DNA of 64,000 nucleotides from Candidatus Gastranaerophilales bacterium. Lineage in GTDB: Bacteria > Cyanobacteriota > Vampirovibrionia > Gastranaerophilales > Gastranaerophilaceae. The translations under genes and the position numbers were made by a program. The DNA is taken from assembly GCA_944325555.1 (NCBI GenBank), contig CALVAN010000006.1, positions 22,998 through 86,997 of the forward strand, given 5' to 3'. Position 1 is the first letter of the stretch. Each line of letters opens with the position of its first letter. Positions 1 through 64,000 of this stretch are shown here, piece after piece. The notes below the pieces were generated by a model. That model had not been told where the DNA came from. It searched no databases and saw nothing but the letters and a program-made list of their open reading frames with translations.

Positions 1-810
1 GCAAAGCATTTTTGCCATATCTGCAACATGCTGAGAATGATTATTGTGATATTCACTCTTTGCATCCACAGCTTTAGCCAACATTTCTACAAAATTTTGC
101 TGTTCCGCACCAAGATCGCCTATTACAGCTGTCAATTCCGCACGATAATGCTGTAATTCAGTACTTGTTACTTCCGGGTCTTCCATTACTTTAGAAGTTT
201 CATCAGTAAGTTTTTGCAAAATCATTGAAATGGCAAAAAGTCGTGAAGTAACTTTTATGAGTGTTATAAATTCCTCAGATATAGTTTTCCCTTCTTGAGG
301 AAGCAGCATAATTACACCGGCATTCTCAGCACCATAGTGCATTGAGATATGAACAAGATTTGGATTGTCACAATCTATAACCTTATCAGGATCAACTGAT
401 GAGCCAACTAAAACCACACCTGTTGAATCATTTTCCATTCCCGTAGCATATTCATTTGCAAGAAAAATATGACACTCTTTTGCATCAATCATTTGAACAA
501 TAGTTTTTGCAATAGAATTATAAATTACATAATCTTCTTTATTGGTAAAGCCCAATACACTGAGAGTATTGTTTATTGAATAAATAGAAATAAGTTCTTT
601 TAATTGTTTTTTTAAACTTTCTGATTTATCTTTGGAATCATGTTGTCTTATCTTCTGAGCAAGTTCGTCGGATATCAAATGTTCTGTTAAAAAATCTCCC
701 AAATTAAGCGCAAAAATTTCCTCTAACGGATCATCCCCCAATAGCTCTGCACTTCTTGAAAAGACCGATACTCCGTTTTCTTCTGGTTTATTATAGTTCT
801 CTTTTGTCAT
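1..810 (-). CDS. GAF-like / HD-type (HD-GYP-like) signalling protein, N-terminal 270 codons; 3' end lies beyond the left edge
   Basis: My own minus-strand translation from the ATG at 808-810 stays open to base 1 (MTKENYNKPEENGVSVF...). The last residues AVDAKSEYHNNHSQHVADMAKML resemble the start of an HD/HD-GYP phosphohydrolase motif (aiDakd.yt.gHs.rVa). It is absent from the ORF track only because no stop codon lies in the window. Confidence 0.55.
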   Translation of the reverse strand, partial: MTKENYNKPEENGVSVFSRSAELLGDDPLEEIFALNLGDFLTEHLISDELAQKIRQHDSKDKSESLKKQLKELISIYSINNTLSVLGFTNKEDYVIYNSIAKTIVQMIDAKECHIFLANEYATGMENDSTGVVLVGSSVDPDKVIDCDNPNLVHISMHYGAENAGVIMLLPQEGKTISEEFITLIKVTSRLFAISMILQKLTDETSKVMEDPEVTSTELQHYRAELTAVIGDLGAEQQNFVEMLAKAVDAKSEYHNNHSQHVADMAKMLC

Positions 811-942
811 GGCTGAATCCTATTAACTTCCGTATATTTATTATCGGCATGACGGTAAAAAAACTTTATAGCAAAACATCAAAATTTATACTTTTGTTTA
901 AAAAACTTAATACTTTTATAAAAGCAATGCCATACATCCGTT

Positions 943-2013
943 TTAGTGAATATCTGACGTCTTTTGCTGCTGTTGCAGGGACAAATGCCCGTTACGGTAA
1001 CCTATACCCGCACGGTAAGCCGATACGGAATACAACATAGGCAAAACCGGACCTATCCATTTTAAACCCGAAACAAAACCGACAGAAGCCACATCATCCA
1101 AGTGCAAGCTTACATCGAGGGCTTCAGGGTGGCGTTCGGAATTCAAATTTTTAACCATTTCTTTAAATGTCTTATGTTCCGGCTTTTTGTTTTTGTCAAA
1201 CAACGGATTGATATAATTTTTACCTATAAAGTTGGCTATAGCATTACCAGCGACCAATCCGACGCCAAGAACACCTGTTAACATGGCAACAAATCTTGCG
1301 GTTTTTGATTTTACATTAAATGCATTCATTGTTAAAGCCCCAAGACCCGCACCGACATTACAAAGTGCAATGTTATTTAAGTATTGATATGTACCTTCTT
1401 TTACCTTGTCAGGAAACTGTTTTTTCCAATCGTCTTTAACAAGTTTGTCACCGACCACCCCGCCGGCGATACCGCCTAAAACTGGGATGAGCCCGAGCCA
1501 TGATAATTTTAAAAGATCTGCAAACGGAGCTTCACTTTCAGCATCAGGGATAACTTTTGAAATGAGTTTGTCGTCTTTAAATTTTTCTTTAAACTCTTTC
1601 ATAAGTTCTTTGACTTCATTAAATTTAAGAACCTTGTCATCATTAACCTTTTCTACCAGTTGTTTTGCTTTTTTAGATACAGGCTTAGTAAGAACCTGTG
1701 CAATACCTTCTTTATCGCTTTCGGGAAGCTCTATTATACCTTCAAAAATTTCTTTTCCCTTTATTTTCAAACCTCTTGTTGCAAGCAAAGCTGAAGCAAC
1801 CGTAAAGCCGAGCACAGATGCATTTTTAACCGCACGTCTTTTTCGTTGTTCCTTTGGTGTACGCATAGTATCATATATTCCATAACCTGCGGCCGTGCCC
1901 GTCAATACAGCAGGCATAACATTATAAAGTTTTTCTACAAGTGCAGGCTGATCGAGATATTTGCCAAAAACTTTTGCATTGCTTTTTAAGCTTGAAACAG
2001 GTAATACAGGCAT
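943..2013 (-). CDS. Polytopic membrane protein of unknown function (paralog of 34723-35427)
   Basis: ORF track gives 943..2058, but that start is TTG. The in-frame ATG at 2013 has AAGGA 8 nt upstream. There are several hydrophobic segments. It shares LGG(I/V)..G(V/I), EG(T/V)(Y/F)Q(Y/F)(L/M)N and C-terminal DD...YRAG blocks with ORF 34723..35427. Confidence 0.6.
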   Translation of the reverse strand: MPVLPVSSLKSNAKVFGKYLDQPALVEKLYNVMPAVLTGTAAGYGIYDTMRTPKEQRKRRAVKNASVLGFTVASALLATRGLKIKGKEIFEGIIELPESDKEGIAQVLTKPVSKKAKQLVEKVNDDKVLKFNEVKELMKEFKEKFKDDKLISKVIPDAESEAPFADLLKLSWLGLIPVLGGIAGGVVGDKLVKDDWKKQFPDKVKEGTYQYLNNIALCNVGAGLGALTMNAFNVKSKTARFVAMLTGVLGVGLVAGNAIANFIGKNYINPLFDKNKKPEHKTFKEMVKNLNSERHPEALDVSLHLDDVASVGFVSGLKWIGPVLPMLYSVSAYRAGIGYRNGHLSLQQQQKTSDIH

Positions 2014-2123
2014 TTTACATATCCTTAAATTTTTATAATCGTACAAACATTCATGCAAATGATTTGCATTTGCATGTTTATTAAAACACTTTAAAATTAA
2101 TAATCAATAGGTAAAATGTTTTT

Positions 2124-2217
2124 GCGTGTTCGGAATCTGACCGGTATTGTTGGTTTTTTCACTATTTGTAAGATCCTGAGCTCGCTTTGCTCCTCAGGAT
2201 GACAGTTAATTTTATTG
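2124..2217 (-). repeat. Copy (inverted orientation) of a ~100-nt dispersed intergenic element (TGTCATCC-GAGGA-CAAAGCGAGC-CAGGATCTTAC-AATAGTGAAAAA...GATTC.GAACAC)
   Basis: The reverse complement of 2124-2217 aligns with 5569-5672 over its whole length, with a few substitutions and two short indels. It contains the internal inverted repeat ATCCTGAG/CTCAGGAT. Confidence 0.8.
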
Positions 2218-2430
2218 TTTTTTCGACGGGAATATTTTTTCATATTTACTAAACATAAAAGACAAATTTAGTTTACAAATTTTTACAATAATTTAGACAG
2301 GGAGCGTATTTGTACAAAAATTATTTTCGTATGATAATTATATTGATGGAAATAAACTAATCGTGATTTTTAAAATTTTAATCGTGAAATTATAACAAAA
2401 CAGGCATAAATTCAAAAGAAAGGTGAACAC

Positions 2431-4596
2431 ATGCTAAAAGAACAACTAGACAAAATTATGCGCCCGAAAGCAATTGCTGTTATCGGTGCATCAACAAAGG
2501 ACCATACCATCGGTTCCGACATTATGAAAAGATTAAAAGAATATAATTTTGCGGGTGATATTTATCCTGTTAACCCTAAAGGCGGAGAAATTCAAGGTTT
2601 TAAAGCTTACACAAGCGTTAAAGAAATTCCCGGCAATGTGGATTTAGCAATCATTGTTATTGCACAAAAATTTGTATTAAACGCAATCGACGAATGCCAC
2701 GAAAAAGGCATCAAAGGTATTTGTATCATTTCCGCAGGCTTCAAAGAAGCAGGCGAAGAAGGTGCACAAGCAGAAAGAGAACTCGTTGCAAAATTAAAAG
2801 AATACGGCATGAGATGCGTTGGTCCTAACTGCTTGGGTGTTGTTAACACAGCCCCCGACATCAGAATGGACGGCTGCTTTGCAGAATCTCTCCCTGAAAG
2901 AGGAAACATCGGTTTTGTTTCTCAATCAGGTGCTTTAGGCGGCGGTATTTTGAACATCTTAAAAGACCTCAACCTCGGTTTTGCTCAATTCATTTCTATC
3001 GGCAACCAGGCTGATGTTAATGCCGAAACTGCTATCGAATACTGGGAAAACGAAGACGATGTACAACAAATCCTGTTATACATGGAATCTATCCAAAACC
3101 CTGCTAACTTCAGAAAATTAGCTACAAGAATCACCAAGAAAAAACCTATCCTTGCTTTAAAAGCAGGACGTTCCGCTGCAGGTGCTTCAGCAGCATCTTC
3201 TCACACAGGTTCTTTAGCAGGTGCGGATAAAGCTGCTAACGCTTTATTGCAGCAGTCAGGTGTTATCAGAGAATACTCTTTGAAAAACCTTTTTGCTACA
3301 GCTAAAGTATTTGCTACTTCTCCGATACCGAAAGGTGACAGAGTAGCTATCATCACAAACTCAGGCGGTCCCGGTATCATGGCTACAGACGCTGTTTGCG
3401 AATACGGTATGCAAATGGCTAAGCTTTCTGACGCAACAAAAGAAAAATTAAGAAGCTTCTTACCTGCTGCAGCAAGTGTTAAAAACCCGGTAGATATGAT
3501 TGCATCAGCTCCTATCGAACACTACAAACAAACACTTGAAACAGTTATTGCCGACGAAAACGTGGATATGATCGGTGTTATTTACTTACCTTTCTTAGGT
3601 TTGAAAGACATTGACGTTGCTCAGGCATTAATGGAAATCAAAGCTAAATATCCTGAAAAACCAATCATCGGTATTTTCATGACTAAGAGCGAATTCTTCA
3701 CAAAACTTTCCAACATGGATGTTAACATGCCGTTCTTTATGTACGCTGAAGAAGCTGCTGACGGATTTAACAGACTTAACCAGCAGAGAAAATGGATGGA
3801 AAGACCCGAAGGCAAAATTCCTGTATTTGATGTTGACAAAGCTAAAGCTGAAAAAATTATCAAAGCTGCAGTTGCTGACGGACGTGCTCAATTAACAACG
3901 CTCGAATCCATCGACGTATTGAACGCATACGGTATCAGAGCTTGCAAATACGGTCTTGCAACTAATGAAGAAGAAGTTGTAAGCCTCGGCAACTCTATAG
4001 GTTACCCTGTTGTTATGAAAATGACTTCCAAAACAACATCTCACAAAACAGATGTCGGCGGTGTAAGAGTAAACATCCAGTCAGAAGAACAATTAAGAGC
4101 CGAATACAAAGACTTAATCGCAAAATTAACGGAAAAAGGTCTTATTGACGGTCTTGAAGGTGTAATCATTCAGGAAATGGTTAAAGGCAACCGTGAAATG
4201 GTTTGCGGTATTGCTACAGACCCGCAATACGGCCCGATGATGATGTTCGGTTTAGGCGGCGTATTCATTGAAACTATGAAAGACGTTACTTTCAGAATCG
4301 CTCCGTTAACAGACATAGACGCTGACGAAATGATTAAGTCAGTTAAAGCTTATGAACTTCTGAAAGGTGCAAGAGGCACTAAACCTGCAGATATTGCACA
4401 AATTCAGGAAACTCTTCTCAGATTGTCACAAATGGTTAATGACTTCAAATTCATTGATGAGCTGGATATCAACCCGCTGCTTATCTCTGAAAAAACAGGC
4501 GAAGGCATTGCCGTTGACGGACGTATCAAAGTAAGAGTTGAAGAAGTTAAAGAATACTTCGGCTGCGGAAGCGAATGCTGTTCTTGCAGCAAGTAA
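2431..4596 (+). CDS. Acetate--CoA ligase (ADP-forming) / acetyl-CoA synthetase, fused CoA-binding + CoA-ligase + ATP-grasp type
   Basis: 721-aa ORF. N-terminal CoA-binding Rossmann (IAVIGAS...GSDIMKRL), succinyl-CoA-synthetase-like middle (SQSGALGGGIL, HTGSLAG) and C-terminal ATP-grasp (GYPVVMK...SKTTSHKTDVGGV). GAAAGG RBS region lies upstream. Confidence 0.9.
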   Translation: MLKEQLDKIMRPKAIAVIGASTKDHTIGSDIMKRLKEYNFAGDIYPVNPKGGEIQGFKAYTSVKEIPGNVDLAIIVIAQKFVLNAIDECHEKGIKGICIISAGFKEAGEEGAQAERELVAKLKEYGMRCVGPNCLGVVNTAPDIRMDGCFAESLPERGNIGFVSQSGALGGGILNILKDLNLGFAQFISIGNQADVNAETAIEYWENEDDVQQILLYMESIQNPANFRKLATRITKKKPILALKAGRSAAGASAASSHTGSLAGADKAANALLQQSGVIREYSLKNLFATAKVFATSPIPKGDRVAIITNSGGPGIMATDAVCEYGMQMAKLSDATKEKLRSFLPAAASVKNPVDMIASAPIEHYKQTLETVIADENVDMIGVIYLPFLGLKDIDVAQALMEIKAKYPEKPIIGIFMTKSEFFTKLSNMDVNMPFFMYAEEAADGFNRLNQQRKWMERPEGKIPVFDVDKAKAEKIIKAAVADGRAQLTTLESIDVLNAYGIRACKYGLATNEEEVVSLGNSIGYPVVMKMTSKTTSHKTDVGGVRVNIQSEEQLRAEYKDLIAKLTEKGLIDGLEGVIIQEMVKGNREMVCGIATDPQYGPMMMFGLGGVFIETMKDVTFRIAPLTDIDADEMIKSVKAYELLKGARGTKPADIAQIQETLLRLSQMVNDFKFIDELDINPLLISEKTGEGIAVDGRIKVRVEEVKEYFGCGSECCSCSK

Positions 4597-4617
4597 TAAC
4601 AATTACTGAAAACAAAA

Positions 4618-4644
4618 CCCCTCACAATATTGTGAGGGGTTTTT
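4618..4644. terminator. Rho-independent terminator between convergent genes (bidirectional candidate)
   Basis: CCCCTCACA-ATAT-TGTGAGGGG perfect 9-bp stem followed by TTTTT, with an A-run on the other side. It lies 22 nt after the acs stop. Confidence 0.75.
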
Positions 4645-4675
4645 CCATAAACTTTTTTATTGTACTTTAAAACTC

Positions 4676-5296
4676 TTATGACTCTTTTAAATGTTTAAAA
4701 TGTTTGTAAAGATAAGCCACACCGAGTACAAAGCATACCGAAACTATAGCAATATCAAACTTGTGCCAGATGTGCTTGAAAGCTTCGAGATTCTGTCCCA
4801 TTTTTACCCCGACAAATACAAGGAAATAGCTCCATACAAGCGAGCCTAAAAACGTTAATGTAAAAAATATACGCTTTTTTGCTCTCAATATCCCGGCGGG
4901 GAAAGAAATAAAGGTTCTTACCACAGGCAGCATCCTGCATATAAAAAACGCCCAGTCGCCGTATTTTTGCACCCATTTGTCAGCATCTTCAAGATCCTTT
5001 TTGCTGATTAAAAACCATTTGCCGTATTTTTCAACAAACGGACGTCCGCCGAAATATCCAAGATAATATGAAGGTATAGACCCGAGCACACACCCCAAAG
5101 CCCCTGCAAAAGCGGCAACGTGAATACTAAACACACCTTTTGTGACCATATATCCGGCAAAAGGCAGTATTGCTTCACTCGGCAAAGGTATGTTACATGA
5201 CTCAATCGCCATAAGAAGCATAATACCCCAGGCGCCCGTTTTTGCAATAACTCCTTCAATAAAAGCAATCAAATGTCCCAAAATCATATCCAACAT
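4676..5296 (-). CDS. dedA: DedA family (SNARE-associated) membrane protein
   Basis: 206-aa ORF with the typical DedA layout: ...ESCNIPLPSE.ILPFAGYMV..G...GRPFVEKYGKW...D.ADKW..KYG.W..F..R.LP.VRTFIS.PAG. Confidence 0.85.
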   Translation of the reverse strand: MLDMILGHLIAFIEGVIAKTGAWGIMLLMAIESCNIPLPSEAILPFAGYMVTKGVFSIHVAAFAGALGCVLGSIPSYYLGYFGGRPFVEKYGKWFLISKKDLEDADKWVQKYGDWAFFICRMLPVVRTFISFPAGILRAKKRIFFTLTFLGSLVWSYFLVFVGVKMGQNLEAFKHIWHKFDIAIVSVCFVLGVAYLYKHFKHLKES

Positions 5297-5350
5297 AAGT
5301 TCTATCCCTTATACTTAATAAATTTCATTTATCTTTAATTTTATCAGAAA

Positions 5351-5525
5351 AAAAACAAAGTGTGTGAAAACCTTAACGGCTTGACGAAGGTCAAGGCGGT
5401 AAGGTTGCAACTGTCCTATACCGGCGTTGTTGCGGGAAAATTTTTTCCGCAACGAACAAATTTCTGAAAGAAATTTGACAGCCGGAAAAACAAAGTGTGT
5501 GAAAACCTTAACGGCTTGACGAAGG
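5351..5525 (+). repeat. Two identical 40-nt direct repeats (5351-5390 and 5486-5525)
   Basis: AAAAACAAAGTGTGTGAAAACCTTAACGGCTTGACGAAGG is read identically at both positions. The 95-nt spacer contains the hairpin GTTGCGG..CCGCAAC (5429-5453). Confidence 0.9.
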
Positions 5526-5568
5526 GCAGGGGGTGAGGGTTGACAAGGATAAAATGCTGCAAAAAAAC

Positions 5569-5672
5569 AATAAAATAGGTTGTCATCCAGAGGAACGAGC
5601 AAAGCGAGCGAGCACAGGATCTTACCAATAGTGAAAAACAACCAAGAACGCCGGAAAGATTCTGAACACACA
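5569..5672 (+). repeat. Copy (forward orientation) of the ~100-nt TGTCATCC...CAGGATCTTAC element
   Basis: Matches the reverse complement of 2124-2217. A partial third copy lies at 53947-53992. Confidence 0.8.
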
Positions 5673-5733
5673 CGATTGAAAAAAACTTCAATGTTTGACG
5701 CTTCAGAATGACAATACATTTTTTGCCTGCGGA
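5659..5733 (+). repeat. 75-nt direct repeat, copy a (partner 6035-6109)
   Basis: ATTCTGAACACACACGATTGAAAAAAACTTCAATGTTTGACGCTTCAGAATGACAATACATTTTTTGCCTGCGGA has two mismatches to copy b. It folds as a nested hairpin (ATTCTGAA/TTCAGAAT enclosing ATTGAA/TTCAAT). It is the source of the duplicated spurious peptide MYCHSEASNIEVFFNR. Confidence 0.9.
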
Positions 5734-5744
5734 TGACGGTATGT

Positions 5745-5975
5745 TAACGGCAGACTAAAGTCTGCCCTACTGAACTGCGTAAGCAGTAAAGCGGCTCTGC
5801 CGCAGGAATACGACTAAACACTGTTGATTTTTAGAGTAAATTTTGACAGACCACAACGCAGTGAAGTGGATGCAAAATTTATTCTAAAAATTTACAGTGT
5901 TTTTTGATTAGCGTTCTTTTCTTTCTTTTGGTTCATTTTCTTTCTTTTAATCGCAAAAAAGAAAGAAAATGAACA
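5745..5975. repeat. Composite hairpin-rich intergenic element, copy A (copy B at 23478-23900)
   Basis: The modules occur in the same order as in copy B. GGCAGAC-TAAA-GTCTGCC (5749-5766); ACTGC-GTAA-GCAGT (5774-5787); GCCGCAGGA; a long hairpin with arms 5819-5844/5874-5899; and a perfect 18-bp hairpin 5931-5948/5957-5974. Confidence 0.7.
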
Positions 5976-6034
5976 AATAAAAAACAAAATCCTGAATCCA
6001 AAAGCAGCAAAATACATCAAACTACGCAGGTAAA

Positions 6035-6109
6035 ATTCTGAACACAAACGATTGAAAAAAACTTCAATGTTTGACGCTTCAGAATGACAATACAATTTTT
6101 GCCTGCGGA
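6035..6109 (+). repeat. 75-nt direct repeat, copy b (partner 5659-5733)
   Basis: Differs from copy a at two positions. It is followed by GGTAGCCTAAAGCCTACC (6123-6140), a variant of the TAAA-loop hairpin. Confidence 0.9.
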
Positions 6110-6288
6110 AGGCGACTATTCAGGTAGCCTAAAGCCTACCTGCGGACAGTGAAAATATTTTTGAGTTATATAAAAGTATTAGTTTATATTTATAAAACAC
6201 TGCTTTTCTGCAATGTGTAAATTATGTTTGCAGTACAAAATATACGTAAAACATTTTCGTTTTATTACTCAACAAAAAAGGAGTCTGT

Positions 6289-6741
6289 ATGAAATATTTA
6301 ATAAGAAAACCCGATACATTTATGAATACGCTAAATGAAGAAATAAATTCAATACTTCGACGCAGTTTTGATTCCGTATTTCCTGAATATGTACTTGAAA
6401 AAGAAACAAAAGGTTTGACCATACCTGTTGATATAAAAGAATTTGACAACGAATACAGAATCCGTGTAGAAGTCCCCGGCATAAAAAAAGAAGACATTGA
6501 TATCGAATTAAACAAATCCTATATGACTATCTCAGCAAAAAAACAAGAAGAGAAGGAAGAAAAATCAAAAAAATACCACAAAACAGAATTTGCCTACGGG
6601 GATTATTGCAGAACCATATATTTCCCGCAGGAAATCAATATCTCAGAAGCTCAGGCACATTTGGACAACGGCATTCTGCGTCTTGACCTGCCTAAATTAA
6701 AATCAGCAACTGAAGAAACAAAAAAGCTGGAAGTAAAATAA
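6289..6741 (+). CDS. hsp20: Hsp20/alpha-crystallin family small heat-shock protein
   Basis: 150-aa ORF with the alpha-crystallin core (EYRIRVEVPGIKKEDIDIEL....MTISAKK...AHLDNGILRLDLPK). AAAGGAG RBS lies 7 nt upstream. Confidence 0.9.
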   Translation: MKYLIRKPDTFMNTLNEEINSILRRSFDSVFPEYVLEKETKGLTIPVDIKEFDNEYRIRVEVPGIKKEDIDIELNKSYMTISAKKQEEKEEKSKKYHKTEFAYGDYCRTIYFPQEINISEAQAHLDNGILRLDLPKLKSATEETKKLEVK

Positions 6742-6751
6742 TCTTTTTTAT

Positions 6752-6785
6752 AACCCGCTTCTTCGCAAGCAAAAAGCGGGTTTTT
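6752..6785 (+). terminator. Rho-independent terminator after hsp20
   Basis: AACCCGCTT...AAGCGGGTT 9-bp stem followed by TTTTT. Confidence 0.7.
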
Positions 6786-6805
6786 AAAGCAAAGAAAGGT
6801 ACAAA

Positions 6806-7054
6806 ATGACAACAATTATAGGTATAAAAATCAACAACCGGCTCGAAACAGCCGTTTCCGTACAGGAAATTTTGACAAAATACGGCTGTATCATAAAAAC
6901 AAGAATAGGGCTGCATGAAGAAATCAACGGCAAATGTTCGCCCAAAGGGTTAATACTGCTTGAAATTATAGATGATAAAGCAGCCGTTGATATCGCAAAC
7001 GAGCTGTGCGATATAGATGATATCGAAATACAACAAATGCGTTTTACTTATTAG
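6806..7054 (+). CDS. Small ACT-like protein resembling the TM1266-type 'iron-only hydrogenase system regulator' family
   Basis: 82 aa. The pattern I.GI.I..R...A..V..IL..YG.II..R.G.H......SP.G.I.LE......A...A..L..I..I is as I remember it for the TM1266 family. Assigned from memory of the family, not from a search. Confidence 0.5.
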   Translation: MTTIIGIKINNRLETAVSVQEILTKYGCIIKTRIGLHEEINGKCSPKGLILLEIIDDKAAVDIANELCDIDDIEIQQMRFTY

Positions 7055-8060
7055 TTTCGGATAAACCGGCATTATCCATCATACTCAAAAGATTTTTAAA
7101 AGTTTTTTGAGCGGATGAACGGTGGAAACTCAATATACCGGAAGAAACCCTGAACACCGGTGAAGTTCTTTGCATTCTGATATCAAAATCAGCCTGTGAA
7201 ATTTTTCCTTCATCAAGTTTCTTCTGGTATTTCTTTTTGGTTGTAATTATATTTAAATGCGGTAAGAAATAACCGAGAGTAGCTGCCATAAATGCAATGC
7301 CGCCAAGTTTTACATAAGCATGCGCTTTTTTGGCAAAATTAAGAAGGTTGTTGTCTTTCGGCACTTTTTTCAAAGCGTTTTCAAGATTTTGGAAGCCTTC
7401 GGTATTATTGACTTTTGCTTCTTTAATAGCATCTAAAATACCTTTGTTATCTTTTTTGTCGGTAACAGCCTTCAACATATCAGATAAGCCCAATTTGTTG
7501 AATACTTTTTCCAATTTACCGCCGTGTTTGTCTACCGTTTCCGAAAAATTAACAAGCGGATTATCTAAATTGTTAAAATCAGAATACCAGTCTATTATCT
7601 GTTTTTGAGAAGCAAATGAAGAACTGAACACTTTACCCTGCTTACCAAATGTAAATTTAGGTTTGCCGGATTTGTCTTTACCTACTGAAATTATCGGGTC
7701 GTCAGCATTGCCCATTGCGGATATCGGTACACCTGATTTCTTAGTGACAGCATAAGCAACAGCTTTATTAATTATAGGCGCACCTGCAACCGAAAGTGCT
7801 ACAGCAGGTACGTCACGTGTAACAACTTCTCTTTTTTCATCGTTGCTGCGGGATTCAAAAAATCTTCCGCCCAACATAAACAATGTTGCAACGATAAAGA
7901 ACATGCTTCTTGTTAACGAACCGTTTGAATCCACATTACAAGCCTTGCCAAGTGCTTCAAAAGCACGATTTGCAGCACCGTTTCCAAAAGAAGGCTGGTT
8001 ATTGGTATTTTGTTTATAAGATGCACGGGGTGCAGCTGATGAATAACCGTTTATTTTCAT
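7044..8060 (-). CDS. Two-TM membrane protein of unknown function with N-terminal ..NNQPSFGNG motif
   Basis: 338-aa ORF. The ATG at 8060 directly abuts the stop of the upstream gene (8061-8063), and AAGGGGG lies 8 nt upstream. TM segments are near aa 50-75 and 250-275, flanking a K/N-rich soluble region. Confidence 0.7.
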   Translation of the reverse strand: MKINGYSSAAPRASYKQNTNNQPSFGNGAANRAFEALGKACNVDSNGSLTRSMFFIVATLFMLGGRFFESRSNDEKREVVTRDVPAVALSVAGAPIINKAVAYAVTKKSGVPISAMGNADDPIISVGKDKSGKPKFTFGKQGKVFSSSFASQKQIIDWYSDFNNLDNPLVNFSETVDKHGGKLEKVFNKLGLSDMLKAVTDKKDNKGILDAIKEAKVNNTEGFQNLENALKKVPKDNNLLNFAKKAHAYVKLGGIAFMAATLGYFLPHLNIITTKKKYQKKLDEGKISQADFDIRMQRTSPVFRVSSGILSFHRSSAQKTFKNLLSMMDNAGLSETNK

Positions 8061-9008
8061 TTATACAGCCCCCTTTGCTTCAGTTTTATTTTGTTGTTGC
8101 GAAGCCGAGGCATTTGCATCTTCTCCCGTGTTAAGTCCGTCAACTCCGGGGAACTTATCACCCGTCTGATAGAGTTTTGGAATTATGCATAAGAAAGCCG
8201 ACAGGGCACCAACAGCAAGGATATTGGTTGCATATCGAAGATTTTTTGCCTTTTTGTGGAACTTATCAACAAATGTTTCTTTATCTTCAGATGTTTTAGC
8301 TGCCTTTTTGGTAAAATCATCAAGGTAATTTGTCATATCTTTGAAAAGCGTAGATACATCTTGCTCTTTGCCGCCTGCTTTAACAGTAGAAGCATTATCA
8401 AGATATTTACCGTTAGCTTTGTTGAGTTTTGTGGTTAATTCCACAGCTTTAGCTCTAAGCTTTTTAGCGGGTTCTGTTTTCTCAACAGCTTTTAACATTA
8501 AATCTGAAAGCTCTGTGATTAAACCTTTTTCTTTGTCAAAACCTTTAAAGGCTTCTTGAGTTAAACTGTTAACAAAATCTTTTTTGATTGCAGCAGAATC
8601 CTTAATAGATGCTGTTGTCTTTTGCATAATAGGTTTGAAGCTGTCCAAAACGCCTGCTTGTACTTTGGCAACTTTACCGCGCAACAAACCGACTCCTGTC
8701 ATCACCAAAAGCGGAACATAGAAAAATGCAGGACCTGACAACAATTCTCTGACAAGTTCTTCTCGTCCGGCTTTATAGTTTAAATGACCAAGTTCTTCAC
8801 GGTTTCTCAAATATCCCTGTGCTGTTCTCGGAGCCATCATACCAAAGGTATCAATACTCAAAAACTCTCCCAAAAAACCGTTATTTTCAATAAACGTAGC
8901 AAAACCAACAATGGGATTACCTTTAAATGAAGGTTTGTTACCCTTTGAATTTCCATGCTCCGTATTAACGTTTTGTTGTCTAGTATAATTTAGTGACTGT
9001 AACTTCAT
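8061..9008 (-). CDS. Two-TM membrane protein of unknown function with N-terminal ..GNKPSFKGN motif
   Basis: 315-aa ORF with the same architecture as its downstream neighbour: N/S/T-rich leader, TM, long K/E/A-rich helical region, TM, polar tail. Confidence 0.7.
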   Translation of the reverse strand: MKLQSLNYTRQQNVNTEHGNSKGNKPSFKGNPIVGFATFIENNGFLGEFLSIDTFGMMAPRTAQGYLRNREELGHLNYKAGREELVRELLSGPAFFYVPLLVMTGVGLLRGKVAKVQAGVLDSFKPIMQKTTASIKDSAAIKKDFVNSLTQEAFKGFDKEKGLITELSDLMLKAVEKTEPAKKLRAKAVELTTKLNKANGKYLDNASTVKAGGKEQDVSTLFKDMTNYLDDFTKKAAKTSEDKETFVDKFHKKAKNLRYATNILAVGALSAFLCIIPKLYQTGDKFPGVDGLNTGEDANASASQQQNKTEAKGAV

Positions 9009-9315
9009 TTAACCCTGCCAAAGTCTTCACACATGAATGTTTAATGCAAAACATAATAATAAATTGCTATTTTGTAACGAACATATTAACATATATTTAC
9101 AAATATGTGTACCCTTTACACTTAATTTTTTGCGTTTTATTAAGTAATGTTAAAATTGTAGCAGTAGCCGAACAAGCCTCAAACTGCTATCAATGTAGTG
9201 TTTGAGAAACAATAAAACAATTTTTTTTATTTTACAAAAATTTGCTGATTCTGAAAAAATTTTTTTTTGATTTATAATATATTCTGTATAGGATAAGTCA
9301 CAGAAGGAAAATTAG

Positions 9316-10380
9316 ATGTCCGAAACAATGCAAATAGGGATTCCGAGAGCCATGTCATATTACAATTACTTCCCATTCTGGTATGGCTTTTTTGAAAATC
9401 TCGGTATCAAAGTAATAATTTCCGACAAAACAACAAAACAGACAATGTCTGACGGTTCGGCACTTGTTGTATCAGAAACATGCCTGCCGATAAAAGTATA
9501 TGTAGGACACATTTTAAACCTTTTGGACAAGGGTATTGATAAAATTTTCATCCCCTCTATTCAATCCATCGACCACAAAATTTACAACTGTTCTAAAATC
9601 AGAGGACTTCCTGATTTGATAAAAAATGTTGTTAAAAAGAAATTTACCATTATCGATGCTACATTAGATAAATCAGAAAAAAACAGAGGTTTGTACTCAT
9701 TCTTAAAAGAAGCGGTTGCACCCTTTGGAATAACTGATGAAAAAAGGATAAAAGAAGCGTCAAAAGAAGGCTGGAAAGTACTAAACAATTTTAAAATCAT
9801 GCTCAACTCCGGAATCCCTTTTGAAAAAGCATTAAATTATGCAAAAAAAGGTCAAGTTGTAATTGTTAACAATCAAAAATCATATCCGATAAGTGTTGCT
9901 GTTTTGGCTCACAGCTATAATTTATTTGATGACCGTATATCAATGAAAATTTTTGATAAACTTGAAAAATTGGATGTCAAATCCTATACTGCAGAACAGC
10001 TTTCTATCGAACAGTTAAAAGAAGGTATTTCTGCAATGGATTCTAAGCTATACTGGGCAAATGAATATGAAATGACAGGTGCAGCAGGGCATTACTTGCA
10101 AGACAACAATATAGACGGCCTTATTACAATAAATGCCTTTGGCTGCGGACCGGATTCTATAATGGTAGAAAGAATTTCCAGAGCAGCAAGAAAATTTAAT
10201 AAACCTATTTTAAATCTGTCTGTTGATGAACAAACAGGTGAAGCAGGTTTTATCACCAGAATAGAAGCTTTTACAGATATGCTCTTCCGCAAAAAACGTG
10301 CAAGCATTGTTAATAAAATTCATATTAATGATGTTGTAAAAGAAACTACTGATAAGGAAGTTAAATTTTCTAAAAAATAA
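9316..10380 (+). CDS. Acyl-CoA dehydratase activase-related protein (DUF2229-type), stand-alone
   Basis: The N-terminus IGIPRAMSYYNYFPFWYGFFENLGIKVIISDKTTK....G.....ETCLPIKVYVGH...L...GIDKIFIPS is the hallmark of the DUF2229 region of BadF/BcrA-type activase fusion proteins. No ATPase module is present. Confidence 0.7.
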   Translation: MSETMQIGIPRAMSYYNYFPFWYGFFENLGIKVIISDKTTKQTMSDGSALVVSETCLPIKVYVGHILNLLDKGIDKIFIPSIQSIDHKIYNCSKIRGLPDLIKNVVKKKFTIIDATLDKSEKNRGLYSFLKEAVAPFGITDEKRIKEASKEGWKVLNNFKIMLNSGIPFEKALNYAKKGQVVIVNNQKSYPISVAVLAHSYNLFDDRISMKIFDKLEKLDVKSYTAEQLSIEQLKEGISAMDSKLYWANEYEMTGAAGHYLQDNNIDGLITINAFGCGPDSIMVERISRAARKFNKPILNLSVDEQTGEAGFITRIEAFTDMLFRKKRASIVNKIHINDVVKETTDKEVKFSKK

Positions 10381-10392
10381 AGAATACTCAAA

Positions 10393-11355
10393 ATGAATTT
10401 TTTGTATAACAAAGAGCTCAACGAGAACCACAATATAACCAAAACAGGTTATAGAGCGTTGTTTTTACTTATACAGCTTATACAACAACCGCTTTCACGA
10501 AATGAATTAATAGGTCTACTGGAAGAAAATCCGATTTTAAACAAAGATTTTTCCAAAGATACTATAACTAATACAATAAATACTCTACGCAAAGCCGGTT
10601 GCATAATAAGCAGACCATCACAAAAAACACAAAACAAATATGTTTTAAAATCCCATCCTTTTATAATTTATTTGTCTCCACAGCATATAAAAGCACTGCA
10701 AACTTTTAGAGAAGGACTAATTGCAAGCGGGAATTGGCGTCTTGTTTTTTTATTGAATAATTTATACACAAAAATAGCAAAACTAACAAAAGAAGAGTGT
10801 GTTGCCGAAACCCTTAAAAACAACCACCCGTTTAAAGATATCGATATAGATATAATAAATAACTTAATTTTATTTATCAAAACAGGAAAAAAAGCTCGTT
10901 TTATCTATACATCACCGAGCAGTGGAGCAGAAGAATTGGAATTTTCTCCCGAATATATTACCTTCGAAAATCAAAAGCTTTATGTATGGGGACATAATCT
11001 AAAATATGACAATTTCGGTTATTTAAGAATTGATAAAATAAAAGAAATTGCTACCCCTATTTATAAAGCGCAAAATGCAGCAGAAGACCACTTTGAAAAA
11101 CCAGTTTTAAAAGTTGAATACATACTCAAAGGTAACAGTCTACAAACATTCGTCTGCAATGAATATGAAGAAATTATAGAAAAAAGCGAATGCACAATCA
11201 AAGTTGCAGCAAATGTAAGCAACAAATTCAACTTTTATCAAAGAATATTGTCATTCGGAACAGATTGCAAAATTCTGACACCAAAATCAGCACAAAAAGA
11301 ACTTTTAAATATTTTAAACAAAATAAAAACAGGATATAAAAATGCAGGACAATAA
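10393..11355 (+). CDS. HTH + WYL-domain transcriptional regulator (first of a pair)
   Basis: N-terminal winged HTH (GYRALFLLIQLIQQPLSRNELIGLL). WYL core ARFIYTSPSSGAEELEFSPEYITFENQKLYVWGHN...FGYLRIDKIKEI. Confidence 0.75.
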   Translation: MNFLYNKELNENHNITKTGYRALFLLIQLIQQPLSRNELIGLLEENPILNKDFSKDTITNTINTLRKAGCIISRPSQKTQNKYVLKSHPFIIYLSPQHIKALQTFREGLIASGNWRLVFLLNNLYTKIAKLTKEECVAETLKNNHPFKDIDIDIINNLILFIKTGKKARFIYTSPSSGAEELEFSPEYITFENQKLYVWGHNLKYDNFGYLRIDKIKEIATPIYKAQNAAEDHFEKPVLKVEYILKGNSLQTFVCNEYEEIIEKSECTIKVAANVSNKFNFYQRILSFGTDCKILTPKSAQKELLNILNKIKTGYKNAGQ

Positions 11356-12247
11356 AATAAATAATGCAGGATACAGGCTTATTGAATTACTCAAAGAGCT
11401 GATGAAAAAGCCGCTGGATGTCTATGAATTGCTAACAATTGTTGAAGATACATCAGATAACAGCTACCGCAAAGAATTAATTAACAAATACCTGAACACA
11501 TTAAAATTACTAAATATTCCTGTTGTTAAACAAAAAGATAAATACTATATCCAAAGAGGCATTGACAATATTGACTTCAATGAAAATGATTTATCAGTAT
11601 TAAAGTTAATAGAAAACGCTCTACCGCAAATTCAAAGCCCCGAGATAAAACAAAACCTTGAGGAAGCTTTACAAATTATAGAGCAAAATTTTTCACAAAA
11701 TACAGACAATCTAATCCAAACTAAAGAGATAAAACCATTTATCACAAACTTTAAACTTGCTTTATATGATGAAAATATTAAAAAATTCGAAAAATTTTGC
11801 AAAGACAAGCTAAAATTAAGTTTAAAATATAAAAATGAAACCACTGGACAAATCGAGCAGTACAACCTGGCACCGGTAAAAATCATATACAAAAACAGCA
11901 ACGCATCCTTAATAGGTTATTATTACGGCACTAATTCTTATAAAGAACTTTTGCTAAAAAACATAATTGAAGCACACCAAATGCCTCAGGTATCAACAAT
12001 AAACTTGTCAGGCTCCGTCACCTTTAAACTAAAAAACAGGCTTGCATATTCTTACAAATTAAAAGAAGGTGAAACAATAATTGAACATGGAATGGATTAT
12101 ATAATCGTATCTAATAATCTTGAAGATAAAGATTTAATTCTAAGACGACTTATCAGATACTATGACAATTGTGAAATTTTATACCCCAAGGCAATGAAAG
12201 AAAATATGCTGCAGCTTATTGAAGATATGGAGAGCCTGTATGCATAG
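11342..12247 (+). CDS. HTH + WYL-like transcriptional regulator (second of a pair)
   Basis: Overlaps the previous gene by 14 nt. N-terminal HTH (GYRLIELLKELMKKPLDVYELLTIV). Degenerate WYL core (LSLKYKNETTGQIEQYNLAPVKIIYKNSNASLIGYYYG...). Confidence 0.65.
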   Translation: MQDNKINNAGYRLIELLKELMKKPLDVYELLTIVEDTSDNSYRKELINKYLNTLKLLNIPVVKQKDKYYIQRGIDNIDFNENDLSVLKLIENALPQIQSPEIKQNLEEALQIIEQNFSQNTDNLIQTKEIKPFITNFKLALYDENIKKFEKFCKDKLKLSLKYKNETTGQIEQYNLAPVKIIYKNSNASLIGYYYGTNSYKELLLKNIIEAHQMPQVSTINLSGSVTFKLKNRLAYSYKLKEGETIIEHGMDYIIVSNNLEDKDLILRRLIRYYDNCEILYPKAMKENMLQLIEDMESLYA

Positions 12248-12608
12248 ATTTTTCAGCAATAAAATAATAGGTAAATCCGGAGAAGATTTGGCATGCCAAT
12301 TTTTGCAAAAACAGGGATACAAGCTACTGGAGCGCAATTTCAGATATTCCAGACTTGCGGAAATAGATATAATTGCAAAAGACAAGGACACGCTTGTCTT
12401 TGTTGAGGTTAAAACACGCACAAACGAAAACTGCGGACACCCTTTTGAAGCAATTAACCACAAAAAGCTCGAACACATTTTTAAAGCCGGACTGGCATAT
12501 ATGCAGACAACTGAAGAAGAATACAAAAAATTCCGTATAGATATAATATCTGTTTTAGGGAAAGACACCCCTAAAATAGAACATTTAAAAGATGTGAGCT
12601 TAAATTAA
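12240..12608 (+). CDS. yraN: YraN family (UPF0102) endonuclease-fold protein
   Basis: G.SGEDLACQFLQKQGYKLLERNFR....EIDIIAKDKDTLVFVEVKTR matches the YraN signature. I prefer the ATG at 12240 (GGAGAG 5 nt upstream), which overlaps the stop of the preceding gene (ATGCATAG), over the TTG at 12219 in the track. Confidence 0.8.
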   Translation: MHRFFSNKIIGKSGEDLACQFLQKQGYKLLERNFRYSRLAEIDIIAKDKDTLVFVEVKTRTNENCGHPFEAINHKKLEHIFKAGLAYMQTTEEEYKKFRIDIISVLGKDTPKIEHLKDVSLN

Positions 12609-12618
12609 AAAACAAAAC

Positions 12619-12855
12619 TTACTTAGCAACAGCTCTGTATTTAGCAGCAAGCTGGTTGTACTGCTGTGCCTGTGCACAGGCAATACGGCAAGCAAGATCG
12701 TATTTTGCGCTCAACTTATCGTATTCTTCTTTAGAAACAGTATTATTGGAAGCAAACGCAGGGTTTGCGGGAGAATTTTTCTGAGGTTGTTCAGCTTTTC
12801 CAAAACTTCTCAAAGGTTGGCATGACATGGTGTTTGTAGCTAAGCTGACGCGCAT
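12619..12855 (-). CDS. Small (78 aa) protein of unknown function with N-terminal ..QPLRSFGKA motif
   Basis: The ORF track gives 12619..12879. The internal ATG at 12855 is preceded by a strong AGAAAGGAGA box 5 nt upstream. The C-terminal half is a Q/A-rich helix. Confidence 0.6.
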   Translation of the reverse strand: MRVSLATNTMSCQPLRSFGKAEQPQKNSPANPAFASNNTVSKEEYDKLSAKYDLACRIACAQAQQYNQLAAKYRAVAK

Positions 12856-13089
12856 TTTAATCTCCTTTCTCATTCCCATAATACTTTCTTCGGCTCAATT
12901 ATTATACCTCTATATTTTGATTATTTCAATATGTTAAATTTGTAAAATTGAGGTTAATTTTTTAAAAAGAATTATACCTTCGGACAATGTGCTTCAGGCT
13001 ATTTCCCCCTGCGCATATATAATAAATACACTAAAAATATTACTGCTGCACATCCATTTTGAACATCCACTCGGGCATACCAAAATCGA

Positions 13090-13242
13090 CTAGCATTTGC
13101 TTAAATTCAGGAGAATATTTGCAATTAGTTTATTAAGCTCATCGTTTGTGAGTTGTTCAAGTTCCTGTCTTTTGGTTTCCGCTTCCTGTCCGGACAAGCC
13201 CATTGACGTTATTATTTGCGATATTAATACCGGATCGGACAT
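13090..13242 (-). CDS. Possible small ORF (50 aa), unknown function
   Basis: My translation: MSDPVLISQIITSMGLSGQEAETKRQELEQLTNDELNKLIANILLNLSKC. Its composition is more protein-like than the overlapping plus-strand track ORF 13097..13312. The RBS is weak (AGGGA). Confidence 0.3.
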   Translation of the reverse strand: MSDPVLISQIITSMGLSGQEAETKRQELEQLTNDELNKLIANILLNLSKC

Positions 13243-13343
13243 AGTATTCCCTGTTGAGTTAACTTCACAGCAAATTTATCGACAATTTTCTATTCGTTCT
13301 TTAATTATTTAAATAAATAGAATTAAGTTTTGTAAATACAGGA

Positions 13344-13377
13344 CAAAAAAAAGCAAAACCCGAAACCGGATTTTGCT
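13344..13377 (-). terminator. Rho-independent terminator downstream of the sigma factor gene
   Basis: The minus strand reads AGCAAAATCC-GGTTTC-GGGTTTTGCT followed by TTTTTTTT. Confidence 0.65.
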
Positions 13378-13486
13378 GAAATAGCGTCACTAAGGAGTTT
13401 AAGATGTCCAAAGAAGACCATACAATTTCTTACCAGAAATTATAAGTATCCTTTGAAAGTTGCAGTTACCCTCGCACTTCTGATTT

Positions 13487-14476
13487 TTAGTTTAAATATT
13501 CTTTAAGGTGTAATATTTCCTGTTTAGCTTTAAGTTTTTGCAGGGCAATATTTTCAATCTGGCGTATCCTTTCCTTTGAAAACCCCATTATCTTCCCTAT
13601 TTCTTCCAGTGTATGTTTAGAATTTCCGTCCAAGCCAAATCGGTTTATCAATATAGTTTTCTCTCTGTGGTTCAAAAAATTAAGCACGGACATAACATCT
13701 TTGTATAAAAACATTGATTGTGTAGTCGCATCAGGAGAACGATAACTGTCATCTGCGACATAATCTTCCAGAACCAAATCTTCGGCTATTGGCGTATCAA
13801 GGCTCACCGGATCTTTAAAAATTGCATTTTTTATATTTTCCAGCTTCTTTTCTGATATACCGAGCTTTGCACTCATTTCCGCATCGCTGGGATCTCTTCC
13901 GAGTTTGCTTGTCAAAGCGGCAGACGCTTTTTTATAAAGTCTTATTTTATCGGTCATATGCACCGGAATTCTTATCGTTCTGGAATGATTGGAAATTGCT
14001 CTTACTATAGATTGTTTTATCCACCACGTTGCATAGGTGCTGAATTTAAAACCTTTTTTATAATCAAATTTTTCAGCCGCTTTCATTAATCCCAAAGAGC
14101 CTTCCTGCACCAGATCCATAAACAACACCCCCTGACCTATATATTTTTTGGCAATACTTACAACAAGTCTTAAATTAGACTGTATAAGCTTTTTCTTAGC
14201 AAGCTCAGCCTCTTTTGCGTTCCCCTCTCTAATTTGCCTGCCGAGTTCTCTCTCATCTTCAGCTTTTAAAAGCTTTATGCGTCCTATATCTTTAAGATAG
14301 TTTTGCAGGATATCATTTTTTTTAACGATTGTACTGAAGGTTTCGATAGTCTCTGATTCAATATTCTGAGCGAGATCCTGTAAATTCTGATTTTCTTCTT
14401 TATTTAAAAGATTTTCTTCAAAATTTTGTACATCAAAATCTTCGACAGCAAAATTTTGCGTCAGATTATTTAACAT
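13487..14476 (-). CDS. rpoD: RNA polymerase sigma-70 family factor (group 1/2, RpoD/SigA-like)
   Basis: Regions 2-4 are unmistakable: [60 protein letters not shown]....RTIRIPVHM, and region 4.2 [20 protein letters not shown]. At 329 aa it is short for a primary sigma. Confidence 0.9.
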
Positions 14477-14633
14477 TTCCCAATTCCTCTTAAAAAAATT
14501 TATATTTATAAATCTCTCTTGTTAATTTTCATGACGACAGCTCAAAAAAAAAGTTTCCTCATTTGTTACAATGTATTTCTTTTTTGTTTAAAATATATTA
14601 TCATTTATATAAATTCACGTTGTTGAGGTCTTA

Positions 14634-15329
14634 ATGTTTAATAAAGAAAAAATTATAGAAATCTTAAACAGTGAAGATTTGTTCATAGACAATTTTATTC
14701 TCGAGGCGTTTATCAAAAATTGGAAAATCGAACCGATTTACGAAGACGCAAACGGAGTAGAATTCTATGATGAAATGGCTCTGGAAAAAATCAGAAACGG
14801 AATTAAACAAAAAGAGCCTAAACACGAAATAAATGTTATGAACAAAGATGACATTACTCCTGTTGATATGACCGTGGAAGTATCAGAAATTCCAAGTGAA
14901 GAAGAAAATAAAGAACAACAAAACATATCAGAAGCAGAGATAATACATTCTGAAGACAATGCATCAACCGAACAAAAATTCCAAGACCCGCAGGAGCTGC
15001 CTGTTGCTGTTTTAAATGAAGTTAATAGAGAAGTTGAAAATGAACTCAAAAACGTAACACTGGATATCTCTAACCAGACACTGGCGGTACTTGCAGAATC
15101 AATTGCAAGAAAAATCACCAGTGATGTTGCTGATTATATAAAACAAACGGATTTTATAGAAGATGCAGTACAGCTTGGCGAATACAAAAAAGACAACCAG
15201 CTGCTTGTACAAAAAGCGGAAGAATTGTTAGCCGATAACAAAATTCTTGTAAAAAGGATTGAAGAGCTTGAAAAAGAACGCAATTCTTTTGTAAAATTAT
15301 TCGGTAATATATACGTAAAAAATAATTAA
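14634..15329 (+). CDS. Acidic coiled-coil protein of unknown function
   Basis: 231-aa ORF with GAGG RBS. An E/N-rich middle is followed by a C-terminal heptad-like segment (LLVQKAEELLADNKILVKRIEELEKERN). No family recognised. Confidence 0.55.
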   Translation: MFNKEKIIEILNSEDLFIDNFILEAFIKNWKIEPIYEDANGVEFYDEMALEKIRNGIKQKEPKHEINVMNKDDITPVDMTVEVSEIPSEEENKEQQNISEAEIIHSEDNASTEQKFQDPQELPVAVLNEVNREVENELKNVTLDISNQTLAVLAESIARKITSDVADYIKQTDFIEDAVQLGEYKKDNQLLVQKAEELLADNKILVKRIEELEKERNSFVKLFGNIYVKNN

Positions 15330-15333
15330 GATA

Positions 15334-16545
15334 ATGTCATTAAATATAGAAAAACAAATGAAAGCACAGCTTTCCGACGATATATTAAACGCTCTTAAAT
15401 TGTGCTCCCAAACTGCAGCCGAACACGATTTTAAAATCTATTTAATAGGCGGAATTGTAAGAGATTTGCTGCTGAAAAGAAAATCTATAGACATAGATGT
15501 TACGGTAGAGGGGGATGCGGTAAAATTTTGCCATCTTCTTGTTGAAAAAAATTACTGCAAAATTCTTCAGGTACAAAGCGAACTAAAAACTGCCAAAGCG
15601 GTTTTTGACGGAGATGTGGAAATAGACTTTGCCTCAACCAGACAGGAGTTTTACCCGCACAGAGGACATCTGCCCGTTGTCGTTAAAATAGGCTGTTCAC
15701 TGCAAGAGGATGTTTACAGAAGAGATTTTACAATTAATTCTCTTGCAATGTCTTTGAACAAACAAGATTACGGCAATGTTATAGATTACGTCGGCGGAAT
15801 TAAAGACCTGAACAATAAAAAAATAAGAGTACTGCATGACAACAGTTTCAATGAAGATCCTTCAAGGATTCTGCGTGCATTAAAATTTGCGGCGAGATTC
15901 AATTTTCACAGAGATGCCCACACAAAAGCACTACAGGAAAAATACATAACAACACAGCGCCACAAAGACATTTCATGGACACGTATTAAATCCGAGCTAA
16001 AACAGTGTTTTTCACTAAACAGTGCAAAAGTTTATGATATGTTTTTGGTCAATGAAAACTATAAACTTATATACGGTCGAAATCCGGAAATAAAAGGGCT
16101 TGAGATAAAAACTCTTGTGGACAAATACAACCCGTATTATGTCTGGCTGGTTTATTTGGGCACAATATTGAATGATGCAAATATCATTGAGCAGTTTTGT
16201 TTTACCCGCAGCGAAAAGAAGATATTCAGCGATATCGAATATTTGATGAACAATCATTTGAGTATGATGAATTCAAATTATGACATTTACAAATTTTTTG
16301 CAAAAAGGACAACCGAATCGATTATTGTATATTACCTTTTGACACAGCGCAAAGAAGCGTTGAAATATCTTGAAAATTTGTCCTTAATACGGGTAGAGCT
16401 CAACGGGGATGAAATAAAGGCAATGGGAATACAAAACGGAAGAGAAATCGGAGAAATTTTAGACGAAATTTTAAAGAAAAAACTGAACGGAACTATTACA
16501 AAAAAGAGCGAAGAAATAGAATTTGTAAAAAGTAAAATAAAATAG
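15334..16545 (+). CDS. cca: tRNA nucleotidyltransferase (CCA-adding enzyme) / poly(A) polymerase family
   Basis: IYLIGGIVRDLLLKRKSIDIDVTVEGDA and RRDFTINSLAM are the class-II nucleotidyltransferase head motifs. Confidence 0.85.
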   Translation: MSLNIEKQMKAQLSDDILNALKLCSQTAAEHDFKIYLIGGIVRDLLLKRKSIDIDVTVEGDAVKFCHLLVEKNYCKILQVQSELKTAKAVFDGDVEIDFASTRQEFYPHRGHLPVVVKIGCSLQEDVYRRDFTINSLAMSLNKQDYGNVIDYVGGIKDLNNKKIRVLHDNSFNEDPSRILRALKFAARFNFHRDAHTKALQEKYITTQRHKDISWTRIKSELKQCFSLNSAKVYDMFLVNENYKLIYGRNPEIKGLEIKTLVDKYNPYYVWLVYLGTILNDANIIEQFCFTRSEKKIFSDIEYLMNNHLSMMNSNYDIYKFFAKRTTESIIVYYLLTQRKEALKYLENLSLIRVELNGDEIKAMGIQNGREIGEILDEILKKKLNGTITKKSEEIEFVKSKIK

Positions 16546-16587
16546 TTGAAAAATAAAATTTGCCATGTATAATAATAATTACCGAAT

Positions 16588-16659
16588 GCGAGAGTAGTTC
16601 AGTGGTAGAACACTTCCTTGCCAAGGAAGGGGTCGCGAGTTCGAGCCTCGTCTCTCGCT
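16588..16659 (+). tRNA. tRNA-Gly (GCC), CCA not encoded
   Basis: Cloverleaf read by hand: GCGAGAG-TA-GTTC-AGTGGTA-GAAC-A-CTTCC-TTGCCAA-GGAAG-GGGTC-GCGAG-TTCGAGC-CTCGT-CTCTCGC-T. The next bases are AAT. Confidence 0.95.
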
Positions 16660-16668
16660 AATAAAAAA

Positions 16669-16697
16669 ACACTCATCATAAGATGGGTGTTTTTTTT
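16669..16697 (+). terminator. Rho-independent terminator after tRNA-Gly
   Basis: ACACTCATC-ATAA-GATGGGTGT (one G-T pair) followed by T7. Confidence 0.75.
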
Positions 16698-16731
16698 ATT
16701 AGCATGATGATAGTGGTGAGAATTGCTTTTT

Positions 16732-16851
16732 GCGAGTTGCGTGAGCGAGCTGAGGCTGGAGTGCTTTTGTTTATAGTGACAAAGTCACTTAAACAAAACA
16801 CGGAATTGCCGTTACACGCGAGCGAACAAGACACGAGCCTCGTCTCTCGCT
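16732..16851 (+). repeat. Interrupted copy of the tRNA-Gly T-arm/acceptor 3' half
   Basis: GCGAGTT (= tRNA 16635-16641), then 95 nt, then CGAGCCTCGTCTCTCGCT (18/18 identical to tRNA 16642-16659). The 95-nt insert holds a long hairpin (16761-16801). The unit is followed by a second terminator-like hairpin ACACCC-TATC-GGGTGT+T5 (16867-16887). Confidence 0.85.
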
Positions 16852-17251
16852 CCATTTTTTAAGATAACACCCTATCGGGTGTTTTTTAGTATATAGAGAG
16901 ACAGAGGCAAGAACTCAAGTAGAGTTCGAGAGGATTTTGAGCAGCTGTGGAGTCGAGTCTGTGAAACAGACGAGCGAACAGCTATGTGAACAAGGTTAAT
17001 GAAGTGTAGAATTTTTATTCTAAAAATTCGAAACGGAATGCTAAGCCTTGTGAACGCCAATAATCCGATACAACCTCGTTGACCTCAGCTCTAGGCGAAG
17101 AATGAGCATTAGGACATAATACCTATTTCAAATCCATATATCTTCTGATATTTTTTTGTTTTTGCATAAATTTCATTGTTGTATTCTTTAAAATTGTATT
17201 TTGTGTTACTCATTTTTTTAATCCCTTTCTGTTTTATGCTAAAATTTTTTT

Positions 17252-17668
17252 ATGAAAAAAATTAAGCAATATTTTTCACTAAATTTGTTATCATTATCAG
17301 GTTACATTCTTGCCATATGTTTTTTATTAATAATTTTTTATTTTTATCCTCAAGCTTTAGAAGAAAGTCTAAAAAACGGTCCGACAGATAATTTTGAAAT
17401 TACTATCGGTCTTTTTCTGTGGCTTATAAACATCATTAAATATTTTTTAGCAATTGAAGCAACACTTTTGGTTTTAACATTTATAGAATCAAAAATTTAT
17501 AAATGTAACCAAGTTTTATATGACAAATTTTTTAATAATATACCCGATAAAATTAAAGAGATTCATACAATACTATTCTATACAGGAATAGTCTTTGCAT
17601 TAATTCCTGTTATTCTGTTAATACTTTTTATTTTGAATATTATTGTTGAATTTATTTTCCTTTATTAA
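17252..17668 (+). CDS. Small integral membrane protein (4 predicted TM), unknown function
   Basis: 138-aa ORF, very hydrophobic (ILAICFLLIIFYF, LWLINIIKYFLAIEATLLVLTF, ILFYTGIVFALIPVILLILFILNIIVEFIFLY). Confidence 0.55.
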   Translation: MKKIKQYFSLNLLSLSGYILAICFLLIIFYFYPQALEESLKNGPTDNFEITIGLFLWLINIIKYFLAIEATLLVLTFIESKIYKCNQVLYDKFFNNIPDKIKEIHTILFYTGIVFALIPVILLILFILNIIVEFIFLY

Positions 17669-17779
17669 ATTAGGTGGGCTGTGACAGCGTAAAGGCATTT
17701 TGTTTTCTCCTTAAGTTTTTGTACGACAATAACGCTAATTGATGATTCAATTAGCGTGCAAGATTAATTAAGATTTAAA

Positions 17780-18394
17780 TTAATCAGTTAGATAAGGGTA
17801 ACGTTTTAAATCTTTTTCATAATCTTTTATTATAGATTTTATAGAATCATTTAATACAAAATTAGGGTATTTTTTATCAAAGTTTTTATAAAAATTTATT
17901 ATTTTTACAAGTTCGTCTTTTGATATTACATAAACCGAATCCCAAAAGATTCTTTTTGTATCTTGTTTTGACAAAAACTTTAATAATTCACACCAATCCG
18001 CATTTAAATAAGAACAGAAATTTTTGTATAAGTATTTATTATTTTCGGTTATATAAAACTCTCCATTAAAATCCACTCTTAATCCTTTGTCTGCGTATTC
18101 TTTTGTATATTTTCTTGCTTGCCAGTAATATGAGTTTCTATATAGTTTTACCGGTTCTACTAGTTTAATTCTTATATTCTGTTTTTCTACAGCTTCATAA
18201 TAAAAATCCCTGAATTTCAAAAACTCAGTTTCTGCTTCTTTTGTGCCTTTTTTGTCTTTAAATTCATTTTGATAAGCTTTTGTTGCTTCTCTGATTGCAT
18301 TTATATCAGACAGATTGTATTTTGAATAATCTAGAGCAAAAGTACTGTTTGACAGCAGAAAAAATATAAGAAATGTAGAAAACAGTTTTTTCAT
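17780..18394 (-). CDS. Secreted protein of unknown function
   Basis: 204-aa ORF with a signal peptide MKKLFSTFLIFFLLSNSTFA. It is Y/K/N-rich and no family was recognised. Confidence 0.55.
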   Translation of the reverse strand: MKKLFSTFLIFFLLSNSTFALDYSKYNLSDINAIREATKAYQNEFKDKKGTKEAETEFLKFRDFYYEAVEKQNIRIKLVEPVKLYRNSYYWQARKYTKEYADKGLRVDFNGEFYITENNKYLYKNFCSYLNADWCELLKFLSKQDTKRIFWDSVYVISKDELVKIINFYKNFDKKYPNFVLNDSIKSIIKDYEKDLKRYPYLTD

Positions 18395-18740
18395 AGATTT
18401 AATTGTACCCTATTTTTTATTATTTACATAACAATTCACCTCCTAAAAATTTTTATGCGAAAAAAGACAACGATAAGTAATACGTTGCCTAAAAATAAAC
18501 ACAGCTATGCCTAAATTTTGATAACGTGGGCATGCTCTAAATTGAACAAACCTGTTAAAAGACATTGCCGTCGAATATATTTTGCACTATTTCGGCAGAA
18601 CAATCAAGTGCTATAAGAAATTGACCCCGTGACATGCCGGCAGAATTTATATTTAGACAAGTCAAACAGACAAACTGCAATTTATTACAATTATTATTTT
18701 AAAATAAAGCAATAAATAAAAAATAAGTTACAATAAGTTT

Positions 18741-19250
18741 ATGAAAAAACTAATGGTTTTATTATCATTAATATTGATTTCTTCAGGTTGTACCAAAGTA
18801 CAAGAAACTCAACCACCAGCTGTGGAACAGCCGAGCCCTTCTTGCGAAGAATACTGCAAAGAACACGCCGTTGCAAAAGAACCTGAAATACCAGAACCTG
18901 CAAAACATCCTATTGATATAGAAGAAGAAAAATGTATAAAAATTGCTGATACATCTGATATAGGAATGGGCAATTGTTCACTTAAAGCAACAGAGGATTG
19001 GTTTAAAGAAATTGATAAAAACTTAATGACGCTAAAACAAATGCTGCCTGCTGAAAAGTATGAAAAAATAGCTGAATCTCAAAAGAACTGGGAAAATTAT
19101 ATAAAATCAGAATTCGATATCAACGAAAATATTATTTATAACAAATCCGGAACAATTTACTACACAATGAGCGCCGGACAAAAAAGAGAAACGGTTAAAG
19201 AGCGGGCGCTGCAGCTGCAGCATTATATATACGAACTAAACGAACCGTAA
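18741..19250 (+). CDS. Lipoprotein with DUF1311 / LprI-like (lysozyme-inhibitor-like) domain
   Basis: Lipobox LILISSGC. C-terminal pattern C....ADTSD.GM..C...A...W.KEIDKNL..L...L......I.ESQK.WE.Y...... Confidence 0.55.
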   Translation: MKKLMVLLSLILISSGCTKVQETQPPAVEQPSPSCEEYCKEHAVAKEPEIPEPAKHPIDIEEEKCIKIADTSDIGMGNCSLKATEDWFKEIDKNLMTLKQMLPAEKYEKIAESQKNWENYIKSEFDINENIIYNKSGTIYYTMSAGQKRETVKERALQLQHYIYELNEP

Positions 19251-19257
19251 TTTGTCT

Positions 19258-19560
19258 GGGTAGGACCTCGCTTGTACCCAAGGGCATCCTGCGGATTTGC
19301 GGACGGATGGAGTGAACAAAGTGAACGAATCCGGGGAGCAAGGACTCCAAGCGAAAGGTGCCGGTGGCACGTTTTGCTTGGAGTGAGGCTAAGTGAGAAA
19401 CACAGTTTCTCCGTGCCGTATAGAGATTACAAAGCAAAGCACAAAAGGCGAATCTCTGCTAGCGTTAAGCAAATACAAGACAGATATGTACACTCGTGAA
19501 CTCACCCACCTCTCACAAACAATACGGTGAATTGTTTGTGAGAGGTAGCGAGGTCGTCTG
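19258..19560. ncRNA. Candidate structured RNA (unassigned family): GC-rich multi-helix element
   Basis: Closing helix 19264-19272/19547-19555 (9 bp). Inner helices are 19345-19352/19376-19383 (enclosing 19358-19362/19366-19370), 19395-19401/19405-19411, 19422-19428/19451-19457, and a perfect 15-bp hairpin 19509-19523/19531-19545. It is visibly GC-richer than its surroundings. Only Arg-rich junk ORFs occur on both strands. Confidence 0.4.
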
Positions 19561-19758
19561 AGCGATAATTTTGCTCAAGTGACCCCATGCACTTGTTGCA
19601 GGTGCCCATGTTATACAGCCAATATTGTACTTGTTTATTGCACCTAAGAACTCTAAAAAACGATTAAGTATCGTTTTTTAGAGACTCTGCCGAATAAAAG
19701 CAACTAAATGTTGCTTTTATGAGAGGGGCAAAGTCAAAAGCAAAGCTTTTGCTTGCAG

Positions 19759-19790
19759 TATAGTTATTTTGTCGGGGTCAGTTGACTATA
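19759..19790 (+). repeat. 32-nt repeat TATAGTTATTTTGTCGGGGTCAGTTGACTATA (inverted partner at 53202-53233)
   Basis: Its reverse complement matches 53202-53233 at 31 of 32 positions. The ends are self-complementary (TATAGT...ACTATA). Confidence 0.85.
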
Positions 19791-19885
19791 TGAAAGAAAA
19801 TACAATAAAAACTGTATTGTGACCCAATTAAATATAATATATACTTTTATGCGATAACCACTATTAACAATATCCCCAACACAAA

Positions 19886-20830
19886 ATGTTAAAAATTATA
19901 TCGGCAATTGCAATATTCATAGTTTTTATTACAATTATTGTTTTAGTTGCAAACCCGCAGCTTACAAAAAGTGTCAATTTTTCGTCATCTTCAAACAATA
20001 TTGAGTTAACGGAATCAAAAAACATACAAAATAAAAATATAAACGTATCCCCGCAAAATATTGCTACAAAAGAGGACGGAGCAAAAATTCAACCTGTTGA
20101 AAATATTACCGCTCCCGCAAACACAACAACTGATTCCGTAAACAACAACATCAGCAGAGATGAATATATGGCTCAAATAAAAGAACGGGCCAAACAAAAA
20201 TATGCTCAATTTTTAGAAGCCAAACAGCAGGAAGAAGCTCGAAAAGCTGAAGAAGAAACCAAAGCTCTGGCTGAAGCTGAAAAGCAAAATGTATCATATA
20301 CTCCGCCCAAACAAACGGTACCACCTCAAACAAGTGCCAAACCCAAAACAGTGACTAAAACAGCGGTAAAACAGGCTGCTCCCGTAAAAAAAGCTGCAAC
20401 AACCACTCCTAAAGTTACCAAAACAACACAAACTACAAAAAATACAAAAACAACTCAAACGACAAAAACACAGTCCGCTCCAAAAGTTCAAAAAACAACA
20501 ACCGCCACTGCAGCACAGCAATCAATTTCACTGGAAAAATGGCGCAACAACATAAATACCAAAATAATCAGTTCGGCTACGCCTAAAATGTCCAACAAAA
20601 TTCCGACGGGAACAAAATATTCTTACAGTTTTTATGTTGATGCAAACAGGAATATATCGGAGCTTCAGGTAAGCGTTATTAAAAACGCCGGCAATGCCGA
20701 GGCAAAAAGCGGAATAAACACAATAAAAAGCTGCATTCAACAGTACCAAAAAAATTCCATACTGCAATTTCCCTCGGATGTTTCCATAGAAAGGGCAAAG
20801 GTTGCGGCATATATCACAATAACAAGATAA
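19886..20830 (+). CDS. Membrane-anchored protein with K/T/Q/P-rich linker and TonB/TolA-C-like C-terminal domain
   Basis: N-terminal TM (IISAIAIFIVFITIIVLV) and a low-complexity linker (KTTQTTKNTKTTQTTKTQ). The C-terminal W..NIN..I....YSFYVDANRNISELQVSV block is shared with the next ORF. Confidence 0.5.
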   Translation: MLKIISAIAIFIVFITIIVLVANPQLTKSVNFSSSSNNIELTESKNIQNKNINVSPQNIATKEDGAKIQPVENITAPANTTTDSVNNNISRDEYMAQIKERAKQKYAQFLEAKQQEEARKAEEETKALAEAEKQNVSYTPPKQTVPPQTSAKPKTVTKTAVKQAAPVKKAATTTPKVTKTTQTTKNTKTTQTTKTQSAPKVQKTTTATAAQQSISLEKWRNNINTKIISSATPKMSNKIPTGTKYSYSFYVDANRNISELQVSVIKNAGNAEAKSGINTIKSCIQQYQKNSILQFPSDVSIERAKVAAYITITR

Positions 20831-20842
20831 AACGAGGAAAAA

Positions 20843-21568
20843 ATGAAAAAGATATTATATACATTTTTAATAGCCGCATCTCTGGTATTTATGGGCTTTA
20901 ACAATACCTGTCAAGCAGCAAATGTCACGGATGCTGAGGATTTTGAAATCCCCGAATACACTATATCCCTACCCACCTTCTTTCAGAATACAAAAGAAGA
21001 ACCCGAAGAAGAATGGCTGTCCATCCAGTGGAACCAGTGGCATGCAGATGTTAACAACTTAATTAGGGATAAAAAGTATATACTATACTCCTTATGGCAC
21101 GATAATTCATTCGCCTATAGTTTTATTGTAAACAATCAGCGCCAATTGTCTGAGGTAATTGTATATTTTATCCCGTTTTCAACGTATGATGTAATACGTG
21201 CCGAAAAAAAAGGCGACGCCGTATATAAAGCAAATACACCTTTTTACGCATACTGTATCGATAACAATACCTTCTACAAGTTAAAACTGTCCGAGGATGT
21301 TAAAACCTTGGGCGGCTCAAAGTTTCGGGAAAATTTAAGCAAATCGAAAATCAGTGTTGTTGATGAAAAGTATGTCCCAAGAGCCGTATATCTGCGGCAA
21401 TCTGCGGAAAATTTAAAAAAGACCTCCGGTAACAAGGTCTACACATACCCCTACGGCTCTCAGCGCAAAAAGGTTTTTGTTTACGCAGTATTGAACAGCG
21501 TTGAAAAAACAAACTGGAAAGGCTTTAAAGCATCTGATTATGACGATATTGAACGTGTGAAACAATAA
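20843..21568 (+). CDS. Secreted protein; shares a W..(I/V)N..I...YSF.V...R..SE..V block with the upstream gene
   Basis: Signal peptide MKKILYTFLIAASLVFMGFNNTCQA. IQWNQWHADVNNLI...FAYSFIVNNQRQLSEVIVYF lines up with the 19886 protein. Confidence 0.55.
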   Translation: MKKILYTFLIAASLVFMGFNNTCQAANVTDAEDFEIPEYTISLPTFFQNTKEEPEEEWLSIQWNQWHADVNNLIRDKKYILYSLWHDNSFAYSFIVNNQRQLSEVIVYFIPFSTYDVIRAEKKGDAVYKANTPFYAYCIDNNTFYKLKLSEDVKTLGGSKFRENLSKSKISVVDEKYVPRAVYLRQSAENLKKTSGNKVYTYPYGSQRKKVFVYAVLNSVEKTNWKGFKASDYDDIERVKQ

Positions 21569-21585
21569 AACAAGAAAGAAATAAT

Positions 21586-22101
21586 ATGAAAAAAATTGAT
21601 ATAAAAAAACTAATAGCTTTATTTTTACTGATCACGTTCCTGACAGGTCAAAATTGTTGTTTTGCGGCAAAATTAAAAATCGGCCCTAACGGTTCTTACA
21701 TAGTGAATGAAGAAAATACGGGTTCAAATAATACAGCTGATACTCTCCCGTCAGAAAATCCCGTTGAGAACCCGGAACCGAGTTATGCAGAAACATATGA
21801 AGAAACGGAACTTCCAAGTCTTGATGACTATATTAACGGCACCTATTCCGATACGGAATACGAAACAGTGGAAACGGTAAAAATGGATAATTTTGCGAAT
21901 ACAACTTCTACGGAAGCAGAAGATATGGCTGATTATCAGGCTGTTCAGCAGGCAACGCAACAAGTGGAGCAGCAAAAAGCCGACAAAGAAAAGAAAAAAA
22001 ATATTATTGTCGGTATAGTATTTACGCTGCTGGTAGTTGGCGGTATTGTTCTGGGGGTTATATTCGGCGACAATAGTGACGATGATGACGATGAAGATTA
22101 A
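21586..22101 (+). CDS. Acidic secreted/anchored protein with C-terminal TM helix and poly-Asp tail
   Basis: Signal-like N-terminus, an E/T/N-rich body, a TM (IIVGIVFTLLVVGGIVLGVIF) and the end SDDDDDED. Confidence 0.5.
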   Translation: MKKIDIKKLIALFLLITFLTGQNCCFAAKLKIGPNGSYIVNEENTGSNNTADTLPSENPVENPEPSYAETYEETELPSLDDYINGTYSDTEYETVETVKMDNFANTTSTEAEDMADYQAVQQATQQVEQQKADKEKKKNIIVGIVFTLLVVGGIVLGVIFGDNSDDDDDED

Positions 22102-22116
22102 CCGTCATTTTAAAAA

Positions 22117-23004
22117 TTAAGATTTTTTTATCTGTTTTCTTGTAATGACTAAAAATACCCCGAACAAAATCAGTGCAACTCCAAGGCAGATTTTTAAAGT
22201 CAATTGCTCCTGAAAGAATATGACTCCGAAAAATATTGCGGTTAAAGGTTCTAAAGCCCCCAAAATTGCTGTTGTGGTCGAGCCGATAAGTTTGATTGCT
22301 ATGGTAATTGTTTCAAGCGAAATTATCGTGGGAAAAAGCGCCAGCCCGAAAGTACACAACCACAAAAACGGCGTGTGTATTATTTGCAGCTGCGTACAAA
22401 ATTTTAAATTGAAAATATATACAAGAAGCCCGAACAGCATTACATAAAAGCTTAACTTATCCGTTTTTATGTGCTTTACAGCTTTTACGTTTTTTACACC
22501 GACAATGTAAAGTGCGTACAAAAGCGCCGAAAGCAGCACCATAATAATGCCATGAGGATTAAGCGTCATTCCGGTTTTACCGTTATACAAAAGATAAATT
22601 CCGCTGAAAGTTAATATTATCGAAAAAATAACGGTTTTAGTCAGTTTTTCGTGAAAAAACAGCGTCATTATTATTGCAACCAGCAAAGGATATATAAAAA
22701 GTATTGTGCAGGCAATGCCCGCTTCTATGTAATTAAATGCATCAAAAAGCGTTAACGAGGACAACGAAAAAAACAACCCGAAAATTAAAAGCAATACACC
22801 TTCTTTTAAAGTAATTTTTAAAGAAGTTTTTTTCACAAACTTGAGCCATAAAAAATAAATCGCAACGGCAATAGCGTATCTGTAAAACAAAACGGAATTT
22901 ACACCGATGCCTCTTGCATACATCGGCAGCGCAAAAAGCGGGTTCATCCCGTAACTTGCCGCGGCTATTGCTCCGTTTAATATACCTATCGTTTGTCTTT
23001 TCAT
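22117..23004 (-). CDS. EamA/DMT-superfamily transporter
   Basis: Ten hydrophobic segments in two EamA-like halves. I prefer the ATG at 23004 (AAGGA upstream) because the track start at 23034 is TTG. Confidence 0.7.
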   Translation of the reverse strand: MKRQTIGILNGAIAAASYGMNPLFALPMYARGIGVNSVLFYRYAIAVAIYFLWLKFVKKTSLKITLKEGVLLLIFGLFFSLSSLTLFDAFNYIEAGIACTILFIYPLLVAIIMTLFFHEKLTKTVIFSIILTFSGIYLLYNGKTGMTLNPHGIIMVLLSALLYALYIVGVKNVKAVKHIKTDKLSFYVMLFGLLVYIFNLKFCTQLQIIHTPFLWLCTFGLALFPTIISLETITIAIKLIGSTTTAILGALEPLTAIFFGVIFFQEQLTLKICLGVALILFGVFLVITRKQIKKS

Positions 23005-23247
23005 GGCAGTGTTATCCTTGCATAATTTATGCAAAAAAATGCATGAAAATCAATTATCCCGCCAAAACCGCAAACCATAATATTATTTAACGTACTCTTT
23101 AAAACTTTTTATTATTTTATAAATAAATTCAAGTATTTTCAGTTTTAAAAAATTTATATCTGCTGTTTTTGGTGGATTACATTATCACAAAAAACTGTAA
23201 GATTGTTTTAGGACTAACAAATATAATTAAAGGAGATTTATATAATT

Positions 23248-23445
23248 ATGGTAAAATTTATTGTTTTTATTATCATCGCAGCCGCATTGTGGGTAGGTTA
23301 TACAAACTGGGGCAAACCTCTTAATGTTGATAATGCCGTAAAAAGCGGAACCTCTTCCATTAAAACGGAAAAAAGTATTGACAGGGTAATCAACTCAAGA
23401 GAAAATACCGCCAAAGATAACAAAGAAATGTTAGACAAAATGTAG
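23248..23445 (+). CDS. Small single-TM protein, unknown function
   Basis: 65 aa, AAAGGAG RBS, N-terminal TM (FIVFIIIAAALWVGY). Confidence 0.5.
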   Translation: MVKFIVFIIIAAALWVGYTNWGKPLNVDNAVKSGTSSIKTEKSIDRVINSRENTAKDNKEMLDKM

Positions 23446-23477
23446 ATTTTTATACAAATAAAAACCTTTTTTTAGTT

Positions 23478-23900
23478 GCAGGGTAGAGTTTAGTCTACCA
23501 ATATTAGTCATCGCCTGCAGTCAAAAAACGTGCTGCCATCTAAATACTGCGTAAGCAGTATAAGCAGCTTTGCTGCAGGAGTTTGATTACAGACTCTTAG
23601 TATTTACGCACAAAATTTTCGTTAAGCGTAGCTGTTAGAAAATTTTGAAGATAAATACTTTAGAGGCTGTTTTAATATGCGAGTTTTTCTTTTTTGGTTC
23701 GTTTTTTCTTTTTGCCTCAAGAACTCTGTCGAAAATTGACTAAATGTCAATTTGAGATAGAGGCAGGCAAAGGAAAAATATTATTTTTCCGTGACGTATT
23801 AAGATTAGAAAAAATGAACATAAGAAAAAAATTTTTATTAATAAAAACAAGTATCAAAAAATATTAGTTTTTCTTTCTTATTTGTTCGTTTTTTCTACAT
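23478..23900. repeat. Composite hairpin-rich intergenic element, copy B (copy A at 5745-5975)
   Basis: GGTAGAG-TTTA-GTCTACC (23482-23499); TACTGC-GTAA-GCAGTA (23545-23560); GCTGCAGGA; a long hairpin with arms 23590-23620/23638-23669; T/C-rich TTTTTCTTTT..GGTTCGTTTTTTC segments; and a TGACTAAATGTCAATTTGAGATAGAGGCAGG box (23738-23768) related to 36331-36363. Confidence 0.7.
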
Positions 23901-23982
23901 ACATTTATCCAATTTTTTGTTGACGGGTAAACAAAATCAATATACAATTTTGTTTACCAGGAAACAATTTTCAAAGGACACC

Positions 23983-24474
23983 ATGACAATACAAAAACAA
24001 TTAATATCTTTAATAATCAACTTCCACGAAAACCTGACCACTCTTGATAAAGCATACAAAAAAGAAACAGGCGAAATTTTAAACGACTACAACTTTAATG
24101 AAATGCACTGTGTCGATTTTATAGGGAAAACCGAAAACCCTAACGTAACAAAACTCTCGAAGCATCTTAATCTGACAAGAGGTGCAATCAGCAAAATCAT
24201 CAAAAAACTTGTCAAAAAAAATGCAATAGAAATTTATACAACAGAAAGCAACAAAAAAGAGATTTATTATAAATTAAGCCCGACAGGTCAAAAAGTTTTT
24301 TACGCACACGAAAAAATGCACAAAAAATGGAATAATGATGACTTCGCCTATTTATCGGGTATAGAAGAAAAAGATTTACTAACCGTAAATAATTTTTTGA
24401 CAAATTACAACAAATTTACGGAATCAAGAATAAAAATCCTGAAAGGAGATAACGATGAAGATACAGCAGATTAG
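23983..24474 (+). CDS. MarR family transcriptional regulator
   Basis: Winged-HTH core NVTKLSKHLNLTRGAISKIIKKLVKKNAIE...KKEIYYKLSPTGQKVF. I prefer the ATG at 23983 (AAGGA upstream) over the track start 23917. Confidence 0.75.
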   Translation: MTIQKQLISLIINFHENLTTLDKAYKKETGEILNDYNFNEMHCVDFIGKTENPNVTKLSKHLNLTRGAISKIIKKLVKKNAIEIYTTESNKKEIYYKLSPTGQKVFYAHEKMHKKWNNDDFAYLSGIEEKDLLTVNNFLTNYNKFTESRIKILKGDNDEDTAD

Positions 24475-25249
24475 AAGCGCAACAATAATAATAAACTATG
24501 CAGATAAAAAATTCCTTGTAGACCCTATGTTCGCTCCGAAAGATTTTTACCCGCCAATACCCGAATGTTTTACACCGGATTTAAAATGGCCTTTGGTCGA
24601 CTTGCCGATGAGTACGGAAAAAATCCTTGAAAATATAGATGCTGTTATAATGACACATTATCATATAGACCACTTTGACGAATTTGCAATAAAAGCTCTG
24701 CCCAAAGATATAAAAATGTTTGCCCAAGACGAATACGACAAAAAGGTTCTTTCGGATTTCGGCTTTAATAATATCGAAATAATAAAAGAAGAAGGCACTG
24801 TTTTTGGCAACGTCACAATGTATAAAACAAACTGCATACACGGCATAAAAGAAACTACAATGCCTTATTTTGATATGCTGAATATAAGACACGAGGCAAT
24901 GGGGATTGTATTTAAAAATAATGATGAAAAAACACTGTATCTTGCCGGCGATACTATCTGGTGCGATTATGTAAAAAATGCAATTGAAAAATACAGCCCG
25001 TCAGTAATAATAGTCAACGCAGCCAAAGCCCAACTGCTAAAAAGCGGCCCGATAATTATGGGAACCGAGGATATCGAAAAAATTCACGAATGTGCGCCAA
25101 AAGCAAAAATCATTGCCAGCCATATGGATACGGTAGGGCACGCCACCTTAAACAGAAAACAGCTTAAAGATTTCATCGAAAAAAATAATCTTTCTGAAGC
25201 AGTACTTATTCCCGAAGATGGAGATATAATATCCCTTGATAAGGAATAA
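24455..25249 (+). CDS. MBL-fold metallo-hydrolase
   Basis: The HxHxDH motif (THYHIDHFD) and a later GD/H motif are present. It overlaps the MarR gene by 20 nt. Confidence 0.75.
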   Translation: MKIQQIRSATIIINYADKKFLVDPMFAPKDFYPPIPECFTPDLKWPLVDLPMSTEKILENIDAVIMTHYHIDHFDEFAIKALPKDIKMFAQDEYDKKVLSDFGFNNIEIIKEEGTVFGNVTMYKTNCIHGIKETTMPYFDMLNIRHEAMGIVFKNNDEKTLYLAGDTIWCDYVKNAIEKYSPSVIIVNAAKAQLLKSGPIIMGTEDIEKIHECAPKAKIIASHMDTVGHATLNRKQLKDFIEKNNLSEAVLIPEDGDIISLDKE

Positions 25250-25255
25250 ATCTTA

Positions 25256-27625
25256 ATGACACAAACCGTTGAAAAAACAACACTTGATAAAATACAAGTC
25301 GGCAAAGATGCCGTTATAGAATCCATTAACTGCAGCGATGCAGCCCTTAGGCATCACATACTTGATATGGGGCTGACCCCCGGAGTGGAAATAACACTTA
25401 TCAAAACAGCCCCCTTAGGCGACCCTCTGGAGATTCGTGTACGAGGATACGAACTTACACTGAGAAAAGACGATGCCTCAAAAATCACTGTTAACGATAT
25501 CCACGATGCGCACAACTGCCCCCGAAAAAACGCAGTGTTTGCAGATATAGAGCACTCACAAAAAGGTGAAAATCACACCTATCAAACAAGAAAAAACAAC
25601 AAAGTACAGCCAAAGACAAAACTGCTTTTTGCGCTTGCCGGCAACCAGAACTGCGGAAAGACCACCCTTTTTAACAAACTAACGGGTGCACACCAGCATG
25701 TGGGCAATTTTCCCGGTGTTACGGTGGACAGGACGGACGGAACGCTTAAAGGGCATAAAGAAGTAACTATCACGGATCTCCCCGGGATTTATTCACTTTC
25801 GCCGTACAGCAGCGAAGAAATTGTAACAAGAAATTTTATACTCAATGAAAAGCCCGACGGTATTATTAACATCGTCGATGCAACAAATATTGAAAGAAAC
25901 CTGCTTTTAACAATGCAGCTTATCGAGCTTGATGTGCCCATGGTTATTGCGCTTAATATGATGGACGAAGTCAACGAAAGCGGGGGCAGCATTGATGTAA
26001 ACGGACTCGAGGCAACACTCGGCGTTCCAGTCATTCCTATCAGCGCCTCAAAATCTCAGGGTATTCAAGAACTCGTTGAACACGCACTAAACGTGGCAAA
26101 GTACGAGGAACACCCCGGAAGACTGGATTTTTGTGCCGCCGATGACGGTAAAGAAGGCGCTGTACACAGATGTATTCACTCAATTATTCACCTTATTGAA
26201 GACCACGCAAAAGCGGCAAATATTCCCGTACGTTTTGCGGCAACAAAATTAACCGAAAGCGACAAACTTATACAACAAACATTAAATCTTGACGAACAGG
26301 AAATAAATAACTGTGAGCAGATAATAAAAACAATGGAAGATGAGCGGGGTCTGGACAGAGAAGCTGCGCTGGCTGACATGCGTTTTTCGTTTATAGAAAA
26401 ATTATCCGCACGATTTGTACAAAAACCGTCTGAATCAGCTGGATACAAACTGTCAAAGAATATTGATAAAATCTTAACCGGAAAATATACTGCAATGATA
26501 GCATTTCTGGCTATTATGGCATTTATTTTTTATATAACCTTCGGCCCCATCGGCACAATGCTCTCCGATATTATGGATATCGGCATAAATTGGCTTACCT
26601 CACTCACCGACAATGCGCTTACCGCTTACGGGCTGAATCCCGTTGTACATTCGCTGTTTATAGACGGTATCTTTGCAGGTGTCGGCAGCGTCTTGAGCTT
26701 TTTACCAGTTATAGTTGTGTTGTTTTTCTTCTTGTCAATACTGGAAGACACGGGCTATATGGCACGTGTGGCGTTTGTTATGGACAAGCTTTTAAGAAAA
26801 ATAGGTTTGTCCGGCAGAAGTTTTGTTCCTATGCTGATAGGCTTCGGGTGTTCCGTTCCCGCCATTATGTCCACAAGAACACTGCCCTCCGAACGTGACA
26901 GAAAAATGACCATATTTTTAACACCTTTTATGAGTTGTTCGGCTAAACTGCCTATTTATGCGCTGTTTACTGCGGCTTTCTTCACTCAAAATCAGGTGCT
27001 CGTTATATTGAGCCTGTATTTGATAGGGATAATCGTGGGCATAGTGTTTGCTTATTTTATGAAATTTTTTGTTTTCAAAGGCGAACCCGTACCCTTTGTA
27101 ATGGAGCTTCCGAATTACAGAATGCCAAGTGCAACCAATGTTTGCAGGCTTATTTATATGAAGGCGAAAGGTTTTGTAACAAAGGCTTTTACTATAATTT
27201 TCTGGGCAACGATTCTTGTCTGGTTTTTACAGACCTTTGATTCACGCTTAAATCTTGTAACCGATGCCTCGCAAAGCCTTCTGGCAATGCTGGGGAATGT
27301 GCTTGTACCTGTATTTAAGCCGCTCGGCATAAACGATTGGCGTATTTCCACAGCATTTATAACGGGATTTATGGCAAAAGAAAGTGTTGTAAGCACGTTA
27401 ACGGTATTATTGGGCGACACCGACAAACTGCCGCTTGTGTTCAACAAACTGACAGCCTTTGTTTTCCTTGTATTTTCACTGTTGTACACGCCTTGTGTTG
27501 CAACCATTGCTACCGTAAGAAGGGAACTCGGACGCTTTTATGCACTTCTCGTAGTTCTTGTGCAGTGTTCAATAGCGTGGTTTGTTGCATACATAGTATA
27601 TTTAGCGGGCAGTTTAATACTTTAA
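25256..27625 (+). CDS. feoB: Ferrous iron transporter, FeoA-FeoB fusion
   Basis: N-terminal FeoA SH3-like domain (..GKDAVIESI....LRHHILDMGLTPGVEITLIK.APLGDPLEIRVRGYELTLRK). Then the FeoB G-domain (ALAGNQNCGKTTLFNKLTG..QHVGNFPGVTVD) and the polytopic permease. Confidence 0.92.
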   Translation: MTQTVEKTTLDKIQVGKDAVIESINCSDAALRHHILDMGLTPGVEITLIKTAPLGDPLEIRVRGYELTLRKDDASKITVNDIHDAHNCPRKNAVFADIEHSQKGENHTYQTRKNNKVQPKTKLLFALAGNQNCGKTTLFNKLTGAHQHVGNFPGVTVDRTDGTLKGHKEVTITDLPGIYSLSPYSSEEIVTRNFILNEKPDGIINIVDATNIERNLLLTMQLIELDVPMVIALNMMDEVNESGGSIDVNGLEATLGVPVIPISASKSQGIQELVEHALNVAKYEEHPGRLDFCAADDGKEGAVHRCIHSIIHLIEDHAKAANIPVRFAATKLTESDKLIQQTLNLDEQEINNCEQIIKTMEDERGLDREAALADMRFSFIEKLSARFVQKPSESAGYKLSKNIDKILTGKYTAMIAFLAIMAFIFYITFGPIGTMLSDIMDIGINWLTSLTDNALTAYGLNPVVHSLFIDGIFAGVGSVLSFLPVIVVLFFFLSILEDTGYMARVAFVMDKLLRKIGLSGRSFVPMLIGFGCSVPAIMSTRTLPSERDRKMTIFLTPFMSCSAKLPIYALFTAAFFTQNQVLVILSLYLIGIIVGIVFAYFMKFFVFKGEPVPFVMELPNYRMPSATNVCRLIYMKAKGFVTKAFTIIFWATILVWFLQTFDSRLNLVTDASQSLLAMLGNVLVPVFKPLGINDWRISTAFITGFMAKESVVSTLTVLLGDTDKLPLVFNKLTAFVFLVFSLLYTPCVATIATVRRELGRFYALLVVLVQCSIAWFVAYIVYLAGSLIL

Positions 27626-27627
27626 AT

Positions 27628-28539
27628 TTATTTTTGCACTACTATTGCAACCCACTGTTCCTGCTGCATAATTTCCACGACATTAAGGTTATGTTCCTTT
27701 ACGGCCTCCAGCACAATTTGTTTTTTCTCCTCAAGGATTCCGCTCATAACCATATAGGAAAGCGGTTTCATAATGTTTTTTAAGTCGCCCATAATTTCGG
27801 CTAGTATATTATGCAAAATATTTGCACATACAAAATCATACTGCTGCGCAAGCATATCCGCCGTAGCGTGCATAAAATCTATTTTATTAAAGACGCCGTT
27901 TATCTGTGCATTGTCCTTTGCAACATCAATAACCAGCGGGTCATTATCAACAGCCGTTACATGGCTTGCACCGAATTTAACTGCAGTAATCGCCAAAATT
28001 CCCGACCCTGTTCCGATATCCGCAACCTCATCACCTTTTTTCAGATATTTTTCAATAGCCTGTATGCAAAGTTGTGTTGTAGCGTGTGTTCCCGTACCGA
28101 AAGCAGAACCGGGGTCAAGTGTAATTAAGACTTCATCCTCTTTTTTGGCGCACTCTTCCCACGAAGGGCATATCACAACATGCTCGGACGCTTTAGTCGG
28201 TTTCCAGTGTTCTTTCCATTTTTTAGACCAATCCTGATTAATTATTTTTTTTGCGGAAACACTCCACTCGCCCAATTCTTCATCAGTGAAGCCTTCTTCT
28301 TTTAACTCTTCTTTAGCGTGGTTAAAAACTTTTTGAATTTCCTCGACGGAAAAATCATCCTCTTCATATTTTATATAGCCTTTGGCGATATTATTTGTTG
28401 TTTCTACAAGTTCAAGGTCTTTATATTTTTCTTCCGCCTGTACAACGCCCTCACACTCAAAGCGTTCAAAGAAAATTTCCGTCACAAGTTCAATTGCACA
28501 CGGGTTAATTTTTACAGAAACTTCAAAATAGTCTTTCAA
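27628..28539 (-). CDS. prmA: Ribosomal protein L11 methyltransferase
   Basis: PrmA layout: an N-terminal L11-binding domain and SAM motifs (VADIGTGSGILAITAVKFGASHVTAVDNDP). Confidence 0.88.
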   Translation of the reverse strand: MKDYFEVSVKINPCAIELVTEIFFERFECEGVVQAEEKYKDLELVETTNNIAKGYIKYEEDDFSVEEIQKVFNHAKEELKEEGFTDEELGEWSVSAKKIINQDWSKKWKEHWKPTKASEHVVICPSWEECAKKEDEVLITLDPGSAFGTGTHATTQLCIQAIEKYLKKGDEVADIGTGSGILAITAVKFGASHVTAVDNDPLVIDVAKDNAQINGVFNKIDFMHATADMLAQQYDFVCANILHNILAEIMGDLKNIMKPLSYMVMSGILEEKKQIVLEAVKEHNLNVVEIMQQEQWVAIVVQK

Positions 28540-28585
28540 TATATTGCTCCTTCACTTCTGAAAGCCCTACAAGCCTATACACCGC

Positions 28586-29533
28586 TTACGCATTGAATAC
28601 GCCCATGCGTCTGAATTTGCTGTATCTGTCATCTTTCAGCTGCTGCGGTGTCATATCTTTGTATTCATCAATGGCCTTTAGAATTTCTTTTTTAAGTTCC
28701 TCGCCCATCGCTTCATAATCATAATGGGCACCGCCCAACGGCTCTTTTACGATACCGTCGATTATATTGTATTTTAACAAATCAGGGCCGGTAATTTTCA
28801 AAGCCTCAGCAGCCTCGGGAGCTTTTGCCGCATCACGCCACAAAATTGAAGCACAGCCTTCCGGCGAAATAACCGTATAATATGCATGTTCAAGGACAAG
28901 CACTTTATTAGCAACAGCAAGACCTAACGCACCGCCGGAGCAGCCTTCGCCTGTAATAATTGCAATAACGGGAACTTCAAGTTTCGCCATTTCTTTAAGG
29001 TTAACGGCTATAGCAATACCCTGCCCGTGTTCCTCCGCTTTAATACCGGGATATGCACCGGGTGTATCAATCAACGTAACAATAGGCATTCCGAATCTGT
29101 TTGCATGTTCAAAAAGTCTTAAAGCCTTTCTGTAACCTTCCGGCTGAGGCATACCAAAATTGTAGACAAGATTTTCTTTTGTGGATTTACCCTTTACCGT
29201 ACCGACTATCATAACAGGTTTGTCATCAATTTTTGCAACACCGCCTATTATAGCTCTGTCGTCCGTACCTTCTCTGTCGCCGTGCATTTCTACAAAATCA
29301 CTTGTTATAAGATTGATATAGTCCAAAAAATTGGGGCGGTTTGGGTGTCTTGCAATTTGCAATTTTTGGGACGGTTTTAAGTTTTCATATAGTTCTTTTT
29401 TGTATTCGTGAGATTGTTGTTCAAAAATTTCAATCTCTTTGGATAAGTCCATTCCCGATTCTTCACTCATTTTTCTAAGTTCTTCTATTTTTTCTTCTAT
29501 TTTTGTTATAGGTTTTTCAAAATCCAATTTCAT
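28586..29533 (-). CDS. accA: Acetyl-CoA carboxylase carboxyltransferase subunit alpha
   Basis: LDFEKPI..IE.KIEEL...., ARHPNRP...DYI...F.E.HGDR...DD.AI.GG.A, and the PGAYPG..AEE.GQ motifs. I prefer the ATG at 29533 because the track start at 29548 is TTG. Confidence 0.93.
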   Translation of the reverse strand: MKLDFEKPITKIEEKIEELRKMSEESGMDLSKEIEIFEQQSHEYKKELYENLKPSQKLQIARHPNRPNFLDYINLITSDFVEMHGDREGTDDRAIIGGVAKIDDKPVMIVGTVKGKSTKENLVYNFGMPQPEGYRKALRLFEHANRFGMPIVTLIDTPGAYPGIKAEEHGQGIAIAVNLKEMAKLEVPVIAIITGEGCSGGALGLAVANKVLVLEHAYYTVISPEGCASILWRDAAKAPEAAEALKITGPDLLKYNIIDGIVKEPLGGAHYDYEAMGEELKKEILKAIDEYKDMTPQQLKDDRYSKFRRMGVFNA

Positions 29534-29579
29534 AATACCAATCCCCAAAATCTCTGTTTGTTGTCTTTCCTTTTATTGA

Positions 29580-30443
29580 TTAGTGTTTGTGCAGTCTTAA
29601 AATTTTAGCAAGCAAAGCTTTAAGCTCACTTCTTTTTGCAATCATATCAATTTGCCCGTGTTTCATAAGATATTCCGCCGTTTGGAAATCAGCCGGAAGT
29701 TTTTGTCTTATTGTCTGCTCAATAACACGGCGTCCGGCAAAGCCGATTCTTGCACCCTGTTCGGCAATTATTATATCGCCTATTGTGCCGAAGCTGGCTG
29801 TAACACCGCCATAAGTAGGGTCTGTCAAAATATTTATGTACAGTAATTTTGCATCATTCAATTTTGCAACGGCACAGCTTGTTTTAGCCATTTGCATTAA
29901 AGAAAGTGCACTTTCCTGCATTCTTGCACCGCCCGAAGCAGTAACCGTAACAACAGGAAGCCTTTTAGCAAGAGCTTCTTCTATTATTCTTGTAACTTTT
30001 TCTCCGACAACGCTGCCCATTGAGCCGCCCATGTATTCAAAATCCATTACCGCACAGGCTATTTCTTCCCCTTCTACCTTGCCGATACCGGTGATAACAG
30101 CATCATTAAGGTTTGTTTTTTCTTTGGCGTTTTGTTGGCGCTGTGTGTATGGTTCCGTATCAACAAAGTTCAAAGGATCAGCAGGTGAAATATTCGCAAA
30201 ATATTCCTCAAAAGTTCCCTCATCAAAAAGCTGAGCAATTCTTGTTCTTGCGTTTATTCTAAAGTGGTAGCCGCATTCGGGACACACCATCATATGGTGT
30301 TCAAGTTCTTTTCTGGGCAGCTGTGCATTACAGTTAAAACATTTTACCCATAATTTTCCAATATAATCATCAATTTTCGGATCAACCGGACGTGCTGCAA
30401 TTTGTTCTTCTTTTCTGGTTTCAAACCAATCTTTTAGAGTCAT
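29580..30443 (-). CDS. accD: Acetyl-CoA carboxylase carboxyltransferase subunit beta
   Basis: N-terminal Zn ribbon (CFNC......MVCPECGYH) followed by the carboxyltransferase domain (GGSMGSVVGEK..R..E.A......V.V.ASGGARMQE). Confidence 0.93.
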   Translation of the reverse strand: MTLKDWFETRKEEQIAARPVDPKIDDYIGKLWVKCFNCNAQLPRKELEHHMMVCPECGYHFRINARTRIAQLFDEGTFEEYFANISPADPLNFVDTEPYTQRQQNAKEKTNLNDAVITGIGKVEGEEIACAVMDFEYMGGSMGSVVGEKVTRIIEEALAKRLPVVTVTASGGARMQESALSLMQMAKTSCAVAKLNDAKLLYINILTDPTYGGVTASFGTIGDIIIAEQGARIGFAGRRVIEQTIRQKLPADFQTAEYLMKHGQIDMIAKRSELKALLAKILRLHKH

Positions 30444-30588
30444 TTATAATTATTCCCCTTGTAAAGTCATTTTCTGAGTTTGATTTTTTTATATTATACT
30501 ACAAATTTAAAAAACACCTTACGGACTTTATTATTGCATTAGGCAAAATAAAATATCAGCCCGTTTCGGGTAATATTTTATTTTAAAA

Positions 30589-32745
30589 CTACATTCCAGG
30601 CGGCCTGATGAGTGACGGCTGCAATATTGCTCCGCCAGGCATCATATTAAACTGAGGATTATAGTCTTTATAATCTTTTACAGAACGATTCATAGGATCT
30701 GATTCCTGCTCTTTTTTAGCAGATTCTTTTTTCCTTTGAGCTTCACGTTTTTGTTTTTCTTTTTTGTCGTGCTGCGCTATTGCCTGTGGATCATTAAGAA
30801 CCAAACGTCTAAATTCTATATCGGCATTTTCAGTTCCGACATTCATCATCAAGCCCATAGTAGCATTTTGTCTGTATGCATCGTATCCGATTAAGAATTT
30901 CAAATCATCGGGACCAATAGCAGCCCAGAATCTGTTTTCCTGAAGCATTTTGTCGTTAGGAGTGTCAGACAGTGCAATTGTAGCTGTGTACATTAAGGTC
31001 AAATATTTACAAATCCTCAAAGATTCCCCGAGCACTATGTTTGACTTACCATAGAAGTTCTTATCAAAATAAAATGGAGAATCGCCGGCTTGAGCACCTT
31101 GAAAATAAGCTACGTACTGCTGCCATGATCTGTACTGTGTTCTAAAATACGGACCTGCTCTTAAAACCCCCATCGTATCACCGGTACCGTAAGCACCAAC
31201 GTGAGATTGAACATTCAAACCAAAATCCATTGCAAATTTTTGGTCTGTATTTTGGTATTTAAAGAAGGATTTTGAAGTTTGTGTCTGCCAAGCAAATTTT
31301 GTTGTAGAAAAATCACGATCGCCCCAATCTTCCATAAAACCTGCCATAAAGCGGTTTGTAAAGGTTGCACCCAAATCTTCTATTTCATAGGTTTTTCTAT
31401 GGTCAAATTGGAACCCGTATTCCGGCATTCTTCCGCCCATAAACCCGTTGTTCATGTATGAATTTATACCGTATTGCAAACTTAAATTATCTGTAAATCT
31501 GTGACGCCCTCTGACAACGAATTTGTCATTTGAACTTGCCCAACCAAAATCAGTTCTGTTGTTGCCATTTAAAAATCTAGCCAAACCGCCGACACCAATT
31601 TCACTTTCTCCGTATGTTAACGCAGGGCCGACTTTCAAAGTTGAACCAAACGGTGCTTTAAATACCCACCCCGGAGAAACAAATGCACCAATGTTTCTTA
31701 ACGAACCGAGCTCAAGCATATTTGTTTCTATATACTGCTGTTCTTTGTTTGTAAACAACCTGAGGTTGCCGGCAGAACCGAGTTTTGTATTTTTAATATA
31801 AATATCGGCGTTTTTAAGGGTTGCTACATCGTGGTCTTTGTAGCTGTCTATTATGATAGTTTTAGCCTTCAAACGCCATTTATTATCATATTTTTCTTTA
31901 AAATAAAAGTTTTTGGGTATAGCATCATCCATCATGGGATTGTCAAACCCCATTATAGGACGTGAAGTAAACTTAAACTGAGATTTATCGTTAAAAGTCA
32001 CTATACCATCCAAAGCTTCTGTCTGAGCTTCATTGACTATACCGGTTTTAGCACGTATTTTTATTGCCATATGATTGACTACAGGATGTGTCATCAAAGC
32101 ATTGTCTTCATTTAAATCAACCTGTATAAAATCACCCGTAACTTTTTGTCCCTCTTTAACAAGAACAACATTGCCAAAACCTTTTACATAGTTTGTATCA
32201 TGGTTAAAAATAATTTTATCCGCATACAGTTCCGATTTTTCAGTCGGAAAAGAAACCTTAGCATTGCCGACAGCTTCAAATTCATGTCTTTCGGGGAAAT
32301 ATTCTATTGTATCACTGTCAACAAGAACATCTGTCGTCGGTCCCTGTGATTGTAAATCTTCTGTGTTTTCATCAGCATTTGGTGCTTTTTCAGCTTTAGA
32401 GAAAAATTTTCTGGTTTTACCATCTTTAATTTCATCAGTTTCTTCGTCCGCAGAGCCATTTAACAAAGCATCAGCCTCTTCATGTTTCAATTGTTGAGGT
32501 TGTTCTTGTGTTATAGGTTCTTTAACGGATTCCGTATTATCAGTTTTTGATTTTTTAGAAAAAAAGTTAAACCACTTTCTTTTAGAAGCAGTAGTTTTAT
32601 CCGCATTGCTATCTTCCGATGACACATTCTCAATACCCGCATCAGATGTATCCTGCGGAACATCAAGTGTTTCCGCCGCATATACCGTAGCAGTTGATGT
32701 CATTATAAACATTGATAAAAGAATGGTAAATATTTTTTTATTCAC
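30589..32745 (-). CDS. Outer-membrane protein with OstA-like N-terminal domain (LptD-like)
   Basis: Signal peptide (...STATVYA). OstA/LptA-like segment DSDTIEYFPERHEFEAVGNAKVSFPTEKSELYADKIIFNHDTNYVKGFGNVVLVKEGQKVTGDFIQVDL. A long, aromatic-rich, beta-barrel-like C-terminal part follows. Confidence 0.5.
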   Translation of the reverse strand: MNKKIFTILLSMFIMTSTATVYAAETLDVPQDTSDAGIENVSSEDSNADKTTASKRKWFNFFSKKSKTDNTESVKEPITQEQPQQLKHEEADALLNGSADEETDEIKDGKTRKFFSKAEKAPNADENTEDLQSQGPTTDVLVDSDTIEYFPERHEFEAVGNAKVSFPTEKSELYADKIIFNHDTNYVKGFGNVVLVKEGQKVTGDFIQVDLNEDNALMTHPVVNHMAIKIRAKTGIVNEAQTEALDGIVTFNDKSQFKFTSRPIMGFDNPMMDDAIPKNFYFKEKYDNKWRLKAKTIIIDSYKDHDVATLKNADIYIKNTKLGSAGNLRLFTNKEQQYIETNMLELGSLRNIGAFVSPGWVFKAPFGSTLKVGPALTYGESEIGVGGLARFLNGNNRTDFGWASSNDKFVVRGRHRFTDNLSLQYGINSYMNNGFMGGRMPEYGFQFDHRKTYEIEDLGATFTNRFMAGFMEDWGDRDFSTTKFAWQTQTSKSFFKYQNTDQKFAMDFGLNVQSHVGAYGTGDTMGVLRAGPYFRTQYRSWQQYVAYFQGAQAGDSPFYFDKNFYGKSNIVLGESLRICKYLTLMYTATIALSDTPNDKMLQENRFWAAIGPDDLKFLIGYDAYRQNATMGLMMNVGTENADIEFRRLVLNDPQAIAQHDKKEKQKREAQRKKESAKKEQESDPMNRSVKDYKDYNPQFNMMPGGAILQPSLIRPPGM

Positions 32746-32765
32746 TAAAGTGCACCTTTATTTTG

Positions 32766-33929
32766 TTAAATGTAATTTAACGGATTTTGAGGGCGTCCGT
32801 TAACCCTTACCTCAAAGTGGCAGTGAGGTCCTGTACTATAACCCGTAGAACCTTCATATCCGATAACCTGACCTTTTAAAACATTTTGTCCTGGGCTTAC
32901 CACATAACTTGACATATGCGCATAAAGAGTAGTTGTTGGCTTGCCGTTAACCAAACCGTGATCGAGTATAACTACTTTGCCATATCCGCCGTACCAGCCG
33001 GAATACAATACTTTACCGGAGTTAGCTGCCCTGATTTTTCCGCCGTTTATACCGCCTATATCGATGCCGGAGTGGAAAATAGTTCTTTTAAATATAGGGT
33101 GTGTTCTGTAACCGAAAGGCGAAGTAATAGGGCCGGCAATTGGTTTCATAAAACCGGAAACAACTTTTACGGTAGAACCTTTGGTATTTTTGTTAATCAT
33201 TCTGCCCAGAGCTTCGGACTGTTTGGCAAGTTCTCTTTCCGCTTTTTCATAATATGCACGGTCGGTTCTGTAACGTTGAATTGAAGATTCATTCTGGCTG
33301 ATAGCACCTTGAATATATTGCTGCTGAGCATTAATGCTCTTAATTGAATAAGCAATAATTGTCTTTTGCTGTTCAATTTGACTGCGCAAAAGGGCTATCC
33401 TACGGGATTTTTCTTTAAGATACGCCAGCTTTTTCTTGTCTTTTTTTGTTATAACATTTTGATAGTATATTCTGTCCAAAAATGTATTTATATCCGTTGT
33501 TGCCAGCAGAAGCTGGAACATACCCCGTCTTTGTTTTTTAAATATTTGTCTTATACGTTTTTTGGCAAGGATTTCGGTTGCGGAAAAATCACTGAGAGTT
33601 GCGTTTAATGTTTTTTCTGCCTCAGCAAGCTGCTGCTCCGCATCTTTGTATTCTTGTTTTGTAGATTTTAATTTTTTAGTCGCATTTTCAAGACGCTGTT
33701 GATTTTTATATAATTTATTTGTCTCAATACTTTCCAAACGTTTTAGTTTGACAACTTTGGCATGAGTTTCTTTTCTCTTTTTTTCAATATGGGTTTGATT
33801 ACAAAAAGCCCCCGGCACAAAAGAGAATATGATTGTTAATATAAGAAAAGCTTTTACTATATTCAGAACAAAGCCTTTTTCTATGATTGAATGTGCTTTA
33901 TGCGACATTGGTATATTTATCCTGAACAT
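32766..33929 (-). CDS. M23 family metallopeptidase with N-terminal coiled coil (EnvC-like)
   Basis: HSGIDIGG...G..I.AANSGKV.YSGW.GGYGK.V.LDHG......T.YAHMS...V..GQ.V..GQ.IGYEGSTGYSTGPHCHFEVR.NG.P.NP. A long Q/K/E-rich coiled coil lies upstream. Confidence 0.9.
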   Translation of the reverse strand: MFRINIPMSHKAHSIIEKGFVLNIVKAFLILTIIFSFVPGAFCNQTHIEKKRKETHAKVVKLKRLESIETNKLYKNQQRLENATKKLKSTKQEYKDAEQQLAEAEKTLNATLSDFSATEILAKKRIRQIFKKQRRGMFQLLLATTDINTFLDRIYYQNVITKKDKKKLAYLKEKSRRIALLRSQIEQQKTIIAYSIKSINAQQQYIQGAISQNESSIQRYRTDRAYYEKAERELAKQSEALGRMINKNTKGSTVKVVSGFMKPIAGPITSPFGYRTHPIFKRTIFHSGIDIGGINGGKIRAANSGKVLYSGWYGGYGKVVILDHGLVNGKPTTTLYAHMSSYVVSPGQNVLKGQVIGYEGSTGYSTGPHCHFEVRVNGRPQNPLNYI

Positions 33930-33974
33930 TTGCCGTTTTTGTTGTCAGGCAAATGGATTCCAACTATTTGCAAT

Positions 33975-34079
33975 TTATTTCGATACGAATGCAATCAATA
34001 CCGGCGCAAGCGCAAACAAAATAAACGCAACAAATATTATTCCTATAATAACTTTTTGATTTTTTCTGAAAAATTCCAT
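33975..34079 (-). CDS. Possible 34-aa single-TM micro-protein upstream of the M23 peptidase gene
   Basis: My translation: MEFFRKNQKVIIGIIFVAFILFALAPVLIAFVSK. It is too short for the ORF track and has no convincing RBS. Confidence 0.3.
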   Translation of the reverse strand: MEFFRKNQKVIIGIIFVAFILFALAPVLIAFVSK

Positions 34080-34157
34080 TTGTTATTTATCCATAAATGA
34101 TTAACAATAACATTTTACATGCAAAAAATATCTTTTACAAGAAATTAACAAGTCATA

Positions 34158-34610
34158 TTAGGATATCTTAACTTTAACAACAGCCTTTTTCACATATTTG
34201 GAATCATCAATTGATATACAGGGCATATGTGCATCCTGCGGCATAAAGATTAAGAAAGAATTTTCGTGTGCGGTTATAAAATCTCCCTTGCCTTCTAAAA
34301 AAACTATGTCATTTGTATCATCATAAAAAGTTGTCGTTGTACAATTACGGATATTTGTATAGCCGATTTTTTCTTCTCCCGAGATTATAAACTGTATATC
34401 AGCATATTTTTTGTGAGCTTCAAATTTCCCTTCTGATTCAGGTTTTGTTTGATAATCCTGAACGGAAACAAATACATTGTCACCTTCAATTTCATATTTA
34501 CCGTTTTCCAGTTTTTTTAAATCCGTATTTTTCAAAAACTCAAAACCTTTTTGGAAATTTTCCCCGAGTTTATAATAATCCTGTGCATTTTCTATAATAT
34601 CTGCAATCAT
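34158..34610 (-). CDS. YhcH/YjgK/YiaL family protein (DUF386, beta-galactosidase beta-subunit-like)
   Basis: 150 aa with the pattern ...F.KGFEFL....L..LE.GKYEI.GDNVF..VQ.Y.TK.....FE.H.KY.DIQ.I..GEE.IGY.....FLIF.PQD.HMP. Confidence 0.8.
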   Translation of the reverse strand: MIADIIENAQDYYKLGENFQKGFEFLKNTDLKKLENGKYEIEGDNVFVSVQDYQTKPESEGKFEAHKKYADIQFIISGEEKIGYTNIRNCTTTTFYDDTNDIVFLEGKGDFITAHENSFLIFMPQDAHMPCISIDDSKYVKKAVVKVKIS

Positions 34611-34722
34611 TTTGTAATCCCCTCTTATATTCCATTGTTATCATTTATTAAGATTATAGCAAATTTTTTTATTTAGGGTTTTTATGTGATATGATTAGTC
34701 TACGAAGTTGCAATAATAAATT

Positions 34723-35427
34723 ATGATATCATCAGTAAGTAATAAACCGAAACATAGCGTATTCAGCTCATTTCAGGAAATATCACATACCGGAAATGTC
34801 TATTCAACATTGAAATATAAAAGAAACCACCGTATAGAAGAACCTGATTTAAAGAAAAAAGTCATAGTAGCATCAGGCTCAATTGCAGCCACCCTTTTAC
34901 CAATGATTTATTTTGCCAAAAAACAAAATGGTTTAAAAAAAATCACGGACTTAGTAAAAGTAAAATACGAACTTCCGCAGGTAATAGGTTTAAGCACCGC
35001 AAGTATCCTTGGCGGCGTTGTAACAGGTATTGCTGCAGACAATAAATCAAATAAAAAACGAAAAATACAAGAAGGTGTGTTCCAGTTTATGAACGCAACT
35101 ATCCCTACGCTTCTTGTCGGCGGTGCAATGAAACTTATTGAAGACAACGTAAAATATAAAGAATCCAAAAAGGTTAAAGTTGCAGCCATTGTAACCAGCC
35201 TTATTGCCGGAATGCCGTTGGCTGCCTTTATATCGAATATAATTAACGATCCAAAAGACAAAGAGCCCGACAGAAAACTGACATTAAAAGATTCCGTAAT
35301 AAATATGGATGACGCACTGGGTGCGCTGGTTGTTGCAAAAATTCCGCTTGTGGAACATTTACATTTAGACAAACTTATGCCGGCAATTTTTGCATGGTGC
35401 GGTTACAGAGCAGGACAAAGCAACTAA
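34723..35427 (+). CDS. Polytopic membrane protein of unknown function (paralog of 943-2013)
   Basis: The shared blocks are listed under 943-2013. This is the short version, lacking the K/E-rich insert. Confidence 0.6.
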   Translation: MISSVSNKPKHSVFSSFQEISHTGNVYSTLKYKRNHRIEEPDLKKKVIVASGSIAATLLPMIYFAKKQNGLKKITDLVKVKYELPQVIGLSTASILGGVVTGIAADNKSNKKRKIQEGVFQFMNATIPTLLVGGAMKLIEDNVKYKESKKVKVAAIVTSLIAGMPLAAFISNIINDPKDKEPDRKLTLKDSVINMDDALGALVVAKIPLVEHLHLDKLMPAIFAWCGYRAGQSN

Positions 35428-36164
35428 TATTTTTTGTTGATTAAGCAGGTGTGCGCTCTGTTTTCAAACTCATCATCGAGTTCGGAAAGTTCTATTTTTT
35501 CTTTATACCTTTTATGCAAAGCCAAAGATATCAAATAATCGGCAAAATGCGGATTCTTAGGCAAGAAAGAACCATGCAGATATGTGCCGAAAACGTTTTT
35601 ATATTTTGCCCCCTCGGTTTTGTCCGTACCGTTATTTCCGTTGCCTGTTTGTACAATAGCTAGCGGTTCCGTCTCATTCTGTAAATATGTTAAGCCGCTG
35701 TGATTTTCAAACCCGACCAGAGATTGAGGAGTTACAAAATCGCACTGTGCGGTAACATTGCCGATAAAGCGTTTGTCGCCGGCAATGGTGTATGCGTCCA
35801 GAAGACTTATCCCCTCAAGTTTATCGCCGTCATGAGGCAGATAATAATGTCCCAACAACTGATATCCGCCGCATATAGCAAGGAATACCGCATTTTCATC
35901 TCTTGCATCCTGCAAAGAGGCTTTATGTTTTTGCAATTCTTTAGAAACAGCGATTTGCTGCTGATCCTGCCCGCCGCCAATGAAATAAAAATCATATTTT
36001 TTTATATCTATTGCATCACCGATATTGATTGAGTCAATATTTACATCGATATTACGCCATTCACAACGTTTTTTAACGGTCAGTACATTACCCCAATCAC
36101 CGTATATATTAAGGAGTTTAGGATACAGATGAGCAATATTGATTGTATAATTTTTACTATCCAT
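35424..36164 (-). CDS. gatD: Lipid II isoglutaminyl synthase glutaminase subunit GatD (CobQ-type glutamine amidotransferase)
   Basis: Aligns by eye along its length with staphylococcal GatD as I recall it: YFIGGG.D..Q......L......L..A......FLAICGGYQLLG.YY....G..LEG...LD.YT......R.IG......VGFENH.G.TY........G.GNN..DK.EG..YKN..GTYLHG..LPKNP..ADYL. Confidence 0.85.
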   Translation of the reverse strand: MDSKNYTINIAHLYPKLLNIYGDWGNVLTVKKRCEWRNIDVNIDSINIGDAIDIKKYDFYFIGGGQDQQQIAVSKELQKHKASLQDARDENAVFLAICGGYQLLGHYYLPHDGDKLEGISLLDAYTIAGDKRFIGNVTAQCDFVTPQSLVGFENHSGLTYLQNETEPLAIVQTGNGNNGTDKTEGAKYKNVFGTYLHGSFLPKNPHFADYLISLALHKRYKEKIELSELDDEFENRAHTCLINKKY

Positions 36165-36280
36165 GCTCTAATTATGACAAAAAATTTTGTTTTAAACAAA
36201 TTTTAGTTGTATAATAAATTTGCTAAGCTGTTATAGACTATTTACAGCAAAGCAGACTCATCAGCGGTAAGCGCAGAAAA

Positions 36281-36312
36281 ATTGACAATTAAACAGTGCA
36301 TGGGTGAGTGGC
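36281..36312 (+). repeat. Duplicate of the tRNA-Lys upstream region plus its first 11 nt
   Basis: ATTGACAATTAAACAGTGCATGGGTGAGTGGC versus 36373-36404 (31/32 identical). The copy then diverges into a TGACTAAATGTCATTTCGAGGAGAGGTAGG box (36331-36363). Confidence 0.85.
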
Positions 36313-36393
36313 ACTCTGCCGACGAGCAATGACTAAATGTCATTTCGAGGAGAGGTAGGTAGCGCAAGCGGTATTGACAATTAAACAGTACAT

Positions 36394-36465
36394 GGGTGAG
36401 TGGCGCAGTGGTAGCGCAGTTGACTCTTAATCAATTGGTCGTGGGTTCGAATCCCACCTCACCCA
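36394..36465 (+). tRNA. tRNA-Lys (CUU), CCA not encoded
   Basis: GGGTGAG-TG-GCGC-AGTGGTA-GCGC-A-GTTGA-CTCTTAA-TCAAT-TGGTC-GTGGG-TTCGAAT-CCCAC-CTCACCC-A. The next bases are AAG. Confidence 0.95.
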
Positions 36466-36475
36466 AAGCTAATAA

Positions 36476-36574
36476 AAAAGAGGGCTTACGCCCTCTTTTT
36501 TGCACTATTCGAACCCACGACTGTGGGATAATTTATAATCGCATCGCAAGCGATGCTCTGTCCCACCTCACCCA
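36476..36574 (+). repeat. Unit 1: terminator hairpin + tRNA-Lys 3'-fragment-like segment
   Basis: AGAGGGC-TTAC-GCCCTCT+T6 (a functional-looking terminator, 36479-36501). Then TTCGAACCCACGAC (36508-36521, the exact reverse complement of tRNA 36438-36451). Then the hairpin GCATCGC-AA-GCGATGC. Then CCCACCTCACCCA (36562-36574, identical to the tRNA 3' end 36453-36465). Confidence 0.85.
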
Positions 36575-36750
36575 AAATAACTTTTTAAAAACAAAAATTA
36601 CGAGGCTTGTGCCTCGTTTTTTTGTTTTAAAAAGCATACGGATGTAAAAAATACCGGTCAAAACGAGAAGTTTTGCCGGTATTTTGACACTGAACGACAG
36701 CGACGTAAGAGTTTGCTATATAGCAAACTCCACAGGAGCAAAACTAATAG

Positions 36751-36845
36751 AAAAGAGGGCTTGCGCCCTCTTTTTTGCACTATTCGAACCCACGACCGTG
36801 GGATAATTTATAATCGCATCGCAAGCGATGCTCAGTCCCACCTCC
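36751..36845 (+). repeat. Unit 2: second copy of the terminator + tRNA-Lys 3'-fragment unit
   Basis: Near-identical to unit 1 with a handful of substitutions. The acceptor-like end is degraded to CCCACCTCC. Confidence 0.85.
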
Positions 36846-36874
36846 AAAAAAAATATTTATTTTGGAAACAACCA

Positions 36875-36929
36875 CTCAATCTGCCAAAAGTTAAGATAAA
36901 TTAGTAAATCCGCCCTGCAAATATTACAA
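36875..36929 (+). repeat. 55-nt direct repeat upstream of ORF 36995 (partner 38758-38812)
   Basis: CTCAATCTGCCAAAAGTTAAGATAAATTAGTAAATCCGCCCTGCAAATATTACAA matches its partner at 46/55 positions, with an invariant core ATTAGTAAATCCGCC. Confidence 0.8.
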
Positions 36930-36994
36930 AAACTTTAATATTTTCTCAAAAATATGTTAAAATTTGCTTAGTTATCTAACAAACAAAAAAGTCC

Positions 36995-38575
36995 ATGGGA
37001 AACAAGTTTAATCACCACAAACATATAATTTATTCTGCAATTCTAGGCAACATTTTAATCGGACTGGCAATACTTGCATATTTTAAGGGATTTAAATATC
37101 AATGGTTGCTGGCTGCAGCATTAATACTACCGGTATTTTGGTATGGTTTAAAATCAAAAGAGTATTGCCCAATAAAATACAGTTTGCTTTACAGCATTTA
37201 TACAACGTTCCCTCTTTTTATCACGGCAAGTTTGCTGTTTTTGCTGTCTTTGTTGATAAATCCGCTGGGAGTAATGGTTATCGGAAAACTGTTAATGTTT
37301 GCATTCGCAGGCTGGATAAGCGTTTTTATAACTTTTATTGTTCTTAACTTTTGTTTTGTAAAAGTTCATAAATTACTTAGCAAAACAAAAATTTATAAAA
37401 ATTTATCACTGACTCTTTTCGGGCTTACCCACAAACACCCGTTTGCATACATATTAGTCTGCTTCACAATTGTTGCATCAATTGGTGCACTTACATTTGT
37501 AAATATATTTTTTAAAAATAACCGATTCTTAAATGCCGGTATTTCAGAATTAATGAAAAAAGATTCACACGACTCAAAGGCAATAATATATGATAAAAAC
37601 AAACTTTTAATTGTATATTTTGATAAATACGAAGTTTTTGACTTGGATAAAAGAGAAAAAATAAAATACGGAACAATAGACGGACTAAAACATTATAATG
37701 GGCATTTCAACTTAAATCCAATAAATGATGAATATGTATTAATTATCGGTTTTGAATATGATAAACAAAAAAATGATGACTTAAAATTGCTGAATTTTGG
37801 AGTGTTAAATTTAAAAGATTTTTCGTACAAGCCACTTGGTGAATTTGAGTTGGAACCCTGCTTTCCTGATTATGTTTTTACCTATGACAATAGGAAGCAT
37901 CTTATTGTCACAAACTCTGCAAAGGCATATATCTTTGACGGAACAAAACCGATTTCATTTCCGACCGAAAAATGGTCGCGCAATATAAAAACCAAAGACA
38001 AATTGCTGCCCTATAAAAACAAATATCTTCTTATACAAACCGCAGGATATTTGCACTTTGACACGGGCTTGTTTGAAGGATATTCCCCGTTAATTCAGGA
38101 ATTTAATCCCGAAAATAAAACGCTGAAAACATTGTATAAAAACAAAATTCAGGATAATTACCTTTATTTGAATACATTTTTAGTTGATAACAATAAACTG
38201 TTAATTATTTATAAATCACAAGATGAGGAATACAAACTGAGATTCGACACAATTGATGCGGAAAAAGGAGAAAAAATAGCTGAAGAAGAAACTCTTATAC
38301 CGGATTCCGAATTTGACATTCGTTATGCGGTTATGCAAGACAGTGAAACAATAATGTTTTTTGGTAATGAATCCGACTTCAGACACGGTATTTATGCATA
38401 TAATCCGCAAAAAAAGTCCTTTGACAAAACTTTGTATAAGGCGAATTTTCAGCCGGATTACTCTGATGAGTGTTTTGTATTGAATAACGGAGATGTTGTT
38501 ATTTACAAAAATATTTTTTCGGAGGGGAAAATTACATTATTCAAAAATACAAAAAACCAAAAGCAACATAAATAA
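36995..38575 (+). CDS. Membrane protein (about 5 N-terminal TM) with large soluble C-terminal domain, unknown function
   Basis: 526-aa ORF. The hydrophobic N-terminal 170 aa are followed by a Y/K/N/D-rich region with beta-strand-like periodicity. No family recognised. Confidence 0.6.
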   Translation: MGNKFNHHKHIIYSAILGNILIGLAILAYFKGFKYQWLLAAALILPVFWYGLKSKEYCPIKYSLLYSIYTTFPLFITASLLFLLSLLINPLGVMVIGKLLMFAFAGWISVFITFIVLNFCFVKVHKLLSKTKIYKNLSLTLFGLTHKHPFAYILVCFTIVASIGALTFVNIFFKNNRFLNAGISELMKKDSHDSKAIIYDKNKLLIVYFDKYEVFDLDKREKIKYGTIDGLKHYNGHFNLNPINDEYVLIIGFEYDKQKNDDLKLLNFGVLNLKDFSYKPLGEFELEPCFPDYVFTYDNRKHLIVTNSAKAYIFDGTKPISFPTEKWSRNIKTKDKLLPYKNKYLLIQTAGYLHFDTGLFEGYSPLIQEFNPENKTLKTLYKNKIQDNYLYLNTFLVDNNKLLIIYKSQDEEYKLRFDTIDAEKGEKIAEEETLIPDSEFDIRYAVMQDSETIMFFGNESDFRHGIYAYNPQKKSFDKTLYKANFQPDYSDECFVLNNGDVVIYKNIFSEGKITLFKNTKNQKQHK

Positions 38576-38757
38576 CACCTCTCAAATTTCAAACCCAAAA
38601 GTTGATAAGAACATCAAAATCCCGACATTTTTTCATACAAGTGACGATATTGTTAAAGGTAGACTAAAGTCTACCCTACAATTTGTTCCGGCAATACTTT
38701 ACGGTTTCAGCATGCAATGGAAAAATAATGCTGTTGCCCCACCGTCAATCAGTAAAT

Positions 38758-38812
38758 CTCAATCTGCAAAAACTTAAGCCAGATTAGTAAATCCGCCATA
38801 CAAAGATTATAA
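38758..38812 (+). repeat. 55-nt direct repeat upstream of the MarR gene 38893 (partner 36875-36929)
   Basis: See 36875-36929. The TAAA-loop hairpin GGTAGAC-TAAA-GTCTACC lies just upstream at 38658-38675. Confidence 0.8.
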
Positions 38813-38892
38813 TTACTTTTAAATAAATTACAACAAATTGCAAAATATATTATCGTTAGTATAATATACTTGTCAGTGTGTGGAAATAATAA

Positions 38893-39348
38893 ATGGTAGA
38901 ACATTATACAAAAACATTGCCATATGAACTTGAACTAACTTCAAGAGTTATACACGAAGCAACAAAATGCTATTTTGAACAGTGTAATTTTCCGATTACA
39001 CCGGAGGAATTTATTGTTCTTGATTGTTTGTATCTAAAACCCGATATTATACAGATTGATCTGGCAAAAATGATTTTAAAAGGCAGAGCACATACGGGAA
39101 GATTTTTAAAATCTTTAGAAGAGAAAAAACTTATTGAGCGCAAACCGGTCAGACAAGCAACACGAACCGTTACAAGAAACATAATCACCCCCGAAGGACT
39201 CAAGCTGTATAAAAAAATGTGCGCAGAAATGGACAAATATATTCAGGAAACTAACTCTCAATTAAACGTACAAATAAATGATGTAATAAAATTATTGCAG
39301 ATTATAAGACAAAATTGTACGGAAAAATTTAACATAAAATTTGACTAA
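38893..39348 (+). CDS. MarR family transcriptional regulator
   Basis: EEFIVLDCLYLKPDIIQIDLAKMILKGRAHTGRFLKSLEEKKLIERKP is a typical MarR winged HTH. Confidence 0.8.
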   Translation: MVEHYTKTLPYELELTSRVIHEATKCYFEQCNFPITPEEFIVLDCLYLKPDIIQIDLAKMILKGRAHTGRFLKSLEEKKLIERKPVRQATRTVTRNIITPEGLKLYKKMCAEMDKYIQETNSQLNVQINDVIKLLQIIRQNCTEKFNIKFD

Positions 39349-39433
39349 CCCTCAAATGAAAACTTGCATTTTTAAAAAATTTGTTCTTTAATCTACTTGT
39401 AGAAAAATCTACAACGTGAGAGAGTAAATTTTT

Positions 39434-41026
39434 ATGGCACAAAGTTTAGCAACAGAACAAGAATGGCAATTTCAAGTTAATCCGTGGATTGCAATGATTC
39501 CTATCATGCTATCCATATTTATGTTTGCGCTGGACGAAACAATATCTAACGTTGCATTACCTCATATGGCAGGCTCTTTTTCTGTCAGCCAGCACGAATC
39601 TACATGGATTATCACGAGCTATCTTGTTGCCAGCGGGGTTATAATTCCAACCGTTGATTTTTTCTGTAAATTAATGGGCAGAAAACAGTATTTTTTACTA
39701 AGTATTGTCATATTTACAGGCGCTTCCATTCTTTGCGGAATTTCAAATTCCATGGCAATGATGCTTATTTCAAGAATATTGCAGGGGATTGGCGGCGGCG
39801 GTATCATGCCTATTGCACAGGCAATCATTTTTGAAATATTTCCAAAAGACAAACTACCGTTAGCAATGTCTATATTCGGTCTGGGGGTTGTTCTTGCTCC
39901 TATTATGGGGCCTGCTTTAGGTGGTTGGATAACGGAAACTTATTCTTGGCCTTGGATTTACTTTATAAATATCCCTTTCGGTATCATCACATTTTATTTG
40001 TCTTTAAAATATATCGAAGAACCGCCATACTCTCTCAAACAGCCCGGTGTTAAAATGGATTTTTCAGGGTTTACATTTATGGCTTTATGGCTTTTAAGCC
40101 TGCAGGTTGTACTTGAAAAAGGTAACGACAACGACTGGTTTGGTTCACCTTGGATATGTAAATTATTTACATTTTCTATGATATGTTTGGTTATTTTTAT
40201 ATATATTCAAATTAAAAAGAATATGGAAAAATCCCAACCGCTTATAAATTTATCTATTCTAAAAAACCACAACTTTTTAATCGGAACAATGGGGCAGGTT
40301 GTGTTGATGGGTGTTATGATGGCATCATCTTCGATTTTGCCTTCAATGCTGCAATCTTTGATGGGGTATTCAGCCTTTATGAGCGGCCTTTCCATGGTAC
40401 CGAGAGGCGCAGGATGTTTGCTTGCGTCTGTATTATCTGGGGTTATGGTTATTAAATTTGGCGTAAAACCAGTTGTTGTCATAGGTCTTATTATTCTTGC
40501 AGCCGGCAGCTTGATGTTTGGTGAAATTAATACATCAATAGCTCTGGCAAACATTGCAATACCTAACTTTACCTTCGGGCTTGGTATGCTTTTAACAATG
40601 GTACCGTTATCAAACATTTCCTGCGCAACGCTTTCCAATAAAGACCAGACAAACGCTGCAGGCTTGCAAAACCTTGTTAAAAACGTCGGTGCAGCTATCG
40701 GAACATCTATTGCAACCACAATGATTTCAAGATTTTCTCAAATTCACCAGATGACAATGGTTCAGTTCTTAAACGACGGCAATAATGTGTACATGGAAAG
40801 ATTAAATGCAATGACCTCGTCATTCCTTTCTCACAATTTTGAGTATCAAAATGCACTACACATGGCTCAAGGACAAATGTATAATATGTTGAAACAGCAG
40901 GCAACGTTATGGGGATACGTAGAAACCTTCAGATATTTTGCTCTTGCCGTTGCTCTTATTTTGCCGTTTGTTTACTTTTTATCGGAAGAAAAAAAGAAAA
41001 AGAAAAAAGTTGAAACCGCAAATTAA
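39434..41026 (+). CDS. MFS transporter, DHA2 (EmrB/QacA-like, 14-TM) drug:H+ antiporter family
   Basis: 530 aa. LDETISNVALPHMAGSF, the motif-A-like region, SRILQGIGGGGIMP, and 14 hydrophobic segments. Confidence 0.85.
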   Translation: MAQSLATEQEWQFQVNPWIAMIPIMLSIFMFALDETISNVALPHMAGSFSVSQHESTWIITSYLVASGVIIPTVDFFCKLMGRKQYFLLSIVIFTGASILCGISNSMAMMLISRILQGIGGGGIMPIAQAIIFEIFPKDKLPLAMSIFGLGVVLAPIMGPALGGWITETYSWPWIYFINIPFGIITFYLSLKYIEEPPYSLKQPGVKMDFSGFTFMALWLLSLQVVLEKGNDNDWFGSPWICKLFTFSMICLVIFIYIQIKKNMEKSQPLINLSILKNHNFLIGTMGQVVLMGVMMASSSILPSMLQSLMGYSAFMSGLSMVPRGAGCLLASVLSGVMVIKFGVKPVVVIGLIILAAGSLMFGEINTSIALANIAIPNFTFGLGMLLTMVPLSNISCATLSNKDQTNAAGLQNLVKNVGAAIGTSIATTMISRFSQIHQMTMVQFLNDGNNVYMERLNAMTSSFLSHNFEYQNALHMAQGQMYNMLKQQATLWGYVETFRYFALAVALILPFVYFLSEEKKKKKKVETAN

Positions 41027-41583
41027 TTATCTTTATTTTTTTCCCACAGCATCCTGTTTCCGTTTGGCGACACTTTTTTAAAGCCACACTTCTTGTAAAA
41101 AGCACTAGATGTGGCAATCAAAGTAATTTTATCATTTACCAGCTGCAAATATTTTACTATAGCAGAACCTATCCCTTTAACAGACCTTGGCGGGCGTGCG
41201 TACACATACATCGGATGAACCTGCAGATAGTCCAATTCAATTGCTTTATCCCTCATTTTAGAAGTTTCCGCAACACCCAGTACGCCCAAGGTCTTTAAAT
41301 TTTCAAAGTTATCTTCCTGTCTTGTTAATACAAAAATGTTTTTATTAATTTTATTTTTCTCGGTTCTGGCAATCTGTTTTACATAGGCACACATATTATT
41401 TACATAACTGTCACCGCCAAAATCTATTGCAATATCATCAAGAGCCCGTATGTCCTTTTTATCATGCACATCGAGCTCAACAAGATTTGCATAATCTTGT
41501 ATATAGTCTTTTTTTTCGTATGAATATTTTCTTATCGGAAGTTTTTGTACAAACTTTGCACCGAAGGATATAGTATTGTTCAT
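41023..41583 (-). CDS. GNAT-family N-acetyltransferase-like protein with N-terminal MNNTISFGAKF motif
   Basis: C-terminal GNAT motif A-like region (YLQVHP.YV......SVKGIGSAIVKYL.........I.L.ATSSAFYKKCGFKK). The N-terminal 100 aa are unassigned. Confidence 0.5.
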   Translation of the reverse strand: MNNTISFGAKFVQKLPIRKYSYEKKDYIQDYANLVELDVHDKKDIRALDDIAIDFGGDSYVNNMCAYVKQIARTEKNKINKNIFVLTRQEDNFENLKTLGVLGVAETSKMRDKAIELDYLQVHPMYVYARPPRSVKGIGSAIVKYLQLVNDKITLIATSSAFYKKCGFKKVSPNGNRMLWEKNKDN

Positions 41584-41647
41584 TTATTTGCAATAAAACA
41601 GCTGATAAATATTTTTGACATCAAGCGGATTTTAGTCGAATATTCTG

Positions 41648-42469
41648 TTATTTAAGATAATTAGCCGCCTTTACGGCATTAAGATAATAAACCGCACGTC
41701 TGATATTGTTCATATCTTCTTCACTGATATCCTTTGAGTTTTCTTCCGGTCCGAAACCGTATATAAGATTATTGATTTTCGCAGCATTATTTATGCTTTT
41801 AACTAGTGCGTTATATGCGCTTTGAGAATCCTCAAACTCGGGAGCTTTGTCAACAAAATCCGCACCGCCGATATTCCCGTCAAGATAATATAATGTTTTG
41901 TTTAAAACTTCCTCAAGCTCGGGATATTTACTTCTTTTACAAGCCGTATAATCAAGGAGCACAGGGTTCAATCTGGTATTTTGGCTTGTACCCGTCATTT
42001 GCGCAACTCTGTTTCTGATTCTTGCCATTGTTTCTTTAGCAGCTTCCAATCTTTCTTCAGGCTGCATAAGGTCAACCGTAACAATACTCATAGGATTTGC
42101 CATGGTTTCATCTTTATAGAAAATTTTATTGTAAGAAGAAGTATATTGGTCCGGTTTGTAATAGTCAGAATCACTAAAGCCACCCATAATCAAAGATTTT
42201 TTGTCACCCAGGCTGGGTTGCGGAATAGGTGCACCTATAATTTTTTCAAGTGTTTTATGAAAATTCTGTGTGTCTTTCCCGTAAACATCAGACTTAAAAC
42301 CGTTTTCTCTTAATGTATGTACAGCAGAAGAGAGAATTTCTCCGTCTTCTTTTTTATTTGTATAATAATATTTAGTTCTGACCGCACCGCCTCTGGTATC
42401 CTGAGTTTGAACCTTTATTGTACCTTTAAATGCTAACGGTGTTGAGTTATTAAGCGGAGATATATTCAT
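41648..42469 (-). CDS. Orphan protein (273 aa) with N-terminal MNISPLNNSTPLAFKG motif
   Basis: Good RBS (GAAAGGA 7 nt upstream). No TM segment or family recognised. Confidence 0.6.
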   Translation of the reverse strand: MNISPLNNSTPLAFKGTIKVQTQDTRGGAVRTKYYYTNKKEDGEILSSAVHTLRENGFKSDVYGKDTQNFHKTLEKIIGAPIPQPSLGDKKSLIMGGFSDSDYYKPDQYTSSYNKIFYKDETMANPMSIVTVDLMQPEERLEAAKETMARIRNRVAQMTGTSQNTRLNPVLLDYTACKRSKYPELEEVLNKTLYYLDGNIGGADFVDKAPEFEDSQSAYNALVKSINNAAKINNLIYGFGPEENSKDISEEDMNNIRRAVYYLNAVKAANYLK

Positions 42470-42579
42470 ATAAAAGTCCTTTCTTCTTACATTTGACTGC
42501 CCTAAAACTCAAAAATTTTTTTTGTTGCTATACTTGCAACAAAAATTAACACGCCCAAATTTCTGCTATAATTAAACCT

Positions 42580-44310
42580 ATGAAATTTGATAAAAAATTA
42601 TTAATATTTATAACTCTGCTTACATTGGCTGCGCTGGGATTAAGACTCATAAATATAAGCAATGCAGCCTTGTGGATAGATGAGCTTTATTGCTATGATA
42701 TTGCATTAAAACCGACTATTACGGAAATTTTAAAAACAGTATTTTTAACGGACCTGCACGCACCGTTGTTTTTTATAATTCTACATTTCTGGATAAAACT
42801 TTTAGGCAGCACAGATTGGGTACTAATATTACTGCCAGTGATTTTTTCAACACTCAGCGTGCCCGTCGGATATTTTATTTGCAAAAAACTTTTTGATACC
42901 AAAACAGCTGTCATTTTTTCCTTACTAAACACCTTCAGTGCTCTTGAAATTTACTATGCACAAGAGCTTAAATTCTATTCAATGCTGCCATTGCTGGGAT
43001 TGTTGAGTTTTTATTTTTTCTCAAAAATCACGCAAAATTTCAGCATAAAAGACACATTATTGCTTTTATTAACCAACACACTCATAATTTATACCTTTAA
43101 TGCAGGCATATTCTTTATAATTGCGGAATTTGCAGTCGGTTTGACATTTATACTCCTTAAGAAAAAAGAAAATTTAAAAAACTATCTATATTCTTTTATT
43201 TTTACAGGAATTTTATACATACCGTATTTTTACTTTCAAATAAAAACAATACAGGGCTTGAACAAAAGCATATGTACACTTTTTGACATGTTCCATTTTG
43301 ATTTGGGCTTTGTATTTACACTTATACAAAACTTTTTTACCCCGGCAATCACCAATTTGTCTAACAATCCTGTTAACTACAATCCGATTGAGATGCTTAA
43401 AACTACCGGTGCTCTCGGGTTTGTTTTTTACATAATTTTCTTTTGCGCAATTGCCTTTTATGGAATTTACAAGCCCATTAAAGATAAAAATCATAATGCA
43501 ATATTGATTTTTTCAGCCTCATTTTTATTTATTTTAATTTTAATATTTCTTGCAATTTTACACATTATCCCGCTTGTAACAAGATACACTCTGCTTGTTC
43601 ACTTAGCAATACTGGCTGTTATTGCCTGCGGAATTGTACAAATCAACAACAAAAAAATCCTTTACACAATAATGTCATTGACTGCGTTGATTTCTTTATT
43701 CAGTTATGCTTTTTACAAAGATTCGCCGCTCAAACGTAATTCGTCCTTCCACTATTATAGCGCCCAAGCTCTGCAAAAAGCCGGTGCCAGTGATAGTGAT
43801 ATGATAATAATGCCATATTTTGGCAGATTTTTATACAAATATTTTGACAAAGGACAGCTTATTGACTACAGAAGCGAAGAATTGCTGCTTTTGAACGATG
43901 CATTTTTAATGAAAGAAACCTTCAAACTTACTCAAGAAGAATACCAAAATAAAGATAAAAGCGGACTAAAACTTCAAAAATACATAGAAAACCCCAACCC
44001 ACCAGAAGAACTTGAAAGATACTTCCAAAAAAACTATCTTTCAAAACTCCGTAAAGGGCAAAAGCTCTATCTGGTTGAAAATTACAGTATTTACATAATA
44101 CCTGATGAACTTTATATACCCATGTTAAAAGGTATTAATATAGACAAACCCAACCTTAGCGAACTTGAAAAAAACGCTCGTTATGCACTACTATATACCA
44201 AAATATTAAAAAACCTTGAACTCATTTTTTCTAAAAATCTCACACCGGTTAAGATTTACCATTCCCAAAACCAAGATGTAAAAATTTTTGAATTTATAAA
44301 AGAAAATTAG
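42580..44310 (+). CDS. GT-C fold glycosyltransferase (family 39 / ArnT / PMT-like)
   Basis: 576 aa. There are about 11 N-terminal TM segments, with the first-loop acidic motif ALWIDELYCYD. A soluble C-terminal domain follows. Confidence 0.6.
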   Translation: MKFDKKLLIFITLLTLAALGLRLINISNAALWIDELYCYDIALKPTITEILKTVFLTDLHAPLFFIILHFWIKLLGSTDWVLILLPVIFSTLSVPVGYFICKKLFDTKTAVIFSLLNTFSALEIYYAQELKFYSMLPLLGLLSFYFFSKITQNFSIKDTLLLLLTNTLIIYTFNAGIFFIIAEFAVGLTFILLKKKENLKNYLYSFIFTGILYIPYFYFQIKTIQGLNKSICTLFDMFHFDLGFVFTLIQNFFTPAITNLSNNPVNYNPIEMLKTTGALGFVFYIIFFCAIAFYGIYKPIKDKNHNAILIFSASFLFILILIFLAILHIIPLVTRYTLLVHLAILAVIACGIVQINNKKILYTIMSLTALISLFSYAFYKDSPLKRNSSFHYYSAQALQKAGASDSDMIIMPYFGRFLYKYFDKGQLIDYRSEELLLLNDAFLMKETFKLTQEEYQNKDKSGLKLQKYIENPNPPEELERYFQKNYLSKLRKGQKLYLVENYSIYIIPDELYIPMLKGINIDKPNLSELEKNARYALLYTKILKNLELIFSKNLTPVKIYHSQNQDVKIFEFIKEN

Positions 44311-44343
44311 CAATTTTTGTTCAGCAAATGTTTTTTTTAATTT

Positions 44344-46383
44344 ATGAAAATACCGAATGATTTCAACAACAGAATCAACGGTAATACATCGGTTAATCAT
44401 AATTTTTCAGGTAGTGTAGAAGTTAGTAAAGAAAATATAACAACAGCCAAAGACAACTATGGTAAATCGCTGTATTCCTATAAGCCGCTAAACCTGCAAG
44501 GCATAGATACAATTGCCTTCATCGGCGAGCTTAAATCGCTGGATAACATGCATTGTCCGTTATGCGGCACAAAGATGTTGTCTGAAAAAGAATTCCAACA
44601 GGCAATGAAACAAGCCGGTGAAGTAAAAACTCCGGAAAATTTTTGCAATTTCTTAGATAAATACGCCGCAAATATTGCTCCGGATTTAAAAAACATTGTA
44701 AAAGACGCAAAATTAATGTTCTATAAGCTCAGAAACCCTGAAATAGAATCGTTCTTAAATGTTCTTGCAGAAGGATACGCAAAAAATACAGCTATAGCCA
44801 TTGACAAAACCAATGAAAAATTTACAAATACACTTAATGATTGCAATCTTACATATAATGACAAAAAAATTCTTTCAGATTGTCAGGTAGAAATCAATCA
44901 TTTATATAAAAACAAATCAAGAGAAGCTTTATTAAAATATTTAAATGCTTCATTAAGAAACACAATAAAACTGTTACAAACGCCTAAAAAAGATGACATA
45001 TACAATAATTTGACCTGTCAGCTGAAAAAAGATTGCAGACTGGAATTGCTTTTTAACAAAAGTCTTGCATCAATGGCGGCATCTGATTCCAAACAAAAAT
45101 CTGTATTGCGAAATTTATTAAGCTATTCAAAATCAGATATTCATAAAGTGAACAACCATAAACATGCACAACAAGGCACGATATTAAACATGATACTCAA
45201 CTGCGAGCATTGCAGTGCAGAACAAAAAAATCTGTACAATCTCCAAAGCACCGAAGAAATACACAACTATTACAAACATCTTCAAGAACTTGCAATATCA
45301 GCACTTGATGGCAAATTAAACAGTAACAAAGCTTACCCTATTGTACTTGCAAATTTTGTCAGGGACACATCTCATGAAAGAATTAATCCTGACGACAACG
45401 ATGTATTATTAAAACAATTATCAAATATCACAGGCGTAACAAAAAATCGTGATGTAAACTTTGAACTTGTTACCCACAGTGGAATCCCTTGCTACACTTG
45501 CGGGCAAGAAACAATTACCCACGAAGACAAATGCGACTTATTTGACAAAATCAAAAATACATCTTCTATGTATGAAATTGCCCAAATATTTGATGACAAC
45601 AAAAATATTATAAAACCGCAATACCTGCCTGTTATCGAAGAGTTTAAAAGTCTTTTGATAAAATTGCCGACAGCTAATGAAACAGACATATTGAGTATAT
45701 TGCGCAGAAACAGATATGAACAGATTAAAGAAGAACTCTTCAACTGCGCTTCCATAGCCGCAACTACCGCCAATATCAACAATTACAACGAATACAACCA
45801 AAACTTGATAAATACATATATTGAAAAAACACAAAACATGTTTTTAGATATGGATAAAGATAAAAAGTTTGATTTTTATAAATATCAAACAACTATGAAA
45901 GAAACTATAGGAGAACTTCAGGATCAGAACAACAGCAAATATATACTTACGCAAAAACTTATTCAAAAAATAAAAGATTTATACGGTTTGCAGGTAATTC
46001 TTTTCCCTGAAAAAGAAGTCTGTAATAAGGTTGGCAACCCTATAAAAGTAATTTCTCAGGATATATTTAAAAATTCTGTTGCTACTGTTAAAGACCTTGA
46101 TGTAAAAATACCTAACAACGACTTTAACACACTGGCACAACAAAAAGGCAGAAAAATTATAATGTGTAAATCCTGCAAAAAGAAACAAAAGGATAAAAAT
46201 CTAAAATTCTGGTACAAATTGCATCCGGAAATAAAACAAAATCTGCCAAAATATTTGCACAAAGTCGAAGAACTCACCAAAAATAAAGAGATAACAGGCT
46301 TTGAATACTATCCGTATGAAATTCTGGAAAACGTAAGAAAACTCACCGACGGAGATTTAGACATACCGCTAAATTCGTTATAA
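44344..46383 (+). CDS. Orphan 679-aa protein, internally duplicated, four CxxC pairs
   Basis: CPLCG (aa 71-75), CEHC (287-290), CYTCG (383-387) and CKSC (608-611). The flanking residues of pairs 1/3 and 2/4 align with each other. No family recognised. Confidence 0.65.
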   Translation: MKIPNDFNNRINGNTSVNHNFSGSVEVSKENITTAKDNYGKSLYSYKPLNLQGIDTIAFIGELKSLDNMHCPLCGTKMLSEKEFQQAMKQAGEVKTPENFCNFLDKYAANIAPDLKNIVKDAKLMFYKLRNPEIESFLNVLAEGYAKNTAIAIDKTNEKFTNTLNDCNLTYNDKKILSDCQVEINHLYKNKSREALLKYLNASLRNTIKLLQTPKKDDIYNNLTCQLKKDCRLELLFNKSLASMAASDSKQKSVLRNLLSYSKSDIHKVNNHKHAQQGTILNMILNCEHCSAEQKNLYNLQSTEEIHNYYKHLQELAISALDGKLNSNKAYPIVLANFVRDTSHERINPDDNDVLLKQLSNITGVTKNRDVNFELVTHSGIPCYTCGQETITHEDKCDLFDKIKNTSSMYEIAQIFDDNKNIIKPQYLPVIEEFKSLLIKLPTANETDILSILRRNRYEQIKEELFNCASIAATTANINNYNEYNQNLINTYIEKTQNMFLDMDKDKKFDFYKYQTTMKETIGELQDQNNSKYILTQKLIQKIKDLYGLQVILFPEKEVCNKVGNPIKVISQDIFKNSVATVKDLDVKIPNNDFNTLAQQKGRKIIMCKSCKKKQKDKNLKFWYKLHPEIKQNLPKYLHKVEELTKNKEITGFEYYPYEILENVRKLTDGDLDIPLNSL

Positions 46384-46673
46384 TATTTTAGCCGTAATTT
46401 GCGCTAATTTTTTGATTTAGCGCATCAGCAATCACGGCTAAATGTCATTGCGAGAACCGCTGTTTTGGGTTGCTGCATTATACTTAGTTGTTCGAAGCAA
46501 TCCGGACAATGTGCAAGGATTTTTGTTTGTACGCTTTATGTTTTAAACTGATTGCCACATCGGTACACCTAGCCGCAACGACAGCATTTAAAAATTCACC
46601 CAAAAACTTCTCAAATAACTGGCAAAAAAAATTCTTTTTGTTTTTTTACCTATACAAAAAGGAGAGTCATGTC

Positions 46674-47951
46674 ATGCTTAGGGTATCCAACAATTATTTT
46701 TCTGTTTCTGCCTCAAAATATAATAATTCATCAGTTTATACCACTACCCCAAAAATCAAATCACTTAATAAAGATACGATAAGTTTCGGTTATATAAACG
46801 CAGGTCCTGTGCCGAAGGACATACAGCTGTACAGAGCTATCGGCTATGGAGAATATAAAAAATTATTAGAAGGCAAATGCATAGAAGGTCATTCTTACAC
46901 AACATCAGATCCAAGAGGCTGGATAGCAAAAGGGTGGAATCTGGCTTATGGGGATTGGAATTCCGATAACTATTTTGTAACCTTCAAAACCAATCGTAAT
47001 CTTGATATTATGGACAGGCGCGACTCTTTGGAAGACACAAGATACAGCATAGGCGATTACACTCTTGATGACGTTAAAGAAATAAGAAAAGGTAACAACG
47101 TCCACGGTGAACTGCTATATGCTCCAAATTTTGAAGAAGCAAAAGCCGAAGATTTAAAAAAGAAAGAATCAGAAATTCAAAGACTGACAAAAATTATAAA
47201 ATCACAAATACAGCCCTCGCTTCAGGAAAAATTCCGATCTGTTTTCAGAAAAACTGACAATACCAACACTAAAAAAGAAATGCTTTACAACGCTTATGAC
47301 GAACTTGGCAGTTATTGCAAAGAATTTCCGGAAATAATAGATTCAATGATGTCAATAGCCCAACAAAAAGACAGTCACATCTATAATGTTATATCAATGG
47401 TTTATTATGCGAACAGAGAGCAGGATCTGTCTTATGTAAGAAAATACCTCAACGACTGTTTAGACAACAACAAAGTTATAAACAACAAAGCCGTTGAATA
47501 TATGAAAAAACAAGGAAAAAATGAAGATATGCCGTTGCTTATGCGGATGTTTACAGAAGGAGCCGACAAGCCAAGTATATCAAGACATACAGTAGTGGAC
47601 GCAATAAAAAAAGCTGCATCATCAAAAGAAGACTATGATATGCTTAAAAATACTTTCAAAAATTCCGATATCATATCTCAATATTATTTGATGCCATTTT
47701 TTGAAGATACGGACGATTATACAACATTGTCTAGATTCATTCTGGACAAATACAAGAACGAATCACAAAAAGAAATGTTTAAAGATTATAAAATCGAAGG
47801 ACTGATGAGTGCCTGCATTAAAGAACTTAAACAACACGGTTCTTTAGAGGATATAGAATATATAGAGCCATATGCAAAAGAAAATTTAGTCTATGTAAAC
47901 GAAGAAGCTCAAAAAGCAATTGCAACACTTGAAAACAAATACTCTAAATAG
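46674..47951 (+). CDS. Orphan 425-aa protein with ..KDTISFGY leader; helical-repeat-like C-terminal half
   Basis: The track ORF starts at 46488 inside repeat DNA. The ATG at 46674 is preceded by AAAAGGAGAG. The N/S/T-rich leader ends in ISFG at aa 36-39. Confidence 0.65.
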   Translation: MLRVSNNYFSVSASKYNNSSVYTTTPKIKSLNKDTISFGYINAGPVPKDIQLYRAIGYGEYKKLLEGKCIEGHSYTTSDPRGWIAKGWNLAYGDWNSDNYFVTFKTNRNLDIMDRRDSLEDTRYSIGDYTLDDVKEIRKGNNVHGELLYAPNFEEAKAEDLKKKESEIQRLTKIIKSQIQPSLQEKFRSVFRKTDNTNTKKEMLYNAYDELGSYCKEFPEIIDSMMSIAQQKDSHIYNVISMVYYANREQDLSYVRKYLNDCLDNNKVINNKAVEYMKKQGKNEDMPLLMRMFTEGADKPSISRHTVVDAIKKAASSKEDYDMLKNTFKNSDIISQYYLMPFFEDTDDYTTLSRFILDKYKNESQKEMFKDYKIEGLMSACIKELKQHGSLEDIEYIEPYAKENLVYVNEEAQKAIATLENKYSK

Positions 47952-48010
47952 CAAGCGCAACAAGCGATTTAAACAAAAGATACAAAAGATACAAAACATA
48001 AAATTAAAAT

Positions 48011-48047
48011 AAAAACAGGCATTCAAATAATTGAATGCCTGTTTTTT
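48011..48047. terminator. Bidirectional rho-independent terminator between convergent genes
   Basis: ACAGGCATTCAA-ATAA-TTGAATGCCTGT perfect 12-bp stem, flanked by an A-run and a T-run. Confidence 0.8.
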
Positions 48048-48070
48048 AAATTATGAAACTTATCTACAAA

Positions 48071-50155
48071 CTAAGCAGAAACGCCTGATTTTTCGATAAT
48101 TTCTTTTTCAACGTTAGCAGGAACCTGTTCGTATTTAGCAAATTCCATAGAGAATGTACCACGACCCTGAGTTTTTGAACGGATATCAGTTGCATAACCG
48201 AACATTTCAGCGAGCGGAACCATTGCTCTGATTTTCTGGATTCCTGTACCTTCGATAATTTCCATACCTTCAATACGTCCTCTTCTGGAAGCAATATCAC
48301 CAACGATATCACCTGTATTTTCTTCAGGTACTTCAATTTCTACTTTCATCATAGGTTCTAAGATGCAAGGTTTAGCTTTCTTACAACCTTCTTTGATTGC
48401 CATAGAACCGGCAATTTTAAATGCCATTTCAGAAGAGTCAACTTCGTGATATGAACCATCGTAAAGTGTAACTTTAACGTCAATCATCGGGAAGCCTGCT
48501 AAGATACCGCCTTCGAGAGCTTCTTCCATACCTTTTCTTGCAGGTTCGATGTATTCTTTCGGAATAGCACCACCGACGATTTTATTTTCGAATACAAAGC
48601 CGGCATTTTCTTCAGCAGGTTCAATTTGGATTTTAACGTGACCGTATTGACCTTTACCACCTGATTGTCTGATGAATTTAGAATCCTGATCAGCATTGCC
48701 TCTGATAGTTTCTCTGTAAGCAACCTGCGGTTTACCAACGTTAGCATCAACTTTGAATTCTCTTAACAATCTGTCTACGATGATGTCTAAGTGCAACTCA
48801 CCCATACCGGAGATGATTGTCTGACCTGTTTCTGTATCGGATTTAACACGGAATGACGGATCTTCCTCTGCAAGTTTTTGAAGAGCAATACCCATTTTAT
48901 CCTGGTCAGCTTTTGTTTTAGGTTCAATAGCTACAGAAATTACAGGTTCAGGGAATGACATTTTTTCTAAGATGATAGGTGCTTTTTCATCGCAAAGAGT
49001 ATCACCTGTTGTAGTGTCTTTCAAGCCTACGGCTGCACAAATATCACCTGCGTAAACTTCCTGAATTTCGTTTCTCTGGTCAGCGTACATTTGTACAAGT
49101 CTTGAAATACGTTCTTTCTTGCCGTTTGTAGCGTTAAGAACATAAGAACCTGCTGTCATTTTACCTGAATATATACGTAAGAAGGTTAAACGACCTACGT
49201 AAGGGTCTGTCATAACTTTGAAAGCAAGAGCAGAGAAAGGTTCATCTTCTGATGAGTGTCTTTCAACTTTTGAACCGTCTTCAAGTTCACCTTCAATAGC
49301 TTTAACATCTACTGGAGAAGGAAGATAGTTAACTACGTTGTCTAACAACAGCTGAACACCTTTGTTTTTGAAAGCAGTACCGCAGCATACGGGAACAATT
49401 TTGTTTTCGCATGTTGCTTTTCTCAAAACTTTCTTAAGTTCGTCTACGGTAGGTTCTTCACCTTCGAGGAACTTCATCATCAAATCGTCATCAAACTCAG
49501 AAATAGCTTCAACCAAAGCTGCGTGGTATTCTTGAGCTTTGTCCATCATATCTGCAGGAATTTCTTCTTCTCTGATATCAGTACCGAGGTCGTTAGTATA
49601 AATTTCAGCTTTCATTGTCAAAAGGTCAATCAAACCGGTAAATTTATCTTCTGCACCGATAGGCAATTGAATCGGATGAGCATTAGCGTTCAATCTGTTT
49701 CTCAACTGGTCTACTACACGGTAGAAGTTAGCACCTGTTCTGTCCATTTTGTTAACAAATACCATTCTGGGAACTTCGTATCTGTTAGCCTGTCTCCATA
49801 CAGTTTCGGACTGCGATTGAACACCGCCTACTGCACAAAATACAGCAACAACACCGTCTAATACACGTAATGAACGTTCAACTTCGATAGTGAAGTCAAC
49901 GTGGCCGGGGGTGTCGATAATATTTAATTGGTGACCCTTCCACATTGCTGTAACAGCAGCTGATTGGATAGTGATACCACGTTCTCTTTCCTGATCCATA
50001 AAGTCGGTAACAGCAGCACCATCGTGAACCTCACCTATTTTGTGAGTTTTACCTGTGTAAAACAAGATACGTTCTGTTGTAGTTGTTTTACCTGCGTCGA
50101 TGTGTGCAGCAATCCCGAAGTTTCTAACTTTTTCTAATGGGACTTGTCTAGGCAT
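48071..50155 (-). CDS. fusA: Translation elongation factor G
   Basis: 694 aa. [50 protein letters not shown] and all five EF-G domains are recognisable. Confidence 0.97.
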
Positions 50156-50661
50156 TTTGTTTTTCCTTTTTCTTTATTTATATTTCTACTACAATTTACA
50201 ATCTGTCATTCCGTTTTTAATACGGATTTAAACTTTATTATCAGATGACAATTAGTTTAAAACTGTGTGACAATTGAAAAAGACAGTTTTATGCTATCTT
50301 ATAAAAATCTTTACATAAAAATAAAAATTTTCAAAGAAAATGTTAAGAAAACTTTGTTCTAAAATTACAAGTTTCTGCTTGGCTAAATTATTATTTACAG
50401 TTTTATATCAGAGCATTGAAAATATTTGACATTATTACGACTTTACTAGCTTTTATATTAGCTTATGTATTAAATTAGTGTTAACAAAATAAATACCCGC
50501 AACCAAGGCAATGCCACCAATGACATAAATGCGATATTAGGGTAATTGAGTTTTTCTTATTTTTGTACAAATCTGAAAGAACATAAAAAAAGATAATAAG
50601 AATTATTAATTTTATGTTCTTTGGGTTATACAAAAAATTACGGATGTAATAAAATAAAGCA

Positions 50662-52719
50662 ATGAAAAAATTAATTACCTCATTTATCCTGACATCTTTT
50701 TTAGCTGCACCTTGTGCTTACGCACAGGACACGCTGCAAACAGCAAAAGCCGCAGAGCAAAAATCCGCAGCAGTGCAGGCACATACCATAAACCAACCCG
50801 TTATTCCGCAAAAGCTGGAAGCTGAAATAAAAGCTTCTATTGCTCAAATATACGGAAAAGAACACTGTGAAGAAATTTATAACAAAATCACTGAAATAGC
50901 ATCTCAAGCAATCAAAAACCGCCCTGCGGAACTGAAGAAAAATGATTTAAGCCGTTCAGATGACTGGTATAAAGATGAAATTATTTATATGTTTTATACA
51001 GACCAGTTTGGCGTAAGCAACACTGACGGAAAAAATACTTTCAAAGATACAGAAAGAATGTTCGGATATCTTAAAGATCTGGGTGTTACAACATTGTATA
51101 TGCTTCCGTTTGCGGATTCGCCCATGCAGGATTCAGGTTTTGACGTAAAAAATCCCAGAGATGTCCGCTCGGACTTGGGGGGAATGAAAGAGTTCAAAGA
51201 CTTTATCTCAAAGGCAAAAAAATATGGGTTTAAAATTAAGGCAGATTTGGTGCTAAACCATTTTTCACAGGAGCATGAATGGTTTAAACAGATAGAAAAA
51301 GGCGATTTGTCCAAACTTGATTACTTTGTAGTTACGGATGAAATGCCTCTTTATAAAAAATATCAGGACGAAAAACTCGGAACAGTGGTTGAGTATTTTG
51401 AAAAAGACGGCAGCGTGTCTAAAAGGAGGCTAATCTTCCCCGAAAACACCGAAAACCACTGGCGTAAAGTCACAATAAACGGAAAAGACTACTATTTTTA
51501 TCATACGTTTTATCCGTTTCAGCTTGATATAAACTGGGAAAATCCCGAGGTTTTATATTATTGTCTTGAAACAATAAGCTACTGGAGCAATATGGGGATT
51601 GATATTTTCCGAATGGATGCAATTCCATACCTGTCAAAAGAACCCGGAACCAATGCGGAAAATCAGCCCAAAACACACGCAATAATCCGCTTGTTAAGCA
51701 ATTATATTCAGGCAACTGCTCCTTCTTCCGTTATTCAGGTGGAAGCCTGCCAGCATCCGAAGGAGATTTTGCAGTATTTTGGCAAAGAAAGAACAGTTGA
51801 CCTGAACATAGACAACAAAACAGAAACCTTAAAAAGGACAGATGAAGCCCAGATTGCTTATCATTTCCCGTACATGCCGGCTATATGGGCAAGTTTAATT
51901 ACTCAGGATAAAAAATATTTCTTGGAAGCAAACAAAGAAACTCCGGCTATTCCGGAATCAGCGGCGTGGGCAATGTTTTTAAGGGTTCACGACGAGCTTA
52001 CTCTCGAGATGGTAACACCCGAGATAAGAGAAATTATCCACAACGACCTTGTTAAAAAGGGTGCGGATTTCAGAAAAGGTTTTGGAGTTAGCGGAAGGCT
52101 TGCCAACTTTCTGGATAATGATCCGGATAGAATAGAGCTTGCATTTTCAATATTGATGTCACTTCCGGGGATTCCTATTGTTTATTACGGTGATGAAATC
52201 GGTGCCAGAAACAACTTTAAAAACGCAAAAGAAACCGAACAGGAAAGAAAAGAACAGCAAACAAAATCAAAAACAAAATCAAAACTTTTAAGCTACTTTG
52301 ATTCCCGTGATATTCACAGGGGCAACATTCCGTATAAACTTTTCTACGGCTCGGCAAAGGACTATTATGAATTTAACAGCAAAGTTTACAAAAAGGTAAA
52401 AAATCTTATCCACCTCAGAAAAGAACTTCCCGTTATGTCGAGAGGCCAGTTTATTTTGCTGAACACCAAACTGCCTGCCAACTTTGCTTACATAAGAAAG
52501 GACAAAGACAAACAGATTCTTGTTGTTAACAACCTTTCCGACAAAAAAATTACGGCGGAAATCACTTTGCCCGTTGACATTATCCTAAAAAACAACGGAC
52601 ACATAAGAGTGCTGAAAAACCTAATAAACGACGACAACGTAAGAGTTAATCTTTCGCTTAAAAACAAGACAATGCACCTGAGAGTAAAACCCTACGGCGT
52701 CTTGTGGCTTGAATTATAA
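50662..52719 (+). CDS. Secreted GH13 alpha-amylase-family enzyme (amylosucrase / trehalose-synthase-like subgroup)
   Basis: Signal peptide (..LAAPCAYA). GH13 regions: DLVLNHFSQEH (I), GIDIFRMDAIPYL (II), VEACQ (III) and FLRVHDELTLE (IV). Confidence 0.85.
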   Translation: MKKLITSFILTSFLAAPCAYAQDTLQTAKAAEQKSAAVQAHTINQPVIPQKLEAEIKASIAQIYGKEHCEEIYNKITEIASQAIKNRPAELKKNDLSRSDDWYKDEIIYMFYTDQFGVSNTDGKNTFKDTERMFGYLKDLGVTTLYMLPFADSPMQDSGFDVKNPRDVRSDLGGMKEFKDFISKAKKYGFKIKADLVLNHFSQEHEWFKQIEKGDLSKLDYFVVTDEMPLYKKYQDEKLGTVVEYFEKDGSVSKRRLIFPENTENHWRKVTINGKDYYFYHTFYPFQLDINWENPEVLYYCLETISYWSNMGIDIFRMDAIPYLSKEPGTNAENQPKTHAIIRLLSNYIQATAPSSVIQVEACQHPKEILQYFGKERTVDLNIDNKTETLKRTDEAQIAYHFPYMPAIWASLITQDKKYFLEANKETPAIPESAAWAMFLRVHDELTLEMVTPEIREIIHNDLVKKGADFRKGFGVSGRLANFLDNDPDRIELAFSILMSLPGIPIVYYGDEIGARNNFKNAKETEQERKEQQTKSKTKSKLLSYFDSRDIHRGNIPYKLFYGSAKDYYEFNSKVYKKVKNLIHLRKELPVMSRGQFILLNTKLPANFAYIRKDKDKQILVVNNLSDKKITAEITLPVDIILKNNGHIRVLKNLINDDNVRVNLSLKNKTMHLRVKPYGVLWLEL

Positions 52720-53106
52720 AGTGTTCAAATACATCATTCCGTAGTTTAAATACGTTGCAAAACATACCCACAAAAAGTACGGAACAAGCAGCGCCGCAGA
52801 TACTTTGGATACCTTGTAAAATTCCGCCATAGTCATAAACACAAATATCAGCATTAAAATTATTATGACAAAACTCATGATTATGTTTTGCAAATAAAAA
52901 AACGCAGGCGCCCAGCACAAATTAAGCACCATTTGTATTCCGAAAAGAAAATAGCCGAGTTTTTTGTCCTTGTCGGTTTTTGTATAAATAAAAGTAAACA
53001 AAGCAAGAAAAATAAGCACATACAGATAAATCCACGCAGGGGTAAAAACCTGCCCCGGCGGGGTAAATGCAGGCTTATTCAAAGATTCGTACCATATCAT
53101 ATCCAT
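52714..53106 (-). CDS. tspO: TspO/MBR family protein, apparently lacking the first TM helix
   Basis: It starts MDMIWYESLNKPAFTPP.QVF.PAW..LY, which corresponds to the loop after TM1 in canonical TspO. An in-frame TAA lies 9 codons upstream of the ATG. It overlaps the GH13 gene by 6 nt (convergent). Confidence 0.65.
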   Translation of the reverse strand: MDMIWYESLNKPAFTPPGQVFTPAWIYLYVLIFLALFTFIYTKTDKDKKLGYFLFGIQMVLNLCWAPAFFYLQNIIMSFVIIILMLIFVFMTMAEFYKVSKVSAALLVPYFLWVCFATYLNYGMMYLNTL

Positions 53107-53201
53107 AACAATTTTATTATTACGGCTGATATTTTAAACCGCCATACACATTTGATTTGAGTATGGCGGGATTTTTAATATTTATAAATTTGAAATTTTT
53201 A

Positions 53202-53233
53202 TATAGTCAACTGCCCCCGACAAAATAACTATA
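53202..53233 (-). repeat. 32-nt repeat, inverted partner of 19759-19790
   Basis: TATAGTCAACTGCCCCCGACAAAATAACTATA, 31/32 identical to the reverse complement of 19759-19790. Confidence 0.85.
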
Positions 53234-53290
53234 CGGTACGAAAAAATTTCATCTTTCCTTTGCCTCGCTCGGACAATTACTTACGGAGTG

Positions 53291-53842
53291 TCAGATTCTT
53301 TTGTGCATGCTGCCGATAGAAGATGTTCCTGAAGAGGAATTGCTCGTGCTGCTGCCAAGGAGTTTGTTTAAAAGGTCATCACCGTTATTTGCGGCTTTTC
53401 TGTAGGTGTCGGCATAAATACCCGTGCCTATATCCGTTTTGTCTTCACCTTTTTTAAGACCCTGCAAACGAAGCTGTCCCGCTTTGATGACTTTGTCGAG
53501 AGTTGTAAAGTCAATGTCCGACATATTGTAGTGGTTGTACAGTGCAAAAAACTTGATTGACTGAGCCTCTGCAATCATTGCTTCGATGGCGGAGCGGTTT
53601 TTAGTTGCGATGTTTGAAATATCAAGGTTTGCCAGCCTCTGGCGCAATACGTCAGTGTTTTCGTTTTTCAAACGCTGAAAATTCTCCTGCTCCTGCTGAG
53701 CCATACGGATACGATACTCTTCGGGAGTTTCTGTAACCTTGCGGATATTTCTTGCGCTTTCTAAAGCCTCATCTCTTTGCTTTTGCATATCTTTTGAAAA
53801 CGGCGAGGTAATATACGCATCGATGTTCATTTCGTCCGACAT
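53291..53842 (-). CDS. Orphan 183-aa protein, helical, Ser-rich C-terminus
   Basis: The ORF is followed downstream by the hairpin CCGCCATAC...GTATGGCGG (53139-53169). No family recognised. Confidence 0.55.
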   Translation of the reverse strand: MSDEMNIDAYITSPFSKDMQKQRDEALESARNIRKVTETPEEYRIRMAQQEQENFQRLKNENTDVLRQRLANLDISNIATKNRSAIEAMIAEAQSIKFFALYNHYNMSDIDFTTLDKVIKAGQLRLQGLKKGEDKTDIGTGIYADTYRKAANNGDDLLNKLLGSSTSNSSSGTSSIGSMHKRI

Positions 53843-53946
53843 TTTTCACACCCTACAATTTATCTTCCACTTATTCATTATAAACCATGACGGAGAATTT
53901 TTTTGCTAGTTATTTGGAGGATTTTTGCAAATTCTCACAACCAATG

Positions 53947-53992
53947 CGTCATGCTGAGGAGCGAAGCGAGCCCAGGATCTGTACAAATTAGC
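53947..53992 (+). repeat. Partial copy of the TGTCAT...CAGGATCT element
   Basis: CGTCATGCTGAGGAGCGAAGCGAGCCCAGGATCTGTACAAATTAGC; compare 5581-5625. Confidence 0.7.
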
Positions 53993-54044
53993 AAACGAAG
54001 TCAACGAACTTTATGCAGTAAGAAAAAACAATCAAAGCAAAATC

Positions 54045-54171
54045 ATCCCCTCACCCTACCCCTCTCCCCCGGAGAGGGAACAAAAAAAATAATATAGACA
54101 AGCTAAAGTTTGCACAAAACCCGCTTTACAATCCCCACCCTCACCCTTCCCTTCTCCCCCGGAGAGGGAAC
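54045..54171 (+). repeat. Two copies of a C-rich box ending in the hairpin CCCTCTCC-CCC-GGAGAGGG (54045-54081, 54131-54171)
   Basis: ATCCCCTCACCCTACCCCTCTCCCCCGGAGAGGGAAC and ATCCCCACCCTCACCCTTCCCTTCTCCCCCGGAGAGGGAAC. The second stem has one T-G pair on the plus strand. Confidence 0.85.
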
Positions 54172-54213
54172 CGACAACAATAATGCGGGTATGCGGGAGT
54201 CTGTCCTGCTACT

Positions 54214-56064
54214 TTAGATCCATTCCTCAATTTCTTTTTTAGATACTCCCCATTCATGCCCGAAGGTTCTGCCCTTTACGTTGCAATATTTACAAAACGG
54301 TATGGGTTTAGCTAAAAAGGCAAGAATTTCTGCCATAGATTTTACTTTGTATATATCTATATAATTTCTGTCATCAATAATCATATTTTCTTTAAAATAT
54401 TTGTTAAAGTGATGTGCATTAGCCGCAGGAGAGCACGTATATATTTTGCCATCATGGATACCAATACACTGGTTTGCATGAAAACAATTAATAAAATTTT
54501 CTCTTGGGTCTTGCAATCCTTTTACATCAAAAGGTATATGATAACTTGTTTTTATTACGTCTGCGTTGTTGAAAAATGTAAAATTTACTCCATATTTAAG
54601 AGCAGTATTTTTTATTTTGTCATAATCTACTTTTATCGGATATTTTGTACAGGTAACCAGAATATCTAGCTTTTGCAAGAGATTCCAAAACTTTTCATCT
54701 TTGTCTTGTAACAAAATACCATTTGATTGAAGTCTTATTGTTGAATCGGGAAAATATTTTCTGGCAACTTCAAACATTTCTAAAATGTTTGGATTCATCA
54801 ACGCTTCACCGCCTGAAAGACTTATTTGTTTTAAATTGCCGTTTGTTAATTCTGCTAACCTTTTTATATCATTTGAAAAAGATTCAAGTGTAACAAATCT
54901 TTCTTCGGCAATTGGAGAACACACATCACAACACTTACAGTTTAGGTTGCAGTGATCAACAAGATGAAATCCTATACTGTCAAGATATGGACGAGGTGTA
55001 ATTCTTTTGATTTTTGCGTCAAAAATTGCCTCTTTATTTTGAATTAATTTTTCTATTCTATCAAATTTTGATTTTTTCCTTTTTAGTTTTATCTTTACAC
55101 CCAGTATTTTGTATGTTCTGTGTTTGTCGTCTTTTTCGTAGTTATATAAATTTTTTAACATAATTGACCCATACCTCTTTGTGCTATAAATAAAATATTT
55201 TTTTAATATCAAATTATAAAAACAAGATTTTTTAGCGTATTTCCACCAGTAATTTGCAAATACACACTGTTTATCCTGCCATGGTTTTATTTTGTCCGCA
55301 TAATGAATTATCAGTGGTTTTAAAATAGCCTCGGTCACAATGTCTTTACCAAATAAACCACATAATTTTTCGTATTCAGGTAATGTATTATCTAAAATAC
55401 TTTTGTATTTAGTCATCACATTATATTTGAACGGCAAATGCTTTATATTGTTATAAAAGACCTTGTTTATTACATCTTGATCTACAGTCGGATAATTTTT
55501 CAATGCTTCTTCACACAATACGGGGGTAAGATTATTTTCCCTTATTTTTTGCAGGTTCAAAACAATAACTCCGGCATTAATATACTGGTCTATTGAGGGT
55601 ATGCCAATTTTTTCGCAATAACTTTTTCCAGCTGCTTGTGAAAAATGATATGCTGGTGCTTTTACTCCTGCAACATAATTATCATCCAAATCAATAATAT
55701 ACAGTTGCGATAAATCACAGTTAACAATAGTATCCGTATCAAGATAGACACATTTGTCATATTTATCCGGTAATATTTCAGCGGCTCTTAATCTGTAATA
55801 CGTCTGCTCTGTGATATGAGAAACCATTTTTTTAGTTTGAGAAAAGGCATTTTGCATATTAACAAAATTGATTTGTTTATTGCTATAAAAAGTGCAGTCT
55901 TTTTCTATTTTAGTTTTGTATTCTTCTTTAAAATCATTCGGGACAAGCAGATAAAAATCAAAATACTGATTCGACTTTGCATTTTTGAGTATAGATATCA
56001 TTAATACGCTCATATACGGTGCATAATTATTATCTGCAGCAAGTATTACAGGAATTGTCACCAT
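54214..56064 (-). CDS. Fusion protein: GT8 glycosyltransferase (N) + radical SAM enzyme with C-terminal Cys-rich (SPASM/twitch-like) region (C)
   Basis: N-terminus: VILAADNNYAPYMSVLMISILKN, YLDTDTIV, NAGVIVLNL (GT8). C-terminus: FHLVDHCNLNCKCCD (CX3CX2C, aa 372-379; nt 54928-54951), ISLSGGEALMNP (GGE motif), and later C527, C533, C544, C591/C594. Confidence 0.8.
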   Translation of the reverse strand: MVTIPVILAADNNYAPYMSVLMISILKNAKSNQYFDFYLLVPNDFKEEYKTKIEKDCTFYSNKQINFVNMQNAFSQTKKMVSHITEQTYYRLRAAEILPDKYDKCVYLDTDTIVNCDLSQLYIIDLDDNYVAGVKAPAYHFSQAAGKSYCEKIGIPSIDQYINAGVIVLNLQKIRENNLTPVLCEEALKNYPTVDQDVINKVFYNNIKHLPFKYNVMTKYKSILDNTLPEYEKLCGLFGKDIVTEAILKPLIIHYADKIKPWQDKQCVFANYWWKYAKKSCFYNLILKKYFIYSTKRYGSIMLKNLYNYEKDDKHRTYKILGVKIKLKRKKSKFDRIEKLIQNKEAIFDAKIKRITPRPYLDSIGFHLVDHCNLNCKCCDVCSPIAEERFVTLESFSNDIKRLAELTNGNLKQISLSGGEALMNPNILEMFEVARKYFPDSTIRLQSNGILLQDKDEKFWNLLQKLDILVTCTKYPIKVDYDKIKNTALKYGVNFTFFNNADVIKTSYHIPFDVKGLQDPRENFINCFHANQCIGIHDGKIYTCSPAANAHHFNKYFKENMIIDDRNYIDIYKVKSMAEILAFLAKPIPFCKYCNVKGRTFGHEWGVSKKEIEEWI

Positions 56065-56069
56065 TTTAT

Positions 56070-56852
56070 TTAGACTCCTCTTTTAAATTTCACTTTTGCG
56101 CCAAGTATTCTTAGTACTTTATGGTTATTTTCGTTTTTTATGGAAAATATATTTTGCTTAAATTCTTCTTTTGCTCGTTTTTTATCAATTATCAATTTAG
56201 CATCTTGCAATGATTCGGTATTAGTTATTCTCGCATAATTGTTATCTTCAGAATATTTTAATAATACTTTTTCAATGAATATCGGTTTCTCTTTTTTTGT
56301 ATATCTGAGTATCAAATCCCAATCAACCAATCTTTTTAAATTTGTGTCAAATTTGCCATACTTTAAAATTAAAGATTTATTATGCACAAAGACACCAAGA
56401 TCAATAAAATTTGCGTTTTGTAATTGTTCATAATTAAAGGGGTGACCTATAATCCGACCGTCAGTTCTTAACAACCGGCTATAAAAGATTGTATTTTTAG
56501 GGTTTTTAATTATTGTTTTTTGGAATGTTTCCAAAAAATCGGGCAGCATTTCATTATCGCTGTCAAGATAACCTATCCAATTATTATATGCCGATTTCAA
56601 CCCTACATTTCTTGCATTACATACACCCTTATTTTGTTTCAATTTTTTATATACTATCTTTTTTGTGTGTAATTCCTTCACATATTTTTCTTTTATCAAT
56701 TTTTCGGTATCATCAGTTGAACCGTCGTCAACAATAATTAATTCAAAATCCTGATATGTCTGCTTTAATAATGAGTCTATGGCATTTTGAATACAAAAAG
56801 CTCTGTTATATGTCGCCATTATTATTGAAAATTTCACGCTTCTACTAAACAT
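56070..56852 (-). CDS. GT2 family glycosyltransferase
   Basis: FSIIMATYNRAFCIQNAIDSLLKQTYQDFELIIVDDGSTDDT and a YLDSDN (DxD-type) motif. The C-terminal tail is IFSIKNENNHKVLRILGAKVKFKRGV. Confidence 0.85.
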   Translation of the reverse strand: MFSRSVKFSIIMATYNRAFCIQNAIDSLLKQTYQDFELIIVDDGSTDDTEKLIKEKYVKELHTKKIVYKKLKQNKGVCNARNVGLKSAYNNWIGYLDSDNEMLPDFLETFQKTIIKNPKNTIFYSRLLRTDGRIIGHPFNYEQLQNANFIDLGVFVHNKSLILKYGKFDTNLKRLVDWDLILRYTKKEKPIFIEKVLLKYSEDNNYARITNTESLQDAKLIIDKKRAKEEFKQNIFSIKNENNHKVLRILGAKVKFKRGV

Positions 56853-56877
56853 TTTTACCTCTACATTAAACTCTTTT

Positions 56878-59262
56878 TTATAAATACTTCTTTTTTATCA
56901 ATAAGTCAGCATTTTCCTTTTTCAGATACAGTTCACAAGGGTCAAAATCCACTTTTATTTCGGGATAAAATGAGGCTTGTTTAAAACCTTTTGATAAAAT
57001 TAACTTACTTAATCCCATTTCATAATTAAAAATTATGTCCTCTTTTATTTTTTCTTTTTTTATATTGTTAACAAACCGGTCAAACCAATCATTTTTGAAA
57101 ATATTTTTAGAAAATGAAACAAAATAACTTTGAATATGCGGCGCATATCCCCAACCGTATTCGACTTGATTTTTGTGATTTTTGATAAATCCAAATAAAT
57201 GTTGTGTTACTCCATAAAAATCTTTTTGTTTTAATTCATTAAAAACTTGTTCCAAACTATTACCGACAAACACAACACTATCATTGATAAATAATAAATT
57301 GTTTATATCATTTAGTATTCCCATATTTTTTAATAGAGAATAACCTCTTTTGTATGAACCGAAATCATATTCATCGTGTTTTTTAAAAATTATTGCATCA
57401 ACAAGGTTTTTAACTTTGTCTGATTCTTCCGGTATAATAGGGTGATCAGCAGATAAAACAATATATCCTGCATATTTGCGTAACTCAGTAAGATATTTAA
57501 TCAAATTATCATCTAAAATTGCATTATTATTATGCATTGCAAATACAACTGCATTTTTGTTACTTTTGATTTCTGAATTAAATACTTCAGTTATTTTTTG
57601 AGCACGTTTTGGATATTTTTGTTTACGTTTTGGCACCAGTCTGTATTTATAACCAAGAACAGTAATAATCTTGAATGATTTATAGTAAGAATTTTTTATT
57701 GAAAAAATCTTCTTTAAAAAAGCTTTAAAAGAATTTATCAGTTCTTGTTTTACATCTCTAACACCATAAATATTCATCCCCTGCATTTCAATTATTGTTC
57801 CTAACAAGCGTTCCAGAGCATGAATCGGTGTAGCAGTTATACTTGTTTCAGGATTATTAACAAAAAAATAGTTTTCATCAAAATCCAAATTTTTTAATAA
57901 TTCAAATAATGAAGCTTTGCATAAAAACATTGTTCCTGCTATAAAATTCCCTTTTAAATTTGGTAAATTTAATTTTTGGCACACTTCATCATATATAAGT
58001 ATATCTTTTGGAGGATGGTTTTTAGATAACGACATTTTGCAGTAGTTAGCACCAATCATACCTGTATTTGGATGATTTTTAAAATATTTTAAACAATTAA
58101 AAAAATGATGTTTGGAGCTTAACACAGCGTTAACAAGAGTATCTCTCCAACCAAATTTCTTTTGCCATTTTGTACATTGCGGATTATTTTGGTAGGCTTT
58201 AGTATGCAGTTTAAGAATATAATCATATTTTTTTAAATCCACCATTTTTAGAACTTGAATAAATGGCATAATATCAAATCCGTGATTAGTTACTTTGATA
58301 AATATCGTATCCGATTTCAGATTTAAAATTTTGTTTTTCATTTCTTCATTTTCTTCTGTATAAGTGACATATAAATCCCACATACAATGATTTATATTAC
58401 TTAATTTTTTAATCCAAAAATCAATTTGTTCATGATAATACAAATGGAAATGTACAAGAACTCTTGGTTTTGGGAAAATTTTCATATAGTATTTAATACC
58501 AAGAATAGTAATTATTTTATGTATTCCGTCATCCGAGTTACGTATAGAAAAAATTTTTTCTGTAAAACTAATTTTCTTTCTGTATAAACAGTGCTTTTTA
58601 AAATTATTGTCAATTTTTGCATAATTATACAGATCAGATTCTTTTATTTTCTTAAATGCAGAATCTTGAGAAGATAGAGAAGTTAAGTGTTTGACATTTC
58701 CACCGATAATTTCATAATTTATTTTTTTTGCGTCATTGTTTTTTTTCATCAAATAATTGTCGCCACACCAGATTTTTAAATTTTGAGGAATGTTATAATA
58801 ATTTTCTTTTTTACCAAATATGGCAGATCCCCAATACCTGCTGTATAAAGTGTATTTATAAGGTTTAAACTTTAGATTTTTATTTTGAGGATATGTATTA
58901 AATTCTTCCAGAGGAGTATTATGTACAATAGTAGAATCTAAACCTACCAACCCTATATTCTCATTGCTTTTTATAAATTCATATACCTGAGAACAAAAAT
59001 TTTGCGGTAGTATAATATCGTCATTTAATATACCAAAGTAATTATTCTGAATGTTGTTTATTCCAAGATTCCACGCTGCATTAACATATAAATTTTCATA
59101 TGGAATTATTACTTTTACTTTTGGAGAAGCAAAAACATAACCCTTTAATGAATTATCAATAATAACAATCTCGTTAATCACATCGTCGTCAACAAGTTCA
59201 TTAACAAGTTTGTTTAATACCTCAATATTTTTTTGTATAGTTGGTATAACTATTGATAACAT
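56878..59262 (-). CDS. Three-module glycosyltransferase-like protein (GT2-like N-module + two modules resembling rhamnan-synthesis-protein-F/RgpF halves)
   Basis: aa 1-230: SIVIPT....EIVIIDNS. aa 265-515: VLVHFHLYYHEQIDFWIKKLSNI...DLYVT...AGTMFLCKASLF (RgpF-like as I recall the family). aa 550-794: AVVFAMHNNN...YDFGSYKRGY...FINDSV. The modules are separated by two copies of the FSI(K/R)N...ILG.KY motif. Confidence 0.55.
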   Translation of the reverse strand: MLSIVIPTIQKNIEVLNKLVNELVDDDVINEIVIIDNSLKGYVFASPKVKVIIPYENLYVNAAWNLGINNIQNNYFGILNDDIILPQNFCSQVYEFIKSNENIGLVGLDSTIVHNTPLEEFNTYPQNKNLKFKPYKYTLYSRYWGSAIFGKKENYYNIPQNLKIWCGDNYLMKKNNDAKKINYEIIGGNVKHLTSLSSQDSAFKKIKESDLYNYAKIDNNFKKHCLYRKKISFTEKIFSIRNSDDGIHKIITILGIKYYMKIFPKPRVLVHFHLYYHEQIDFWIKKLSNINHCMWDLYVTYTEENEEMKNKILNLKSDTIFIKVTNHGFDIMPFIQVLKMVDLKKYDYILKLHTKAYQNNPQCTKWQKKFGWRDTLVNAVLSSKHHFFNCLKYFKNHPNTGMIGANYCKMSLSKNHPPKDILIYDEVCQKLNLPNLKGNFIAGTMFLCKASLFELLKNLDFDENYFFVNNPETSITATPIHALERLLGTIIEMQGMNIYGVRDVKQELINSFKAFLKKIFSIKNSYYKSFKIITVLGYKYRLVPKRKQKYPKRAQKITEVFNSEIKSNKNAVVFAMHNNNAILDDNLIKYLTELRKYAGYIVLSADHPIIPEESDKVKNLVDAIIFKKHDEYDFGSYKRGYSLLKNMGILNDINNLLFINDSVVFVGNSLEQVFNELKQKDFYGVTQHLFGFIKNHKNQVEYGWGYAPHIQSYFVSFSKNIFKNDWFDRFVNNIKKEKIKEDIIFNYEMGLSKLILSKGFKQASFYPEIKVDFDPCELYLKKENADLLIKKKYL

Positions 59263-60311
59263 TCAAACTTATCTCCTTGTAATATATTTTTTCTTTTCAC
59301 AACAAACCTTTTCCCGAACACCACATACGTTTTATCTGTTTCCGTAGTTCTAATATCGAACACATCAAAAAACTTTTTGTGGTGATATTTGAACAAAATC
59401 AAATTCAACTTTCGGAAGTTACACATTTTTCGCTGCTCTGATTTTGTGAATGAATTTTTTATAAAATTCAAAAAGTCCGAAATATCCTTTTCGTACTGTT
59501 TTTTCAGCCCTTCGTCCGAACTTTTGCGCCAGTAATATATACAACCGCCTATAAAATGGTTCGTAGAGGCTATTTTCATCTGTCTTGACTGCTTTTTGTA
59601 TATTTCAGATTCTACTAATGCCTTGTATGCAGCAAAGTCATTTCTTATACAATTGGCAAATTTTTTGGTTGCCGCACCTTCTCTGTCATCACGGTAGTTG
59701 TACAATGTTTCTAAAATAAATGAATATTTTGGATTTTGATAAAATGTTTTAAGACAAAATACTAAATCTTCTGCATTTTTTATTCCCAATGGAAAATTTA
59801 TTTTATTTTTTTCTAAAAAATCTCTTTTAAACGCCTTGTTCCAAATATAAATCTGTATTTTTATTGTTTCTTTTAAAACATTATAATTTTCAATAAAATT
59901 TTTGATTTCTTTTAATGAACTAAAACCATCAATAATTTTTGTATTATTAACTGTTTTATATCCCCACATAATTATGTCGGAGTTTTCGGTATTTATTTTT
60001 TTAGAAACTTTTTCACATAGTGTCAAATCGTATGTATCATCAGGGTCAAGAAACATTATATATTCGCCGCGGGCGGTTTCAAGCCCTGCATTTCTTGCTG
60101 AGGATACTCCTTGATTATGCTGATTTATAAGTTTAATTCTCGAGTCTTTTTGAACGAAATTTTCAAGAATAGCAAGTGAATTATCAGTAGAACCATCGTT
60201 AATGCAAATGATTTCTATATCTGCAAAGGTTTGGTTTATTACACTTTCTATTGCAGCAGCAAGATAATTTTCTACATTATAAACGGGCATAATCACGGAT
60301 ATTTTAGGCAT
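59250..60311 (-). CDS. GT2 family glycosyltransferase
   Basis: ISVIMPVYNVENYLAAAIESVINQTFADIEIICINDGSTDNS and FLDPDD. I prefer the ATG at 60311. It overlaps the XRE gene stop by 8 nt (ATGCCTAA) and the next gene's start by 13 nt. Confidence 0.88.
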   Translation of the reverse strand: MPKISVIMPVYNVENYLAAAIESVINQTFADIEIICINDGSTDNSLAILENFVQKDSRIKLINQHNQGVSSARNAGLETARGEYIMFLDPDDTYDLTLCEKVSKKINTENSDIIMWGYKTVNNTKIIDGFSSLKEIKNFIENYNVLKETIKIQIYIWNKAFKRDFLEKNKINFPLGIKNAEDLVFCLKTFYQNPKYSFILETLYNYRDDREGAATKKFANCIRNDFAAYKALVESEIYKKQSRQMKIASTNHFIGGCIYYWRKSSDEGLKKQYEKDISDFLNFIKNSFTKSEQRKMCNFRKLNLILFKYHHKKFFDVFDIRTTETDKTYVVFGKRFVVKRKNILQGDKFECYQ

Positions 60312-60651
60312 AATTTTCTCCGTTATCCTGCACAATTGCCTTTAGCAACTTATACGAAAGCATCAGCTCCTGCGTATTCATTTTTTTAAGGAGCTGCAAT
60401 ATTTGCACTTCGCCGGTTCTGGGGGTGTATTTTTGCAGCGTTTTCAGCTCTTCTATCTCAAAATCCAGAACCTTTGAAATGTTCAAATACGTAGAAAGTT
60501 TAGGGATATATGTTCCGTCCTCTAACTTGCCGATATGGCGGGTGCTCAGCCCGACGAGTTTTGCCAGCTGCGCCTGCGTAAGCCCTTTTTGTCTTCGATA
60601 ATCTTTTATCAAAACTCCCAGTGATTTACTCAAGTTTTTTTCCGAAATCAT
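60304..60651 (-). CDS. XRE-family HTH regulator, first gene of the glycosyltransferase operon
   Basis: LIKDYRRQKGLTQAQLAKLVGLSTRHIGKLEDG is a classic Cro/CI-type HTH. The ATG at 60651 is preceded by GGGAAAG. The track start at 60654 is TTG. Confidence 0.8.
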   Translation of the reverse strand: MISEKNLSKSLGVLIKDYRRQKGLTQAQLAKLVGLSTRHIGKLEDGTYIPKLSTYLNISKVLDFEIEELKTLQKYTPRTGEVQILQLLKKMNTQELMLSYKLLKAIVQDNGENYA

Positions 60652-60674
60652 CAATTATCTTTCCCGTCTGTTAC

Positions 60675-60697
60675 AACTACGTAATAAAGTCGTAGTT
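60675..60697. promoter_or_regulatory. Candidate operator: inverted repeat AACTACG-N9-CGTAGTT in the divergent XRE/XRE intergenic region
   Basis: A perfect 7-bp inverted repeat lies 24 nt upstream of the minus-strand XRE start. ACGTA-containing half-site-like sequences recur at ~60745. Confidence 0.3.
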
Positions 60698-60822
60698 TTC
60701 ATGAAAAGTATATATTAAACAAAACAAACTGAATATATATTACGTACTTTTTTACAAAACTATATACTATTTACGCTTATATATCATAGACAAGTGTTCT
60801 AACATAATTTAAAGGTTATGTT

Positions 60823-61137
60823 ATGAATAATAAGCAATTACTAGGAAAAAGAATTAAAGAATTAAGAAAAGCGGCAAACCTCACGCAAGAAAGGCTTGCC
60901 GAACTTATTGATATCGAAACAGGCTCGCTCAGCGGAATTGAAAGCGGCAGACATTTTCCTTCTCTTACAACTCTGGAAAAAATTGCAAATCATCTTGACG
61001 TGGAATTAAAAACCCTCTTCGACTTCAAACACCTTATCTCCGTTGAAGAAATGAAAGCTTCTATAATTCAAAATATAGACAAAATCGACCGTGAGCAAAT
61101 TACTTTTATTTACAAATTTGTGGAAAACTTTAAATAA
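60823..61137 (+). CDS. XRE-family HTH regulator (divergent from the operon-leading XRE)
   Basis: LGKRIKELRKAANLTQERLAELIDIETGSLSGIESGRHFPSLTTLEKIANHL is a Cro/CI-type HTH. Confidence 0.8.
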   Translation: MNNKQLLGKRIKELRKAANLTQERLAELIDIETGSLSGIESGRHFPSLTTLEKIANHLDVELKTLFDFKHLISVEEMKASIIQNIDKIDREQITFIYKFVENFK

Positions 61138-61150
61138 TTTTTAGCGCAGG

Positions 61151-61738
61151 CTATCTTGCATAAATATCTTCTTTTTTAACGGCAAGATCCTCAGGCGCAT
61201 AATTTTTTAAATATTCTACCGCCTCTTGAGCGGTGTCCGCAAGAAAATACAGTTTTTGAGCTTTTTTGTTGGCAAACTTTTGATTAATAATTTCCTCAAA
61301 AAAATCCAAAAGTTTGTTATAAAAACCGTTTGTATTAAGTATAACAATCGCCTTTTGATTGTAGCCAAGCTGTTTTTGCACAATCATCTCGCTTAATTCC
61401 TCAAGCGTGCCAAACCCGCCGGGCAGAGCAACCAAAGCGTCGGATAGCTCGTCCATTTTTGCTTTCCTGCTTCTCATACAGGGGGTTAAGTAAAATTCAT
61501 CGCAATAATCCGAAAAAACATCCATTTCATGCAATTTTTGCGGCATCACTCCGATAATTCTGCCGCCGTTTTCCTTCACCTTCTGCGCACACGCCCACAT
61601 CAAACCAAGACAGCTTCCTCCGTAAACCATATCCATATCAGCACCGGCAAGCAGTGTACCCAGTTCTTTGGCAGCCTCGTAGTATGTTTCGTCCAAATAA
61701 TTACATGATGAAGCAAATACGCATACGGTGTTTATCAT
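61151..61738 (-). CDS. LOG family protein (TIGR00730; cytokinin riboside 5'-monophosphate phosphoribohydrolase-like)
   Basis: VYGGS..GLM........NGG..IGVMP and LPGGFGTLEELSE motifs. Confidence 0.88.
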   Translation of the reverse strand: MINTVCVFASSCNYLDETYYEAAKELGTLLAGADMDMVYGGSCLGLMWACAQKVKENGGRIIGVMPQKLHEMDVFSDYCDEFYLTPCMRSRKAKMDELSDALVALPGGFGTLEELSEMIVQKQLGYNQKAIVILNTNGFYNKLLDFFEEIINQKFANKKAQKLYFLADTAQEAVEYLKNYAPEDLAVKKEDIYAR

Positions 61739-61796
61739 CTCAATAACCTTTCAAAAAATACTGGTGATTAAACTCATCATAGCATATAATTATCTT

Positions 61797-63233
61797 ATGC
61801 CGGAAAAAATAAAGACAAATATTTATTATATTACGGTTGCACTGCTGCTGGCGGCAGGCATTATATTGAGGATTTTGTTTTACGCATACGGCCGCCCTTT
61901 TTGGAATGACGAATCCGCACTTGCAATAAACCTTGCCGGCAAAAGTTTCTGGGAACTGTTTCAGCCTCTTGTGCATGAACAAGTTACGCCGCCGTTGTAT
62001 GCCGTTTTATGCAAATTTTGCGGCTTGTTTACGGACAAAGCGGAATACGCTTACAGACTCCCTTCTCTTATTTGCGGAATTGCTTCATTGCCGCTGTTTT
62101 TGGCATTTGCAGAAAAAACGTTAAACAATAAAATCGGCAAAATCTTTGCAACAGCGCTTTTTGCTTTGAACTATCAACTGATATACTATTCGCAGGAGTT
62201 AAAACAGTATTCCTGCGACGTTTTGCTGTTTTTAGGGGTTTTAGTTTCATATTTTTATATTGACAGAAAGAAATTCGACAGAAAATTGTTTGTGCTTATC
62301 GGTTTGTTTTATGCAGTTTCGATATGGTTTTCATATACGTCATTGTTTGCAATGTTTGTTGTCTTCCTTTTATGCTTTATAAGAAAAGAAAAGGCTCTTA
62401 CAATTTTCGGCATACCTGCGTTATCCTTCGGCGTTTTTTTGTTTTACATAAAAAATTATGCAACAAGCGAAGCCCTGCACAATTTTTGGGACAACGGCTT
62501 TATTGCCTTGAATTTTTCAAACTTCCCGCTGCTGATATTCAACAACATTGTCTTTTATTTTCCGGATTTCAGCTGGAGAATTTTTGTTGTGCTGATGTTT
62601 GCTGCGGGGCTGATTTATACATTAAAATACATAAAATACAACGAGAATATTATTCTTTTAACTCCCGTTCTTCTTGCGGTTCTGCTTTCTTACCTGCATA
62701 TTTACCCGATGTATATAAGGACAGCACTGTATCTTCTGCCGGTTGTGTTTTTGATTATGGCAAAGACTTTTGAACCAAGCTTTTTCTATAAAAAAGAAGG
62801 CAAAATTATTGCGGGTATTCTTGCATTATTTTTTGCAGCATACACTTTTAAAACCGATTTTACGCAGATTTTGCAAAAAAAATATTACAGAGAAACCACC
62901 CCTGAACTATTACAGCTGTATAAAAGAGAAGCAAAAAACACCGATATTCTTATTGTACCGCATTTGACGGCAATAAATTATGAATATTACGTCCAAAGGA
63001 CTTCTCTGCCGGCGTGGAATGCCATTGTTATAACCCCTGAACTTTACGAATACGATAAGGTCAAAGAGATTTACAACACATTGCCTTCTGGCTCTTATTA
63101 TGTTTTGTTCACGCATTCGGGTGACAAAAATCTGGAATTTGAAAGTCTTAAAAAATACGCACTGTCACAAAAAAATCCTAAAATTTCATCGGATGAATAT
63201 AATAATGCGCTGATTTATTTTCAAAAGCAGTAA
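61797..63233 (+). CDS. GT-C fold glycosyltransferase (family 39 / ArnT / PMT-like), second copy in window
   Basis: A polytopic N-terminus with the first-loop motif PFWNDESALAIN, and a soluble C-terminal domain. I prefer the ATG at 61797 over the track start 61728, which would overlap the LOG gene. Confidence 0.6.
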   Translation: MPEKIKTNIYYITVALLLAAGIILRILFYAYGRPFWNDESALAINLAGKSFWELFQPLVHEQVTPPLYAVLCKFCGLFTDKAEYAYRLPSLICGIASLPLFLAFAEKTLNNKIGKIFATALFALNYQLIYYSQELKQYSCDVLLFLGVLVSYFYIDRKKFDRKLFVLIGLFYAVSIWFSYTSLFAMFVVFLLCFIRKEKALTIFGIPALSFGVFLFYIKNYATSEALHNFWDNGFIALNFSNFPLLIFNNIVFYFPDFSWRIFVVLMFAAGLIYTLKYIKYNENIILLTPVLLAVLLSYLHIYPMYIRTALYLLPVVFLIMAKTFEPSFFYKKEGKIIAGILALFFAAYTFKTDFTQILQKKYYRETTPELLQLYKREAKNTDILIVPHLTAINYEYYVQRTSLPAWNAIVITPELYEYDKVKEIYNTLPSGSYYVLFTHSGDKNLEFESLKKYALSQKNPKISSDEYNNALIYFQKQ

Positions 63234-63320
63234 TCAAAAAATTACAAATTGTAACAATTAAGTTCTTTAATATAAAGCTTATACCCGTTAAAACCGATAT
63301 AAAAGACAAGGGAAACGGCT

Positions 63321-64000
63321 ATGTCAGGAACTGAAGTTACACAATCTAACAGGGCAAGTATTATATACAGCATTGCAAAAGGCGATGCTGATAAAGCAAT
63401 GAAGCTTGAAAAGCTTTCTAATTCAGAATTGCAGGAACTTCTTGCCAATCCGGAAAAGCTCGATGGAACATTAAAAGCGGAAGAAACTTCCTTCTTTAGC
63501 TTTCTCACAAATTCTTCCCAAAATAAATCCTCAGATATTAATATTTTTAGCGGCAATATAGAAAACAGAAATTTTGACTCAATGGACGGGCTGCAGGTTG
63601 AAAAAAACCATTACACGGAATCATCTGCACCTGTTGAACAAACTTCCAAAACACAAAATAAAACCTCACAAAATAATGCAGTTTCCCAACCGCAACAGCG
63701 GACAACCTCTCTTACAGATGCCGAAATAAAACAAAAATGGGACGAACTTCCCCAATTTGTAAAAGATTTATACACCGCATACCTTGATAACCTGTCGGAA
63801 GCAGAGCGGATAGAAGCGGAAAAGGGATTTCTTGACAAGCTAAGAGATTTCTTCACACAGGGATTTAAGCTTTCCGTCTATGCAAACAACCCCGGTATGA
63901 TGCTTGTTGACGGAGAAGCCTGGGAAAAAAGTGTAAAAGATATTTTGACAAATGATGTTCAAAAAAAATTAAAAAGTGATGAAACCAATATTAAACAACT
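63321..64000 (+). CDS. Orphan protein, N-terminal 226 codons (runs off the right edge)
   Basis: My translation from the ATG at 63321 (AAGGGA upstream) is open to the end of the window: MSGTEVTQSNRASIIYSIAKGDADKAM...GMMLVDGEAWEKSVKDILTNDVQKKLKSDETNIKQ. The minus-strand track ORFs here are Ser-rich antisense artefacts. Confidence 0.55.
   Translation, partial: MSGTEVTQSNRASIIYSIAKGDADKAMKLEKLSNSELQELLANPEKLDGTLKAEETSFFSFLTNSSQNKSSDINIFSGNIENRNFDSMDGLQVEKNHYTESSAPVEQTSKTQNKTSQNNAVSQPQQRTTSLTDAEIKQKWDELPQFVKDLYTAYLDNLSEAERIEAEKGFLDKLRDFFTQGFKLSVYANNPGMMLVDGEAWEKSVKDILTNDVQKKLKSDETNIKQ

Follow-up and report, generated by a model that had tools for sequence, protein, structure and literature searches.

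A short N-terminal Phe-Gly leader, conserved on dissimilar orphan proteins of Gastranaerophilales, is most likely an address or processing label

Gastranaerophilales (Melainabacteria) are uncultured bacteria with a wide distribution in human and other primate guts, and next to nothing is known of their functions. In the 64,000-nt stretch of Gastranaerophilales DNA analysed here (the window), six predicted proteins begin with similar short N-termini that end in a Phe-Gly motif. Is this shared start, which we call the FG leader or FG tag, a real feature and, if so, what might it do? Our analysis indicates that the leader is real and is most likely an address or a processing label. In the regions examined about every tenth to twentieth gene carries it, which offers a sequence-based entry to an entire class of 'dark' proteins of this clade.

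All six N-termini quoted in the preliminary description were found in the sequence as written. The gene p7044 (7044-8060, minus strand) encodes by translation an orphan of 338 aa with the leader MKINGYSSAAPRASYKQNTNNQPSFG (residues 1-26; 7983-8060, minus strand), and p8061 (8061-9008, minus strand), which encodes an orphan of 315 aa with the leader MKLQSLNYTRQQNVNTEHGNSKGNKPSFKG (residues 1-30; 8919-9008, minus strand), lies directly upstream with no intergenic gap. p7044 has 83 homologs at 36-100% identity and matches no Pfam or NCBIfam family; its AlphaFold2 (AF2) model is helical with a mean pLDDT of 67, and about 30 over residues 1-35. By hydropathy, p7044 has segments of moderate hydrophobicity over residues 54-68 and 252-266, and p8061 has hydrophobic segments at residues 95-109 and 259-281. 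As these segments are borderline (KD over 19 residues 1.3-1.75), the earlier description of two-TM helical proteins is plausible at most. The p7044 and p8061 family profiles align over their first ~90 columns (hhalign of A1 against A4, 65% probability, E 6e-5) and the genes are adjacent, so the two are likely not independent and may be distant paralogs. Upstream of p8061 lies a separate conserved promoter; its palindrome occurs nowhere else in the window, and a sigma-28-like consensus is absent. An RNA element in the conserved region upstream of p8061 was rejected, with neither covariation nor an Rfam match found.

The protein of p12619 (12619-12855, minus strand) has 78 aa, a helical C-terminal half and the leader MRVSLATNTMSCQPLRSFG (residues 1-19; 12799-12855, minus strand), and a conserved sigma-70-type promoter (TTGAAA-N17-TATAAT) with the ribosome-binding site GAAAGGAG fixes its start at 12855. 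p41023 (41023-41583, minus strand; 186 aa), with the leader MNNTISFG (residues 1-8; 41560-41583, minus strand), is the least securely supported of the six. Of its earlier label as a GNAT-like enzyme a weak likeness survives, the match to Acetyltransf_7 (E 1e-4) reaching 23 bits and falling below the cut-off of 27. p41648 (41648-42469, minus strand; 273 aa) is an orphan with the leader MNISPLNNSTPLAFKG (residues 1-16; 42422-42469, minus strand). In its AF2 model (pLDDT 76) residues 1-13 are below pLDDT 50 and the first strand begins at residue 16, the end of FKG; neither this model nor that of p7044 had a Foldseek match in the PDB below E 0.08. Gene order around p41648 is not maintained in distant species. 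In P0092 the C-terminal part of the p41648 family is preceded by a Sec signal peptide and not by the FG leader; we left this unused as support for an extracytoplasmic location, since P0092 is a single 2-kb scaffold that may be chimeric. Finally, p46674 (46674-47951, plus strand) encodes an orphan of 425 aa whose leader, residues 1-39 (46674-46790, plus strand), ends in ...NKDTISFG; the ribosome-binding site AAGGAGA places its start at the ATG at 46674 and not at an upstream TTG. Shine-Dalgarno-like sequences likewise lie 5-10 nt upstream of p7044 (AAGGGGG), p8061, p12619 and p41648 (GAAAGGA), as they do for p46674, and none is visible upstream of p41023 or p44344. A ribosome-binding site thus backs five of the six tagged starts.

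Two weaker cases proposed earlier could not be confirmed and should be dropped or labelled doubtful. In p44344 (44344-46383, plus strand; 679 aa, four CxxC pairs) the NFSGS is absent from the ortholog L040 579-1652, which has ISSGS there, and only GID[TA]IAFIG[DE] at about residue 57 is conserved. This protein is weakly similar to p46674 (blastp E 0.009), and a contig scan of metagenomes with it found no relatives. The membrane-like p943 (943-2013, minus strand; 356 aa, ...SNAKVFGKY) has a paralog, p34723 (blastp 1e-10), without FG; the copies of p943 that were compared all came from the same species.

Within the first 45 residues of the 61 window ORFs, [SA]F(G|KG) occurs 6 times against 0.9 expected from its rate in the remainder of the same proteins (Poisson 3e-4), and only 2 of 2000 shuffled controls reached 6; as the motif was defined after the fact, this test is weak on its own. 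A census of related DNA (about 0.8 Mb, 348 ORF families) found the strict motif SF(G|KG|KA|RG) 10 times within the N-terminal 50 residues, where 3.9 would be expected (p 0.007); a looser motif was not enriched at N-termini (21 vs 18 expected). About four chance matches to the strict motif are expected in the census, so that some singletons (L013, L030, L039 169-720) may be due to chance. At least seven more tagged families are present in related loci. A tag-only profile of 28 columns matched nothing among 1.84 billion representative proteins, since a profile of this length cannot reach significance. Local profile scoring gave 20-40 bits for the p7044 and p8061 families and 4-17 bits for the other tagged families, which makes a database-wide HMM census not feasible.

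Conservation is the decisive evidence that the tag is real. F-x(0,1)-G is present in 79 of the 83 p7044 homologs, the four exceptions being two N-terminally truncated proteins and two with SFKRG. Among species-representative loci the motif is kept in 30/30 for p7044, 30/30 for p8061 and 27/27 for p12619, in the last as QPL(x)(x)FG. The p41648 family has the Phe-Gly core in eight of nine homologs (eight, at 41-99% identity, with MNISP[ILV]SFKG or ...PLAFKG); all seven p46674 homologs (43-51% identity) have it, keeping ML.[IV]SNN ... D[TI][IV]SFGY around a variable middle; and the one close ortholog of p41023, L041 4351-4905, reads MNNVISFGASF. Phe-Gly is thus retained in all six families, contrary to what had been named as grounds for discarding the tag, and in the orthologs of every family the linker changes while the core stays, within an order-level clade. 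Over the first ~30 alignment positions only M1 and F25 are invariant or nearly so in p7044, and only M1, K2, Y8, P26, S27, F28, G30 and N31 in p8061 (M1, K2, P26, S27 and F28 without exception in 20 species); between these residues the linkers vary in sequence and length. The codons for P, S, F and G vary synonymously in both families, which argues for selection at the protein level.

The leader consists of two conserved parts, a cap M-[KRNQ]-[ILV]-[NQST] and an anchor [P/Φ]-S-F-(K)-G, joined by a polar, acid-free linker of 0-35 residues that differs from species to species. The core was originally written [SA]F[GK]; [P/ILV]-[SA]-F-(K/R)-G describes it better, with F-S-G, F-A-G and F-K-A as rarer forms. 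The likeness of the very first residues, also pointed out earlier, is borne out by the start M-[KRNQ]-[ILV]-[NQSTG] in 6 of 13 tagged vs 6 of 213 untagged families (Fisher 8e-6), and I, L or V stands at position 3 in 8 of 13 vs 39 of 213. The longest leaders have about 40 residues, and cap and Phe are 4 to about 35 residues apart. In the p41023, p41648, fam44, fam97 and fam74 (L040) families the Phe falls at residue 7-14, and short leaders have it at residue 7-9 after M-x-Φ (MNISPISFKG, MINKISFKG, MKINNVSFKA). Relative to background, N is raised 2.7x, S 2.3x and T, Q and P about 1.75x, while D and E fall to 0.06-0.08x (0.5% each). The leaders are predicted by AF2 to be disordered (pLDDT < 50 in the p7044 and p41648 models). 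All ~13 tagged families carry the tag at the extreme N-terminus, which, together with the conserved first residues, argues that a free or first-emerging N-terminus matters. In p8061, p41648, p46674 and the L002/L040 family (SFKG|YDARP), the conserved or folded part begins directly beside FG, the appearance expected of a cleavable leader.

The proteins behind the leader are dissimilar. The six had been described as unrelated orphans, and blastp among the cargo proteins indeed gave nothing significant (E >= 0.009); the profile alignment makes the independence of p7044 and p8061 doubtful. None of the 15 tagged genes that have a Pfam record carries a Pfam domain, whereas 27 of 68 untagged neighbours lack one (p 1.3e-5). 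Five further tagged proteins had only sub-threshold Pfam matches (e.g., PAD_porph, E 0.017), and sequence searches of PDB chains with p46674, p44344 and the L002 388-aa protein were empty or insignificant. Orthologs of tagged genes diverge fast, and the genes cluster and duplicate (five of nine genes on L041; an island at 41-48 kb of the window). Such a lack of domains, fast divergence and clustering is what one typically sees in secreted, surface or effector repertoires. A promoter or regulon common to the tagged genes was rejected: the promoter of p12619 is an ordinary one of sigma-70 type, and p8061 has its own. A flagellar-type III export core (fliF, fliH, flhA, fliI) lies 5-12 kb left of the window, with a tagged 388-aa gene directly upstream of fliF, and is the only candidate machine seen near the window. 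According to a preprint, most Gastranaerophilales genomes keep export-gate genes without the full flagellar set, and these genes are postulated to serve secretion (10.64898/2026.04.24.720558). No FG tag is present on the axial flagellar proteins of related loci (FlgL- and FlgK-like, L018 18560-20888) or on the AvrB_AvrC-domain protein at the right end of the window.

From its position, its composition and the kind of cargo, we infer that the leader is a targeting, secretion or processing signal. Our tentative preference, somewhat short of probable, is for a Sec-independent export or sorting leader that is read in the cytoplasm and possibly cleaved at the FG boundary. Such a lineage-specific leader would combine a moderately hydrophobic cap, a disordered N/S/T/Q/P-rich linker of free length and the [P/Φ]-S-F-(K)-G anchor, which would mark the boundary with the mature protein. 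A cytoplasmic receptor would grip the invariant Phe-Gly, independently of Sec and Tat, and deliver the cargo to machinery for export or insertion, with possible clipping of the leader at FG or immediately past it. The cargo would form a large, fast-evolving, clade-restricted set of soluble, small coiled-coil and membrane-associated proteins, effector- or surface-like in kind. This sorting reading is favoured by the extreme N-terminal position, the conserved cap, the constant Phe-Gly with a free linker, the targeting-peptide-like composition, the predicted disorder, FG at the start of the fold, the all-orphan clustered cargo, the lack of a Sec-type core and the flagellar export genes next to the window. 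Against it speak cargo that looks cytoplasmic (a GNAT-like fold needing acetyl-CoA; the CxxC-rich p44344, if a member), the N-tails of p8061 orthologs, K/R-rich just before PSFG, which suggest a cytoplasmic rather than a translocated tail, the untagged FlgL-/FlgK-like and AvrB_AvrC-domain proteins, the four-residue cap-to-Phe spacing, which misfits the known bipartite flagellar signal, and the lack of a common promoter or operator for tagged genes. A bolder version, possible if somewhat doubtful, is that the leader labels a new sorting pathway found only in Gastranaerophilales, with its own receptor and translocon or protease and covering several percent of the proteome. The cargo of that pathway would be nearly all clade-specific proteins of unknown function, and its translocon or protease might build on the retained flagellar export core.

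Part of what speaks against sorting would be accommodated by an unlikely alternative, a cytoplasmic docking motif in which FG on a flexible tether recruits diverse proteins to a common partner (a scaffold, a chaperone, or a polar or motor-associated hub) without export or cleavage, membrane proteins being included via their cytoplasmic N-tails. A disordered tether of free length with a tiny invariant anchor is how a linear interaction motif is built, the K/R-rich tails of p8061 orthologs suggest a tag that remains in the cytoplasm, and the GNAT-like and CxxC-rich cargo suits that compartment. However, such motifs are seldom confined to the extreme N-terminus, as here in ~13 families with constrained first four residues, and an acid-free, hydroxyl/amide-rich leader on all-orphan, fast-evolving, clustered cargo is more typical of sorted or secreted sets.

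The coincidence of FG with the start of the folded part would also suit a propeptide processed without export, cut at Phe-Gly by a dedicated endopeptidase and thereby licensing assembly or activity. The model here is Prp, which removes MLKLNLQFF' from ribosomal protein L27 and from the capsid and scaffold proteins of phage 80alpha (PMC9405229), and the short leaders, with Phe at residue 7-9 after M-x-Φ, resemble its motif in style. We regard this as distinctly unlikely, because FG leaders can be about 40 residues long and have linkers of free length, the motif reads S-F-G or S-F-K-G and not Q-F-F-A, the phyla reported to have Prp and long L27 exclude cyanobacterial lineages (PMC9405229), and such a tag on several percent of a proteome without a role in export would be unprecedented. 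Very improbable is an N-terminal degron, in which an AAA+ protease adaptor (ClpX-, ClpS- or Lon-type) would read cap and FG for joint turnover. The very N-terminal position and the conserved cap would fit, and N-terminal signals recognised by ClpX are short and polar, hydrophobic or basic; known N-degrons, however, lie in the first few residues without a second invariant element up to 40 residues downstream, the free-length linker is hard to reconcile with them, and no gene context supports turnover. That the leaders have no common function and arise from composition (A/T-rich codons after the start favour K, N and I), chance tripeptides and hidden paralogy is extremely improbable and largely refuted by ortholog conservation: the unenriched looser motif, the expected chance matches and the possible p7044/p8061 paralogy point that way, but composition cannot yield an invariant P-S-F-G with many synonymous codons and a hypervariable linker in several dissimilar families, and the joint pattern of cap and core is strongly non-random.

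Should export or sorting be its role, the leader defines the secretome or effector set of the clade and points to an undescribed recognition machine, and annotation pipelines could flag tagged proteins. A docking or processing role would still tie the tagged proteins together as a functionally linked set and offer a Phe-Gly recognition event that can be tested. In both cases, sorting-signal libraries of the TIGRFAM/NCBIfam type gain a concrete new target.

How, then, does the leader compare with known signals? Like Sec, Tat, lipoprotein and prepilin peptides, it is N-terminal with a net positive n-region; unlike them, it has no h-region, twin-arginine, lipobox Cys or G|F-hydrophobic-E5 prepilin pattern. 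The preliminary description saw no classical hydrophobic signal peptide, and hydropathy agrees, the maximal KD(10) over the first 40 residues being 0.19-1.44 in the six tagged proteins vs 1.92-3.33 in six Sec-type proteins of the same window; none of the six tagged proteins has, in its first ~30 residues, the h-region of about 10-15 residues that marks Sec-type signals. The p8061 family alone has K/R before the motif and a moderately hydrophobic stretch after it, as in signal peptides, and an h-region is absent from the other tagged families. No boundary Cys of a lipobox (L-x-x-C) occurs in five families; p12619 has a conserved Cys (SCQPL) 5-6 residues before the F, with no hydrophobic stretch ahead. 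Most families lack the twin-arginine of the Tat pattern (S/T-R-R-x-F-L-K plus h-region) and no Tat-signal HMM matched; in some p8061 orthologs RR or KK stands 3-5 residues ahead of the F, a spacing unlike that of Tat. Residues after FG are polar in most tagged families, which does not fit type IV prepilins, in which a short basic leader closes with Gly and a hydrophobic helix bearing Glu at +5 comes next; true prepilins of the clade show KSG|FTLAE in canonical form, and those of the genome itself read MNKKSGFTLAEV. The double-glycine leaders of C39 ABC exporters resemble the FG leader in being hydrophilic and N-terminal, with no hydrophobic core and an invariant boundary Gly. Their consensus LSxxELxxIxGG is acidic and helical with small residues at -2, and their cargo is mostly small peptides. 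FG leaders are nearly free of E and D, and no C39-peptidase ABC transporter is found among the annotated neighbours in the window and related loci. Pfam-A and NCBIfam, including curated sorting-signal models, matched nothing over residues 1-40 of the ten proteins scanned (E <= 0.1), in keeping with the earlier remark that no described signal has this sequence.

Early flagellar subunits carry a bipartite signal, an N-terminal hydrophobic element and an FxxxΦ motif that docks at FlhB_C (Bryant et al. 2022, PMC8983047). In Salmonella the two are spaced by at least 19 (optimally 24) residues, and the motif lies >=30 residues from the N-terminus (PMC8983047). The FG tag has similar elements, namely a small hydrophobic element at residues 2-5 (consistent with I, L or V at position 3), a Phe motif further down, a disordered N-terminus and a sequence-tolerant polar linker; like the flagellar signal, it would be read in the cytoplasm, with no hydrophobic core and no cleavage by signal peptidase. 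It differs in its spacing of 4 to about 35 residues, in the early Phe of the five families named above, and in having S-F-(K)-G instead of FxxxΦ, the residue at +4 after the F being A/P in p7044, A in p8061, E in p12619, N in p46674, I in p41648 and F in p41023. The flagellar rod, hook and junction proteins in related loci are without the FG tag.

The Prp extension is likewise a short N-terminal tag on unrelated proteins, with an M-x-Φ start and a polar residue and Phe followed by a small residue at the mature boundary. Its motif, [MLxx(D/N)LQ(F/L)F'A(S/H)KK], in extensions of 9-15 residues, is common to unrelated proteins, with FlhB also proposed, and Prp with long L27 is reported in Firmicutes, Fusobacteria, Synergistetes, Tenericutes, Thermotogae and Spirochetes (PMC9405229). 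It is unlike the FG tag in its core (QFF'A vs SFG/SFKG), its fixed length of 9-15 residues and its reported phyletic range. The FG leaders contain no QFF and no A(S/H)KK after the core, and the related DNA examined (about 0.8 Mb) contains neither rplU nor prp nor rpmA.

In form, the leader also resembles chloroplast transit peptides, which are unstructured, hydroxyl-rich and acid-poor, with a semi-conserved FGLK motif (review PMC8645953). Both are N-terminal and of free length, with a moderately hydrophobic start, hydroxylated residues and proline, a preponderance of basic over acidic residues and a Phe-Gly-x-Lys-like motif, which transit peptides use for receptor binding (PMC8645953). Transit peptides differ in being read in the eukaryotic cytosol by the Toc34 and Toc159 GTPases, with TOC/TIC receptors recognising them and a stromal processing peptidase taking them off; the FG motif is far more strictly conserved than FGLK, and the FG leaders are N/Q-rich and not S/A-rich. 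The likeness is one of form only. Gastranaerophilales belong to the sister lineage of the phylum of the plastid ancestor. In a more extreme version of the new-pathway reading, the FG leader, hydroxyl-rich, free of acidic residues and dependent on Phe, might have a mechanistic link to whatever plastid transit peptides were built on.

The FG leader, a cap followed by a polar linker and a Phe-Gly core at the N-terminus of orphan proteins, is a real, conserved and clade-wide module that matches no signal model or description we found. All N-termini quoted in the preliminary description were present in the window sequence, and it is conservation of the core in orthologs that decides that the observation is real. 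For p7044 (window proteins are named by the lower coordinate of the gene, here 7044–8060), 79 of the 83 homologs (36–100% identity) have a Phe with a Gly within one residue; the homologs without F-x(0,1)-G are two truncated proteins and two with SFKRG. In species-representative loci the motif was retained in 30/30 cases for p7044, 30/30 for p8061 and 27/27 for p12619. Apart from this motif, no part of the aligned proteins varies more than the leader: p7044 conserves only M1 and F25 at its N-terminus, and in p8061 M1, K2, P26, S27 and F28 are invariant, with a linker that varies in sequence and length. Homologs of p41648 (41–47% identity) carry the same module as MNISP[ILV]SFKG, the linker being nearly absent, those of p46674 (43–51% identity) keep ML.[IV]SNN and D[TI][IV]SFGY around a variable middle, and the single close ortholog of p41023 begins MNNVISFGASF. 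Ortholog codons differ synonymously at Pro (CCT/CCA/CCG/CCC), Ser (TCT/TCA/TCC/TCG/AGC), Phe (TTT/TTC) and Gly (GGT/GGA/GGC/GGG), and therefore selection acts on the peptide rather than on RNA or DNA.

The first residues are indeed alike: the cap, M-[KRNQ]-[ILV]-[NQSTG], was found in 6 of 13 tagged families versus 6 of 213 untagged ones (Fisher 8e-6), and position 3 is I, L or V in 8/13 and 39/213, respectively. The linker, 0 to about 35 residues long, contains Asn at 2.7x, Ser at 2.3x, Thr, Gln and Pro at about 1.75x, and Asp and Glu at 0.06–0.08x, the last value being somewhat circular for singletons because part of the set was picked with an acid-poor filter. The core is [P/ILV]-[SA]-F-(K/R)-G, with F-S-G, F-A-G and F-K-A as rarer variants. 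It adjoins the conserved mature part in p8061, p41648, p46674 and a family from two related loci, L002 and L040 (SFKG/YDARP, the slash marking the boundary). AlphaFold2 pLDDT is about 30 at residues 1–35 of p7044 and <50 at residues 1–13 of p41648, whose first predicted beta-strand starts at residue 16, directly where FKG ends. As had been proposed, a hydrophobic core is absent: the maximum KD(10) of the leaders is 0.2–1.4, versus 1.9–3.3 in Sec-type proteins encoded in this window.

Of the six tagged window genes, all but p46674 are encoded on the minus strand. A Shine-Dalgarno-like sequence was seen just upstream of p7044, p8061, p12619, p41648 and p46674, which places the start of p12619 (12619–12855) at 12855 and that of p46674 at the ATG beginning at 46674; none was visible upstream of p41023 or p44344. 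The 61 ORFs of the window contain [SA]F(G/KG) 6 times within their first 45 residues versus 0.9 expected, a number reached by only 2 of 2000 shuffles. Because this motif was defined post hoc, we also made a count in which each family was scored once, using about 0.8 Mb of related DNA that gave 348 ORF families. A strict motif occurred 10 times in the first 50 residues versus 3.9 expected (p 0.007), and the loose motif was not enriched (21 versus 18 expected). Tripeptide statistics alone are thus modest evidence, and part of the singleton matches must be due to chance.

The preliminary description took the cargo, the protein downstream of the leader, to be unrelated. This holds for most families, but the p7044 and p8061 family profiles align with 65% probability (E 6e-5) over their first ~90 columns. 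The two genes are adjacent and, judging from this similarity, may be old tandem duplicates, so they should not be treated as two separate cases. Their proposed two transmembrane helices are borderline by hydropathy, and the GNAT-like assignment of p41023 falls below threshold. p44344 is a doubtful member of the set, since its NFSGS is not conserved and IAFIG at about residue 57 alone is kept; p943 is doubtful too, its paralog being without FG.

The G+C content of the window is 27–40%, and its proteins were found, identical, on human-gut metagenome contigs. Relatives of p7044 occur in 30 species-representative genomes, nearly all of which bear the label Candidatus Gastranaerophilales, Gastranaerophilaceae or Ca. 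Limenecus (the labels of a few are evidently wrong). The host is a non-photosynthetic gut relative of cyanobacteria (Melainabacteria/Vampirovibrionia). In related loci the leader is carried by a 388/416-aa family (MSLFINNINNYHKQKQYKNCSFKG/YDARP versus MINKISFKG/YDARP), a 302-aa family (M[KQ]KI.[TS]FTPHK[TI]SFGTTER), two small paralogs (MKIQSTPSFKAK and MKINNVSFKAN), a 91-aa protein (MQITRISFAR), a 406-aa protein (MLNINNNIPISFKAQ) and singletons at L013 and L030. On the 7-kb contig L041 (1–7051), a 77%-identical relative of the 41–42 kb region of the window, 5 of 9 genes are tagged, two of them being small paralogs (104 and 111 aa), which suggests that tagged genes form islands and duplicate locally. 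Among genes with precomputed Pfam records, a domain was present in 0/15 tagged genes versus 41/68 untagged neighbours (p 1.3e-5), and no cargo protein could be given a function by searches of Pfam, NCBIfam, PDB sequences or folds.

Several neighbouring features were also observed. Upstream of the minus-strand p8061 gene (8061–9008), about 140 nt (9009–9150) are nearly invariant in 19 species, better conserved than the leader of p8061 itself, and contain a perfect palindrome, GTGTACCCTTTACAC, at 9107–9121 that is unique in the window. As it showed no covariation and no Rfam match, this region looks like a promoter with an operator to which a conserved regulator would bind; the two divergently encoded WYL-domain proteins at 10393–12247 may play that part. 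The p12619 family, in the window downstream of a sigma-70-family gene (13487–14476), has another conserved motif with Phe, P-[AN]-F-[SA]-S, which follows the FG core by about 15–20 residues and lies just before the helical C-terminal half. Three large polytopic membrane proteins are encoded at 36995–38575, 42580–44310 (PMT_2/ArnT-like) and 61728–63233 (similar by eye only); in L040 the second is kept beside the orthologs of p41648 and p44344, and the three form a conserved trio. In P0092, a 204-aa protein (L049 313–927), a classical Sec signal peptide and a piece resembling DUF2233 are fused to a part that corresponds to the final ~90 residues of the p41648 family; either the FG leader has been naturally swapped for a Sec signal, or the 2-kb scaffold is chimeric. 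A 1295-aa protein that begins MSGTEVTQSNRAS... and carries no FG leader occupies 63321–64000 (+) and runs past the right edge (full gene, L048 4531–8418, minus strand); its precomputed Pfam match is to AvrB_AvrC, a family of type III effectors from plant pathogens. Intergenic direct repeats, which account for look-alike spurious ORFs at 5351–6114 and 36464–36861, lie at 5634–5738/6010–6114 (89% identity), 5351–5407/5486–5542 and, directly after tRNA-Lys (36393–36466), 36464–36586/36739–36861.

From these sequence features we tentatively infer an export or sorting leader of unspecified route, which would be recognised in the cytoplasm and perhaps cleaved off at FG. Such a reading is suggested by the strictly N-terminal position and constrained first residues, by a disordered, acid-free leader of free length with a tiny invariant anchor at the mature-part boundary, and by the cargo, made up only of orphans that evolve fast, cluster and are restricted to the clade, in a genome that also encodes normal Sec substrates. 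A docking motif acting in the cytoplasm seems rather unlikely. A propeptide processed in the manner of Prp, whose motif and phyletic range are described (PMC9405229), is still less probable; no prp or L27 locus was found in the about 0.8 Mb of related DNA. That the leader is a degron is very doubtful, and that the tagged proteins share no common function is scarcely credible given a core kept across orthologs.

For a sorting leader, the only candidate machine seen was a flagellar-type III export cluster about 2–10 kb left of window position 1 (L047 13308–21071), with the order tagged 388-aa gene, fliF, 341-aa gene (no Pfam match), fliH, flhA and fliI. The 388-aa orphan, which begins MSLFINNINNYHKQKQYKNCSFKG... 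and has a PAD_porph match below threshold, directly precedes fliF in the same orientation. Most Gastranaerophilales genomes are reported to retain such export genes without full flagella (preprint 10.64898/2026.04.24.720558). The flagellar early-subunit bipartite signal (PMC8983047) is architecturally the nearest known system; however, its FxxxΦ feature is absent from the FG leader, whose cap-to-Phe spacing can be as short as 4 residues, whereas the flagellar signal needs a spacing of at least 19–24 (PMC8983047). Flagellar axial proteins in related loci are without the tag. Because this definition failed, we keep the sorting reading tentative and its route unspecified.

The leader sequences also did not fit the definitions of Sec, lipoprotein, Tat, prepilin, double-glycine, Prp or flagellar gate-recognition signals. 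Curated models (Pfam, NCBIfam) gave no match, in line with the earlier statement that no described signal with this sequence was known to its author, and our literature search found no description of an FG motif in Melainabacteria. The leader formally resembles chloroplast transit peptides (PMC8645953) in its moderately hydrophobic N-terminus, its hydroxyl-rich and proline-containing composition and its preference for basic over acidic residues, and its core resembles, likewise in form, their semi-conserved FGLK motif (PMC8645953). This likeness is striking given the phylogenetic position of the host, and may serve as a lead only. Short tags shared by the N-termini of diverse cargo are of a familiar kind; the sequence of the FG leader is new, and so, presumably, is its reader.

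Follow-up and report, generated by a model that had tools for sequence, protein, structure and literature searches.

Characterized examples of the type of radical SAM enzyme described here were found only in antibiotic pathways. SpeY (PDB 7wzv, 7wzx, 7x0b) is the twitch radical SAM dehydrogenase of spectinomycin biosynthesis, its homolog HygY is the 2''-epimerase of hygromycin B biosynthesis, and BtrN (4m7t), an enzyme of twitch architecture acting on a free aminocyclitol, is the 2-deoxy-scyllo-inosamine dehydrogenase of butirosin biosynthesis. In the sugar or cyclitol that they act on, SpeY and BtrN reportedly abstract hydrogen from a carbinol carbon, and the sugar modified by SpeY and HygY is said to be one already attached by a glycosyltransferase. 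To our knowledge, such post-attachment sugar editing by radical SAM enzymes has been shown so far only in two Streptomyces aminoglycoside pathways; as far as we know, the prevailing view is that rare sugars of surface glycans originate at nucleotide-sugar level, and the polymer-level epimerases that we know of act only on uronic acids, by carbanion chemistry.

The best solved relatives of the glycosyltransferase described here are the GT8 domain of WbbM (6u4b) and LgtC (1g9r, 1ss9), for which UDP-Gal is the donor. LgtC is an alpha-1,4-galactosyltransferase. WbbM is a bifunctional polymerase of Klebsiella O-antigen combining DUF4422/GT111 with GT8, and provides a precedent for a GT8 domain as a working module within a multidomain glycan-assembly protein.

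The window analyzed here, a stretch of 64,000 nucleotides from a Candidatus Gastranaerophilales (Melainabacteria) bacterium, contains an ORF (54214..56064, minus strand, as are all features below unless stated otherwise) whose 616-aa product joins a GT8 glycosyltransferase to a twitch radical SAM enzyme. In actinomycete antibiotic clusters SpeY and HygY occur as separate proteins of 302 aa each. Here the radical SAM enzyme is covalently fused to a glycosyltransferase, in a gut anaerobe and within a surface-glycan island, and the GT8 domain has it as partner instead of a second glycosyltransferase as in WbbM. The product is very probably a real bifunctional enzyme of glycan synthesis, and the fusion suggests that rare sugars of bacterial surface coats can arise by radical chemistry after attachment, the order of steps reported for SpeY and HygY.

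The fusion ORF and its junction

The ORF begins with ATG, has no internal stops and comprises an intact GT8 (aa 1-299) followed by a complete radical SAM enzyme (aa 300-616). Both halves were found by Pfam domain search, in agreement with the preliminary description, which had claimed a single ORF for the two enzymes and whose motif positions (YLDTDT, CNLNCKCC, SGGEAL and Cys 527, 533, 544, 591, and 594) are all correct. Full-length collinear homologs were found in five protein clusters (99, 86, 69, 62, and 46% identity) from independent assemblies, and further GT8-radical SAM fusions occur at two loci (L007, L022) in GTDB genomes of two GTDB species. These in-frame homologs rule out a frameshift or misassembly at the junction, which had been named beforehand as a possible flaw. 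The A-rich junction, together with an SD-like AAGAGG and an ATG (Met302) at the ancestral start of the radical SAM module, could be read as the mark of two truly separate genes, joined by an artefact or in a decaying pseudogene. This is extremely improbable, as the frame is open here and in all five homologs, which derive from different samples and assemblers, the linkers of the homologs vary in sequence yet always remain in frame, and both halves have intact catalytic motifs.

The AAGAGG (55174-55179), a 12-nt spacer and the Met302 ATG (55159-55161), spanning 55159..55179 together, are probably the relic of a gene boundary, the radical SAM module having formerly been a standalone protein. The standalone homolog P0121 aligns collinearly with aa 300-616, from the relic start through the C-terminus.

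Shortly after Met302 lies the linker motif LYNYEKDDKHRTYKILGVKIKLKRKK (aa 306-331, 55072..55149), recognized by motif comparison as a degenerate FSxKN..HKxITILGIK module and predicted to form a three-strand beta-meander. The module is also found at the N-terminus of standalone radical SAM homologs and at domain boundaries of neighboring glycosyltransferases. Between the copies in the window, DNA identity is only about 53%, which points to conservation at the protein level; a role as a DNA-level recombination joint is unsupported. The motif is followed by a long helix before the radical SAM core (aa 332-355, 55000..55071; helix H333-355 in the full-length model), a region which in homologs is a longer, heptad-like segment. 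This N-terminal beta-meander and helix module was not spotted by eye in SpeY relatives. The full-length model consists of two rigid domains with a low-confidence linker (pTM 0.57) and no confident GT8/radical SAM interface was predicted in it, leaving a fixed inter-domain tunnel unsupported.

The GT8 half and its relatives

The GT8 catalytic domain (aa 6-265, 55270..56049) was identified by a match to the 253-position PF01501 model over that span (E 3.8e-38; 131.9 bits against a cut-off of 24.3) and by PDB matches to WbbM and LgtC (E 4e-28 and 3e-20, respectively). YLDTDT (aa 107-112, 55729..55746), the DxD metal/nucleotide-sugar motif, aligns with FIDSDT of WbbM and with YLDIDV of LgtC, which we take to be the DxD motif of that enzyme (D103/D105). 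VDQDVIN (aa 194-200, 55465..55485) aligns with the D-Q189-D segment of LgtC, presumably of the active site, while HYADKIKPW (aa 254-262, 55279..55305), the C-terminal His/KPW motif of GT8, aligns with HYAGENKPW of WbbM and HYCGPAKPW of LgtC; the corresponding LgtC numbering is, we assume, D103/D105/H244. D109/D111, D195-Q196-D197 and H254..KPW match the WbbM and LgtC segments, the DxD, DQD and H..KPW motifs being kept in common by all three proteins. The GT8 half has all the catalytic motifs of retaining alpha-hexosyltransferases and transfer of this kind is predicted for it.

DUF4422 (PF14393) is present in several GT8 relatives; no Pfam match to it was obtained with the fusion protein, which is thus not of the WbbM-like bifunctional polymerase type. 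In the nearest GT8 relatives the slot of the radical SAM enzyme is occupied by other domains. These same-lineage fusions (P0006-P0016 except P0009) have GT8 halves 58-72% identical to the present one at aa 1-300. Between the GT8 half and one further tailoring-type domain, a pyruvyl transferase, a SAM methyltransferase or a TupA-like ATP-grasp, they again have the FSxKN linker motif. These domains have conventional, non-radical chemistry, in contrast to the radical chemistry expected here, and there are no characterized members among the fusions.

The radical SAM half and Cys533

The radical SAM family domain (aa 341-616, 54217..55044) is a partial TIM barrel with a twitch extension in its AF2 model (pLDDT 96.7), and its structure matches are radical SAM enzymes only. 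PF04055 matches aa 370-464 (E 1.1e-9; 39.1 bits against a cut-off of 29.5) and Fer4_12 was also matched. The putative SAM-cluster ligands are the CX3CX2C cysteines C372, C376, and C379 within CNLNCKCC (aa 372-379, 54928..54951), each of them Cys in 359-360 of the 365 family sequences, the exceptions being gaps and, at two of the three cysteines, a single substitution; C378 in the same motif is not conserved across the family. The GGE SAM-binding motif lies within SGGEAL (aa 417-422, 54799..54816), where G418, G419, and E420 are kept in 362-363 of the 365. CX3CX2C, PF04055, GGE and the partial TIM-barrel fold together identify this half as a radical SAM enzyme.

Further cysteines are found in the twitch segment C527-x5-C533-x10-C544 (54433..54486), where C527 and C544 would serve as auxiliary-cluster ligands, and in C591-x2-C594 (54283..54294; Cys in 363-364 of 365), the putative third and fourth ligands. 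Each of these four is Cys in at least 362 of the 365 sequences, and the range for all seven putative cluster cysteines is 359-364. On the basis of its cysteines and fold the enzyme belongs to the twitch subclass, with one auxiliary Fe-S site predicted, and is an enzyme with two putative [4Fe-4S] sites. The extra cysteines had been likened to an auxiliary-cluster region of the SPASM or twitch kind; conservation and fold bear out such a region and its twitch character, but not SPASM. There was no SPASM Pfam match in the fusion protein, its C-terminal cysteines are four invariant and one near-invariant rather than seven, and NCBIfam SPASM-type matches fell in the N-terminal core alone, far under their cut-offs. 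A role as RiPP/peptide maturase was likewise rejected, the matches to NCBIfam models such as SkfB and PapB being confined to the N-terminal core and far below cut-off; peptide-related families are absent from the 25 commonest among the immediate (±1) neighbors of the radical SAM genes.

SpeY is the top Foldseek match (E 8.7e-14, TM 0.71, 265 columns, 18-20% identity), and its structure 7wzv is also the best profile match (E 4.4e-19). BtrN follows as the second-best distinct protein by fold with a much weaker match (E 2e-6, TM 0.53), the gap after SpeY being E 9e-14 against 2e-6 or weaker; its four-Cys auxiliary cluster is, we presume, similar in spacing to that of the radical SAM half. CX3CX2C, GGE, the two twitch-hairpin cysteines and the C-terminal CxxC are common to this half and the SpeY relatives. 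However, none of 44 SpeY relatives (E<=1e-10) falls within the present family, and by sequence the radical SAM half is a distant SpeY homolog rather than a member of the SpeY/HygY clade. With identity to SpeY at only 18-20%, its substrate and the outcome of its reaction are extrapolated from the fold and one aligned residue.

Radical SAM families below 20% identity often differ in outcome, and the enzyme might instead act on the glycan, or on a substituent that is not a sugar, by a different radical reaction such as deoxygenation, dehydration, C-C/C-O cross-linking or ring contraction. Cys533 is missing in 8% of the family, and a divergent second radical SAM paralog adjoins the gene in 10 of 80 loci, a hint at multi-step radical chemistry. 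Such a reaction is nonetheless very unlikely, the fold match being specific to twitch enzymes that oxidize or epimerize carbinols, with the large gap to the rest; Pfam found no cobalamin-binding domain in the fusion protein, which makes B12-dependent methylation unlikely.

The aligned residue is C533 (codon 54466-54468), a putative H-atom donor. It lies opposite residue 203 of the 7wzv chain in phmmer, profile and hmmalign alignments, and as SpeY relatives have 302 aa against 322 in the PDB chain, residue 203 corresponds to native Ser183. Position 183 is Ser in the SpeY clade and Cys in more distant SpeY relatives, and the fusion protein carries the Cys state, with the second auxiliary Cys following eleven residues later. 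We take this position to be a switch between epimerase (Cys) and dehydrogenase (Ser). According to the title of the HygY paper, a single cysteine mutation converts the epimerase into a dehydrogenase. Across the 365 family sequences C533 is Cys in 92% and otherwise Leu, Thr, Tyr, or Ser, a pattern of variation typical of a catalytic residue rather than of a ligand.

The explanation that best fits these features is that the GT8 half adds an alpha-hexose and the radical SAM half epimerizes a sugar carbinol carbon in place. At the cytoplasmic face GT8 would transfer the alpha-linked hexose onto a growing surface glycan, the acceptor being the product of the three preceding glycosyltransferase genes. 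The radical SAM domain would cleave SAM to a 5'-deoxyadenosyl radical able to abstract hydrogen from a sugar C-H(OH), most simply that of the residue just added; Cys533 would give a hydrogen atom back on the opposite face, and the auxiliary cluster would assist re-reduction of the thiyl radical. A rare configuration would thus be obtained without a dedicated nucleotide-sugar pathway, the fusion acting by proximity through a flexible tether and not through a fixed tunnel. This explanation as a whole is given an even chance. A carbohydrate carbinol C-H is the likely substrate of the radical SAM half, and for epimerization as the outcome the balance is about level.

Counting against an epimerase, SpeY and BtrN, the two nearest enzymes of solved structure, are both dehydrogenases. 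A radical enzyme of their kind would turn a secondary alcohol into a ketone with transfer of the electron to the auxiliary cluster, and the keto-sugar would either stay or be aminated or reduced by another enzyme. The four invariant auxiliary cysteines would suffice to ligate the cluster fully, as is presumably the case in BtrN, a short-chain dehydrogenase is the fusion partner in some members of the family (P0350), and aminotransferases adjoin others (L004, L006). We nevertheless consider this dehydrogenase unlikely, and oxidation of the sugar carbinol carbon less likely than its epimerization, since the 92% conserved Cys533 stands where the dehydrogenase SpeY has Ser and the more distant relatives have Cys, and since neither an aminotransferase nor a reductase was found in the island.

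The radical SAM family and the genomic island

The radical SAM family comprises about 790 clusters (50% identity) at E<=1e-30, is spread across anaerobes, including Helicobacter, Campylobacter and Brachyspira, and is found mostly beside glycosyltransferases. Among the carriers of a standalone homolog are Helicobacter rodentium, Campylobacter novaezeelandiae and Brachyspira intermedia. No known function for it was found in the literature or in curated models, and the literature search returned no paper describing the family or any glycosyltransferase-radical SAM fusion. This agrees with the preliminary description in so far as it knew of no described fusion to a GT8: the combination is rare, with no named or characterized example. 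Fusion to a glycosyltransferase in general is not unique, as 16 of the best 150 family representatives have one, among them at least 14 GT2-radical SAM clusters and one GT17-like-radical SAM cluster. In these (e.g., P0242, P0247, P0252) the same radical SAM family lies C-terminal to a glycosyltransferase of another family; they are of independent origin and have no known function. GT2 enzymes are inverting and GT8 enzymes retaining. Methyltransferases and the short-chain dehydrogenase of P0350 are also fusion partners.

The nearest relatives of fused members are standalone proteins, from which it follows that fusion arose repeatedly. The radical SAM module of P0005, for example, is 91% identical to a standalone gene in L012, where the upstream gene is not GT8. 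Of 80 loci, 6 have a standalone GT8 within four genes of the radical SAM gene, and in 3 it is the gene just upstream. The 132 immediate neighbors include GT2 (24), TupA ATP-grasp (7), GT4 (4), GT1 (3), GT8 (3), and UDP-glucose dehydrogenase (3). Functional coupling of the radical SAM enzyme to glycosyl transfer is well supported by the repeated independent fusions and the adjoining GT8 and radical SAM genes. The physical channelling that had been proposed along with it is not, given the low-confidence linker and the pTM of 0.57. In Helicobacter, family members lie among housekeeping genes, and not every member of the family need therefore act on glycans.

Fusion and adjacency speak for coupling but say nothing of which step comes first, and the radical SAM half could also act before transfer, converting a UDP-Gal/UDP-Glc-type donor into an unusual donor for the fused GT8. 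In an island where no nucleotide-sugar pathway genes were found, a donor-modifying enzyme of its own would be of advantage. We regard this as quite unlikely, however, because SpeY and HygY, the nearest characterized enzymes, reportedly act on already glycosylated intermediates and because tailoring of the product fits better with fusion to methyltransferases and to GT2, GT8, and GT17-like partners, which differ in fold and stereochemistry. The C-terminal slot of the GT8 relatives, moreover, holds pyruvyl transferases, methyltransferases or ATP-grasp domains, which typically tailor an assembled glycan.

Extended to the whole family, epimerization after incorporation would make it a large, unrecognized group of SpeY-like twitch enzymes acting on unactivated sugar carbons of surface glycans, with coupling as tight as fusion, in a wide range of gut anaerobes (Melainabacteria, Helicobacter, Campylobacter, Brachyspira, Bacteroidales, and Clostridia). 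This extension is tentative, its chances being somewhat below even. If true, radical editing of an attached neutral sugar would be a new source of glycan diversity and a post-glycosylation route to rare sugars that is wide among gut anaerobes, and it could explain odd sugars in anaerobes that have no matching nucleotide-sugar pathway. As a Rosetta-stone the fusion indicates which glycosyltransferase product is probably the substrate, which makes an orphan radical SAM family directly testable.

Upstream of the fusion gene, the island has three glycosyltransferase genes identified by ORF and Pfam analysis, namely a first GT2 gene (361 aa, 59250..60335), a 794-aa multidomain glycosyltransferase (56878..59262) with GT2, an RgpF-like domain, further C-terminal sequence and two internal copies of the FSxKN motif, and a second GT2 gene (260 aa, 56070..56852), whose product ends in an FSIKN..ILGAKVKFK motif and which lies 5 nt ahead of the fusion start. 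No initiating transferase, flippase or exporter was found near the island within the scanned ORFs. An Rfam search with the GC-rich palindromes that lie downstream of the fusion gene gave nothing credible, and a promoter/terminator scan of the island gave the same counts as shuffled sequence.

The island is variable, but its boundaries are conserved in related genomes, the left being a divergent pair of XRE-type HTH regulators (60304..61137; 60304-60654 on the minus and 60823-61137 on the plus strand) and the right a 183-aa ORF (53291..53842) with a Ser-rich C-terminus and no Pfam family match. Within this fixed frame cassettes are exchanged, GT8 being joined to a methyltransferase, pyruvyl transferase, ATP-grasp or radical SAM domain, a pattern that bears on how gut Melainabacteria evade phages and immunity.

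The GT8-radical SAM gene

The gene at 54214-56064 (minus strand) starts with an ATG at 56064, ends with a stop codon at 54214-54216 and is uninterrupted over 616 codons, in agreement with the preliminary description. Pfam identifies both of the enzymes proposed there, with a GT8 domain at aa 6-265 (E-value 3.8e-38) and a Radical_SAM core at aa 370-464 (E-value 1.1e-9) accompanied by Fer4_12. The quoted motifs were likewise all found in place, namely YLDTDT (aa 107-112) in the GT8 half and, in the radical SAM (rSAM) half, CNLNCKCC (aa 372-379, nt 54928-54951, minus strand), SGGEAL (aa 417-422) and cysteines 527, 533, 544, 591 and 594 in its C-terminal part.

A frameshift or sequencing error at the junction, named at that stage as a possible source of the fusion, was not found. 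A search of 5.8 billion proteins gave five clusters sharing the full-length architecture (99, 86, 69, 62, and 46% identity), which come from different samples and assemblers and whose linkers vary yet remain in frame. Two more examples came from scanning GTDB species genomes, locus L007 (615 aa) and locus L022, a protein of 1000 aa which matches the GT2 and GT8 query domains and carries rSAM at its C-terminus. Because the same fusion recurs in these homologs with varied in-frame linkers, sequencing error is excluded. From its sequence, the junction looks like the scar of a former gene boundary. The standalone homolog P0121 (310 aa, 62% identical) is collinear with aa 300-616, its residue 3 aligning with Met302, and the sequence AAGAGG lies 12 nt upstream of the Met302 ATG. 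In Brachyspira (locus L031), GT8 and an rSAM of the same family are encoded by separate genes, 12 nt apart.

The radical SAM half and its predicted chemistry

In an exhaustive HMMER search over 1.84 billion representatives, the rSAM family comprised 790 clusters at E ≤ 1e-30, rising to 2352 with the threshold at E ≤ 1e-10. Its members are mostly standalone proteins of about 300 aa which are named at source only as "radical SAM protein" or "4Fe-4S cluster-binding domain-containing protein". No NCBIfam model matched the rSAM half at its cut-off, and no characterised member of the family was found in the literature and databases searched. Among 365 unique sequences, the three cysteines of CX3CX2C, the GGE motif, C527, C544, C591, and C594 are each conserved in at least 98%, and the last four cysteines would suffice to ligate one auxiliary cluster entirely through Cys. 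Of the SPASM/twitch-like region suggested initially, the twitch part stands while SPASM is rejected, the arrangement of conserved cysteines being that of a twitch domain. The AlphaFold model of this half (pLDDT 96.7, from 58 homologs) finds its best PDB matches in three entries of the spectinomycin enzyme SpeY, "Twitch Radical SAM Dehydrogenase SpeY" (E-value 8.7e-14, TM 0.71, 265 columns), followed by the butirosin dehydrogenase BtrN (E-value 2e-6) and then MoaA, EpeE, and anSME. Sequence profiles concur with the fold match (7wzv, SpeY, E-value 4.4e-19).

The remaining residue, C533, is conserved as Cys in 92% of the 365 sequences and mostly L, T, Y, or S in the others, a pattern which fits a catalytic residue better than a cluster ligand. 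In three alignments (phmmer, profile, and hmmalign) it is placed against a Ser of SpeY, with DGxxYxC just after it as a gap-free anchor. This Ser has the number 203 in the 322-residue PDB chain; as SpeY relatives have 302 aa, 20 residues of that chain are a tag and the native residue is Ser183. The position is Ser in the SpeY clade and Cys, in the same register, in more distant relatives. In the published work on SpeY, Ser183 reportedly adjoins the substrate C2′ opposite SAM, and the S183C substitution is said to make SpeY an epimerase. On account of this alignment and the reported effect of S183C, the rSAM half is predicted to epimerise a sugar at a carbinol carbon, and epimerisation through Cys533 is the specific chemistry that we infer. 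The main alternative is that it acts as a dehydrogenase, as does SpeY.

The GT8 half and the linker

The best solved relative of the GT8 half is the GT8 domain of WbbM, a Klebsiella O-antigen polymerase (6u4b, E-value 4e-28), followed by the α-1,4-galactosyltransferase LgtC (E-value 3e-20), and the DxD, DQD, and H..KPW segments of both align with its own. It looks catalytically competent, with a donor sugar not readable from sequence; WbbM and LgtC both use UDP-Gal. In its nearest relatives (58-72% identity) GT8 always occupies aa 1-300 and is followed by a pyruvyl transferase, SAM methyltransferase, or TupA ATP-grasp domain, so that rSAM fills a slot held elsewhere by conventional glycan-tailoring enzymes. 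The protein joins a putative SpeY/HygY-like twitch rSAM sugar modifier to a GT8 and was probably recruited into surface-glycan assembly. The likeness to SpeY and HygY lies in the rSAM half, whereas the GT8 fusion is a feature of the present protein.

In the full-length model both domains have pLDDT above 90, aa 300-340 between them are at pLDDT 56-68, and no fixed GT8/rSAM interface is predicted (pTM 0.57). Of the channelling proposed earlier, the coupling is retained, probably as a tether and not a tunnel; with this and the twitch assignment as refinements, the original interpretation is supported and the observation of the fusion confirmed.

The linker holds a degenerate copy of FSxKN..HKxITILGIK, predicted as a three-strand beta-meander and then a long helix. 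This module of ~25 aa, FS(I/V)KN..HK(I/V)ITILGIK(I/F), recurs where genes end and domains meet in island glycosyltransferases (GTs) and rSAM proteins: it lies at position 2-11 (usually 8) in many standalone rSAM homologs, at boundaries between GT8 and other domains, and C-terminally or internally in the three GTs upstream in the island. The copies in the window lie on the minus strand at 55072-55149, 56091-56147, 58489-58551, about 57640-57700, and about 59270-59340, with others in the homologs P0004-P0015 and P0121-P0261 and in locus L012. At the DNA level the window copies share only about 53% identity, so the module is constrained as protein. It is not known to belong to a described family or to have a described function; candidate roles are docking, membrane association, or oligomerisation.

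Association with glycosyl transfer and the probable surface-glycan island

Among the best 150 representatives of the rSAM family there are 14 GT2-rSAM fusions, one GT17-like-rSAM, and one being the present GT8-rSAM cluster, further partners being a methyltransferase, a short-chain dehydrogenase, and a second rSAM. The nearest relatives of most fused members, by rSAM-domain identity, are standalone, and the rSAM module of the fusion P0005 is 91% identical to a standalone gene of locus L012 from the linker motif on (94% over rSAM-domain columns), and the gene upstream in L012 is not a GT8. Because of this, rSAM-GT fusion has arisen many times, with GT8 at least twice.

Of 80 GTDB loci, 28 have GT2 within four genes of rSAM and 10 have a second rSAM paralogue there. 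TupA-like ATP-grasp occurs in this range in 8 loci, NDP-sugar epimerase/dehydratase and ABC transporter in 7 each, and standalone GT8 in 6, in three of which it lies immediately upstream. The immediate neighbours (n = 132) include GT2 (24), rSAM (12), TupA (7), GT4 (4), and GT1, GT8, and the recurrent UDP-glucose dehydrogenase (3 each). Peptide-related families are absent from the 25 commonest among the neighbours. The context is not uniform, since Helicobacter homologs (L006, L048, L054, L070, L074, L083), whose N-terminal segment is long and heptad-like, are surrounded by housekeeping genes (xseA, NifS-like aminotransferase, glmS) and not by GT clusters.

The second rSAM paralogue is more divergent (about 270-420 aa, typically about 370) and adjoins the family member in L032, L033, L036, L039, L050, L053, L055, L065, L080, and L081. 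In some cases GT1, GT-D-like, and polysaccharide-deacetylase-like genes are also present, and the arrangement suggests multi-step radical tailoring. TupA-like ATP-grasp genes adjoin rSAM in several Gastranaerophilales islands (L004, 10993-13887; L007, 5794-6882), in L004 with an aminotransferase-HAD fusion; these neighbours resemble the genes for glucuronamide (serinol/ethanolamine) capsule decoration in Campylobacter jejuni.

In the window, four GT genes run in one direction and GT8-rSAM comes last, after GT2 (59250-60335), GT2 plus RgpF-like (56878-59262), and GT2 (56070-56852). The island has a mean GC of 28% vs 35% for the window, and is bordered on one side by two divergent XRE-type regulator genes and on the other by a 183-aa ORF. 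Related genomes keep this frame with differing contents: L001, about 85% identical at the nt level over common parts, carries different GT2 genes, and its GT8-rSAM gene is followed by an additional methyltransferase; L004/L008 (Candidatus Gastranaerophilales) have two GT2 genes, standalone rSAM, TupA ATP-grasp, and an aminotransferase-HAD protein. The genomes nearest to the window are gut MAGs of Gastranaerophilales or Melainabacteria, which makes this lineage its most likely source. Among the ORFs scanned near the island, none encodes an initiating transferase, flippase, or exporter.

The 183-aa ORF (53291-53842, minus strand) has a Ser-rich C-terminus SSTSNSSSGTSSIGS and no Pfam family match, and is kept as the right border in L001 and, at about 69% nt identity, in L004/L008. 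The 370-nt spacer that follows the GT8-rSAM gene contains two GC-rich 34-nt palindromic elements (54048-54081 and 54138-54171, core CTCCCCCGGAGAGGG), 90 nt apart, with no Rfam match and no further copies in the window. Because L001 has its methyltransferase gene in place of this spacer, between GT8-rSAM and the 183-aa ORF, the palindromes may mark cassette loss or exchange. Near the island there are also two large polytopic membrane proteins (61728-63233 and 42580-44310, both plus strand), one matching PMT_2 (GT-C) weakly and the other without a Pfam match, which are candidate periplasmic glycosyltransferases and possible users of the island product.

Follow-up and report, generated by a model that had tools for sequence, protein, structure and literature searches.

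The window, i.e. the whole stretch of 64,000 nt that was analysed, contains a sugar-polymer operon on the minus strand whose four enzymes, designated A to D, share a short sequence tag. The genes are:

60304..60654, minus strand: XRE-type HTH gene (Pfam HTH_3), whose stop overlaps the gene D ATG by 8 nt
59250..60311, minus strand: gene D, GT2 glycosyltransferase (Pfam GT2, 3.4e-37)
56878..59262, minus strand: gene C, three-module enzyme according to Pfam
56070..56852, minus strand: gene B, single-module GT2 with a terminal tag (Pfam GT2, 1.3e-31)
54214..56064, minus strand: gene A, GT8 (Pfam, aa 6-265), tag and radical SAM module (Pfam, aa 370-464)

Because of the 8-nt overlap with the gene D ATG, the operon probably begins with the HTH gene. 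Gene D probably starts at ATG 60311, which is preceded by GGAG; alignments with homologs begin at residue 9 when the ORF is read from its TTG start. Protein C is composed of a GT2 module (aa 1-228), a tag, a second module matching positions 270-499 of the RgpF profile (aa 269-510), another tag and a third module matching positions 9-168 of the same profile (aa 551-794). AlphaFold2 modelled the full-length protein with a pLDDT of 86. The radical SAM module of protein A carries a CNLNCKCC cluster motif and matches NCBIfam radical SAM families.

Five tag copies are present in the four proteins:

59274..59387, minus strand: tag of D, YHHKKFFDVFDIRTTETDKTYVVFGKRFVVKRKNILQG, diverged, 7 residues short of the C-terminus
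58459..58578, minus strand: tag 1 of C, KKISFTEKIFSIRNSDDGIHKIITILGIKYYMKIFPKPRV, joining the GT2 module to the second module
57613..57732, minus strand: tag 2 of C, SFKAFLKKIFSIKNSYYKSFKIITVLGYKYRLVPKRKQKY, joining the second module to the third
56073..56174, minus strand: tag of B, AKEEFKQNIFSIKNENNHKVLRILGAKVKFKRGV followed by the stop, C-terminal end
55060..55170, minus strand: tag of A, GSIMLKNLYNYEKDDKHRTYKILGVKIKLKRKKSKFD, separating GT8 and radical SAM, first strand degenerate

All five peptides quoted in the first-pass annotation are encoded on the minus strand at the positions given there. For D, nt 59289-59369 read FDVFDIRTTETDKTYVVFGKRFVVKRK, which differs trivially, by 2-3 residues, from the quoted string. 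The motif spans aa 235-260 of 260 in B, aa 326-350 of 361 in D, aa 237-263 and aa 519-547 of 794 in C, and aa 311-333 of 616 in A, where it is preceded by GT8 and followed by radical SAM. No sixth copy was found within the 64 kb window.

The whole window, translated in six frames, was searched with an external HMM that had been built from 181 copies, all from proteins of other organisms. It scored B with 48.3 bits, the two copies of C with 45.8 and 31.3 and A with 18.2 bits (E 1e-4), while the next best match had 10.6 bits; the best E-values reached 4e-14. The claim that all four operon proteins carry the motif holds in this way for A, B and C. The D copy was missed by the external HMM in the same search and is recognized by position only: Full-length D homologs (30-38% identity) show the canonical motif where D has its tag in the alignment, so that the D tag is a degenerate copy by positional homology. 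Its diverged form, FDIRTT..K.Y..(M/F)GKK, is common to D and its close orthologs. A control HMM from reversed sequences yielded 0 matches of at least 12 bits versus 179 with the forward model. Since the codon of the conserved serine varies between the copies (TCC, TCT, TCA), conservation acts on the protein. Every locus is AT-rich (24-41% GC) and the D copy escapes the external profile, as might be expected if the motif were a chance or compositional artefact of Lys-, Ile- and Asn-rich proteins in an AT-rich genome, but this origin, to which we give practically no credence, is refuted by these controls, by the 70 clusters that reach E<=1e-10 among 1.84 billion proteins and by the (near-)invariant G, F, S, N and K. 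The five-copy observation is real.

The tag is about 35 residues long and has the consensus phi-phi-[QE]-x-I-F-S-phi-K-N-(loop)-H-K-phi-phi-T-phi-L-G-phi-K-phi-K-phi-K-[RK]-K-K in which the loop usually comprises 4 or 6 residues. F (99%), S (98%), N (96%), K24 (99%) and G (99%) are almost invariant. In strand 3, alternating positions are occupied by K in 81-92% of the copies, with hydrophobic residues between the lysines. A lone 40-aa tag (copy 1 of protein C) was predicted by AlphaFold2 with a pLDDT of 84.3, at least 80 in all five models, to form a helix (5-9) and an antiparallel sheet of three strands (10-14, 20-25, 28-33). In the model of full-length C, the same elements appear in tag 1 (helix 233-237; strands 238-242, 248-253, 256-261) and tag 2 (helix 504-519; strands 520-524, 531-535, 538-542) with pLDDT values of 71-82, and about 63 in the tail of tag 2. 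The conserved G would form the tight turn joining strands 2 and 3. The tag is thus predicted to fold autonomously into a short helix and a three-stranded antiparallel sheet. Its earlier description as a beta pattern followed by basic residues was roughly right: The last strand of the modelled sheet is the one in which hydrophobic residues and lysines alternate.

No Pfam or NCBIfam model covers the tag, its profile matched no PDB chain at E<=10, and Foldseek with the predicted structure returned nothing significant (best E 0.86). Apparently, the tag is undescribed and belongs to no named family in Pfam, NCBIfam or PDB. In its predicted topology it resembles the WW domain, a portable three-stranded antiparallel sheet of ~35-40 residues that is often repeated. 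However, the tag consensus is devoid of the Trp/Pro signature, the tag is bacterial, cytoplasmic and lysine-rich, and it has neither a Pfam match nor, as stated above, a significant Foldseek match. The best Foldseek matches of protein C are the tandem GT-A polymerases K4CP (2z86) and PmHS2 (8vh7/8vh8) with E 2.8e-11. Like the E. coli K4 chondroitin polymerase and the Pasteurella heparosan synthase 2, protein C combines several GT-A-like modules in one chain. This likeness concerns the carrier protein and not the tag, for which the PDB chains of both polymerases gave no profile match either.

A search of 1.84 billion representatives with a 40-position profile yielded 1,315 clusters at E<=1e-3. 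Tag carriers are gut and rumen bacteria, and AT-rich organisms from these habitats are over-represented in the protein sets. The scanned genomes were mainly Gastranaerophilales/Melainabacteria MAGs together with MAGs labelled as other bacterial groups. Tags were found in MAGs labelled Melainabacteria, Alphaproteobacteria, Fusobacterium, Bacilli and Oscillospiraceae. The scan pattern was strict and the matches are mostly MAGs, so that this spread could include binning errors. The first three groups are diderm, the last two monoderm.

Among proteins of at least 200 aa from the profile search, 47 copies are C-terminal, 10 N-terminal and 105 internal; in complete ORFs of the genome loci, 61 are C-terminal, 53 internal and 31 N-terminal. 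Tags start preferentially at aa 215-360 and at aa 500-700, and internal copies lie mostly ~245-340 aa ahead of the C-terminus. These preferred positions uphold the proposed enrichment at termini and junctions. The motif is also, as had been supposed, no part of the catalytic domains: In a set of 10 multidomain proteins, each of the 22 tags is positioned beyond the envelopes of the Pfam domains. By contrast, the general rule derived from the operon, a module terminator that is C-terminal in single-module enzymes and absent after the last module, proved too narrow. Genuine N-terminal tags account for 31 of 145 copies in complete ORFs, which start 3-8 residues past the start codon and are often followed by a coiled-coil-like stretch; many multi-module proteins end in a tag (e.g. 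P0008, P0087 and P0123); and tags also occur in tandem arrays of 2-4 copies. The tag is a portable mini-domain outside any catalytic fold that can be N-terminal, C-terminal, inter-module or tandem.

More than 20 enzyme families share the tag. Within the loci, tagged ORFs comprise 54 GT2, 11 GT8, 7 TupA-like ATP-grasp, 7 RgpF, 6 Glyphos_transf and 6 Radical_SAM proteins, and further tagged families are pyruvyl transferase, GT4, FkbM, WbsX, Stealth and LicD. The corresponding activities are glycosyl-, glycerophospho-, hexose-phosphate-, pyruvyl-, methyl- and phosphocholine-transferases, ATP-grasp ligases and radical SAM enzymes. Untagged neighbours include GDP-mannose dehydratase and epimerase (7), RmlD (6), NTP transferases (6), IspD (4), UDP-glucose dehydrogenase (3), aminotransferases and just 11 GT2 proteins. 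On the common nucleotide-sugar precursor enzyme families of the same loci, no tag was seen. In the classes found within the scanned loci, tag carriers are enzymes acting on the growing glycan, which they build or decorate. Two or more TM-like segments were predicted in 0 of 152 tagged versus 34 of 342 untagged ORFs. These differences between tagged and untagged enzymes of the same loci lend indirect support to the role in docking, oligomerisation or membrane association that had been suggested for the motif. In 44 of 77 loci, 2-6 tagged ORFs lie inside 8 kb. Tags from one locus resemble each other to the same degree as tags from different genomes (0.50 vs 0.50; permutation not significant).

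Co-occurrence, composition and predicted fold suggest, at a little short of an even chance, that the tag is a common localisation tag which tethers its carriers to the membrane or assembly site. From the strand alternation, one face of the sheet would display K12, K32, K34 and K36 together with S10, H23 and T27. This lysine face may bind the cytoplasmic membrane on its anionic inner side or the pyrophosphate-lipid carrier. A comparable situation is known from the GT8 enzyme LgtC with its basic/aromatic C-terminal tail and from MinD and FtsA with their amphipathic-helix membrane-targeting sequences. There, too, otherwise soluble, peripheral enzymes that must act at the inner membrane face bear a short non-catalytic appendage of basic and hydrophobic residues, and the tagged proteins lack TM segments. 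However, these peptides are helical or unstructured, family-specific and strictly terminal, whereas the tag is a sequence-conserved beta mini-domain of >20 enzyme families that is also internal and tandem. To our knowledge, bacterial membrane-targeting peptides are amphipathic helices and not sheets, which counts against a tether. The same applies to the near-invariant polar S, N, H and K, since such residues are expected in a specific binding site more than in a generic electrostatic membrane anchor.

Protein-protein docking is unlikely but the most serious competitor. The tags would pair through beta-sheet augmentation or attach to one scaffold shared by all and assemble one complex per locus, much as PKS/NRPS subunits are ordered by their docking domains. 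Like the tag, these docking domains are small portable tags that end successive pathway enzymes and are kept at junctions after fusion. Several neighbouring genes per locus carry the tag, an N-terminally tagged gene comes after a C-terminally tagged one in 8 of 29 cases, and fusion points hold tandem copies. In addition, the exposed hydrophobic face of a three-stranded sheet needs a partner, the near-invariant polar residues point to a specific interface, and homotypic pairing would need one shared consensus, as seen. Short loops are favoured N-terminally and long loops C-terminally (chi-square p 8e-4, uncorrected for relatedness), a correlation that could reflect two complementary classes, i.e. 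docking, and to this extent also speaks against the tether. However, PKS/NRPS docking domains, including the beta-hairpin ones, and dockerin-cohesin form complementary, specificity-coded pairs, whereas the tag has a single consensus, and tags of one locus or protein show neither covariation nor added similarity. Tandem pairs have no preferred order of long and short loops (SS 8, LS 5, LL 3, SL 3), and the untagged neighbours show no conspicuous non-enzymatic family that recurs and could serve as scaffold. Furthermore, strongly basic tags with several lysines each would repel each other unless neutralised by an anionic surface.

It is improbable that the tag is a structural cap or spacer, a folded linker stabilising or insulating the adjacent catalytic module without targeting role. 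The very regular spacing, 30-40 residues past GT8 domain ends and past the helical extension of GT2 enzymes, would be in line with it, as would the moderate pLDDT in context and the linkers on either side. A cap, though, makes no sense at free N-termini before coiled-coil-like stretches or in arrays of up to four. Moreover, the adjoining folds are unrelated (GT-A, GT-B, methyltransferase, radical SAM and ATP-grasp), the lone tag folds confidently and its conservation is far above that of ordinary linkers.

The tag probably also marks sites where modules are joined or exchanged. Comparison of the window with a sister strain (L001) revealed:

53960..56080, no strand: strain-variable cassette (blastn of the window vs L001; L001 gene content)

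DNA homology (81%) ends at 56081, within the basic tail of the B tag and ~10 nt ahead of the B stop codon, and resumes at 53959. In the sister strain, the B-homologous GT2 does not end with this tag but continues beyond it as a phosphoribosyltransferase (PRTase) module. P0004 corresponds to protein C minus its middle module, with the crossover inside the tag. Two structural-variant breakpoints thus fall inside the tag. In addition, a stand-alone radical SAM homolog of the module of A has an N-terminal tag (L020:5160-6089). As a self-contained unit between linkers, the tag would be a standard in-frame joint for fusion, splitting, deletion and exchange of modules. That this is its selected function, the coding sequence being kept for in-frame module shuffling that diversifies surface glycans, is very improbable, even though the two variants are independent and the locus is strain-variable with a GC content below that of its flanks. 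It is the amino-acid sequence that is conserved, while the codons differ synonymously; ~50% amino-acid identity within a locus leaves a DNA identity too low for efficient homologous recombination; and same-locus tags are not homogenised. Terminal tags of single-module enzymes have no such use, and poly-A tracts hardly exceed the background. The role as a joint is more likely a by-product, in the tether reading a by-product of the localisation tag.

For a tether, the equal likeness of same-locus tags and tags of different genomes, together with diderm and monoderm hosts, points to a universal target rather than a lineage-specific partner. Conceptually, such a tether would be reminiscent of WbdD, which recruits O-antigen glycosyltransferases to the membrane, and of coiled-coil 'ruler' proteins: There, a dedicated non-catalytic element keeps soluble polymer-building transferases at the membrane, and the N-terminal tags often precede coiled-coil-like stretches. 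However, WbdD belongs to a different protein family with a helical membrane-binding region and is one recruiter, whereas here every enzyme has a tag. Binding of the tag would hold every enzyme or module of a locus that acts on the polymer at the site of lipid-linked glycan assembly, and avidity would rise with tandem copies.

The tag is a real and widespread mini-domain that has no match in the libraries searched. In the window, its five copies are found in four proteins, one each in A, B and D and two (C1 and C2, or tags 1 and 2) in C. The four minus-strand genes are tightly packed, and their stops and starts overlap or nearly touch. The operon and the HTH genes next to it are:

54214-56064, minus strand: A, 616 aa, Pfam GT8 (aa 6-265) and radical SAM (aa 370-464; CNLNCKCC)
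56070-56852, minus strand: B, 260 aa, Pfam GT2
56878-59262, minus strand: C, 794 aa, Pfam GT2 followed by two RgpF halves
59250-60311 (ATG start), minus strand: D, Pfam GT2
60304-60654: XRE-type HTH gene, 8-nt overlap with the ATG of D (60311)
60823-61137: second XRE-type HTH gene, upstream of the operon in divergent orientation

The HTH gene at 60304-60654 probably belongs to the operon, which has a GC content of 27-32% compared to about 36% in the flanks. The TTG listed as start codon of D (60335) is probably wrong, since homologs align from residue 9. The closest orthologs of D are found in Gastranaerophilales-like MAGs, which suggests such a bacterium as the source of the window. In C, the RgpF halves occur in reversed order: positions 270-499 of the Pfam profile match aa 262-492, and positions 9-168 match about aa 609-771. 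Among proteins, the halves of Pfam RgpF (PF05045) act as independent modules that appear in canonical order, in reversed order or as one half only; besides C, the tagged proteins P0004, P0010, P0047, P0092, P0093 and P0110 are examples. The operon is adjoined by 61728-63233 (plus strand), which encodes a 501-aa protein with about 8 TM-like segments and has a counterpart in the sister strain (L001:6008-7441). A Pfam search with this protein yielded no match. It may be a membrane partner of the pathway (polymerase, ligase or GT-C-like). Downstream of the operon, two minus-strand genes are kept in the sister strain: 53291-53842 codes for a 183-aa protein whose C-terminus is rich in Ser and for which a Pfam search gave no match, and 52714-53106 for a membrane protein of the TspO/MBR family.

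All five peptides reported in the first-pass annotation translate as quoted from the coordinates given there, and its placement of the motif in the operon is correct. A profile built from the five copies, run on all six reading frames of the 64-kb window, detected no others. For a stricter test, an external profile was built from 181 copies, all from other organisms. In the window it matched B with 48.3 bits, C1 with 45.8, C2 with 31.3 and A with 18.2 (E 1e-4); the next best segment scored 10.6. The copy in D was not matched by this profile. Full-length homologs of D (30-38% identity) have canonical tags at the aligned position, at the protein end, and the close orthologs share the diverged form of D. 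Therefore, as judged from these alignments, D carries a degenerate copy. A control profile of reversed sequence gave no match of at least 12 bits in the loci and the window, compared to 179 with the forward profile. The Ser codon varies among the copies (TCC, TCT or TCA). This codon choice argues that the constraint acts on the peptide.

Column statistics of the 181 external copies yielded the consensus phi-phi-[QE]-x-I-F-S-phi-K-N-loop-H-K-phi-phi-T-phi-L-G-phi-K-phi-K-phi-K-[RK]-K-K, in which F (99%), S (98%), N (96%), H (84%), K24 (99%) and G (99%) are conserved. The loop between N and the conserved K comprises mostly 4 or 6 residues in the tags of the genome loci. No family of Pfam-A 2025 or NCBIfam r20 covers the motif, regardless of whether window proteins, sub-segments, excised tags, the consensus or a four-copy array served as query. 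The sole signal, DUF3098 on the four-tag array of the tagged protein P0122 (24.6 bits, below the cut-off of 25), is probably spurious. An hmmsearch of PDB sequences with the tag profile returned 0 matches at E<=10, and Foldseek found nothing significant for a model of a 40-aa tag (best E 0.86). AlphaFold2 predicts for both tags of full-length C (pLDDT 86, pTM 0.45) a helix followed by three short antiparallel strands with a pLDDT of about 71-82, falling to ~63 in the tail of tag 2. A 40-residue tag folded alone on an alignment of 46 sequences adopted the same topology (pLDDT 84.3, all five models at least 80). When faces are assigned by strand alternation, F9, phi11, phi26, phi28, phi31, phi33 and phi35 would form a hydrophobic face, and K12, K32, K34 and K36 together with S10, H23 and T27 would line the opposite one.

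The tag is not confined to this operon. Of 120 homologs of C, 69 are tagged; their 91 copies follow the first module (~aa 230-340) or are located at the C-terminus, and some are arranged in tandem. Word-indexed searches of protein sets, for which the motif alignment served as query, yielded 4 and 637 candidates, of which most were short fragments. A profile search without an index, run on 1.84 billion cluster representatives (clusters at 50% identity), detected at least 1,315 clusters at E<=1e-3 and 70 at E<=1e-10; the copies are concentrated at termini or junctions. Among the top matches of at least 200 aa, 47 copies are C-terminal, 10 N-terminal and 105 internal. Here, tags start preferentially at aa 215-360 and aa 500-700, and the internal copies are mostly located about 245-340 aa from the C-terminus. 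Arrays contain up to 4 copies with a period of about 41 aa; P0122, for instance, has four tandem tags (aa 427-585) with a ~41-aa period after a GT4 domain.

A scan of 185,579 species genomes with the strict pattern HK[VI][IV]TILGx[KR] revealed 86 confirmed sites, mostly in Gastranaerophilales, Melainabacteria or Vampirovibrio MAGs. The remaining sites are in MAGs labelled Alphaproteobacteria, Bacilli, Oscillospiraceae, Acutalibacteraceae, Helicobacteraceae and Fusobacterium; we take the labels of the tag-bearing MAGs to include both diderm and monoderm lineages. All scanned tag loci are AT-rich (24-41% GC). A tblastn search of 72,556 plasmids with the consensus found no match at E<=1. The 77 genome loci contain 152 tagged ORFs, and in 44 of the 77 loci, 2-6 tagged ORFs are located within 8 kb.

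In the complete ORFs of these loci, the tag is C-terminal 61 times, internal 53 times and N-terminal 31 times. The N-terminal copies begin 3-8 residues after the start codon, which in most cases is no more than about 25 nt away from the end of the gene upstream; on this genomic arrangement, they are genuine. They are often followed by a coiled-coil-like stretch that precedes the catalytic domain (genome loci L025:5226-6254, L057:2878-3969 and L071:4303-5430; proteins P0258, P0262 and P0126). Such a stretch is reminiscent of the stems or 'rulers' in other glycosyltransferases. The first-pass annotation had described the motif as a module terminator that is C-terminal in single-module enzymes and absent after the last module. 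The description holds in this operon and fails as a rule: N-terminal copies exist, and multi-module proteins elsewhere often end with a tag. Consequently, as far as gene architecture tells, the tag is an end-or-junction unit of either polarity and not a terminator of the preceding module.

The tagged proteins have many unrelated folds, and all are enzymes acting on glycan chains. They comprise glycosyltransferases (GT2, GT8, GT4, RgpF, DUF4422, WbsX, GT-D, GT29, GT32, GT92), phospho-transferases (TagF-like glycerophosphotransferases, Stealth, LicD), KpsC/S-type capsule synthesis proteins as other polymer-building enzymes, and modifying enzymes (pyruvyl-, methyl- and acetyl-transferases, TupA-like ATP-grasp ligases, radical SAM enzymes). 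Radical_SAM was seen in 6 of 103 tagged ORFs. By contrast, untagged neighbours within 8 kb are mainly nucleotide-sugar enzymes: GDP-mannose dehydratase and epimerases, RmlD, nucleotidyltransferases, IspD, UDP-glucose dehydrogenase and aminotransferases. In the same windows, 54 GT2 are tagged and only 11 untagged. At least two TM-like segments are present in none of the 152 tagged ORFs but in 34 of 342 untagged ones. Both contrasts argue that the tag marks soluble enzymes working on the polymer. The domains that adjoin it are GT-A, GT-B (GT4), RgpF, methyltransferase, radical SAM, ATP-grasp, TagF-like, Stealth and LicD. In 10 large proteins, 22 of 22 tags are located outside catalytic Pfam envelopes, typically 30-40 residues past the end of a GT8 domain. 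That the motif lies outside the catalytic domains is thereby borne out, and an integral part of the GT-A (GT2/GT8) fold is ruled out by the unrelated partner folds, the position outside the envelopes in 10/10 proteins and the free N-termini.

In two cases, the breakpoint of a structural variant falls within the tag. DNA homology of 81% between the window and the sister strain extends from 62500 down to 56081, i.e. to about 10 nt before the stop codon of B inside the basic tail of its tag, and resumes at 53959. The DNA comparison thus delimits:

53960-56080, corresponding to L001:13160-14859 in the sister strain: strain-variable cassette

In the sister strain, the GT2 homologous to B does not end with this tag but is fused through it to a phosphoribosyltransferase module, and a methyltransferase gene comes next; module and gene take the place of gene A. 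Likewise, the tagged proteins P0004 and P0005 correspond to C minus its middle module, and their junction has the flank of C tag 1 up to mid-tag and that of C tag 2 beyond. The radical SAM module of A is a separate protein with an N-terminal tag in the genome locus L020 (L020:5160-6089), downstream of a gene ending with a tag. A recombination joint as the primary function of the tag is nevertheless very improbable: since tags within one locus are only ~50% identical and not homogenised, we regard module exchange as a consequence of a standard self-contained connector and not as the selected function. Two further candidates were rejected. Concerted evolution or co-evolution of same-locus tags is at odds with identities of 0.50 both within and between loci. 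Slippery poly-A tracts allowing phase-variable fusion or truncation were considered as well; runs of at least 8 A occur in 7% of tag windows compared to 3% in the background.

A shared tag for localisation or assembly agrees with the data. Our preferred reading, which we hold tentatively and at somewhat less than even odds, is that the tag would tether the enzymes at the anionic inner membrane surface or at the pyrophosphate-lipid carrier. This is preferred because the carriers are TM-less and polymer-acting, one sheet face would be lysine-lined, tandem copies would add avidity to the tethering, and the consensus is invariant by locus or lineage. That the tag is present in both diderm- and monoderm-labelled MAGs speaks for a target that is universal.

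The main rival, docking between tags or between tag and scaffold, is compatible with a tether, but we consider it rather doubtful. The invariant polar residues and the exposed hydrophobic face of the tag speak for docking, as does the bias of short loops to N-termini (18/26 N-terminal tags) and of long loops to C-termini (35/46 C-terminal tags; L004-L081; chi-square p 8e-4, relatedness ignored). However, same-locus tags do not covary, tandem pairs lack order, and the tags are charged. An ordered long-loop/short-loop code in tandem tags was likewise dismissed, as the pairs have no order preference. In a wider proposal, to which we give a small chance, the tag would act as universal 'zip code' of a glycan-assembly metabolon. 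Here, beta-sheet augmentation would pair the tags of different enzymes at the anionic surface of the membrane, and any enzyme could join the assembly line by gaining the 35-residue unit. This unit would also serve as in-frame joint for fusing, splitting and swapping modules; together, these properties would amount to plug-and-play, by which gut Melainabacteria and their neighbours could rapidly diversify their surface polysaccharides. A passive role as cap or linker is improbable, and a compositional artefact, ruled out by the reversed-profile control, has a negligible probability. The invariant F-S and H-K also suggested a self-cleaving element, as in Nup98-type HFS sites. This was rejected: complete tags are found at both protein ends with no hint of processing. 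To our knowledge, autoproteolytic folds also require more than 35 residues.

In function, the tag resembles the terminal membrane-association peptides of peripheral enzymes. However, membrane-targeting of the MinD/FtsA type employs an amphipathic alpha-helix, whereas AlphaFold2 predicts three beta-strands for the tag. K and phi alternate with a period of 2, as expected for a strand rather than a helix. A functional likeness to the docking domains of modular synthases is also apparent. PKS/NRPS docking pairs consist of complementary C- and N-terminal classes with partner specificity; the N- and C-terminal copies of the tag form one family, with the positional bias in loop length and the lack of covariation given above. 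The WW domain is alike in size and topology. It has two conserved Trp and a conserved Pro, whereas the tag consensus lacks W and P at conserved positions, and a Pfam search with this consensus (WW model included) gave no match at E<=10. The carrier protein C resembles the tandem GT-A polymerases K4CP and PmHS2 (Foldseek top matches 2z86, E 2.8e-11, and 8vh7/8vh8) and has, like these, at least two GT-A modules in one chain. The PDB chains of K4CP and PmHS2 do not match the tag profile. In the searchable literature, outside of which most subscription journals lie, neither a mention of the motif or description of the tag nor experimental work on tag-bearing loci of Melainabacteria or other AT-rich gut and rumen bacteria was found. 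The suggestion of the first-pass annotation, a docking, oligomerisation or membrane-association tag, is plausible as a hypothesis.

If the tag is what this analysis suggests, it would provide a sequence rule that separates polymer-acting from precursor enzymes in unannotated polysaccharide loci, and it would locate module boundaries in giant multidomain transferases. It would justify a new domain family in public databases, of which 1,315 or more protein clusters (50% identity) would be members, and offer a portable 35-residue handle to target or combine glycosyltransferase modules. It would also account for the in-frame fusion, splitting and exchange of modules in these loci. Many unrelated enzyme folds would share a common recruitment to the glycan assembly site, and this recruitment would extend to Melainabacteria as well as to further gut and rumen bacteria with AT-rich genomes.
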